38,938 nt of DNA, from contig NC_068985.1 in NCBI RefSeq assembly GCF_001194135.2, positions 108,276,856-108,315,793 on the forward strand, read 5' to 3'. The notes beneath the pieces are model-generated. The model had not been told where the DNA came from. It worked only from the letters and a program-made list of their open reading frames with translations, and ran no database searches. Of this stretch, positions 1-38,938 are shown piece after piece. This DNA is from Octopus bimaculoides (Eukaryota). The translations under genes and the position numbers were made by a program. Every line of letters starts with the position of its first letter. The first letter of the stretch is position 1.

Positions 1-260
1 TAAACTGTCCTCCCCTCTTTTTACACGAGAACATTACTGTGTGATACACGATCCCTATTGATCGGCCTTTCCTTTTCTTTTTTTTTCGATCCCTTTTGAT
101 CGAACTGCCCCTTTTTCCCTTCCTACGATCCCTTTTGATCGACACCACCAATTTTTATTTTTTTATTTTTTTTTTCCTTCCTTCCCCCTCCCAAAAATAA
201 AAGCTCTACATTGTATTTGTCCCATCTTCGTTGAGCCCTGTGTGGCTAATAAAAGAAATG

Positions 261-296
<36 letters not shown>

Positions 297-308
297 CATC
301 TATCTATT
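1..308 (+). mobile_element. Probable 3' end of a non-LTR retroelement ending in a (TATC)n tail
   Basis: Repeated GATCCC..TTGATCG motifs, AATAAA-like signal (taataaaagaaa) directly followed by (tatc)n. Confidence 0.4.
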
Positions 309-327
309 TTTAATCGTTTTTTTTTTA

Positions 328-760
328 CATGCTTCAGTCGTTTGACCACGACCATACTGGGGTACCGGCTTGAAGTGGTTTAGTCGAAGAAATCTATACC
401 AGGAGTAGTACTTATTCTATCGGTCTCTTCTTCCGAGCTGCTAAATTAGAGGAATATCAACACACCAGCACTGGTTATCAAGCAGTGGTGAGGGAAAAAC
501 ACAGACACAAAGACACACATGCAAAGAAACACACACACACACGCACATACACACACACACAAACACGCGCGCACACACACACAGATACACACATGCGACG
601 GTCTTTCAATTTCTGTCTACTAAATCTACTCACAAAGCTTTGTTCGGTCCGAGCCTATAATAGATGACACTTGCCGAAATTTTCATGCTGTGAGACTGAA
701 TCTGGGACCACGTGGTTTGGAAGCGATCTTATTATTACACAGCCACGCCTATATATCTAC
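328..760 (-). mobile_element. tRNA-derived SINE (family A), degenerate
   Basis: Minus-strand head ggcgtggctgtg...ttcagtctcac...ggcaagtgtc, (CA)-rich middle; homologous to 3205-3660. Confidence 0.7.
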
Positions 761-927
761 ATTAATACATGTAATTATTTCCAACATATTAATATAAAAG
801 AAGGAATATTATAAGAAGGATGTTACCATCCTGTTTCAGCAATTTCTATGCAACCTATTTCAGGATCCGTGTACGTGTATTGACAATATCATTATCTATC
901 CATCCATCCATATATATATATATATAT

Positions 928-1482
928 GACGACCGCTCCATCTTGACAGACGATAGCCATCCCATCAACAATCCACACATATCATCACGCAGTACAATCA
1001 CTTCGTTGGTGAGCCCTCAAGTGACTTTGAAGTCCGGCTGCTGAGCGACAAGGTCTACAGCACAGATGACAAATGTTCAGGCCTCTCGATCCTTGCTCGC
1101 TGGTATCTGATTCTAAGGAAACGCCTCTGTGAACCAGCATATGTCTCTTAAGTCCGGGTATTGTTTTACATAACCTTGTGACATATGCCACAGGTCGCTC
1201 TTATGTCAGGTCGCTCTTATAAGTATTCCTGAGCGCTACTGGTAACATGTAATCCAGTACGACCTGTCTCATGGTCGGGTCGTCGGCGACTAAACTGGCA
1301 ACCCCACCAAGCTCGCTTGGTGAGGAGGGTGATTGTTGGCATCTTGCGGGATGAAAAATAAGACTCNNNNNNNNNNTGGTCGGGTCGTCGGCGACTAAAC
1401 TGGCAACCCCACCAAGCTCGCTTGGTGAGGAGGGTGATTGTTGGCATCTTGCGGGATGAAAAATAAGACTCGTCGAAAGGAC
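928..1482 (-). mobile_element. Internally deleted RTE-like LINE (5' UTR-like part joined to C-terminal zinc fingers and 3' UTR)
   Basis: Minus ORF 985-1191 has CHLCCRPCRSAAGLQSHLRAH, typical of RTE C-termini; flanked by (TA)n on both sides. Confidence 0.65.
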
Positions 1483-1800
1483 GTATATATATATATGTAA
1501 CCAGACTGCTAAGTACAATTTAAAATAAAAAATGAAGTAACACTGAAGTGTGCCATTTCTAATGTATAATATTCGAAGGGACAAAAAAAAAGATATTAGT
1601 GGGCTTATATACCAGAGTCTCTTCCACTGATACTTCCACAGAAAACTTCCCTTCGATCTGGAGTAATTTGTCCAAGTCATCCTGTTAGCATGAGTTCTCC
1701 ACTTCAGTTAACGGTTGAAAAGTCTTTTGTATTGAAGCTAAAGAACATCTTTAGGGGAACCATCACATAACAACAGGAGGGCGACAATTAGAAAGATATT

Positions 1801-2020
1801 TGTTATGTCTCAAATACTACCAGTGGCTGTGTGAGCATCTCATCCTCGTCGCCACTGTTATGTCTCAAACTACTGCTATCTAGTACCTTCGGATGATCTC
1901 TACTCAACCGCTACACAACTGCTACTCGACTGCGACTCAACACACCTACCACGGCCAGATTACCTCTATTTACATGTCTTGGGAGATCCTTCTTCTTCGC
2001 CTGGGGGCGTCGACACAACA
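1801..2020 (-). mobile_element. Collapsed Gypsy-type LTR element: 165-bp 5' LTR, PBS, 3' LTR tip
   Basis: TG...CA termini, 5-bp TSD ATATT (1796-1800 and 2021-2025), LTR end GAGACATAACA present twice, PBS TGGCGACGAGGATG at 1854-1841. Confidence 0.85.
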
Positions 2021-2351
2021 ATATTGCGTATCATGATTGACATCATGATTAAGGAAGACAATTAGCTCCCTTTACTATCATATGGTAGAATGTGTTAATG
2101 ATATAATCTCACTCCAATTCGCGCTTGAAACATTATCATCCCAAGTATTGCCAGCTGAAGAGTTATCATCCCAAAATTTACCACTTGAAAGATTATACCT
2201 ATATTTGAAGCTATAATTTCAGTTATATTCTGAAATATAAAACAAATTGTGCATATTATTTTATAATGAATATAATATCCTATCGTTTTATGAAAGGCAA
2301 TCAATATTAATATTAATTTTTGATAAATTGAACGTAATTTGAATCTCGTAC

Positions 2352-2456
2352 CTGCTTGTTTATCAGCCAAAAGAAGGATTTCAATTTGGTTTCTGCATTG
2401 AATATTATCAGTAAAACACAACTTTGACGAACAGTTTAATGGCTTTATTAGGATAA
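2352..2456 (-). CDS. Candidate ITIH exon, start of a divergent C-terminal domain ([V]ILIKPLNCSSKLCFTDNIQCRNQIEILLLADKQA)
   Basis: Very strong polypyrimidine acceptor ttttaccttctttctag, phase 1-1, donor G|gtacga; LCF...IL.L.D...G resembles the ITIH C-terminal pattern. The next exon is unresolved. Confidence 0.5.
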
Positions 2457-3204
2457 CTAGAAAGAAGGTAAAACAGAAAAAGAATTTTGAAATATTATGT
2501 TTTTGCATTTGTTGTATGTTGAGAATACAGACTATACAGACTACACACACCTAAGAAACAAATTATTATGATAATACAAGTAAAATCTTAAAATATTATC
2601 AGCAGAAGGAATAAAATTATAATTTTCTGTAAAACAATTTTAGAACGATTATATTCATTGCTGGTTGTTGCTCAAGTGATTAGCAATAAGTGTAGATGAT
2701 TCGATTATGTAAAAACATAACAGGTTTTACAACCCAATATGCATATGCTATTATTTATACCTCTATAAGTAGTTCGAGATCCAATTCTAAAAATAATTAT
2801 TTTACGTTCTCTCCAAATCATAAATATTTATGGTGTCAAGTTTTTTCTAGAATTAAATGAAAACTCATTACACAATAATATTGGGATATCTTGATTATTA
2901 ACATATGTTGTGCATGTTATGGAGTTTTGAGCTAAGAAGGTTAAGCAAAATTACATCAAGGTTATTCTTAGGGAAGTCGTAACACTTGTGAATCTCTTTC
3001 TTAGTGTTAGCTTAAAGTCTCACAAACAAACCAAAAAATTAATAAAACGCAACCTTGACATGACTGGTATGGCAAATCGAAGTTGCAATAGAGAAAACTT
3101 CTCTTGTGTTATTCATAATTGCCAGTGGTAAAAATTCTTTACCGTGAAGAAATGAGCGCGAATCACATACAATATCATTCTCACCGATTGATGAATATTA
3201 AGAA

Positions 3205-3446
3205 CGACTTTGGTCATTAAGTTGCGGCCGTGCAAAGGCACCGCCTCGAAGGTTATTTCTTTATCCAAATTGACACTGGCACTTTTCTTTCGGTGGGTTT
3301 TCAAGACAGGTATTTATTTTATCGGTTAGTTTTGCCGAACTACTATGTTTCAGGGATAAACAACCAAATACAAGTTGTCAAGTAGTGTGTGTGTGTGTGG
3401 GGGGGGGATTAAAAACTGACACAGACACACACATAAATGCACACGC

Positions 3447-3500
<54 letters not shown>

Positions 3501-3660
3501 AGGTTTCCACACAATTTCCGCTTACCAAGTCCCAATATAAAACATTGGTTGACCTGTTGCTATAGTAGAAGACACTTGCCCAAGGTGTCGTGAAGTGGGG
3601 CTAAACCCAAAACAGAGTGGTTGTAAATCGAGCTTCTTAACTACAAAACCATGGCTATTA
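3205..3660 (-). mobile_element. tRNA-derived SINE (family A), degenerate
   Basis: Shares gacacttgcc, gcggcc.tgc..ggcaccgcct.gaag and tatcgg..tttgccgaac blocks with 328-760. Confidence 0.7.
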
Positions 3661-3826
3661 CAGTATGAAAGTTACTGATAATTTTGAGAATACACACTCC
3701 TTTTCATACTTATTGCTTTGATATCTTTTACGAGACTTTTTGAATCACAAACTGGAGATTAATATCTTTAAAAGCAAGTAAATAAAGAAATATTTCATAA
3801 ATGAAATGAAGTTCATGTTTTCTTAC

Positions 3827-3892
3827 CAGGACTGCGGGGAAGAGGTGGTAATTCTCTTGCTGGAGCTGTGTTAGGAACTCTGTTTGAAGGTG
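3827..3892 (-). CDS. ITIH: ITIH Pro-rich linker exon, 66 nt, phase 1-1 ([A]PSNRVPNTAPARELPPLPRSP)
   Basis: attgttttag|CA...CCTG|gtaaga; GC-rich island in AT-rich DNA, open in phase 1. Confidence 0.85.
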
Positions 3893-4637
3893 CTAAAACA
3901 ATATAGTTCGATTTGAGTTTAAAGCAATATTATAACAATTTAAAGCTTATTCAATATGAAAAAAGAACGGAAAACTTTACTTTCGGATGAGACCATTTTT
4001 CGAATAGAGCATCCATTTAGATTTAACACTAAATTCCTGGACAAGGCATAATAGACATTGAAGTCATTTTGGGTGCCCAATGATGTTTCCTAGAAAAGAC
4101 ACATATCTACTCAAAATGAAATATCGTTGAAATTAGACTACACTGTTAATGCTAAAATATATTTCATCTGCCTCATAACAATAAATACAGTAGCCCTGCT
4201 TAAAATTATTTACTGCATGTTATGTAGCCCATCGTTATGCAGCGGTGTCTCTTGTTATGTGGTATTCCTGAGAAATGACATTTGAAGTGCATGTCATTTA
4301 AACTGTTACATAAGAAGCAAACTGTAAGAAAAGCTGTGAAAATATTACAAAATCATTATTGCTTATTTCTGTTCTATCTTCATATATTATAATACTTCCC
4401 CTAATGTAATATTTAAGATTTACATAATTTTTCAGGAATTGCATTAAGAGAATACATTTAAACAAATTACACAGGCCAACAATAATTCTTTTTCTCTGAT
4501 ATCAAAAACTTTGGAACCGAAATGAAAGTTTTTCACACAAAGGTCCAAAAATGAATATTCTATTCGCGAAAGGTAATGAAAAGTATGTTTAGCCGGAAAA
4601 AACAGTCAAATTAAAATTTTCTCAGCACATGGATCTC

Positions 4638-4678
<41 letters not shown>

Positions 4679-4693
4679 AAAGTATCTACATAC

Positions 4694-4708
4694 CCACTCT
4701 GTTAGGAT
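4694..4708 (-). CDS. ITIH: ITIH linker microexon, 15 nt, phase 1-1 ([H]PNRV)
   Basis: tttcatttcacttacag|ATCCTAACAGAGTGG|gtatgt; paralog of 9633-9647. Confidence 0.8.
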
Positions 4709-5371
4709 CTGTAAGTGAAATGAAAATTTCATATAGTTATGAAAATATCAAATATAAAAATATTTATGTTAACACATATCTAAAAAATAATGAATAGATT
4801 TATTACATAGTTTTGAAAATATATAATATTCAATATTTACATTAATCTCGGCAGTTAATAGAGTTATAATTTAATTGCAAAGAACAATTAAAAAGAAATT
4901 TTACTAAACGACCAGCTGTCTTACATGTTCATTGTAGTTGTTCTGCATTATTTAATTGGAGATAAAATAAGGTGGTAAATTTTGTCTACATATGTCAGCA
5001 TTTTCCCTTCCAATTGATTCCTCCACAACAAATAAAAGTTAATAGAATTTTAATTTACCTTAATAAAGTAAGAAACTACAGCTTACATATTGAAAAACAG
5101 TATTCATTTAGAGCTATATGAAAAACATAATATATCTGAACTTAATTACTATGATTATACTGGCAAAAACATAATGCCAATGTCTCTCGATTTATACAGC
5201 AATCTGTTTTCACAGATTCATTTTATTAGGATTTTGGTTTTGGTCTATATTGACAAAGATAACATTTCAACGTGTACGTTTGAATTTTTAAATAAGAAAT
5301 AAGAGGTTATGTTGTTACTTATGAAACAAATGTTATTTGCCAAACATGTATCTTTGAGTAATGCGATAATC

Positions 5372-5405
<34 letters not shown>

Positions 5406-5726
5406 NNNNNNNNNNNNNNNNNNNNNNNNNNNNNNNNNNNNNNNNNNNNNNNNNNNNNNNNNNNNNNNNNNNNNNNNNNNNNNNNNNNNNNNNNNNNNNN
5501 NNNNNNNNNNNNNNNNNNNNNNNNNNNNNNNNNNNNNNNNNNNNNNNNNNNNNNNNNNNNNNNNNNNNNNNNNNNNNNNNNNNNNNNNNNNNNNNNNNNN
5601 NNNNNNNNNNNNNNNNNNNNNNNNNNNNNNNNNNNNNNNNNNNNNNNNNNNNNNNNNNNNNNNNNNNNNNNNNNNNNNNNNNNNNNNNNNNNNNNNNNNN
5701 NNNNNNNNNNNNNNNNNNNNNNNNNN

Positions 5727-5758
<32 letters not shown>

Positions 5759-6663
5759 TGCTATTCATCTAAAGAATATACCATTTGCATTCTACAAAAA
5801 GTATTTGCAAAGTATTGAATAATCATTCAGTTTAATCAAAATTGTTTTAAATTATTCCTTGAAGATATATAATGTCACATTATATATTTGGTGATTATCC
5901 TAGTAAAGCTAATTTTCAAAATGCCTATCTATCCAAATTTCCTTGTTCCCCAACACCAACGAAAAGCATATGTAGTTGTCATATTAATTTATCTTAGATA
6001 ATGTCATTATAGAAACCACGGCACACATGCAGAACAACGGATAGCGCACAATAAACCTAAACTTATTTTCCGTGATCATTCTGACAACAGAGCAATGCAG
6101 TTGTCTCTTGGTTTACAAGTCAGTAGACTTGCATAATTTAATTTTAGTAGTGCCTTGGTTTCAATTGATTTTGAAATGTGATTTTACCTACACAGACACA
6201 TTTAGTCGTCAACGTTTCGTTTTATTCTTTCAATTTTTTTTCTACCTCTCAACTTTCGTTTCAGTTTATCAATAATGAGAAAGTCTACACGCTCAAATAA
6301 CAATCAACATTTTTTCCCTATACTTTGAGATTGAAAACTAGTTTGAAATGTTAAACCAGAACAGAAAGGAACGTATTTCTGGAAAGAAACATGAAAATAT
6401 TAAATCAACTTCGAAAGATAAAATAAAGGTTCGATAAAAATGGGTAAACTTCGGACTGTATGTCTGTTTTGAAAATTTATAATTATATTAAACACATAAT
6501 TGCTCCATTCACATGTTATTTAGACTTAAACCAGGAGTCCTTGAACCAATCTACTGTGTAAACCAAACGACCACTGCACGGTTATTTTTAGAAGGAAGTT
6601 GAATTTACGGGGGAAAATATGAGAGCTATGAACATTGGCTTTGTACAGAATATTGTTACTCAC

Positions 6664-6681
6664 GTTGCTGAAACAAATGAT
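6664..6681 (-). CDS. ITIH: ITIH linker microexon, 18 nt, phase 1-1 ([D]HLFQQ)
   Basis: ttctctttttcag|ATCATTTGTTTCAGCAAC|gtgagt; paralog of 10665-10682. Confidence 0.8.
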
Positions 6682-6984
6682 CTGAAAAAGAGAAAAAAAA
6701 ATTAAAGAAATATTGTAGAATTTATTACATCCTGTTATAGAAAACATACTAGACTTCCCAGCGCGAGTGATATTTTACATAACTAAAACCATAGAGATTG
6801 ATAGTCGGGCGTAATGTTAGTTGCCCAGAGAGGGCAGTCAAATTAACACAGGCATACTCCTATATACACATGCACGCGCGCATCAGAACATGAGAGACTC
6901 TGATATTACATATGAAAGAATTCTTGTTTGCCAAACTCATATTTGTGAATATTGAGAGAAATTATATGTTTAATATAAATTCAT

Positions 6985-7131
6985 AAGTATTCTTTTCTAC
7001 TCTAGGCACAAGGCAACTGGTACTTAATTTATCAACCCCGAAAGAATAAAAGGCAAAGTCGAACTCGGTGGAATTTGAACTCAGAGCGTAAAGACATGAA
7101 ATATCGCTAAATTCTGCCAGCCTGCCGCCAT
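6985..7131 (-). mobile_element. tRNA-derived SINE (family B), internally deleted
   Basis: Reverse complement of the 7424-7638 copy (gagttcaaattcc, gactttgcc, gataaattaagtaccagttg, ccttgtgcctagagtagaaaagaa). Confidence 0.8.
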
Positions 7132-7423
7132 ATAAATGTATAAATATTACGTTGATAAATGACTGAAAGCGCTCAAGGAATTTGTCATACTTTTAAACAT
7201 TTTCAGAAAATTCTTGCGAATTTGTATTCTACATGTAAGAATTAATACGATTATGCAAAAAAAAACAAAACTAAACAAAACAGAACAAAAACGTCTTTGA
7301 GGCGTAATTTAAGAGCTACTCAACTGTCATTTTTTGTACATCTCACGACCACCTCATACATTCCTCGTTTATTTGACTGTCAGACGTATTTGTGTTTTTC
7401 AATATTTTTCGCCCCACATGAGA

Positions 7424-7638
7424 TGGCGAGCTGGCGGAAACGTTAGCACGTCGGGCGAAATGCTTAGCGATATTTCGTCTGTCTTTACGTTTTGAGTTCA
7501 AATTCCGTCGAGGTCGACTTTGCCTTTCATCTTTTCGGGGTCGATAAATTAAGTACCAGTTGCGTACTGGAGATCGATCTAACCGATTGGCTCCCTCCCC
7601 CAAATTTTGGTCCTTGTGCCTAGAGTAGAAAAGAACAT
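7424..7638 (+). mobile_element. tRNA-derived SINE (family B)
   Basis: Head gagctggcggaaacgttagc...gagttcaaattcc (A/B-box-like); homologous pieces at 6985-7131 and 11590-11628. Confidence 0.8.
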
Positions 7639-8239
7639 CTTTCACCCCATAAACATATTTAAAGATCTTTTAGAGGGATTTAAGTAAAAAAAATTGGGAC
7701 TGTCCGTATATTAAACTGTGATTCTAAAAAAAAATTTCTAAAAATTACAAAAAAGTTTTCCATAGTCGTGTGAATTCCCGCATGTAGGAAAAAAGTTCGC
7801 AAAAGTTTTCCAAAAATTCTAAACAATAAAAAAGTTATGAGTGGTTATATGGCATGTTTAAAGCAGTATTCCGCCAATTAAAGTACCCCAAGGTTACGGC
7901 GAGATCCTTAAATATAGAATATGTGTAGTGGTTATTCTTTCCTTTTCACCCACTTTTCCTGGTAACTTCCCTTCACTCTTTCTGTCGCTTTTCCTAAATA
8001 ACTCGAGTCTTGCGGATAAAACCACTACCGGCAGCCACCTTGCATTCTGTGCAATCTATTATGAAAATTACTTTGCTCTGCGTCGGATTATTATTTAGAA
8101 TTTGGATATGAATCTGAAAATTATATAAAATTTATACAGATGTTATAATTTATATGAAAGTATTAGCATTAAATATCTATTATTTATCTATATTATCTTA
8201 AAGAAAATTATTTTATGTTTTGCTTCCTCATATAGTGTG

Positions 8240-8607
8240 GAGGCGTAATGGCCCAATGGTTAGGGCAGCGGACTCGCGGTGATAGGATCGCGGTTTCGAT
8301 TCTCAGACCAGGCGTTGTGAGTGTTTATTGAGCGAAAACACCGAAAGCTCCACGTGGCTCCAGCAGGGGGTGGTGGCGAACCCTGCTGTACTCTTCCACC
8401 ACAACTTTCTCTTACTTCCTGTTTCTGTTGTGCCTGTAATTCAAAGGACCAGCCGTGTCACGCTGAATATCCCCGAGAACTACGTTAAGGGTGCACGTGT
8501 CTGTGGAGTTCTCAGCCACTTGCACGTTAACTTCACGAGCAGGTTGTTCCGTTGATCGGATCAACTGGAACCATCGTCGTCGTAAGCGACGGAGTAACAA
8601 CAACAAC
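8240..8607 (+). mobile_element. tRNA-derived SINE (family C) with (AAC)n tail
   Basis: A box tggcccaatgg, B box ggtttcgattct, GC-rich body, ends gtaacaacaacaac. Confidence 0.8.
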
Positions 8608-8977
8608 CTCATATAGTATATGCTCTCGTAAGAGTTTTCGGTTGCATAATTGAGTTCGTAACAATTGTTAGAATATAAATATGTACTTAACGAAAGTAGT
8701 ATATTTGACAAGTCATTCGTGATACAGCTATTACAATGTAAATCGAATTTGATTTATTTCCGAGGTGGGGGGGCATACAAAACAAAAACAAACTCCACGT
8801 TATCAACATTATACCAGTATGGATAATATTGCTCATTTTAAATCTAGATAAAATTGAAATGGAGAAAACATTACGAAAACACCTAATACAACGTAATTTT
8901 AATGTTTAAGGGATTTTAATGAAGTTGTCAGCTGTCTTTCACATAAACAAAAAATCCCAGATCTTAGTTCAATGCTG

Positions 8978-9538
8978 GGATCTTTTTTAAAACGGGGGCC
9001 ACATTTTTCATTAATGTTTTACGTAGTGTTTTTGGTACCGAAAGACTTTCAAACTTCGTATACTTATCTATTTTGTGTTATAGAACAGAAAAATATTTTT
9101 GTATTCGAATTTATTTCATGTAAAAAATTGTGTTATTTCGATAATTTCAACCAATCACTGATGTCCATTCAGCCGATATACATTAAGTGCCGACTACATA
9201 AACAAACGATTCTTCGTTTTATTTGCTTTTTTCATTTTAAATTTGCTTTAACCCTAACCTTAACCCTAACCCTAACCTTAGGGTTAGGGTTAGGGTTAAT
9301 TGTTTCAGAATCGTTTGTTTATGTAGTCGGCACTTAATGTATATCGGCTGAATGGACGTCAGTGATTGGTTGAAATTACAGAAATACGACAACTTTAACA
9401 TGGAATAATTTATGGATTTCTCTTTTTTTTAAAGAAGACTAAGAGAAAAAGATGTTTTATATGACACATTCTACCAGTGTTCCAAGTTTCAAAGTGTTTC
9501 GTTAATGAAAAATGTGGCCCCCGTTTTAAAAAAGATCC
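8978..9538. mobile_element. Fold-back MITE with a telomere-repeat centre and 8-bp TSD
   Basis: TIR ggatcttttttaaaacgggggccacatttttcattaa at both ends, caatgctg at 8970-8977 and 9539-9546, arms complementary around a (CCCTAA)n/(TTAGGG)n switch near 9280. Confidence 0.9.
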
Positions 9539-9632
9539 CAATGCTGTTTAAATGAGAGTGCATCTTGCTAAGGTTGGTTAGGATTAATTTATCATACGCA
9601 TACAGAAAATCTACGTAAAAATATCTACATAC

Positions 9633-9647
9633 CCAATACGGTAGTAC
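9633..9647 (-). CDS. ITIH: ITIH linker microexon, 15 nt, phase 1-1 ([R]TTVL)
   Basis: ttctattactgttacag|GTACTACCGTATTGG|gtatgt; paralog with the same sites at 4694-4708. Confidence 0.78.
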
Positions 9648-10664
9648 CTGTAACAGTAATAGAAAATTAATTTAGTTATGGAAATATCAGATTTGTAAAT
9701 ATTTATGTTAATATATATCTAAAAAGAAAGGAATAGATTTATTACATAATTTTCAAAGTATACAATATTCTATATTTATGTTAAAGTAGTAAATAATAGT
9801 TGTAATATAGCTCTATAGAATTATGGAAAAGTTAATTTATTCAAGCGGTCAGCTGTCTTTCATATTTATTATAGATGTTCTACACTATATATTTGTGGAG
9901 ACGCATATTTTAGTGTTTAGAGTTTTAGACTCATGATCGTAAGATTGTGGTTTTGATTACTGGACCGGGCGACGCGTTATATTCTTCAAAACAATTTGTC
10001 TGTTGTTGTCATATTAATCTGCCTTAGATAATGGCTATTATAATGCAGAACAGCAGATTACAATAAGCCTAAACATATTTTTCATTATTGTTCTAACTAT
10101 AGTGTAATGTAGTTGTCTTTCGGTTTACATGTCAGTAAGTTTCATTTTAGTAGTGTTTTGGTTTCAGTCAATTTTTGAAATGTTGTTTTATGCATATAGA
10201 CACAACATTAAGCCGTTAATGTTTTGTTTGTCTTGTAATTGTTCTTCCGTCTCTCTTTCATTTCATTTTATCCGAAACATAGTCTAACTTGAAACCCTCA
10301 TGTTAGAATTTTTTCCTATACTTCTTTAACTATTTTAGAGATTGAAGACTAGAATTTTAAACTTTAAATAAAAAGAGAAAGGAACGTATTTCATGAAATA
10401 AAAATGAAAATATTAAATCATCTTCAAAAGAAGAAAAAGATTCGGTAAAAGACTGAATGTCTTTTTTAAAAAAAATTGATAAGAATACTGAAAGCATATA
10501 TTACTCCATTCTCCCGTTATTTATACTTAAACGGTGAGTCATGAAACTTGTTTACTGTGTAAACCCAAAGACAATTATACATTTATTTTTAGGAGGTTGT
10601 TTAATTTTCGGTTGAAATTATGAGTGCTATGAATCTTGGCGCTGTGTAGAATATTGTTACTTAC

Positions 10665-10682
10665 GTGGGTCAGAGAAATGTG
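10665..10682 (-). CDS. ITIH: ITIH linker microexon, 18 nt, phase 1-1 ([P]HFSDP)
   Basis: ctctctctttcag|CACATTTCTCTGACCCAC|gtaagt; splice sites and length conserved in the paralog at 6664-6681. Confidence 0.82.
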
Positions 10683-10757
10683 CTGAAAGAGAGAGAGAGA
10701 GAAAAAAGATATATTTTAGAATTTATTACACCTTCCTATGGAAAACAAAAGCAAAAC

Positions 10758-11586
10758 GGATCTTTTCCTTTTGATCGGCAGGTCGATAAATTAATTTTTT
10801 TTAACTAAACACTTTCAAACTTCGGATACTGGTAGAATGTGTCATATAGAACATCTTTACTCTTAGCGTTGTTGAGAAAACTTTCTATTTACGAAGCTAT
10901 TTCGTGTTAAAGTTGTCGTATTTCGGTAATTTCAACCAATCAATGACGACGTGTTCAGCTGAATAAAATTACTGCTGTTGTATGTTAACAACAACTTCCG
11001 GCGGTGTATATTTCGTTTGTCACTGTTATTTATGACATATTTCATCTCAGTTACGTTCGTATGAATAAACGAGTGTATCTGAAGCACGTTTACTTCACGA
11101 CACCATCATAATCGTCCGAGCATTTCTACTGCTTTTAGGTTTTNNNNNNNNNNNNNNNNNNNNNNNNNNNNNNNNNNNNNNNNNNNNNNNNNNNNNNNNN
11201 NNNNNNNNNNNNNNNNNNNNNNNNNNNNNNNNNNNNNNNNNNNNNNNNNNNNNNNNNNNNNNNNNNNNNNNNNNNNNNNNNNNNNNNNNNNNNNNNNNNN
11301 NNNNNNNNNNNNNNNNNNNNNNNNNNNNNNNNNNNNNNNNNNNNNNNNNNNNNNATTCTAGAAAATTGCCAAAAATTAAAATTTTGAAATTTTTGCCCCT
11401 CCCCTTCCCCCTTCCCCAATTTCATTATTTTTCCTTTTTTCCGTAACCCTAACCCTAAAACCCCAACCCTAACCCTAAAACCCTAACCCTAACCCTAACC
11501 CTAACCCTAACCCTAACCCTAAAACCCAACCGTAACCCTAAACCCAATCCTAACCCTAAAAATCTAACCCTAACCCTAAAACCCTA
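10758..11586. mobile_element. Related GGATC-starting MITE-like element with an interstitial (CCCTAA)n array, interrupted by a gap
   Basis: Starts ggatctttt, shares aaacactttcaaactt..actggtagaatgtgtc and ttcaaccaatca with 8978-9538; degenerate CCCTAA array at about 11445-11586. Confidence 0.6.
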
Positions 11587-12076
11587 AAGCTAAAGACAGA
11601 CGAAATACCGCTAAGCATTTCGCTCGACAACACCACCATCGGCAGTCGCCTTGAATTCTGTGTGATCTGTGATAAGAATTACTCTCTTTTGGATGAAATT
11701 ATTACCTTCTGTTACACAATGGAGTTTGTAACACTTGTTCAAATACACATATGTCCTTAACGAAAGTAATACATTTGACAAGTTAATTATAATGTAGCTA
11801 CAGCAATCTAAAAAAAAAAAGAATTGATTTATCCCCTCCCCACCGCCCCAAAGTGTGCATGTTACCAATATCATACTATTATGAATAAAATAGCTAATTT
11901 TAAATCTGGGTAAAATTGCAATAGAGGAAACATTATCAAAAACACTCAATAGAATGTAATTTTCATGGTTAAGGGATTCAATACCTATTTTAATACTATG
12001 CATTTTTCAGTGTTCATAAAAATTTTGATGCTATATATATAGATAGAAGTAAAAATAACGAAGCATTTCTACTCAC

Positions 12077-12100
12077 GGATATTCGGGGCGTAATATCCAA
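12077..12100 (-). CDS. ITIH: ITIH linker microexon, 24 nt, phase 1-1 ([F]GYYAPNI)
   Basis: atttcattttacag|TTGGATATTACGCCCCGAATATCC|gtgagt. Confidence 0.78.
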
Positions 12101-12214
12101 CTGTAAAATGAAATATAAAAAAAATGTAACTTAATGTTGATAAAACAGGTTTTTCGCTGATAAAAGTATATATTAACATAAATGAACACTGTATAGTTCC
12201 TAGTTAAAAGTGTC

Positions 12215-14010
12215 GTCTATTACCTTTTGATGTGCATGTTCATACCTCGTATCTATACATCCGGCATAACAGCCAGTGAAGGTTTGGGACCAACTTATCG
12301 TGTCTGCGCAAGACTTTCACAAGCACTAACAATGTGAGTCACGCTCTCGACCCCCTCTCCACACATTGTGCAGAGGTTCGTTTTACTTGCGTGGTATATA
12401 TCCCTTTTTACTGACTTGGCATTCAATGCCTGGTCCTGGGCAGCAATGATTAGGCTTTTAGTCTTCTTTTTTTAGGTCTCCCTTGCTGAGCCACCTCCAT
12501 GGATGCTTCTGGGTCTTTTAATTTGGTAGCTTAACAGTGGAACTGACTATGTAATTCCATGCAGAGTAGGATTTCTTCTCTCTCGTTGGCTATTCGTAAT
12601 TGGAATTCATAAGCACTCTCAAGTCCAATTTTGGTAAATCCTTCTGCATTAGCAGCATACTGTAGGTCTTGTTCGTTGTTTACCAAATATTCTGCTATGT
12701 TTCTCCATTCACTGTTGATGCACTCCGATACGCTAATCAGCCCACGTCCAGCTTTACACCTCTTCATGTAAAGCCTATGTACGTTCGCCTTAGGGTGGAG
12801 GACACCATGTATTGTCATTGTCTTTCGGGGAGTGCGATCGAATTGGTTAATCTCCGCTTGTGTCAGTTTCAGGATTGGTGCTCTATAGTGGACCATAGCA
12901 GCAGCCCATATGTTGATGGCCGTCACAAGGTTCCTGGAGCTTAGTTTTAATTGCAAGAGAAGTTTGAGATCTTGTTTTTCATTTCTTTATGCAGGATATT
13001 GCCTAGCTCCAGGATCCCAAGGTACTTGTACTCATCATCGTCCGGATCTTCCTTTCTGTCTCCGTTTGGCAATTCTTTGCCTCTACAATCTGCGCTTTTC
13101 TCCCGTTTCAAAGTGAGCACCGCACATTTCGAGATACGAATTCCATCCCTATATACTTGCTGCCCATCTGTACAGTCTCAACCAGCCTCTCCACTTCAGA
13201 CTGTTTTTGCGAACAGTTTCAAAACATCCATGAAGAGAAGTGGTTGAGACGAGGACCGTTCTTTCTCAGCTCATAGTGCACGTTAATTTTACGTAGGACA
13301 AAAGAAAGTGGGATCAAGGCTGTAACAAATAGCAAAGGTGAACGAGAGTCTCATTGAAAGATACTTCTTTTGATTGTTACCTCGGCTAAATGCTATTTGT
13401 TACAGAAAAGACGTGTTTTCAAACTAGCCATGATGTTCTTAATCAGTGCACACACGTTTTCAGCTATTCCACACATGTCAAGTGTTTCCCAAATTCACGA
13501 ATGCGGCAACTTGTCGTAAGCATTTTAAAATTCTATCCAGGCCATGCACAAGTATTTTTGGTATCGTTTGTAGTTCTTTATTACAAAAGGTCACTTGTGC
13601 CCTTGGTTCTTTTACAGCATCCCTTTTGTTCTATTGGAAGTAGATTGTTTTCCGCAAGGAACGTATATATTTTCCCTGTGAGGATACCTGTTAACACTTT
13701 CTATAAAAGGTTAAGACAGGCAATGGGTCAGTAGTTGCCAGTCTCATTGCCCTTTGTCCGATCTTTCATCAACAATGTTGTCTTCCCCTTTAGAATCCGC
13801 TCTGCCTAATTGCACCACTCTATCTAATAGCAACGGAGTTCGCTTGTGTGTTTACCTAAACCACTCGAGTCAGTAGCCATGAATTCCTCTGGTCCTGCCG
13901 CTTTTCATTTTGGCAGTTTAAAATAAGTTGCATTTATACACTGGAGTTAGTTGGATTTCCTATACCACTTCCCTAACAAAACTGGTCTTGTGCTTCATGG
14001 CCATTACAAC
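12215..14010 (-). mobile_element. Degenerate RLE-type non-LTR retrotransposon (R4/Dong-like), RT to CCHC region
   Basis: Frameshifted motifs KAAGP, KGKTTLLMKD, PIACLNLL, EQKGC, FMDVLKLFAK, YKYLGILE, LHPKANVHRLY..R..GRGL, ESVTHIVSAC. Confidence 0.9.
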
Positions 14011-14198
14011 GCAAAATAACAAGCAAGCAAATATCCTAGCTACAAATGCAATGCAAAATAAGTCGTCAGTTTTATGAATGACTTGAAGTGGTTTTTGAAA
14101 GAGATCATATAGTATAGCTATTTCAATCCAAATTTTAATATACAAATCCAAATTTTAATATGCATATATAATAACAGTCCAAATTTTAATATACTTAC

Positions 14199-14225
14199 AT
14201 GGACGTAGAGATGGTAAAGATTTTT
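14199..14225 (-). CDS. ITIH: ITIH linker microexon, 27 nt, phase 1-1 ([E]KSLPSLRP)
   Basis: tttcttttccattgtag|AAAAATCTTTACCATCTCTACGTCCAT|gtaagt; open, frame-preserving. Confidence 0.75.
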
Positions 14226-16571
14226 CTACAATGGAAAAGAAATACATTGAAAATTGTAATAACGGTCTCGAAGTAACATTTTTAGTATAACATAGTAGAA
14301 TATAACGAAACTGTGCCAGCAGAGGTATCAATTTTAGAGAAAACTTTATAATTTTTTTTTAACAATTTCCTAAATATAACAATTTTTCCTTATTTAGGGT
14401 ATAATGTATGATACATACTAAGACAGTAATTAGACTGAAAATGTTTGCTAGATCATTCTAAAATACAATCAATGTAGTATTATATATATATTGTCAAAAT
14501 AAATTCTGTAATTAGTTATTGCTATATTGCATAGCACGTACAATTTAATTACATATATAGCAGGAATATTTAGTAATCGAACCCAGATCACAATATCCCT
14601 TGCAAAAAAAAAACAAAAAAAACTGCAACTCAAGTATGCGATTGCAATGCGCTAGAACATTCTTACGTCATCAAAATTTCTGATCATTCATGATTTTGTA
14701 TCAAACCAGATGTGACATCAATTATATCTTTGGGGTGTTTTTTCTGAGCAGTATATATTCAACGTTATATTCAGCGCATTTTGGTCACTACCGAGAGACG
14801 GTGGATGGCAGACATCAGAAGACGGCAGTCAGAGGACAGAAGCAGAAACAGCAGACAGTTAGAGTGTTGTCACAATACAAAAACAATGGACGTGGGCAAC
14901 AGCAACAGTGATAAAATAACATCAAGGAACTATCCACAGCAACGACCAAGATCAATAACCTTCGATCTATCTCAGTGTTTGACGTACGTGGTAATAGCAA
15001 TATCGTTTTGTTTACGATAGAAGTAAATATTTTTCTGTCAAAATCTCGAACTCAATTCGGTGTTCTTTATCGTAACGTATGTGAACATCAACATATGTGA
15101 CCATGAACATATGTGACCAAATTACATTTTCAGCCCAGAAAAAGTTTCATTAAGTAAAGAATACAAAGCGCTCAGAAGGAAAAATAAGAGAAGAATAAAG
15201 AAATTGTGAAATTACAATTTGTTTTATTCCAGTACCGTTAAGTTGCTTATCTCTCAGTCGTTTCTGTTGATGTTTAATATGATGAACACAGACTTAGTGA
15301 GATAGATCACTGAGGTGTGGACGGAGTCGTTATGTGTTGTTGAGAAAAAGATTACCCATATTACAATGCCTAACAGTACAAATGCTACTGACCGAGCATC
15401 AGCTCTAGTAGAGGTTGTGATGATATACCAGTTGGGGAAAATTAGGTAGCTAGAATAAGAGAAGTAAGCAGAATATGTGAAATAAATATATGAAATGCTT
15501 TGGCCCGCCCAGAAACTTCAGCAATTATTTAAACGTATTGCAAGATCTTGTGTTTATGGTGTCTAAAGCCATCGTAATATTGGAAAACTTTTTTCTTCCA
15601 CCAGCAAATATTCCAGGGTCTGAAGCATTTCACTTTTTTGCCTGCACATTTCGCCTGTGTGGGACAACAAAGACTCGATTAGCCTTTGCCTGCAGCCTGT
15701 TGTCAACCCAAATCCTTTGAGCTTGTTTAAGCTGCCATACTTGTCTATTTGGTGGCTTTCATTAATTGTGATCTGTGATCTCTGCTTATGACTTATAACT
15801 AGATTTCATAGATGAACTAGAGTAACTATGGTAAGATAGATCTTTGAGTGTTACTTTAAGTATAAAGCTTTAAGTATAAAGGCAATATACCGTGTTTATA
15901 TATGAGCAAATGAAATTAGATGAAACTTACTAAAATAACTTTAAATTGTTGTTTTCAAACTATTCAGTCAGAAAATAATTCTATGATTATAATGTAATTT
16001 TCTAACGATTATATACAAATGAATTTATGTTTTTTATGTTTCTAAATCTAAATCTGGAAAATTTCGTTTTATCTTTTGCATTTATTACTAATTTTAAAAG
16101 CTTAAAAGCAGAATATTAAATAAACCATCAATCATATCACATGAAATTTTCATTGTGTTTCAAGAATTAATAGGCGCATTAAACCCCCCCACCAAAAAAA
16201 AAACATTGTTTTCCAAGAAAGTTTCTTAAATTCATTACATTTTATCCATAATTTCTACAGGTTATATTAGTTTTCCTGATTTAAGCGAAAATACTATGAA
16301 ACGAAATCTAGTATATTTGAGCTAAATTTTTTAGATTAATCATTGCGGAGTTGAACGTTTGATACCTAGTACTTATCGCATGGCAATCATGGATACATTT
16401 AGATAATGATAACATATAGTTTTAGATTTTATGATATAAACAATCATAAAAAAATCTTTTGTTATGATTGATTGGTTGAAAGACGTATATGGTAAAGTCA
16501 TCTCAGTTTAATTATTTCGTTATCATGACCTCAGGAGCTTGTCATTAAAGTGGTATGAATGATAAAATTAC

Positions 16572-16644
16572 CTTCTTCAAACAGTTCTTCATTCACTTTG
16601 TATTTAGTGACAACCATTGATGTTAATGGAGTTACGAAATTATA
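16572..16644 (-). CDS. ITIH: ITIH exon 8 (YNFVTPLTSMVVTKYKVNEELFEE)
   Basis: Family hallmark FVTPLTSMVVT; tcacag|TAT acceptor, G|gtaatt phase-1 donor. Confidence 0.96.
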
Positions 16645-16750
16645 CTGTGAAAAACAAGAATATTAGTTTCAGGACAACAGTAGTATTAATAAGGAAACTA
16701 TACATGAAATATTTCCATCATCGACATTACATTTCTTACATTTAGATTGC

Positions 16751-16752
<2 letters not shown>

Positions 16753-16803
<51 letters not shown>
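16753..16803. repeat. (TAT)n microsatellite
   Basis: Direct sequence. Confidence 0.95.
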
Positions 16804-16804
<1 letters not shown>

Positions 16805-16859
16805 GAAGACTTCAAGAATTGTGAAAATAACCAAGGTTGTAGAGTAATCAAGTAAATGT

Positions 16860-17175
16860 AATACTACATGGTGGAAAGGTGAGCTGATTAGGGTTGGTCG
16901 TAGCGTCCTTGTTTTTCCTCTTTCCCCCACCATCGGTCTGCAAGGAGGGTTCTGCCAGCATCTTCAAAGAAGGCCGTTGCCCGGACGGCGTAGTGACGTC
17001 AGTCTTTGCAGTCAATCACAAGAACAATCTGCTGGCGGTGATCAACGTGATAGAGGCCAAGAGATTTGTTTAGAGAGTTCTTGTACATCTTCTTCGGCGA
17101 TCCTCTATCATGGTGAGCAGAGGAGAGTTAATCACAGAGCGTGATCTTAAAAAGTCGATGATCCGCATCCTTGAC
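16860..17175 (-). mobile_element. RTE-like LINE C-terminal fragment
   Basis: Translates as GSPKKMYKNSLNKSL...AFFEDAGRTLLA...PNQLTFP, matching the RTE G.PKK.YKD.LK.SL...FE pattern. Confidence 0.65.
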
Positions 17176-17281
17176 TATCGTAAATGTTCTTTAGCAGAGT
17201 TAGAACAGTAACTATTAAGAAATAAATCATATGTTTTAAAATAATGAAAATATAATTTATCATAACGTCCTTTGTACTCAC

Positions 17282-17973
17282 CTTTAGAGCCAAAGTAAGA
17301 ATGGCATGTCGTACTTCTTCCTCCTTTCTGTCTTCCATGAGAAGTTGTTTCAAGGTGAGGTAAACATAAGTCTTTTCAGTAATTTCAGAAAGTGACTGAA
17401 TACTAGTCAAACTTGAATCTTCCGAAAAACGATCATCGTATATGGTAAAGTCATCTCCATATAATTTTAATTCTAATATTTCGTTATTAAAACCCCAGCA
17501 GTTTGTCATTGCAAAACTCACATTTATAGTTGGTCGGTATTCTTGCGGCAAAACACCGGAAACAACTAATTCTGATCCTTTGAAGTAGTTGCTAAATGAC
17601 GTAGAACTAGTTTTAACAGCAACATCTAAGTAAACAAATGTAATATCTTTTAATACAATGTTAGATATTTCTTTATAAAGATTTTCAATTTGAAGTTTAC
17701 TGTCAGCATCTAAATAAATCTTCCTATTGAAGCCTCCGTTTTCTGTGGCGAGCTCACGAAGAAATTTACTGTCACAATCACCTCCAAAACAAAGGGTAAA
17801 TAATGAAATATCTTGGTTGGATTCTCTGACATTTTTCTTGATATGTTCGAAGTTAGTAACATCTTCTGTTGGATCTCCGTCAGTGAGAAATACGATGATA
17901 CTTTTCTTTGTGGGGTTTAAAGCTGGCTTGTGTTTGTCTATACTTTGAAGGAGAGCAGCGTTAATATTTGTAC
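17282..17973 (-). CDS. ITIH: ITIH exon 7, vWA C-part and following region
   Basis: 692-nt open exon: TNINAALL, IVFLTDGDPT, ELATENGGF.RKIY, YFKGSELVVSG, YLTLKQLL; ttcag|GT acceptor and AAG|gtgagt donor. Confidence 0.97.
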
Positions 17974-18823
17974 CTGAAGAAATAGTAAAATTACACTCTC
18001 AGAAAAAATAGCAGAATGTTTGTACACATAAGCAATTAAGGTCAGTGATACAAACTTAATAGGAAAGCAGCATTGACGTATAATTTTAAGTTAAGCGTAA
18101 CCAAATCTTTTGGTCTGAAAAGAAGATGAATTTAAACATAAAATGTTAAAATATGGAACTATTTTAAAATGCTTAATCAACGTACCAGGTCAATAACAAG
18201 ATTAAAAGTTCTATGATACATATAGCACAGTAGTACGTAGTAATAGGATTTTTAAAATATAGACATGGAGTACCACTGTCAAATATTGACATATTTTAAC
18301 ATTCTGTGTAATAGTATATACAATATCAATAGTGTAGGAAAAAGAGTGCCATACTGAAGAGGAAAATATAAATTAATGAAAGCTACTGCAAAGCTGGTTT
18401 GAGTCCAAATAGAAGGAAATTGTATCGTAACTTCAAGTTGTGAAACAATATTGCGTAACTCAGTGTTTCACTTAAACCTGTGCCATCACTTACGCTGATA
18501 TATTATACCTAATACATATGAGAAAAAAAAAGAAAGCATGGTAGCAGAACAGCATCATCCTTATCTTCAAGACGAGGAACATAAAATGATAATTTAGAGA
18601 CTAAAGAAAGATAAGTGTGCAGCAAAAAAACGAGCTTTGACGATAATTTGAACTATACATCCATAAACTCACGATTTTAAAATTAAAACTATCCCTAAGT
18701 CTTCTTCGTCAATATAATCTATTAAAATTTTCTAATAAATTATAAAGCAATGTAAATTTTGGAAATAGTTTCAAACTCACAAACAAAATTCGATAAATAT
18801 TTTCTAATTTTTGTTTAACTCAC

Positions 18824-19112
18824 GTCCGCCGTCTTGAAGTGACTTTATGTACTTTTTGCCTAATTCTTTGTTAAGATTGTTTGCCATTAAAAATTCCTCC
18901 TTCATCCATGAGACATCACTGCTAAAATTTCCGATGAGAAATTTATCAAGTTCTGGATCGAGTTGATCAAGGATATTCTCCATAGCTTTTTTCAATTGTT
19001 CAATTTTAGGACCATACATTGATCCACTGACATCAAGCATAAATATGATGTACTTTGGAAGATTTGGCATGGAATCAGAAGTGAAGAAGTGAACAAAGTA
19101 GCCATCGACTGC
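18824..19112 (-). CDS. ITIH: ITIH exon 6, vWA N-part with MIDAS DVSGS
   Basis: DGYFVHFF...PKYIIFMLDVSGSMYGPKIEQLK; tttcag|GCA acceptor and C|gtgagt donor. Confidence 0.97.
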
Positions 19113-19852
19113 CTGAAAATTTTGAAGAGAAAACATTAATCGATGTTTGATTTAATATTTTAGAGAAAAGTAGTCCAACTAATATTTAGTATGAGATAGA
19201 GTCACAATATACAAGCTACTAAATATATTGTGATTATCGTCCTGTCATTAGAACAGAAATAGATTTGTTTATGTTAACAACAGAATAAAAAATAATTCGT
19301 TGTGCAGTTTGGAATACCAGTATGAACCTTTGATTAATTCTCTTACCTTATCCAGAAAACACATATTTATGTGTCTTTTTGATATGTTCAGAAACCTTCA
19401 CTCCATTTTAAGTCCCATTGTATTCGAAGTTCTTTGGAGTTAGTTATATAAATTTGCTTAAAGTTGTGTCTCTGCTAAATTTTAAAGATGTTACTTATCT
19501 AATGAAAACGGTTTATTGCTAAACACTCTACAGCTTCTACGTTTTTAACATCATCATTGTAGAAGTTGTTACCGCTATTCCCCATGACAGTCTCTTGAGG
19601 TTTAAACAATTGATTGGTGAACCTTTTATCCTGCAGGGAATATATTAACTATTTTTCTCTCAGAACAACAACAACTATCTAGTTAATTAATCGACATAAT
19701 ACGTTCTACCATTAACTTACTCATGCCCGCGGATAAATAAACTAATTACTCCATTTTCTAGATCTTTCGTACTTCTACCTTAAAGCATATTGTCTTACGA
19801 TCCTCATTTCAATTGACGTCGTCCATCTCTCTCTCACTCTCTCGTGTGTATG

Positions 19853-20344
19853 CATTATATAGATGATATATGTATGCAATAATGGTTTCATACTGAAAGC
19901 CTTCGATACGCGGAGAAGCATACTAGTAATCATCCGATATGGTGTTGTACATATATACATACATACATGCATACATACATACATACATACATACATACGT
20001 ACATACATACATACATACACACATACATAGCTGCTTCACTGTGGACAACAAAGATTTACAGACTGGTACTTGGGTATACATTATATAGATGTGTATATAC
20101 ATTATATAGATGATATATGTATGCACTAACGGTTTCGTACTGAAAGCCTGCGATACGCGGAGAGGCATACTAGTAATCATCCGATATGGTGTTGTACATA
20201 TATACATACATACGTGTAAACATACATACGTGTATACATACATACATGCATACACACATAATACATACATACATACATACATACATACATACATAGCTGC
20301 TTAACTGGGGGACAACAAAGATTTACAGACTGGTACTTGGGTAT
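19853..20344. repeat. Tandem duplication of a 225-245 bp unit containing a (CATA)n microsatellite
   Basis: 19853-20077 and 20100-20344 share ctagtaatcatccgatatggtgttgtacatatatac and gacaacaaagatttacagactggtacttgggtat. Confidence 0.9.
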
Positions 20345-20697
20345 CTTCCACGATACCTAACATCTAGGGACGAAGTCTTATAATTTGTGGGAAGAGATCC
20401 TGAAAAATTCTGTGAGGCCTTTGACAACAAGTTACTGTCTGCTCTCACAGAATTAATTGGAGTGAGTAAGGTCGAGAGATATGAGAAGTAAAATATATAA
20501 TAATAAACCAGTCTAAGATATACGTCAGACCAAAAGTTTAGTGGGTGTCTTGCTTTTGGAATTCATTGTGAAACCTGAATGGTATCCATCTTACTCATCG
20601 AATCAGAAAGGACAAAAGCAGAATTGTTTTCAGCGATATATATATATATATATATATGCATACGTAGACGCACCTCTGTAAAAAGGTACATATGCCA

Positions 20698-20775
20698 AAC
20701 ACATACAAAGTGTATTCCAACACACATACAAAGTGTATTCCAACACACATATAAAGTGTATTGCAACACACATAC
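20698..20775. repeat. 24-bp minisatellite, about 3 copies (cacacatacaaagtgtattccaa-like)
   Basis: Direct sequence. Confidence 0.85.
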
Positions 20776-20867
20776 ATAAAAATATGAAAGTATGTGCACA
20801 CTCAAAAGTGAAGATGAAAGTGAATGAGAGAGATAGTTAGATAGTAAGACAGAGAGTGACGTGGAAA

Positions 20868-20907
<40 letters not shown>

Positions 20908-21009
20908 AAGAGGCAAATATAGAGAGAAAGAATAAGAATGAACAATTTCTTGTATATGAAGATGAAAATATGTTGTTATGAAGAACTGATAATAATACAC
21001 ATACACACA

Positions 21010-21129
<120 letters not shown>

Positions 21130-21188
21130 TAGTATAATAATCTCTTTTAAATGGCATGATGAGAATTTGATGTAAAACAATGACTTAC

Positions 21189-21352
21189 ATATATTAAATT
21201 TGAATTATTTTGACGATTTACGTCATATTCCACTCTAAGTAAGCCTGCAACACCATGTTTCTCTGATATTTCTTGTTGTTGTTTACGACTTGGGTTGTAT
21301 TTGATGTAAACCTCTCTACTGCTGATGTACTCAATTGAGGCAGAATCCAGCT
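21189..21352 (-). CDS. ITIH: ITIH exon 5 (LDSASIEYISSREVYIKYNPS...LRVEYDVNRQNNSNLIY)
   Basis: aaacag|AG acceptor, TAT|gtaagt donor; I.Y.P and V.YDV motifs of the ITIH hybrid region. Confidence 0.93.
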
Positions 21353-22807
21353 CTGTTTGAAAAACAAACAACAAATATTTTAACTTATATCTATAGCAGA
21401 TTTGCTATACCTGTTATTTCAATAACACCAAACCTGATGAGATATAACTTAAATGGTTTGATGGACTTGATTAGCTGCGAATCATTGTGATATTAACTGT
21501 GTGATAATGTAACGTGAACAGCGGCAAAATTAGATAGCGTTTACCTTGGGTGGGTAATATTATGTCAGTGCAGGACATTTTAACAATAAGTTTAGTCAGT
21601 CTGTAATAAAGGACTGCGTAACATTTGATGATCAGCTAGTGCATGATTTTTTACGACGATCTAGTAAGAAAATCTAGCGGGAGAAGTAAATAGCAAAAGG
21701 TCTTCAGAAAACAAGCAACTTTTCTTACGGAAGTGTTTCAGTTCTTAACTTCTTAAGTCTTAAGGAACAGACGCGCATTCAGGACATCTCTCTGCTACCC
21801 CTATTTTGCTACTCTTTGCATTGTAATTAGCACTTCCTTGCGTGTTTGAGATTCCTCAGAGCCAAGAATTGCTTGAATGTCGTAGTAGCTCGTTTTGAGA
21901 CACCAGTGAACATAGGGTAAATTATGCCTTCGGAAATTCCTTTTTATTCCTCCTAAATTGCTAAGGTATATAGTGAGGAATTATTATGCTTACTATGGGA
22001 ATGTGAACAATTAAGTTTGAAATTTACCATAACAAACTGTAACGTTTATCGCGGGAAATACTTACTGTAGCACAGTGTAATTCTGGTTGTTGAAGGCGGC
22101 ATTGTCACAAGAGTAGGGATTTGGACATTATATTGTTGGCCTGAAGATGATTTAATGTTACAGAAGAGAAAAAAAATGTTACCCCAATGACGTTATGATG
22201 TTAAAGTGTAAACGAAATGAAATTTGTACGATTCCGAAGTGTATTATTTATTCTAAGTGAAGTGTTTTCTTTACACAAGAATAAAGATCATTTTGTAGAC
22301 AATTTATTGATAAGTGTAGTTCTATAGTACTTACTATGAGTAATAATGAGAAAATTGGCCTCATCTTTGATATAACTTGTCATCTGAATATCATACTTTT
22401 CTGTTACCTTGAGCAATGCAGTTGAATGGTTATCAATTCTAATCCTTCGACAATATGCCAAATATCTTCTTTTTTCCTACATGTGATTAATTATAACATG
22501 TTGTACATGTATAGAACTTGATATACTGGAAGTGAATATTATTATTGAATGTGGTTTTCTTATATTTCACTTACATCTACTTCTATTGAATTTTATAACA
22601 CCTGCTCAAAGAAATGTTTATATTCACTCCAGTACAAAAATTAATATTCACTACAGAAACCTTATTTTCATTATCAAGAATACTATTTTCTGTATTTTTG
22701 ACATGCGGCCAATCTGTGAAGCTTATAAAAACAGTGGTTAAATGACGTTCGTGACGATAATGTCTGATAAAAATATAGAGAAAAACAAACATAAGTGATT
22801 TACTTGC

Positions 22808-23058
22808 CTTTGTCAACGGCGATATCCGTTAATTTATCGTCAGTAATTTCTGGTACAAGCACATCAATAATGTTTTGCGGTTCCCTAATGAAAATCTCAA
22901 CTAAAAAATCATCAATAATTTCACCATTGGACAAATGAATAACGTGCCTGTATTTGTTGTTCTCTCGTGTTAGAAGTTCTTGATAAGTCAAGTTGTAAAC
23001 TATATACTTCTGTGGTTCAACATTAACAGATATATGAAAGGTATTTGCAAAGCGGTGT
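22808..23058 (-). CDS. ITIH: ITIH exon 4 (HRFANTFHISVNVEP...TYQELL...IAVDK), ending at a GC donor
   Basis: ttccag|A phase 2 entry; F.ISVNV.P and LTYQELL motifs; only AAAG|gcaagt keeps frame with exon 5. Confidence 0.9.
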
Positions 23059-23152
23059 CTGGAAAATGATAAAAAGTAGAAATATTTTGGAGATATTGTT
23101 ATTAGAATACTAATAGCAGGAAATATCAAATATGAGGAAAATAAAATATTAC

Positions 23153-23263
23153 TTGACTTCAATAGAGCCAGCACTTTGCCCTTTTTCAACGGAATTTTCG
23201 TAAATATCTTTAGCAACCGATTTTTCCTTTACTTCTCCTACCGTCACATGTCCATCAATTTCC
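23153..23263 (-). CDS. ITIH: ITIH exon 3, VIT domain (EIDGHVTVGEVKEKSVAKDIYENSVEKGQSAGSIEV)
   Basis: ttgcag|G completes ATG across the intron; IDG...KEK...G.SAG motif; donor AA|gtaata. Confidence 0.95.
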
Positions 23264-23319
23264 CTGCAATCGAAAATAAAATTAAATATAAAAAAAAAGG
23301 CTGAAACATCGCTAAAATT

Positions 23320-24240
23320 ACAGGGTGCTCTGGATGAATTTTACAGTTTATATTAAAGGGAAGACAAACACAATATTCCGTCCAAAAATAAAAGTTATTT
23401 AAAAAGCAAAAATATATCAACTTGATTATGACTGTCAGATCATAGTTTAATTAACATAGCCACTCTGAGGTTCCACTACGTTCTTAAGTCTACTTCGGAA
23501 ACTGAAATATGTATTCCTCACTTGATCTTCGCTACCATCCCGATCTTATTGTTACTTACAGTGTGTTTGGTGTTTTTCTGTACTGTAACTCACACAGTAT
23601 TTACAATTGAAGGAATTAGGATCTAGAAATTGGAGCTGGTGAAGCCCTAAGGACACTTTGCAACTGTGCTGTTAGATTTATAGCCTTTCAGCAACAACCC
23701 TCTCCAGACAGGTATTGACCACAGACGTCTGAATGAAGCCTAAGGCCTTATTCAAAAATATGGGTTGGCATGATGTCACCACTGAAGACACACCGAAAGG
23801 CAATCATAATTGGAGGATCTTGATTTTCATGATTCCCATGTTACGTCTTACAGCATTTACAGTGTTCGCAGAACATTCAGCAGCAATCATGATGTCGACG
23901 TTTTGATAACCAGCGTGAATCATCAGAGTACAAGTAACTCTTTTCCAATGTTTAGATGGCTTTGAGTCCTCCATATCAACTAACATTTTTCCAGCTACAA
24001 CTTTAATCTCCAGCGCCGTTGACTGTTCACCAAGCTGTTCTTGACAAAAGGAGACATATATAGTCATATTTAGACCAAACACCCAGTATTTTAGAATTTT
24101 AAGAATATTTGAAACTTTTTGATTATGTTTTAAATGTTTACATGCAATAATCGAAATAAACTTACAATGTGCCCAAGATTGCATGAAATCTAGATTTAAA
24201 AACTAACTAATAAAATGAATCCTAATTATTTTTATAGTAT
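23320..24240 (-). mobile_element. Degenerate mariner-like element, N-terminal HTH remnant
   Basis: Terminus cagggtgc at about 23320 like the 31030 element; minus ORF WKRVTCTLMIHAGYQNVDIMIAAECSANTVNAVR resembles a Tc1/mariner HTH. Confidence 0.55.
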
Positions 24241-24713
24241 ACTTCGACAGATGTTTTCATTTTAAAGCGTATGATTTTAATCAATTTTTTATGAGGCAGT
24301 TTCCTGACCAATTGGAGCTTTCCAAAACTCTGTTTGTGGCTATCTATAGAACAATGATTCTACCGGTGTGCTACATTAAAAATACCAAGGTTTTCTAAAT
24401 ACCATAATAATTTACGATTCCCCTAAAAATCTCACGGCACATTTGTTGGCCACGTGCAACATATTAATGAGCTGTGATGCAGAGGTTTGAAAAATCTACT
24501 CTAGAACGATTAAATAAAAACATAGTTTTGTTGTGAGACAGAAGGATGTAAGAACTTGGTGAGAATCGAAGTTTAAAGATTAATGGTAAGAGAACGGACA
24601 TCCTTCTCACCACTTACCTCGTAGTAATTGTGTTTATAGAATTTCTATGATTGGTAATCGAAGTGAACAAATGATTTAAATACGTTTATTGTGAGTGTGT
24701 GTGAGAGATGGAA

Positions 24714-24715
<2 letters not shown>

Positions 24716-24807
<92 letters not shown>
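24716..24807. repeat. (GA)n microsatellite
   Basis: Direct sequence. Confidence 0.95.
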
Positions 24808-24808
<1 letters not shown>

Positions 24809-25920
24809 AGTCAGAGAGGAACGAAACAGTCAGAAAATACAGTGTTTTGTTTTAAAGGTCCTGTTGCAGGTTGGGAATAGCGTAAATTTGCAATCTGCAC
24901 AGTCTGTCCCCTTTATATCTTTATTCTTGTTTTGCAGGCGATGAAATGTTGAACAGATACTTCTAAGTGAATGTTTGTTTTTAGATATTGTAGGCTGTGC
25001 TTCCACGACTATGCACCAGCTACTGGGATGTTTTGCATTTATGAGGATTGGTTGTGTGTGGGTATATGAAAGAATGAGCAGAGAAGAATGCTTTAATCAT
25101 TCGGGTTTTCAATCAAAAATAATTTCCATAAGATTGGACGAGTCTTGATCAGTTAAGGAATGTATTTTATCTAAACTCACAGAAACCGTACACCGCGCTC
25201 TCTGCTGTCATTCTTCTATTTTTCGACTCATAGCTTGTGATTTTCATATAAATTGAAAATTTTATGTAGAATATTTATTGTAAACCATAATTCTTCATAC
25301 AGAAGTTATTTCAGGAGTGAAAGTTAAGGAAGCATTTGGCCGTTTTTACACTGCTATCAACGTTTCCAACTGGGATTTATTCTCATTTTTTATAAAGCTC
25401 TTATAGCTAGATAAAAAAAAAAAACTCCAGATTCCTCTTTGAAGTACATTAATTACATTTTGCAGAACATCTTCCCTCTTCTACTTTCTTGTCGACTGGT
25501 TTTCCTTTACTGTTCATCTTTATACCCGAGTGAGGGTGAGAGTTATTAATCTTACAACAATATTGATACTCACTCGTGAAAGAGGTCAGGAGAGTGTATA
25601 GAGTGTTTTCCAAGCAGAAAATATTTACATAAAATATATACGCACAACTCCTTATAATCACAGTCCTAATAAGGGTATTAGAAATACAGCTCTAAATTCA
25701 CTACATCTTTAATAAGAAAATTGCTGTAATTTCTATATTATATATTTATTTTCAAATCGTTCGGTCATTAATCCAGTATCATAATATAATCAAAACCTTC
25801 TAAAAATTCATACATCATATGGTCCGATTTGTTTGATAACTTACTCCAAAAGAACTTCATTTTCTAAGGCTAAAAAGGATAGACTAAAAGTACATGTTGT
25901 GAAAAATAAACAATACTTAC

Positions 25921-26078
25921 ATTGAAAAATTCGATATAAATGATCTACGAGGCATGTTTACATGTAAGTCTGCGCTGACTGAAGAATTGAACGGGTTATA
26001 ATATTTCATGGAAATTAGAGTGGTAGCAAATCGATATTTAATATCGCTGATTACATGAAGTGATTTCAGGCTTGGTTT
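25921..26078 (-). CDS. ITIH: ITIH exon 2, VIT domain N-part (KPSLKSLHVISDIKYRFATT...SFISNFS)
   Basis: Acceptor tttcag|AAA, donor AT|gtaagt; matches the VIT pattern RFAxT...AFIxNFSM. Confidence 0.95.
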
Positions 26079-27519
26079 CTGAAAAAGAAAAAAAAAAACA
26101 AACAAAAAAACCGACGATGTATCGTACATCCCTGAAATAGATCTTTAATGTTAACCTTTATGTGGCAATTAAAAATAAATTCCGAAAAAACGGTTTTGTT
26201 TACGTGATAAGTAATAAACTTCTAACATTGTCAGATTTGATACTACTCGGGCATCTGAAAATCAAAGGTAATCACTATCGTGTATGTAGTAACAGGAAAT
26301 GCAAATATTTGTTGTCCCTTACACGTTTTATAATTTGATGAGTATAAAAACAATTGCAATTATGTTATCTTTTAATGAGATCTCATGGTGACCACAAAGA
26401 CCCCGAGGCTATTAATTTTCATGCATATGGACTAGTTAACGTTTAGTTCTACATGATGTCTGGCGCGAGTTGACTTTTGGTTCGAGGCATTCCCTTCAGG
26501 ACAATTCAGTCTTGTTAAGTGTGTCTAAGAATGCTTAATCCAATGTGCCCTTTCTTACAACTTGACAGATTATGGTTTAAAGAAAATATTAGCTACTATT
26601 TCAAGCAGATCATGGAAATATCACTGAAAGGCCTCTTCCGGTAAACAAAATTTCGAAAACCAGGGAAGAATATTGAAGGTATTTTTTAAACAATATACTA
26701 ATAGTAAAATACATGTGCTCATCAGCAAAATAATATTCGTTAGTTAAAAGATGAGATTTCGCTTGAAAATACATTGACTGGATATAATTAATCTTTTGAA
26801 TTGATAAATTGAAACACAGAAGAAATTTCGAATTATACTAATAAATAATGTTTAAAAATTCAGCCTGCAAACTTCTCTGAATCATGATTTGAAATGTAAC
26901 ATATTTCTCCTACTCTGATGACAGAAGCTCCATATATCCACTGTTTATTTGTTTCCATTGCTGGCTGCATATTGTGGTGAAGAATATCCAGCAAAATTAT
27001 GATGGATCCCCGAGTTTGCAGAAACAGCTCTTGGGCTTATAACACTTTACCTCTTCCCCTTTAATTTTCTTTGTCATTTGTTCTCTGTGTAAGTTTGTTC
27101 TATTGATATACATATATCAATAGATGCTAAAGTATCACTCAGTTTGTTACTAAGTTCATTGAAGTTTAATACAAATCTATAATTGGATGGTGAGGGCCCC
27201 TGGAAGTGATCCACATATATAACCAAGCCAAAGGAAATAACCCATTCGTTTTCCTAGCCAAGGGAAAGAGCTCATTCATTTTCCTATGGTATTTGGTATA
27301 AATCAAGTTGAGTATGTTTATTTCTTAGTATTTGAACTGTTAGAGTTATTTTCGCAATTTACCCAGAACAACCCTTAAACAAGTAAATAGTATTTTCCTA
27401 AACAATACATCCACTTATTTCGGTTCGAGACTTATTCACAAATGTACCATGAATGACGATGCTTTTCATGTCACTTCAACCAATTGACAAGCGCTGCATG
27501 AAGAACTGTTCTGCTTTTA

Positions 27520-28050
27520 GACAAATACACTGTGATCACAAAGGCCACACCCTGTTTTCATGTAGGAATACCTTCTTAAAATCTATCTGTACATCTTGAA
27601 AATGGTCAGCGTGTATATTTCAAAGAAGACAATGCTCGAAACGTAGTTCTGAATCCACCAGAAACCACTTTGATAGTTTTCTTCAAATTATGCTAATTTG
27701 ATCTGTTTTCCCGAACACTGGTTGTATGTAGAGGCCCCTGTGTACTATACCTGGGCACACAATAGATGGAACAGACGCAAGGAACACGCGTTGAGGGCTG
27801 AGAAGATGCTGTCTTCAGAAGTGGCCTTATTTTCTGCTGCCACAGTCTTTTATGGAATTCTTTCAAGGGAACTTTGAATGTAGGGACTTTTATTTCCAGT
27901 AATATACTGTACCTCCACACAACTATAGTAATGTAAGTGCTTACTAAGATGATATTTTTTCCAAAAAGAAGGATTGGAGGAAGTGGTTCAGTAAAGTATC
28001 ATCTGCATTCACCGGGGATACTTAAGGATGACGTTTAGAGTACAAAACAG
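27520..28050 (+). mobile_element. Helitron Rep/Hel fragment, degenerate
   Basis: HLENGQRVYFKEDNARNVVLNPPETTLIVFFKLC and YVEAPVYYTWAHNRWNRRK match the Helitron HLENGQRVYF...TTLTAFF.LC...YYTW motif. Confidence 0.88.
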
Positions 28051-30173
28051 CCGACGAATTGAGTACCTATTGAACGAAAATGCCCACAATTATTGAACGA
28101 AAGCTATTCTAATAAACACTGTATCATTCAATGTTTGTATTACATTTTCGGGAGCAGCTCGCCCGCACTCTCAATATATATACATATAGTAATTCAGGGA
28201 AGGAGAAGTAGTGAGAATAATAGCTCCGACAGAGAGAGAGTGAGAGAAAGTAATAGCAATGGAGAAAGGAAAGTGTGATAAATGAATAAGGAAGGAAGGG
28301 GTGAACACAAAAATCAGTGTTTCAACTCTTTCTGAGTATATGTGTGTGTATGTAAAAGAAGAGAAGTATATGAATGCTTGTGTGTGAGGGGGGCAATTGA
28401 AATGAGATGGCGAGCGTTCAACGTTGAAAGGTAAAGTCAAACAGCATTTCAACTTTATTTTGAGTATATGTGTGCGTATACAAGGGAAGTATATGAATGT
28501 TTTATATCTGTGATTAGTATGTACCTTATATATATATAAAAAAAACTACAATTAGCCATCATTTTTGACGACACAGGGTCAGTTAGTATATATATATATA
28601 TATAGTCTCGAGAACAGAATAAAAACGAGTCTACGTGATGGAGAAGCTATATTGCTGATGATAATAGTAGTGGAGGTAGGGCTTGTAATAGAAGTAATGT
28701 AACTAACGTAGGCAACAAATGCTTGTGAGAACAAAACCAGATTCAGTCAGAAAATATGTGTTTTATCCCAATAACAGGCCATATTTCCATATAGTGCATT
28801 GTTATTAATGCTGTGTTAAAACGTTGTCATGTGTAACACATATCGATGCTTAAAACTTGCATAAAAATAATAATTAAAAATACGATATTAATATGTTGCA
28901 CACATTATTACAAAACGAGATGGGATATTCATAGCTAGAACTAATATTACCATAGATCTGTCTGTGAGTCTAAGAAAGAAGAACAACAACAACCACAACC
29001 ACCACCACCACCACAAAAACAACAACTACAACAAAAGACAACAATGAGTGGTGCCGCTTCCGCAGAAAATAATGGAGTAATTTAATAGTAGTTAGGTAAA
29101 ATGAACAAATTATGAGAAGACATAATTCAGGAAACAGTATCAACGCACAAATTTTTCTAGATATCGAGGGAAAACTTATGCGAAGACACAAATTCTATAT
29201 TTTCTCTTGATAAAATATCCTTTTTACAAAGAAAAAAATCTTTGATATTCCCAGCCTCAGGTCACTTAACTTCACCGGCTACTTTGTTTCAAGTACAAAG
29301 CCTTTATGCAAGATTTACAGATGAAAAAGGTATCTGGTGCTCAGTTACGCCAGAGATCCGCGCAGCGCCTGGTGCGAAAAGGATTCTGTCCATTAGTAGC
29401 GTGTACTGAGTTATCTTCTACCCCTCTTGCAGTCGAATCTGGGTTTAAGCGACTCAGTTGCAACTGGGAAAGTGTTATCAACTGTAGCGTCTCAGATCAG
29501 CATCTTACTCTAACTCTTTAAACCGGAACGGTTATCCTGGCTAGATGCCTGTCACCTGCCATTACAGTGGTCAAGGCTAAAAGGTTCTGGTTGTGACGGA
29601 AAGAGGTATCGTCGTCGAGAATCCATTTAAAACATAACCCACAATGGAATGGCGAAAGAACGTTCCCACACTGTATCGACAAGAAAGTGGGTGGATTTCG
29701 AATTCCTTCGTTGTTTATTCATAATGACATTTGTATAGTTCATACACAAGCAAAACTAAGTTCAAAATACCTCAAAGATGCAATAATTCTCATCTATCGA
29801 AACAAATTAGCATTGAAACTGAAATTACTTTCCTCAAATATTCATGAAAGAGATATACAGTTAAATATTGCTACGAAGCATTACTTGATTAGTAATGTGT
29901 TCATAATAATCTAACTGCAAATGTTAGAATAAACATTCGATATGATTTATGAAATCAGAATATTACTATAGCTTCAATACATGAATTCGATTTTTGCCAA
30001 TTCTAACTAATAGGTCTCCAATCTCCACTAATTACTGAAATGAAATCTGCAATAAAAATTGATAGTGAAAATGATAGGAGGTATATAAAATAGAAATCCT
30101 CCGTTTCAGAAATTAAGGTCACATTAACAACACTAAATGAAGATATCAAATGATTATTGTAATATTAGCTTAC

Positions 30174-30251
30174 GTGAATAGGCTCTTCATTGGCTGTTAT
30201 CCCCAAATAAAATGCAGTACTGAATATTACAAATAACAACCGTGGTGCCAT
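30174..30251 (-). CDS. ITIH: ITIH-family gene exon 1: signal peptide MAPRLLFVIFSTAFYLGITANEEPIH
   Basis: ATG in good context (aagaaaATGG), hydrophobic signal-peptide-like stretch, phase-0 donor CAC|gtaagc matching the phase-0 acceptor of exon 2. Confidence 0.85.
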
Positions 30252-30416
30252 TTTCTTGGTGATTCTTTCAATTTCTTCTGTCTTCAGGTTGCTCTGACTT
30301 CAAACAATTCTTTAAAAATTTCTTAAAAATTCTTAAAAACTTCAATAAATATATCACCAGAATAATCAATGTGGTCACGAGTCAAACACCAAAAGAAAGG
30401 CAATGGTGCTCAGTTG

Positions 30417-30425
30417 TTTTATATA
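30417..30425 (-). promoter_or_regulatory. Possible TATA box (TATATAAAA) upstream of ITIH exon 1
   Basis: About 165 nt upstream of the ATG on the minus strand, but it abuts a (TA) run, so support is weak. Confidence 0.25.
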
Positions 30426-30679
30426 TATACATACACGAAAGAACACTTAGATATATGAAACGTATATACAATATTCTTGTGATTTTGTTATAAATCTGAG
30501 TAAGTTACATAGTGGAGTGACGGAACTCAAACAGGATCTGCCTAGTCTAAATTCAGGAACATAGGCGGTTATTGGATAAAATGCCTCAAGGATAGATTTC
30601 TCAAATGAAACCAATGGGATTGGACAAATTGCGCTGTAGAGAAACGTCTCAAATTATGTTTTAGAAACTGTGTTAAACG

Positions 30680-30680
<1 letters not shown>

Positions 30681-30745
<65 letters not shown>

Positions 30746-30869
30746 TAAAGGCACGTCCTCTCACGCTCACACATACATATATATATACACAAACACACAT
30801 ATATATACAAATATGTATATATATATACACATAGATACATATATATACACACATGTATGTATATACATG

Positions 30870-30942
<73 letters not shown>

Positions 30943-31027
30943 NNNNNNNNNNCATACATACACACATACATACATACATGCATACATACATACATACATA
31001 CATACATACATACATACATACATACAT
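30681..31027. repeat. Compound (CA)/(TA)/(CATA) microsatellite with a 10-N gap
   Basis: Direct sequence. Confidence 0.95.
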
Positions 31028-31029
31028 AA

Positions 31030-31839
31030 CAGGGTGCGGTGAATAAACTGTCGTCTAAATTACGCAAAAATGAAAATGATACTAACATCTCATTTTAACA
31101 CATATATTTTCTAAAATTATATAAAAATATCTTGAAATACTAAAGAGTAAATTTATTAAATGAAATCACCATTAGCTTGCACAGTCTCCTTGTTTAAGTT
31201 GGTGAATGCTGTCATAATCCTAGTCTTCAGTTCATCTTTGATGTTAAAAGGTGTTTTGTTGGTCTCCCGCTCAACTGCACCCCACACATAATCAAAGGCT
31301 TTGCATTCTGGGGAGTTAGATGGTCAGATGTTAGGGGTGATGTGGTTGCAGAAATTGTCTGACTGACACGAATGGGTTCTCCTGCTTTGCTTGTGTGGCA
31401 TGGTACAGAGTCCTATTGCCAGACATAGGGTCTTCCAGCAGCCACCCTCTTGACCCAGGGCAGCACTACCTCCTCCAGGCACTTGATGTAGGCCTACGCG
31501 TTGAGTCTGAGGCCGTGTGGGAGGATGAACGGAGGCACAACGTTGCCATCACTAGTGATCACTCCAAACACCATGAATTTAACTGGATGTTTGATTTTTA
31601 GCACTCCCGGTACATGTTCGTATTGGTACATGTTTGTATTGGAGCTTCCAGCGCGAATGCCAAGCAGTACAACATCGCTTTTCAAAATTTCTGTCAGACG
31701 GAATTGCATCATGGTGCTGTGTTTCTCACAGACGGTGCCCAACTGAATCTACTATTCTGTGTAGTCGACAAAATCAAAAACAACCATGCCCAAGCGCGAT
31801 ATTAGAAATATAAAATGGTGACAATTTACCCACCGTACC

Positions 31840-31842
<3 letters not shown>
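31030..31842 (-). mobile_element. Internally deleted mariner-type transposon (DD37D/maT-like)
   Basis: Imperfect TIRs cagggtgcggtgaataaactgtc / cagggtacggtgggtaaattgtc next to TA repeats; MVFGVITSDG, YVWQ*DSVPCHTS, VWGAVE. The 37 spacing is reconstructed across frameshifts. Confidence 0.85.
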
Positions 31843-31909
<67 letters not shown>

Positions 31910-32693
31910 NNNNNNNNNNNNNNNNNNNNNNNNNNNNNNNNNNNNNNNNNNNNNNNNNNNNNNNNNNNNNNNNNNNNNNNNNNNNNNNNNNNNNNNNNNN
32001 NNNNNNNNNNNNNNNNNNNNNNNNNNNNNNNNNNNNNNNNNNNNNNNNNNNNNNNNNNNNNNNNNNNNNNNNNNNNNNNNNNNNNNNNNNNNNNNNNNNN
32101 NNNNNNNNNNNNNNNNNNNNNNNNNNNNNNNNNNNNNNNNNNNNNNNNNNNNNNNNNNNNNNNNNNNNNNNNNNNNNNNNNNNNNNNNNNNNNNNNNNNN
32201 NNNNNNNNNNNNNNNNNNNNNNNNNNNNNNNNNNNNNNNNNNNNNNNNNNNNNNNNNNNNNNNNNNNNNNNNNNNNNNNNNNNNNNNNNNNNNNNNNNNN
32301 NNNNNNNNNNNNNNNNNNNNNNNNNNNNNNNNNNNNNNNNNNNNNNNNNNNNNNNNNNNNNNNNNNNNNNNNNNNNNNNNNNNNNNNNNNNNNNNNNNNN
32401 NNNNNNNNNNNNNNNNNNNNNNNNNNNNNNNNNNNNNNNNNNNNNNNNNNNNNNNNNNNNNNNNNNNNNNNNNNNNNNNNNNNNNNNNNNNNNNNNNNNN
32501 NNNNNNNNNNNNNNNNNNNNNNNNNNNNNNNNNNNNNNNNNNNNNNNNNNNNNNNNNNNNNNNNNNNNNNNNNNNNNNNNNNNNNNNNNNNNNNNNNNNN
32601 NNNNNNNNNNNNNNNNNNNNNNNNNNNNNNNNNNNNNNNNNNNNNNNNNNNNNNNNNNNNNNNNNNNNNNNNNNNNNNNNNNNATATAGGTAA

Positions 32694-32988
32694 AGTAAAT
32701 GTTAGAGGCAATACTCGACAACTGTAAGCACCTGTGTATGCCAGCTCGTGGTTGAGGTGAAAGAATAAATTGTAAATGCAAAAAATAAAAACAAAAACAC
32801 AAAGGATTCTGCGGTACACGTGTTTCAAGCTTTATATCAGTGTATAATTGACAATATAAAGCTATCTTCAGCCGCAAATGTATTTCTCTCCCAAGAAATT
32901 ATATCACATCGGCGTTAAAGGAGGAAGAAAGGTGAGATATAAGAGGTGAGGTTCCTTTTTGGTATTTTGCACTGTACTATACCTCGTA
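32694..32988 (-). mobile_element. Inverted Penelope-like pLTR fragment
   Basis: Contains a minimal hammerhead and joins the plus-strand PLE body through a 40-bp perfect inverted repeat. Confidence 0.7.
32810..32876 (-). ncRNA. Minimal type I hammerhead ribozyme (Penelope-type)
   Basis: TGCGG-CTGAAGA-T-AGCTTTATAT...ATATAAAGCT-T-GAAA-CACGTG-TA-CCGCA: core, 10-bp helix II, palindromic helix III, GUA triplet, 5-bp helix I. Confidence 0.8.
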
Positions 32989-33005
32989 TAGGAAATTATG
33001 TGTAG

Positions 33006-34910
33006 ATGGAGAATTCTACGAGGTATAGTACAGTGCAAAATACCAAAAAGGAACCTACAAGTTATAAAACCTACAAGAGAAAACCGACCACTACCTCCTT
33101 GGATGCAAAAAATAAACGAAAGAAATCTAGAAAACGAAGCGCATCGAAAGAGGAAAGGGATGTAGCAGACATGGAAAATTTCTTAACATAAGAATATGAA
33201 ACTTCTGGAAGGCATATAAGTGCGAAAAATATGTCGAAACACATTCGAAATGGATTTCTTTAGCGGCACCCATACTTCCTTGGAAGTATCTTATTAAAGA
33301 AATTGTAGGAGAACCAGAGGAGGAAACAAAACTTCGATGGGAGCTTACTTCAACAAAACTCAGGACCAACATCTCTATTACCCTTTGTAAACAATCCTGT
33401 TATAGAGCCAGATATGAAGCTGTCGAGTGGAGACGAAATAACAAAAGTAATGGCTGGCAGAAATAGCAGAAAAATGCGTGAATAATGGATCAAAGATATC
33501 TCAAAACAAGAAAGCAGATCAAGAAAGTTATGGCAGCAGAAACAATTATTTCTCGCCAAATATGCCACAAATTACGGTAAAGACTCTAGAACGCTGAGAA
33601 ATAGCATTAAAAGTGAACAATCTCACCAACTAACATACGCCAGAACACGTGGCAACACGAACACTAGTTTTACCATGAATTGAAGATGAACTGCGGTAAG
33701 AACTCTTCCCTTTTTGTACGCAAGCACTCTGATGTATACAATACGAACAAAAAGCATAAACAAGATAGATATTCCTTTGATCAGACCATTAGGAGTAGAA
33801 ATAGCAGGTGATCGTTTTCAAAACCTCAACAGAGATTACCTTCTAGGAACTGGGCATATAATTGATCTAGATCTGGAAGCAAACCTAGATCATTTCCTCA
33901 AGTTGTTAAAAACAAAACTAACAAGAAATTGAAAAATAATATTCTTAAATACCAAAACAGGACAGAAAAGATAACGAAACCAAGTAAAATACCACAACCA
34001 AAACGCATTGTCCATCAGGCAAACATCAACAAGAACATAAATCATAAACAGAGAAAATTCCATTTTTAACGTCAGGACAACAAACACCAGAGAAAGAAAA
34101 AATTCAAAAGGAAACATACCCAAAACAACAGAACGTATAGATCCTAAAATAATTAATTTATCTAAAAGAGATCTTGACAATGATGAAATCCAACTTCTGT
34201 CAAAAGAACTGAAATTCACACCTACACCAACAGTCAACTACCAAGAACTAAAGGAGGATATCCGAATATTCTATCGTAAGTTACAACTTGTAGAATTCTT
34301 CACTAATAAAAGTAATGAGATTGATAAAATTAATGAGAATAAATCAAATTTCAACCCACCAAAAGAAGAAATAAGTGTCTTGACCAATACTTTGGTATCT
34401 TGTCTAAATTTCCCTTTAGAAGATCAACAACCTAGTTTCAAAACACTACGACTCACCGATAAGGAGACTACATAAATTTCGAGTCAAAAATACATAATTC
34501 AAAAGATATTCAACATGCTATAAAAGACCAAGAAAGTGAGTACATAAAATTACTACACCCAAGAAACTTAAAACTTACACCTATTATAGCTGGTCCATCA
34601 TGCCCTACCCACCGTCTAAGCAATTTTATTGACATTGTTTTGAAACCACTATGTACCTACATACTCAGTTTCATCCGGGATGATATCAACTTCCTGTCCC
34701 ATCTTCCCAAAACAAGAGAAACGAATTCACTTTTACTTAGTTTTGATATGGTAAGCCTTTGCACCAATATTCCACATGATTTAGGAATAAAGGCGATTAA
34801 ATACTGTGTAGAAAAACAGAGAGAAGTGATTCCCAACAGATTCACAGTGCCATTTATATTAGACACAGTCAGTCTTATTCTGGAAAACAACACATTTTTT
34901 TCAATGGAAA
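33006..34910 (+). mobile_element. Penelope-like retroelement, degenerate N-terminus and RT part
   Basis: IINLSKRDLDNDEIQLLSKELKFTPT, PIIAGPSCPTHRLSNFID, SFDMVSLCTNIP, LILENNTF are PLE RT motifs; frameshifted and 3' truncated. Confidence 0.88.
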
Positions 34911-35051
34911 GAATTACATCTAAATTAAAGTATATCTTTCGCACACACATACCTGCGTGCTTTTAGAAGTAGCGAAACATTGCAGCGTTACAGAAAATAC
35001 AAAGTTAGTAAAAGTCACTCACCCACTATATTTCAGTGCATATACATACAT

Positions 35052-35108
<57 letters not shown>

Positions 35109-35157
35109 AACACTATTTCCAAATCTCTCAAAGAGAGATATTCAGTANNNNNNNNNN

Positions 35158-35205
<48 letters not shown>

Positions 35206-35214
35206 AGTGTGTAC

Positions 35215-35246
<32 letters not shown>

Positions 35247-36739
35247 ATGTATGTATAAATGTTACATATTAACTACACTACCCGTGACCCATTGGATTAC
35301 CGTTAAACTCTGAGTTTCCCAGCAACAGAATTTTGTTTCATGGGTTGGAAAAATTTGGCTGCTATTTCTTGCACACCCTGCAACCACGTAACAGGTATTT
35401 CTGGACCTTTATCGCAAATAGCTGTTACATGGTAGCAGCGCATGCTAGAAATAGCAGCCAAATCTTTGGAGGGGTGATAGATTGAATGCACTCGATAAAA
35501 ACTATTTCACACTGAGGTTACGAACGGACTTTTACGAAATATCTACCGTCATAAGTTACTGTGTCATTTTCACTTTTAGAATATTTTTTAAATATGCAAT
35601 TAAACATTTTTTGTAATTTAAAAAAAAAACATTAGAATATTGTCTGTTTAAAGAAAACTAAAATATACACACTTACTGTACAAACAGCTTACATTTTCAA
35701 AATCACATTCACTTTAAAATATTTGCAAATGATAAAAATATTGTTTAACAAAAGCGAAAATAGAAATTGTAAAAAAAAAAACATAGTTTTTTTTTGTCGT
35801 TGTTAACTCACTGTCTAATAGAAAGATAAGAGTTTCTTCCCTTTCAGAATGAAGATTATTTTCGGAACATTTTCCCATCATGCACTGTTTAAAGCATTTA
35901 TGCTCTGAAAATCTCTAATATCTTGAAAACTACTTTACCGATTTACGCGAAACTTGCTTCATTCGATTCGTATTAACATTTCAGGGTAAACTTAATTCAC
36001 GGTATTTTTCAGTTTCACAAGTTTCGCTGAGTAAAATTACAAGTAAGCCAGCAAGCAAGATTGAAACTGACTTTTAATGTATTATAAATAAAAAGTAAAA
36101 GGTAGTCAGAATTTGGATAAATGCTAATTATTGGCGCTTTAAGCCCCTTCAGAGACTCGTCACTATCACTGGCGGGGCCTTGGAATTTTTCCTTTTTATA
36201 TAAATCTGAATGAGTTGAAAAAAGGTCAAGTGTTCAATTTGCATTCTTGAGTTTGGTAAAATGAAATTTGGGTTTGGTTATTTGCAATGTTTTTTGTCAT
36301 TTTGAATCTATATGTGTGTGCACGTAAGTGTGCCAGTTGTATTTTTAAACGAAGCAAATAAAGGAGTGTTACCTGGAACGGTTAATGTTTTGACAGGTCA
36401 AAAAGATCAAGCATTTATCAATTGCAATCCATTTTATTCTTATTTTTTATTTTATCTTCATTTTCGACGCAAGCCTCCAAAAATCTTACATTAAAATTCA
36501 CAGCACACATACATACAAACCTATAGAGAGTCAAAATCTGTGTTTCATAGTCTAACAACAACTTTTGTTGTTTTAGGTGTCATGTCTAGGTCCCTTATAA
36601 GATTTTAATCCAGTCAACAATTTGCTGACAAGCCCTCAGATTGGACCTAAAAGAAGATTATTATACAAAGCATTTGTTATGTTAGTCCAAGATATTTTCT
36701 TTGCATTCAGTTCTCTAAGATAATTCTGACAGCTTATTC

Positions 36740-37210
36740 ATAGTTCTTTATGCCTTTATGCGACTTGCTTGTATGTCTGGAATGTCTGAGCCTCTAATTC
36801 TGGTGTTATTAACGCGTGGATTCATAGGGGTTTCCGTTGCGCATACTATAGGAGTCACAGGGCGCTGCTCCATATTCTCCCACAGTTTCCATCTAACTAG
36901 GAATATAAGGATTTCATCCATTGTCTTGTATTCAAGATCCTCTGCATGACATCCTGTTAGTTTAAAGCTACGAACCTGATCTGTTAGGACCTGCCAATAA
37001 CTAAATCCACGCCTTGCAGCCGACGCTTCGATTTATTGTCATTGAGGTTTACTCCTCTCATGGTTAAGGTTTTGCCTGTCTCCTACCCTTCGACCTGTCT
37101 GGTCTGGTGAGAACTGCCTGAAGATTTTTCTCCCTCCGGCATAGCTCTCCAGGTCAATGGAGCACACAGGCACTCACTGCGACAAGGCACATCACTGGTC
37201 GTAAAGCTGC
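36740..37210 (-). mobile_element. RTE-like 5' UTR and endonuclease remnant
   Basis: Minus strand ggagagctatgccggaggga...gaccagacaggtcgaagggtagg resembles RTE 5' UTRs; GEYG/RNGN remnants follow. Confidence 0.45.
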
Positions 37211-37672
37211 AAAGTAAGGAATCATCAAAAGGAAATCAAAGGACCAGAGAATCAAGAAGTGGTACACTCATTTCTACAACTTACTTAGGAAAGATCTAGA
37301 AGTTGACAGTGAAATAGAAAATGAAGAATTAGCAAAGATATTTGCCCTAAGAATTTCTTACTAATACATTCCCTACTTTTAGGTCACTTTAAACAGAACC
37401 CTTGATTCAATAACACTGTGTATAAACTCTGTATTTGGAATAACCAATTTCAAAGACTGTTGGATTTTACTCATAGGGTATTGGAATCTCAATAATGGAT
37501 TTACAAATGCAATGACCAATCTTAAGGATTATTGGATTTTACTCACAAGATATTGGAATCTTATAAGTATACTATTCTTCCTAAACAATGAATTTAAAAA
37601 TACAATATCCCTCCATTCACTCTATTTCCTATCTTATCTAAATTAACTATTGCTTAACCATCCTCTCACACC

Positions 37673-37720
37673 GTCTCCGATGAAGGGATATAATAAATAT
37701 CCTGGAAACAGCTGTAAGAC
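37673..37720 (+). ncRNA. Second minimal hammerhead ribozyme (PLE pLTR-type), U4C core variant
   Basis: GTCT-CCGATGA-AGGGATAT aataa ATATCCTG-GAAA-CAGCTG-TA-AGAC: palindromic helix III ACAGCTGT, GUA triplet, 4-bp helix I. Confidence 0.7.
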
Positions 37721-38299
37721 CTCCTATTTGTAAATGTTCTATAATGTATACAGCCTTGATTTTTTTTTTATCTCATTACGAAAAGTAAATCCTTATGTTT
37801 ACACGGTGATATATGACCTACGTTGGACCCCTTATTCGCATAATCACCGAACCTGGAGTTTAACTATGGTCTATCCATAGCACTTACTCAGCATTACCTG
37901 AAACCTCTGGGTGTAATTGACACCACTATCGCTCATAACCTTTATGTATATGTATGTATGTGTGTGTGTATTTATATACATATATATATATAAATATATG
38001 TATGCGTATATATATATATATATATATATAATAATAATAAAGGAGTTACGACGCAAAAACGTATAAATTCAAAAGAACATATTTATCTTCTTCAATATAT
38101 ATTTCAGTATAAAGAATTCATTAAGATGCTTAAATCAAAATCTCATTACACATCATTCAGGAACAGATATAACATCAGAAAAAATACATTCCGTTTAAAA
38201 ACACAAACCGTTCATGGCGAAAACATTTCACAATTACAAAAAACGAACAAAATTTTTAAAGTTTTAGCAAAAAGAACGCTATTACCTACATACAGGCAT

Positions 38300-38471
38300 C
38301 CGCGTGTGCGCCCGTACACACACGCACACACGTTCATACGCGCATACACATTCATGCACGCACACACGTGCACTCTCACATGTATATATATGGATATACA
38401 AAGAAGCAAAGATCACAAGTCATAAACACATACACACACACACACATACATACACACATACACACATACAT

Positions 38472-38560
<89 letters not shown>

Positions 38561-38938
38561 AATATAAAAATATGTTAAAAAAACCTCATATTAAAATATA
38601 TTATAAAATTACATATACATAAAAAAAATAAAAAAAATCTATGCACATACAAACCACAATACACACACATATATGCATACATACATATATACATATATAT
38701 ACATGTACATATACATATACAAACACATATATACATACATACACACATATATGCATATATACATATATATACATATATACACACACATACAAAACATCAC
38801 ACACACATATACACACATACACACATATATACATATATACACATATACATACATAAACATACATATATGTACATATACATACATATACATATATATATAC
38901 ACATACATATACATACATATGTATATACATACACACAC
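38300..38938. repeat. Compound low-complexity (CA)/(TA) tract
   Basis: Direct sequence; the ORFs here are artefacts. Confidence 0.95.

Follow-up and report, generated by a model that had tools for sequence, protein, structure and literature searches.

The window analysed here is a 38,938-nucleotide stretch of Octopus bimaculoides DNA (GCF_001194135.2 NC_068985.1:108276856-108315793) that carries an ITIH4-like gene on the minus strand. Translation of its exons is identical to RefSeq XP_014784808.1 (ITIH4 isoform X1; P0199), a protein that maps exactly onto the exons and has a coding sequence of ~2505 nt. The protein is secreted and consists, in order, of a signal peptide (hydrophobic N-terminus MAPRLLFVIFSTAFYLGITA), a VIT domain (Pfam PF08487, residues 30-141, E=9e-25), a VWA domain (PF00092, residues 276-451, E=3e-18) with an intact MIDAS, a linker, and a beta-rich C-terminal domain. 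The MIDAS residues (DxSxS...T...D; D281, S283, S285, T352, and D382) show no variation across an alignment of 34 homologues. Homology to human ITIH4 (PDB 9c4f) extends across residues 29-606 with E=1.6e-86, and the ITIH1 structure 6fpy is matched with E=1.6e-68. VIT and VWA are the only domains identified in the octopus protein by Pfam; the ITIH C-terminal family ITI_HC_C (PF06668) gave no match at E<=1 among four cephalopod proteins, and the exon encoding 'LCF...LLLAD' showed only a weak local match to human ITIH4 719-775.

The linker (approximately residues 606-666) derives from coding exons 9-15 of XP_014784808.1, which comprise six symmetric phase-1 microexons, together 117 nt of the coding sequence, and a 66-nt exon. 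The features of this region, in transcript order, are as follows.

16572..16644, minus strand: exon 8, 73 nt, phase 0 to 1, encoding YNFVTPLTSMVVTKYKVNEELFEE; the final conserved exon preceding the linker
14199..14225, minus strand: microexon 9, 27 nt, phase 1-1, EKSLPSLRP; in every annotated isoform
12077..12100, minus strand: microexon 10, 24 nt, phase 1-1, FGYYAPNI; in every annotated isoform
11144..11354, no strand: assembly gap in the intron that separates the 24-nt exon from 18a
10665..10682, minus strand: microexon 11 (18a), 18 nt, phase 1-1, PHFSDP; cassette, absent from XP_014784810.1 and XP_014784812.1
9633..9647, minus strand: microexon 12 (15a), 15 nt, phase 1-1, RTTVL; in every annotated isoform
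6664..6681, minus strand: microexon 13 (18b), 18 nt, phase 1-1, DHLFQQ; duplicate of 18a, missing from XP_014784811.1
5406..5726, no strand: assembly gap in the intron that separates 18b from 15b, with (TA)n on either side
4694..4708, minus strand: microexon 14 (15b), 15 nt, phase 1-1, HPNRV; duplicate of 15a, missing from XP_014784809.1, XP_014784812.1, and XP_014784811.1
3827..3892, minus strand: exon 15, 66 nt, phase 1-1, encoding APSNRVPNTAPARELPPLPRSP; Pro-rich end of the linker
2352..2456, minus strand: exon 16, 105 nt, phase 1-1, encoding VILIKPLNCSSKLCFTD...; beginning of the C-terminal domain

Exon 8, alignable to human ITIH4 as far as residue 606, ends in phase 1, and all subsequent exons through the 105-nt exon, which is homologous to a 117-nt exon of alpaca ITIH4 and a 114-nt exon of Lingula, are phase 1-1. 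Each of the seven linker exons has a pyrimidine tract, a YAG acceptor, and a GTRAGT, GTATGT, or GTAAGA donor. The first-pass annotation, made from the sequence alone, had proposed six microexons of 27, 24, 18, 15, 18, and 15 nt and a 66-nt exon, all phase 1-1; these agree with RefSeq base for base, and the linker peptide given there is identical to that of XP_014784808.1. Beyond the knowledge of that annotation, the exons and isoforms had already been annotated, and a phase 1-1 linker is an ancestral trait of ITIH genes. Both gaps are intronic and touch no exon or reading frame; as they persist in the chromosome-level assembly, extra exons may, judging from DNA alone, be hidden within them. 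A 2015 UniProt model of the gene, A0A0L8G3A3, terminates by read-through of the exon-8 donor.

RefSeq describes five proteins, one including all exons (XP_014784808.1) and others without 15b (XP_014784809.1), 18a (XP_014784810.1), 18a and 15b (XP_014784812.1), or 18b and 15b (XP_014784811.1, found in the EukProt source only). Neither the microexons nor the exon-skipping isoforms are therefore new. The isoforms are Gnomon predictions (XP_ models), and the pipeline may itself have put together some of their exon combinations. All 128 of 128 combinations of inclusion and skipping are free of stops, as had been claimed, and each encodes a distinct peptide. The related proposal of combinatorial linkers stands insofar as in-frame skipping of 18a, 18b, and/or 15b, which takes out 5-11 residues, is annotated; skipping is limited to these three of the six microexons, with the 27-, 24-, 15a-, and 66-nt exons constitutive, so the 64 or 128 variants are an arithmetical upper bound and not an observed count. 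Alternative splicing of the octopus linker, as represented by these predicted isoforms, is probably real.

The array stands well above chance. A scan for a pyrimidine-rich YAG acceptor followed 9-30 nt on by a GTRAGT or GTATGT donor, a criterion chosen after the sites had been seen, returned six minus-strand candidates in the 12.7 kb that separate exon 8 from the 66-nt exon. They are precisely the six microexons, and each has a length divisible by 3 and an open frame in phase 1. The same scan of the plus strand returned one candidate, and third-order Markov simulations gave 0.9 candidates overall, of which 0.2 were in frame and open; the maximum was two. An artefact of annotation or assembly, in which a gene predictor joined chance AG...GT pairs or the true exons lie inside the gaps, could draw on the computational nature of the isoforms, the ending of model A0A0L8G3A3, and the presence of two gaps within the region, but it is extremely improbable given six candidates against 0.2 expected, like architecture in paralogs, other species, and transcript assemblies, exon phases common to alpaca and Lingula, and the intronic position of both gaps. 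Equally improbable is that the gene is governed by a neural microexon programme of the SRRM4/eMIC type: exon sizes of 15-27 nt fall within the range of that programme, but the 60 nt preceding each of the six microexon acceptors contain no TGC (the UGC motif), in line with the first-pass annotation, the product is a secreted VIT-VWA protein, and the exons are tandem copies situated in a hypervariable linker rather than in a structured surface loop under deep conservation.

The pair of 18- and 15-nt exons arose by tandem duplication of a ~5-kb intronic unit, which is recorded in the following blocks.

11707..11978, minus strand: block A, intronic duplication lying directly 3' of the 24-nt exon, with 70.5% identity to 8637-8915
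10001..10747, minus strand: block B, intronic duplication with 18a, 70.6% identical to 5971-6746, which carries 18b
9618..9895, minus strand: block C, intronic duplication with 15a, 75.5% identical to 4679-4958, which carries 15b

No second copy of the 24-nt exon was found beside the second block A (8637-8915), and this exon (microexon 10) is absent from the homologous site in the O. vulgaris paralog. Splice signals are kept on both duplicate copies despite ~25-30% divergence. The duplicated exons are no better conserved than the flanking introns (20/33 versus 88/120 identical positions), a pattern as compatible with relaxed constraint as with diversifying selection. The anatomy and origin of the octopus microexon linker can be regarded as nearly certain owing to the exact exon mapping, the scan result above chance, the mapping of isoforms to exons, and the duplication blocks at 70-75% identity. 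Whatever its function, the locus illustrates clearly how an intronic unit, once duplicated in tandem, gives rise to new symmetric microexons in a disordered linker.

The skeleton of exon phases around the linker is the same in octopus, alpaca ITIH4, and Lingula ITIH3. In alpaca the linker is divided among exons of 27, 138, 66, and 27 nt, each of them phase 1-1, and in Lingula between exons of 90 and 237 nt, the 237-nt exon being a cassette. Because the phase 1-1 arrangement from the FVTPLTSM exon to the 'LCF' exon is common to octopus, alpaca, and a brachiopod, it is ancestral, which makes the skeleton older than the protostome/deuterostome split, and octopods have fragmented and expanded this old ITIH linker architecture into microexons.

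A comparison of linker exons among cephalopod ITIH paralogs, suggested in the first-pass annotation, revealed the same design at other loci. Paralog 2, a neighbouring gene, has ten phase 1-1 microexons, and among its isoforms are some that skip an exon of 18 nt or of 30 nt. In the O. vulgaris ortholog of paralog 3, the linker exons measure 21, 15, 15, and 90 nt, and the models of this paralog in O. sinensis and O. bimaculoides are without the second 15-nt exon. A more distant locus, L002, contains tandem units of 1.2-1.5 kb with one phase-1 microexon in each. RNA-assembly proteins of another ITIH-like gene, apparently cephalopod, differ in the linker by a 16-residue insert and by the length of a poly-Thr tract; outside the linker they show just two single-residue differences. 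The arrays of same-cluster paralogs and other cephalopod ITIH-like genes vary in number and sequence of microexons, and every array examined, across paralogs and species, strictly keeps multiple-of-3 lengths and an open frame. The linker is the sole poorly conserved segment of the protein, and paralog linkers are not alignable with one another. Several are Thr-rich and mucin-like, some of them poly-Thr or PTS-like, a composition equally suited to a generic disordered spacer and to a bait.

In human ITIH4, a protease-susceptible region at residues 633-713 acts as bait (Pihl et al. 2021, PMC7793589), as the first-pass annotation had assumed. The alignment to human ITIH4 9c4f stops at residue 606 and resumes at 719, bracketing this region, and the octopus linker contains 18% Pro compared with 17.3% there. 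AlphaFold2 assigns residues 598-656 a pLDDT <50 and no secondary structure. The octopus protein shows one feature of the ITIH4 type, a long Pro-rich, species-variable, predicted-exposed region between the VWA body and the C-terminal domain. This segment would serve as an exposed, disordered, fast-evolving hinge, most likely accessible to proteases as in the human region, and duplication, loss, and skipping of exons may then adjust its length and content of cleavage sites. Position homology, composition, predicted disorder, and the conserved MIDAS suggest, tentatively, that the linker may function as a protease bait. Taken as a whole, an ITIH4-like inter-domain microexon linker, combining the anatomy with this proposed role, is a reasonably likely best explanation, and the interpretation of the first-pass annotation is partly supported. 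A bolder and rather unlikely extension is that the cephalopod ITIH linker is an evolvable, splice-modular bait, with a tandem ITIH4-like cluster in which each gene has its own duplicating phase-1 microexon array. Regulated inclusion would then pick the proteases, own or pathogen, that cleave the linker and are trapped via the VWA MIDAS, an innate-immune diversity parallel to bait splicing in thioester proteins and alpha-2-macroglobulins on an unrelated scaffold.

A possible, if doubtful, alternative is that the linker is a neutral spacer, a flexible and in some paralogs O-glycosylated tether joining two folded parts, and that its isoforms are splicing noise. Microexon number and sequence would drift because nearly any disordered sequence suffices, and tolerated skipping errors would remain visible because symmetric exons escape nonsense-mediated decay. 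Such a tether would account for poor conservation of the linker alone, duplicated exons that diverge no slower than flanking intron, the poly-Thr or PTS-like paralog linkers, and the confinement of skipping to the duplicated exons 18a, 18b, and 15b. It accords less readily with the retention of splice signals on both diverged copies, the strictly kept lengths and frame of all arrays, and a position homologous to a demonstrated functional region of ITIH4; linker-exon skipping is, moreover, annotated independently in paralog 2, Lingula, and transcript assemblies of the apparently cephalopod ITIH-like gene. Processing of the ITIH1-3 type, in which a DPHF(I/L) site would follow the linker, cleavage there would release the C-terminal part, and the resulting C-terminal Asp would become ester-linked to bikunin chondroitin sulfate, is very unlikely. 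The domain order is that of ITIH1-3, and DPHF is kept in bivalve and brachiopod relatives (GDPHFML and NDPHFLI; Mytilus and Lingula), but the octopus protein reads ...PRSPVILIKPL and the consensus is absent from every cephalopod sequence examined, a resemblance to ITIH4, which also lacks it (PMC7793589).

The bait reading can be set against several known systems. Vertebrate ITIH4 has its linker in the same place, from the FVTPLTSMVV segment to the 'LC...LL.D' C-terminal exon, with similar Pro content, strong variation by species, no DPHF, and conserved MIDAS residues, and in alpaca the region lies in symmetric phase 1-1 exons of which the first is a 27-nt microexon. In octopus the exons are six to ten in number, far smaller (15-30 nt), and derived from recent tandem duplication; the linker is not alignable and the C-terminal domain is without a Pfam ITI_HC_C match. 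Inhibition by vertebrate ITIH4 is demonstrated, whereas the octopus linker is likened to it from sequence and predicted structure. ITIH3 X1/X2 of Lingula anatina shares a 719-nt exon of phase 1 to 0, a 106-nt FVTP exon of phase 0 to 1, linker exons and a 114-nt exon of phase 1-1, and an isoform that skips the linker cassette, but its linker is encoded by two large exons, of 90 and 237 nt, in place of a microexon array, and it retains both DPHF and Pfam ITI_HC_C.

Schistosoma micro-exon genes (MEGs) likewise encode secreted proteins through runs of symmetric multiple-of-3 microexons with long introns and generate protein variants by exon skipping, features that the octopus gene also has. MEG products are small, parasite-specific proteins with mostly microexon coding sequence; in octopus, microexons are not the bulk of the coding sequence (117 of ~2500 nt) and lie inside a large conserved multidomain protein with no homology to MEGs. 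Alternatively spliced bait regions, a further premise of the first-pass annotation that holds, are known from Drosophila TEP2, Chlamys farreri TEP, and Biomphalaria A2M/TEP2/CD109 (PMC7016707). Thioester proteins and A2M resemble the octopus protein, on the bait reading, as secreted immune-type proteins with an exposed, hypervariable, protease-sensitive segment and alternative exons (PMC7016707), an analogy and not membership, as the octopus fold is different and has no A2M or thioester domains (Pfam: VIT and VWA). Their bait exons are mostly mutually exclusive and full-size, whereas octopus microexons are skipped additively, and their bait function has experimental support, whereas that of octopus is a candidate. 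If linker variants differ in protease susceptibility, octopus ITIH-like genes would be a second independent case of a splice-diversified bait, after thioester proteins and alpha-2-macroglobulins, and the recently discovered inhibitory mechanism of ITIH4 would reach beyond vertebrates.

The window corresponds base for base to a contig of chromosome CM046605.1 (GCA_001194135.2, about 108.26-108.32 Mb) that is delimited in the chromosome record by large assembly gaps at either end. With splice sites and open frames as guides, a gene model was built by hand that predicts an N-terminal protein of 701 residues, and RefSeq protein XP_014784808.1 (isoform X1, 834 aa), which could be spliced onto the genome exactly, matches that model exon for exon. 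The ITIH4-like gene has 18 coding exons on the minus strand, with exons 17 and 18 outside the window, and the introns that follow exons 8 through 17 are all phase 1. Spliced mapping of X1 places the linker exons, including a duplicated pair of 18-nt and 15-nt microexons (18a/18b and 15a/15b), and their neighbors as follows.

Linker exons and flanking exons of the window gene
16572-16644, minus strand, coding exon 8
14199-14225, minus strand, exon 9, 27-nt microexon
12077-12100, minus strand, exon 10, 24-nt microexon
10665-10682, minus strand, exon 11, microexon 18a
9633-9647, minus strand, exon 12, microexon 15a
6664-6681, minus strand, exon 13, microexon 18b
4694-4708, minus strand, exon 14, microexon 15b
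3827-3892, minus strand, exon 15, 66 nt
2352-2456, minus strand, exon 16, 105 nt

The first-pass annotation had described these exons from sequence alone, and its observation was right in every detail checked by X1 mapping, splice scan, and frame check. None of the 128 inclusion/skipping combinations, all of which were enumerated, creates a stop, and each encodes a distinct peptide; the reported lack of a UGC motif also held, as none of the six acceptors has a TGC in the 60 nt that precede it. Elsewhere in the gene, a GC donor (AAAG/gcaagt) follows coding exon 4 at 22802-22807 on the minus strand and is the same in the RefSeq model; this site is gtaggt in paralog 2 (at L004, a stretch of the O. 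bimaculoides cluster) and at the O. vulgaris ITIH-like locus L001.

A scan of the region required a YAG acceptor with a pyrimidine-rich tract and, 9-30 nt further on, a GTRAGT or GTATGT donor. Between exon 8 and the 66-nt exon, the minus strand yielded six candidates, and the plus strand yielded one. The six coincide exactly with the microexons; each has a length divisible by three and an open phase-1 frame. Third-order Markov simulations gave 0.9 expected candidates (0.2 in frame and open) and a maximum of two. The specificity of the scan is striking, despite a criterion picked after the sites had been seen. Widening the scan to 6-60 nt added only two candidates (14419-14457 and 6750-6782), both rejected for phase-1 stops.

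The 90%-identity cluster of the window protein holds five full-length RefSeq sequences, which were matched against all 128 synthetic exon combinations.

Microexon use in annotated isoforms
XP_014784808.1 (X1), 834 aa, skips no microexon
XP_014784809.1, 829 aa, skips 15b
XP_014784810.1, 828 aa, skips 18a
XP_014784812.1, 823 aa, skips 18a and 15b
XP_014784811.1 (EukProt source only), 823 aa, skips 18b and 15b

Because these isoforms match skipping combinations, in-frame skipping is already annotated. Among them, 18a and 15b are used independently, and the 27-nt, 24-nt, 15a, and 66-nt exons are kept in all models. The NCBI Gnomon pipeline requires transcript or RNA-seq support for alternative variants; Logan transcript assemblies contributed no member to the protein's own cluster. 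The 2015 UniProt model A0A0L8G3A3 reads through the exon-8 donor and then stops, which fits the early-ending transcript that had been named as evidence against the exons, but it is an older computational model and not a transcript. The proposal of a combinatorial protease-bait linker is partly supported: the cassette and its alternative splicing hold, but a library of 64-128 variants and a bait function do not yet.

Self-comparison of the window revealed three collinear duplicated blocks: 11978-11707 versus 8915-8637 (70.5% identity), 10747-10001 versus 6746-5971 (70.6%), which carries 18a and 18b, and 9895-9618 versus 4958-4679 (75.5%), which carries 15a and 15b. The [18+15] pair thus stems from tandem duplication of a roughly 5 kb intronic unit, and acceptor tract, donor, and frame are retained in both copies. 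The duplicate exon bodies are identical at 11/18 and 9/15 positions, with 67-80% identity in the 30-nt flanks; pooled, the exons match at 20/33 positions versus 88/120 for the ±30-nt flanks, a small sample. This divergence may reflect positive selection or relaxed constraint, both of which it fits alike at a sample size too small to separate them. The first bases of the 66-nt exon (CACCTTCAAACAGAGTTCC, PSNRV; 3875-3892) are also similar to microexon 15b (ATCCTAACAGAGTGG, PNRV; 4694-4708), a likeness that hints that the start of a larger linker exon can spawn microexons.

Two assembly gaps lie within the cassette, at 5406-5726 in the 18b-15b intron, with (TA)n on either side, and at 11144-11354 in the intron that separates the 24-nt exon from 18a, and both are identical in the current chromosome-level assembly. 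Neither touches an exon, so frame continuity is independent of them. The first gap falls inside an extra stretch of about 1 kb that is absent from the other duplicate copy, and the second duplicate unit's counterpart of the gapped interval contains no candidate exon. Comparison of the duplicate units suggests that the gaps conceal no missing exon, though alternative exons may be hidden there.

The microexon introns also carry, at 9124-9396 and 11430-11600, a MITE-like inverted repeat with 90-nt arms (93% complementary) and a telomere-like (TTAGGG/CCCTAA)n core; a second CCCTAA-rich tract adjoins the 11144-11354 gap, with related arms at 10795-10948. Fragments of tRNA-like SINEs occur at 8240-8600, 7400-7640, and 7010-7110, in which ARAGORN found no tRNA, and such fragments recur many times at L001 too. 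Long stop-free stretches in introns and upstream of the gene (12300-13900, 31150-31810, and 33000-34970) look like decayed transposon or retroelement ORFs, and a Pfam scan of the intronic and upstream open frames gave no significant match. The intervals 1-1376, 30650-31050, 35000-35260, and 37900-38938 contain long microsatellite tracts of (TG/CA)n, (GTAT)n, and (TA)n, along with four 10-N gaps.

The window gene belongs to a tandem cluster of ITIH4-like paralogs (stretches L003, at 58214-58499, and L004, the latter CM046605.1:108.381-108.428 Mb), at least four of which are carried by CM046605.1 in O. bimaculoides; another VIT-VWA gene (1050 aa product) begins 9.7 kb downstream of the window gene's stop. 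As the first-pass annotation had proposed, linker exons were compared among cephalopod ITIH relatives, and phase-1 microexons were found in paralog 2 and in L002, a more distant ITIH-like contig. Paralog 2 (XP_052823894-6), about 64 kb off, has ten linker microexons (27, 15, 30, 15, 15, 15, 18, 30, 18, and 18 nt) and an 84-nt exon, all phase 1-1; three of its 15-nt exons are nearly identical and spaced 200-300 nt apart, and its isoforms omit an 18-nt or 30-nt exon. L002 carries tandem 1.2-1.5 kb units that are 82-95% identical; every unit described has a phase-1 microexon (24-39 nt), and the splice flanks are nearly the same from unit to unit. One unit, at 16266-17024, is without the microexon-bearing segment of its sister units, which looks like exon loss through a small deletion in an otherwise conserved unit. 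A further ITIH-like gene, apparently cephalopod, is represented by transcript-assembly proteins for which the linker is nearly the sole difference: an insert of 16 residues and a poly-Thr tract that varies in length set them apart, alongside two single-residue changes outside it.

A search with exons 7-8 and the linker recovered O. vulgaris ITIH-like protein P0001 at 67% identity, with linker exons of 21, 15, 15, and 90 nt, the second 15-nt exon being absent from the O. sinensis and O. bimaculoides models of that gene. Its locus, L001, was ruled out as the window gene's ortholog; it is orthologous to a third O. bimaculoides paralog (XP_052824064.1), so comparisons between it and the window are paralogous. 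The flanks at L001 39100-39160 are similar to window 12070-12110, and the 24-nt exon and both its splice sites are absent, which indicates gain or loss of this exon between paralogs. The P0001 model (552 aa, 'hypothetical predicted protein') is probably incomplete: counterparts of window exons 5 and 6 (VWA start) are left out of it, although similar DNA is present at L001 27365-27803 and 29988-30461, and its last exon is an odd one of 50 nt. In O. sinensis, the window gene's probable ortholog, P0080 (1136 aa), is a fused model over 240 kb; its VIT regions are duplicated, and its linker, in which VPEAEF repeats abound, is very different.

Beyond cephalopods, alpaca ITIH4 has an FVTPLTSM exon with a phase-1 end, after which come four linker exons (27, 138, 66, and 27 nt) and then a 117-nt exon ('...VILPLPGQSENRLC...'), all phase 1-1. 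The brachiopod Lingula has the same skeleton, with linker exons of 90 and 237 nt, the latter omitted from isoform X2. Given this common skeleton, the symmetric linker is not an octopod invention; what octopods did is fragment and multiply an ancestral symmetric linker into microexons.

The window protein, in which VIT and VWA domains are present, aligns with human ITIH4 (PDB 9c4f) over residues 29-606 (E=1.6e-86), the alignment resuming weakly from octopus 653 to human 719. The protease-susceptible region of human ITIH4, residues 633-713, is noted for strong between-species variation, and when MASP-1, MASP-2, or kallikrein cuts it, an inhibitory complex that depends on the MIDAS forms (PMC7793589). 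From the limits of the alignment, the residues encoded by the microexons (about 606-644) therefore lie where this region lies in the human protein. The octopus linker is 18% proline, AlphaFold2 gives residues 598-656 a pLDDT below 50 and no secondary structure within an otherwise confident model (mean pLDDT 79), the five MIDAS residues are invariant, and DPHF, the ITIH1-3 processing motif, is absent from the cephalopod sequences examined. Together, these features fit a putative ITIH4-like cleavage-activated inhibitor with a candidate bait linker. Two observations speak against a dedicated role as bait: the linkers of several paralogs are mucin-like and rich in Thr, and Pfam ITI_HC_C was undetected in the four cephalopod proteins scanned. 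ITIH-like peptides listed in an O. vulgaris ink-proteome paper suggest that such proteins reach secretions.

The linker exons and isoforms themselves are already known from RefSeq. Full-text literature searches on cephalopod microexons and ITIH microexons turned up no account of the architecture; the new element is the recognition that duplication has driven a microexon array in the ITIH linker across the family, together with what this may mean for function. Schistosoma micro-exon genes offer an analogy, as do invertebrate thioester proteins, whose bait regions are alternatively spliced (PMC7016707), and the closest known system to the octopus linker is the ITIH4 protease-susceptible region.

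What the first reader, a model, noticed from the sequence alone, without database searches (positions are those of the whole stretch)
4683..10750. Microexon pair tandemly duplicated, with exons diverging faster than flanking introns and only non-synonymously
Seen: an [18-nt exon, intron, 15-nt exon] module exists twice. The exons are 11/18 and 9/15 identical (61% together), whereas adjacent intron blocks are 38/46 and 51/57 identical (blocks chosen by eye, so biased upward). Eight of nine internal codons changed amino acid (HFSDP vs HLFQQ, TTVL vs PNRV) and none differs only synonymously, while lengths, phases and splice sites are kept. Inference: diversifying selection on the linker, as expected in a protease-bait arms race. 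The sample is tiny.
Basis: partly seen in the sequence, partly recalled or inferred. Interest (0 to 1): 0.8.

Follow-up and report, generated by a model that had tools for sequence, protein, structure and literature searches.

The report
Duplicated microexon pair in ITIH linker
An intron of an inter-alpha-trypsin-inhibitor heavy-chain-like gene holds two old tandem copies of a pair of tiny candidate exons (18 and 15 bases) whose coding letters have changed more than the surrounding intron; this hints at a fast-evolving protease-sensitive linker, but the window alone cannot prove it.

Summary
The duplication is real. Three collinear blocks (A 4679-8915, B 9618-11978) each hold an 18-nt and a 15-nt candidate exon on the minus strand. 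All four keep AG/GT sites and are phase 1-1. They lie in the phase-1 intron after the FVTPLTSMVV exon of a VIT+VWA (ITIH-family) gene, the position of the protease-susceptible region of human ITIH4.

The exon identities (11/18, 9/15) and the lack of synonymous-only codons are confirmed. The intron figures were too high: unbiased identity is 78% ungapped (72% with gaps), and the directly adjacent flanks are 77-80%. The excess exon divergence is marginal (p about 0.02-0.12, chosen post hoc), and differences fall 4/6/3 over codon positions.

No transcript or orthologue was reachable, so exon use is untested. The two 18-nt sites are the only ones of their splice-signal strength in 349 kb scanned.

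Independent support: a paralogue in another animal carries, in the same intron, 4-7 tandem cassettes of 24-39 nt. All lengths are multiples of 3, only the required frame is open, and the cores are the least conserved part of the repeat unit.

Verdict: probably real, fast-evolving linker cassettes. Diversifying selection is plausible but unproven. The gap at 5406-5726 is intronic, inside a (TA)n tract, and touches no exon.

The parts
16572..16644 (-). Exon YNFVTPLTSMVVTKYKVNEELFEE|G of the ITIH-family gene. It ends in phase 1 (donor G|GTAATT) and so fixes the frame that any downstream cassette must keep.
   Evidence: aligns to human ITIH4 up to residue 597
17282..17998 (-). Large VWA-domain exon (open frame 17150-17998; donor after ...LTLALK at 17282, phase 0).
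10665..10682 (-). Candidate microexon B18 (18 nt, phase 1-1, ..HFSDP..). The 20 nt before the acceptor AG are all pyrimidines; donor GTAAGT.
9633..9647 (-). Candidate microexon B15 (15 nt, phase 1-1, ..TTVL..). Acceptor TTACAG, donor GTATGT.
6664..6681 (-). Candidate microexon A18 (18 nt, phase 1-1, ..HLFQQ..). 18 of the 20 nt before the acceptor AG are pyrimidines; donor GTGAGT.
4694..4708 (-). Candidate microexon A15 (15 nt, phase 1-1, ..PNRV..). Acceptor TTACAG, donor GTATGT. Homology between the copies ends about 15 nt after this donor.
4679..8915 (-). Duplicated unit, copy A. Alignable blocks are 4679-4958, 5971-6746 and 8637-8915; the rest is copy-specific insertions and the assembly gap.
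9618..11978 (-). Duplicated unit, copy B. Alignable blocks are 9618-9895, 10001-10747 and 11707-11978. It is interrupted by a palindromic element and the gap 11144-11354.
5406..5726 (.). Assembly gap inside a (TA)n microsatellite, in the intron between A18 and A15. It touches no candidate exon.
8976..9540 (.). Palindromic (MITE-like) element with a telomere-like (CCCTAA)n/(TTAGGG)n core. It sits at the junction between copy B and copy A.

Best explanation
The window carries the 5' two-thirds of an ITIH-family gene (signal peptide, VIT, VWA, FVTPLTSMVV motif) on the minus strand. In the long phase-1 intron after the FVTPLTSMVV exon, a segment of 2.4 kb or more was duplicated in tandem. The segment holds two symmetric (1-1) microexons of 18 and 15 nt. 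The duplication is old, with about 22% intron divergence.

Both copies kept their splice sites, lengths and phase, so any combination of the four microexons stays in frame. I take them to be real cassette exons. They would add 5-22 residues (for example A-HFSDP-R-TTVL-D-HLFQQ-H-PNRV) to the exposed linker that corresponds in position to the protease-susceptible, bait-like region of human ITIH4.

Amino acids in the cassettes have turned over at or above the neutral rate. The likely mechanism is linker diversification by cassette duplication followed by replacement of almost every residue. Variants would be produced either by including both pairs or by alternative use of them.

Shown: the duplication, the gene identity, the phase compatibility, the strength of the splice signals, and the divergence figures. 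Inferred: that the sites are spliced, that the linker acts as a bait, and that selection rather than drift drove the changes.
For: Gene identity. VIT and VWA score above the Pfam cut-offs. The best solved-structure match is human ITIH4 at 5e-51, aligned up to the FVTPLTSMVV motif.

Frame. The upstream exon ends in phase 1. All four candidates are multiples of 3 and open in that frame.

Splice-signal strength. Sites with at least 90% pyrimidines in the 20 nt before the AG, then AG, 9-36 nt and a GTRAGT/GTATGT donor occur twice in 349 kb scanned (both strands of the window and 7 other loci). Both are the 18-nt candidates.

Divergence. Exons are 20/33 identical against 958/1228 for intron (p 0.018). 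Ten of 11 codons are replaced and none is synonymous-only.

Intron age. Homologues L004, L005, L009 and L012 have the same phase-1 intron after the same exon.

Independent parallel. The paralogous locus L004/L007, and its 95-96% identical sister contig L006, carry tandem cassettes in that intron (units 1.2-1.9 kb apart). Each cassette is ATGAGTGATTTCTTTTTTTCAG | core | GTAAGTCTCTT. The cores are 39, 27, 24, 33, 27, 27 and 24 nt, all multiples of 3. They have 0 stops in the required frame, against 1 and 4 in the other two frames, and they encode Pro/Gly/Ser-rich peptides. The core is the least conserved 24-column window of the whole repeat unit (0.48 against a mean of 0.76). The 10 core differences between the sister contigs are all non-synonymous or fall in a split codon.
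Against: No transcript, EST or orthologue of this gene could be reached, so splicing of the four sites is unverified.

The flanks of the candidates are no better conserved than the rest of the duplicated intron. There is therefore no sign of purifying selection on splicing signals beyond the core dinucleotides. Fifteen of 16 core splice positions are identical, which has p about 0.10 at 78% background identity (my calculation).

Differences are spread 4/6/3 over codon positions, as expected for unconstrained DNA.

The significance of the excess divergence is marginal, post hoc, and disappears (p 0.115) if gap columns count as differences.

No ITI_HC_C/DPHF exon was found in the 16.5 kb downstream within the window, so the gene model is open-ended. 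Read-through of the FVT-exon donor would end the protein after 12 codons.

The cassettes of the paralogue share no sequence with those of the window. The between-contig test there is not significant (p 0.08).
Confidence: 0.55

Rival explanations
1. The four 'microexons' are not exons. A piece of intron that happened to contain two splice-like motifs was duplicated, and everything has since drifted neutrally. The lower identity inside the 33 nt is sampling noise that was noticed after the fact.
For: The exon-versus-intron difference is p 0.02-0.12 and post hoc. About 10% of random 15- or 18-nt intron windows are as diverged or more. Flanks are not specially conserved. Codon-position spread is 4/6/3. 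Twelve microexon-like sites pass a looser filter on the gene strand, so weaker look-alikes do occur. No downstream coding exon is found in the window.
Against: The two 18-nt sites are the only ones of their signal strength in 349 kb. All four have lengths that are multiples of 3 and are open in the one frame dictated by the upstream exon. All four AG/GT pairs survived 22% divergence. A paralogue shows frame-preserving cassettes in the same intron.
Confidence: 0.3
2. The microexons are real, but the linker is simply unconstrained (disordered). Amino acids drift at the neutral rate and there is no positive selection or arms race.
For: Differences are spread evenly over codon positions. The excess over intron divergence is marginal. 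Only length, phase and splice sites are kept, which is what a spacer needs. The human ITIH4 protease-susceptible region is also reported as highly variable among species (PMC7793589).
Against: Drift cannot exceed the neutral rate, yet exon divergence is 39% against 22% in the intron and dN/d(intron) is about 3. In the paralogous array the cores are far more diverged than the 88-94% identical flanks.
Confidence: 0.3
3. The duplication is an assembly artefact, for example two haplotypes or a collapsed repeat placed in tandem around gaps.
For: Two gaps (5406-5726 and 11144-11354) lie inside the duplicated units. A clear artefactual 95-nt perfect duplication flanks the 10-N gap at 1367-1376.
Against: The copies are only 70-78% identical, with different transposon insertions. 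That is far too diverged for haplotypes or an assembly duplication.
Confidence: 0.03

Closest known systems
Tandem arrays of alternative (mutually exclusive) exons encoding the bait-like region of invertebrate thioester proteins and alpha-2-macroglobulins: Biomphalaria BgTEP2 (12 exons), Chlamys CfTEP (6), Drosophila Tep2, shrimp A2M (PMC7016707)
   Same: Tandemly duplicated homologous exons of the same phase, in the protease-exposed segment of a protease-binding protein. The encoded peptides vary in sequence and length.
   Different: The protein family differs (VIT+VWA ITIH, not A2M/TEP). The exons here are microexons of 15-18 nt (24-39 nt in the paralogue), not full bait exons. The window has only two copies, each made of two exons. 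Alternative use is documented by transcripts in the TEPs and is untested here.
Human ITIH4 protease-susceptible region (Pihl et al. 2021, PMC7793589)
   Same: Same family and the same position in the protein, directly after the FVTPLTSMVV motif that ends the conserved N-terminal part. The paper describes the region as bait-like and highly variable among species.
   Different: The papers I read report no exon-array or microexon architecture for ITIH4. Inhibitory function of the gene in the window is not shown. [quoted passage not shown]
Tandem exon duplication in general, and accelerated-evolution genes whose introns are better conserved than their exons (snake venom PLA2, conotoxins). This comparison rests on my own knowledge and is not checked against a paper.
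   Same: Exon bodies are more diverged than the neighbouring intron between duplicated copies.
   Different: In those cases the effect rests on hundreds of sites and many genes. Here it rests on 33 nt in the window.

Membership tests
ITIH (inter-alpha-trypsin inhibitor heavy chain) family | N-terminal VIT domain | tested here: met
   Pfam PF08487, 42.1 bits (cut-off 26.5), on the concatenated exons.
ITIH (inter-alpha-trypsin inhibitor heavy chain) family | VWA domain followed by the conserved ...FVTPLTSMVV... segment | tested here: met
   Pfam VWA, 60 bits. phmmer to human ITIH4 (9c4f) at 5e-51 and to ITIH1 (6fpy) at 2e-39, aligned through FVTPLTSMVV.
ITIH (inter-alpha-trypsin inhibitor heavy chain) family | C-terminal ITI_HC_C domain / DPHFII site | tested here: inconclusive
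   Not found on the minus strand between 1 and 16571 by Pfam, by motif search or by PDB search. It may lie beyond the left edge of the window. The homologues L005, L009 and L012 have it 1-4.7 kb after the FVT exon.
Tandemly duplicated cassette exons | Two or more adjacent homologous exons with the same length class and phase and intact splice sites | tested here: met
   18/18 and 15/15 nt, all phase 1-1, AG and GT kept in all four, homologous flanks.
Tandemly duplicated cassette exons | The segments are actually included in mRNA, constitutively or alternatively | not testable with these tools
   The protein collections searched hold no transcript or orthologue of this gene: the best hit is 59% identical and genomic.
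Bait-region exon arrays (TEP/A2M type) | The array encodes the protease-cleaved, exposed segment | tested here: inconclusive
   The position corresponds to the segment just after ITIH4 residue 597, where I place the ITIH4 protease-susceptible region (PMC7793589). Cleavage of this protein is not tested.
Bait-region exon arrays (TEP/A2M type) | Exon cores hypervariable relative to conserved flanks | tested here: inconclusive
   Window: 61% against 78%, p 0.02-0.12. Paralogous array L006: the core is the least conserved window of the unit, 0.48 against 0.76, with flanks 88-94%.
Positively selected sequence (dN/dS > 1) | Non-synonymous rate significantly above the synonymous or neutral rate | tested here: inconclusive
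   pN 0.48 against pS 0.07 on 11 codons, Fisher about 0.03 and dependent on half a synonymous change. dN/d(intron) is about 3. Codon-position spread is 4/6/3.

The most novel reading that the evidence does not exclude
In some molluscs, including the animal this window comes from, ITIH-family genes have turned the old phase-1 intron after the FVTPLTSMVV exon into a nursery of tandemly duplicating, hypervariable microexon cassettes. These cassettes build or diversify a protease-susceptible linker. That would be a third inhibitor family, after serpins and A2M/TEPs, to diversify its bait through exon arrays, and the first to do so with microexons.
Probability: 0.3. Interest if true: 0.75.

Novelty: new variant of a known kind. 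Interest (0 to 1): 0.5.

Why it matters
If the cassettes are spliced, this gene and the paralogue with a 4-7-copy array would show bait diversification by exon duplication arising independently in the ITIH family, whose inhibitory role was recognised only in 2021. They would also show that exons as small as 15-39 nt can serve as the unit of duplication and diversification. That gives a concrete and cheap test system: look for junction reads, then cleave recombinant linker variants with host and pathogen proteases. If the cassettes are not spliced, the finding is an ordinary intronic segmental duplication.

Tried and rejected
- Search for the rest of the gene in the window. Pfam scan of all minus-strand open frames of 25 aa or more from 1 to 17200, a DPHF motif search and a PDB search of the three-frame translation of 1350-4720 found nothing.
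- Search for a third, older copy of either microexon module with nhmmer profiles found none. The 18-nt and 15-nt modules are not related to each other or to the extra candidates at 12077 and 14199.
- Search for transcripts or orthologues. Three protein searches gave only genomic exon-sized open frames, at most 59% identical. The window shares no intron or repeat DNA with any fetched locus.
- L001 is an intron-poor ITIH-like copy with a frameshift. I hoped it would reveal a spliced linker, but its sequence after ...ELLEE is not informative.
- Extra conservation of splice-site flanks as evidence for function was rejected. The flanks equal background.
- The between-contig (L006 against L007) excess of cassette differences is only p = 0.08, so it is not used as proof.
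- Gap-optimised pairwise alignment of the short cassette cores inflates their identity. I rely instead on the multiple alignment of whole units.
- ARAGORN found no tRNA in the window.
- Pfam gave no hit above the curated cut-off for four transposon-like open frames I tried.
Full report
**What the window is**

The window is AT-rich animal DNA full of microsatellites and small transposons, with six assembly gaps. On the minus strand it carries the 5' part of an ITIH-family gene:
- a signal-peptide exon near 30.2 kb;
- VIT exons near 23.2 and 22.9 kb;
- an exon near 21.3 kb;
- two VWA exons, near 19.1 kb and at 17282-17998;
- a 73-nt exon at 16572-16644 encoding YNFVTPLTSMVVTKYKVNEELFEE.

Pfam scores VIT and VWA above their cut-offs on the joined exons. 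The best solved-structure match is human ITIH4 (9c4f, 5e-51), aligned exactly up to the FVTPLTSMVV motif at residue 597, and the next is ITIH1. The 16572-16644 exon ends ...GAA GAA G|GTAATT, which is phase 1. Nothing resembling the ITIH C-terminal domain or its DPHF motif lies between position 1 and 16571 on this strand. The gene either continues beyond the left edge of the window or lacks that domain.

**The observation**

Self-BLAST shows three collinear homologous blocks:
- A 4679-4958 = B 9618-9895 (75.5%);
- A 5971-6746 = B 10001-10747 (70.6%);
- A 8637-8915 = B 11707-11978 (70.5%).

This is a tandem duplication whose units are A 4679-8915 and B 9618-11978. The units are separated by a palindromic element (8976-9540) and are differently loaded with insertions. 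There is no third copy.

On the minus strand each unit contains pyrimidine tract-CAG | 18 nt | GTRAGT and, further on, TTACAG | 15 nt | GTATGT. The corrected coordinates are B18 10665-10682, B15 9633-9647, A18 6664-6681 and A15 4694-4708. Homology between the copies stops about 15 nt after the donor of the 15-nt segment.

In the frame set by the upstream exon the two modules read A-HFSDP-R-TTVL and D-HLFQQ-H-PNRV. Ten of 11 codons differ and none differs only synonymously.

**The gap**

The 321-N gap (5406-5726) lies between two (TA)n runs, in the intron between A18 and A15 and about 700 nt from the nearest candidate exon. No reading frame crosses it. The blocks on either side map in the same order and orientation to copy B, so the join is plausible. 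Copy A has about 1 kb here where copy B has about 105 nt, so the content of the gap is unknown.

**Is the excess exon divergence more than chance?**

A global alignment of all three blocks gives intron identity of 958/1228 = 78.0% in ungapped columns and 71.6% when gap columns are counted. The directly adjacent flanks are 37/46, 45/57 and 44/57, which equals background. The best-conserved 40-nt windows lie elsewhere in the unit.

For 20/33 exon matches:
- binomial p = 0.018 against 78%, and 0.115 against 71.6%;
- Fisher p = 0.020;
- about 10% of intron windows of 15 or 18 nt are at least as diverged, giving a joint p of about 0.03.

Nei-Gojobori counts are Nd 12.5 of 25.8 sites and Sd 0.5 of 7.2 sites (Fisher about 0.03). 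In a neutral simulation with 13 random substitutions, 1.5-4% of runs give 10 or more replaced codons with no synonymous-only codon. The differences fall 4/6/3 over codon positions, which is what unconstrained DNA would give.

But the signal rests on 33 nt, was chosen after looking, and is only nominally significant.

**Are the microexons real?**

No transcript or orthologue was reachable. The closest protein in the collections is a 59% identical genomic exon.

Intrinsic evidence is moderate:
- All four segments are multiples of 3 and open in the one frame the upstream exon allows.
- All AG/GT pairs survive. By my calculation, 15 of 16 core positions being identical has p about 0.10 at 78% identity.
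- Signal strength is exceptional. Sites with at least 90% pyrimidines in the 20 nt before the AG, then AG, 9-36 nt and a GTRAGT/GTATGT donor occur only twice in 349 kb scanned (both strands of the window and seven other animal loci). Both are the 18-nt candidates.

Weaker look-alikes exist on the gene strand (12 sites at 75% pyrimidines or more). They include 12077-12100 (24 nt) and 14199-14225 (27 nt), which are also phase-compatible.

**Comparative evidence**

Homologous VWA exons from other animals all end at the same ...LALK| boundary. In L004, L005, L009 and L012 the FVTP exon ends in phase 1 at the same place. In L005, L009 and L012 the next exon, 1-4.7 kb on, starts in phase 1 and carries DPHFIV. 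The intron is therefore old, and its ancestral state has no cassettes.

One paralogue (P0003, 47% identical; contig ctg109155c of ENA sample ERZ21867824; loci L004/L007) has a tandem array in this very intron, with units 1.2-1.5 kb apart. Each unit holds ATGAGTGATTTCTTTTTTTCAG | variable core | GTAAGTCTCTTCT...AATCTGGAATAAATTGC. An older diverged copy lies 430 nt after the FVTP exon.

A second contig from the same sample (L006) is 95-96% identical in collinear parts and has seven cassettes. Their features are:
- Core lengths are 39, 27, 24, 33, 27, 27 and 24 nt, all multiples of 3.
- The frame dictated by the upstream exon has 0 stops in 60 codons, against 1 and 4 stops in the other two frames.
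- The peptides are Pro/Gly/Ser/Tyr-rich: GPLPKYFW, APPGSYY, GPPGSPGSSH and others.
- In a multiple alignment of whole units the core is the least conserved 24-column window (0.48 against a unit mean of 0.76), with 150-nt flanks 88-94% identical.
- One copy has CTG instead of CAG and a decayed downstream flank, as expected for a dead cassette.

Between the two contigs the cores differ at 10/123 positions. Nine fall in complete codons and all change the amino acid; the tenth falls in a split codon. The flanks differ at 147/3043 positions (p = 0.08). This array shares no sequence with the cassettes of the window. It is a parallel case, not a homologue.

**Interpretation**

The most economical reading has four parts:
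- Some molluscan ITIH-family genes have acquired small symmetric cassette exons in the intron that follows the conserved N-terminal body.
- These cassettes multiply by tandem duplication.
- Their coding cores turn over quickly while their splice signals are kept.
- The window shows a two-copy, two-exon instance of this.

The position corresponds to the segment of human ITIH4 that follows residue 597. Pihl et al. describe a protease-susceptible region in ITIH4 that acts as a bait and varies strongly among species (PMC7793589). Exon arrays that encode hypervariable bait regions are established in molluscan and arthropod TEP/A2M genes (PMC7016707).

I could find no report of such an arrangement for ITIH. 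One full-text search combining ITIH and microexon returned nothing relevant.

What remains inferred:
- that the sites are spliced;
- whether the pairs are included together or alternatively;
- whether the turnover is adaptive or merely unconstrained;
- whether the protein is a protease inhibitor at all.

**Verdict**

My probabilities:
- real cassette exons: about 0.6-0.65;
- adaptive diversification in this window: about 0.3;
- chance pseudo-exons: about 0.3;
- assembly artefact: negligible.

Noticed in passing
L004:14949-20191, L007 (same contig, reversed) and L006:4511-14571 (minus strand): A paralogous ITIH-like gene in ENA sample ERZ21867824 has a tandem array of 4 (L004/L007) or 7 (L006) microexon-like cassettes in the intron after its FVTPLTSMVV exon. 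The flanks are near-identical. The cores are 24-39 nt, all multiples of 3, and open only in the required frame.
   Followed up: yes
window 12077-12100 and 14199-14225 (minus strand): Two further microexon-like sites (24 and 27 nt, phase-1 compatible; peptides GYYAPNI and KSLPSLRP) lie between the FVTPLTSMVV exon and the duplicated module. They are unrelated in sequence to the module.
   Followed up: partly
window 16530-16571 (minus strand): If the donor at 16571 is not used, the frame runs on for 12 codons (GNFIIHTTLMTSS) to a stop, and an ATTAAA follows about 20-25 nt later. This would give a short VIT+VWA-only isoform or gene end.
   Followed up: no
window 1272-1366 and 1377-1471: A perfect 95-nt direct duplication flanks the 10-N gap at 1367-1376. 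This is almost certainly an assembly artefact.
   Followed up: no
window 8976-9540; also 10795-10948 and 11479-11522: A palindromic MITE-like element has 39-nt perfect terminal inverted repeats and a telomere-like (CCCTAA)n/(TTAGGG)n centre. Pieces of a second copy lie next to the gap 11144-11354, only about 110 nt upstream of microexon B18.
   Followed up: partly
window 6990-7110 and 7464-7635; 11580-11628: Two copies of a SINE-like repeat lie in inverted orientation (88% identical) inside copy A. A fragment of the same repeat lies in copy B.
   Followed up: no
window 8240-8330: This stretch looks like the tRNA-derived head of a SINE (ggcccaatggttagggc...ggtttcgattc), but ARAGORN does not call a tRNA anywhere in the window.
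   Followed up: partly
window 19844-20344: A tandem duplication of about 250 nt (86.6% identical), rich in (GTAT)n-like repeats, lies in the intron between the exon near 21.3 kb and the first VWA exon.
   Followed up: no
L001:9415-11101: An ITIH-like copy from the same ENA sample has VIT, VWA and FVTP segments contiguous, without the introns seen in the other loci, and has one frameshift near 10000. It may be a retrocopy.
   Followed up: partly
window 12298-13177 (minus), 31159-31748 (minus), 33866-34963 (plus): Long open frames look like transposon remnants. Pfam gave no hit above its curated cut-off for the ones I tried.
   Followed up: partly
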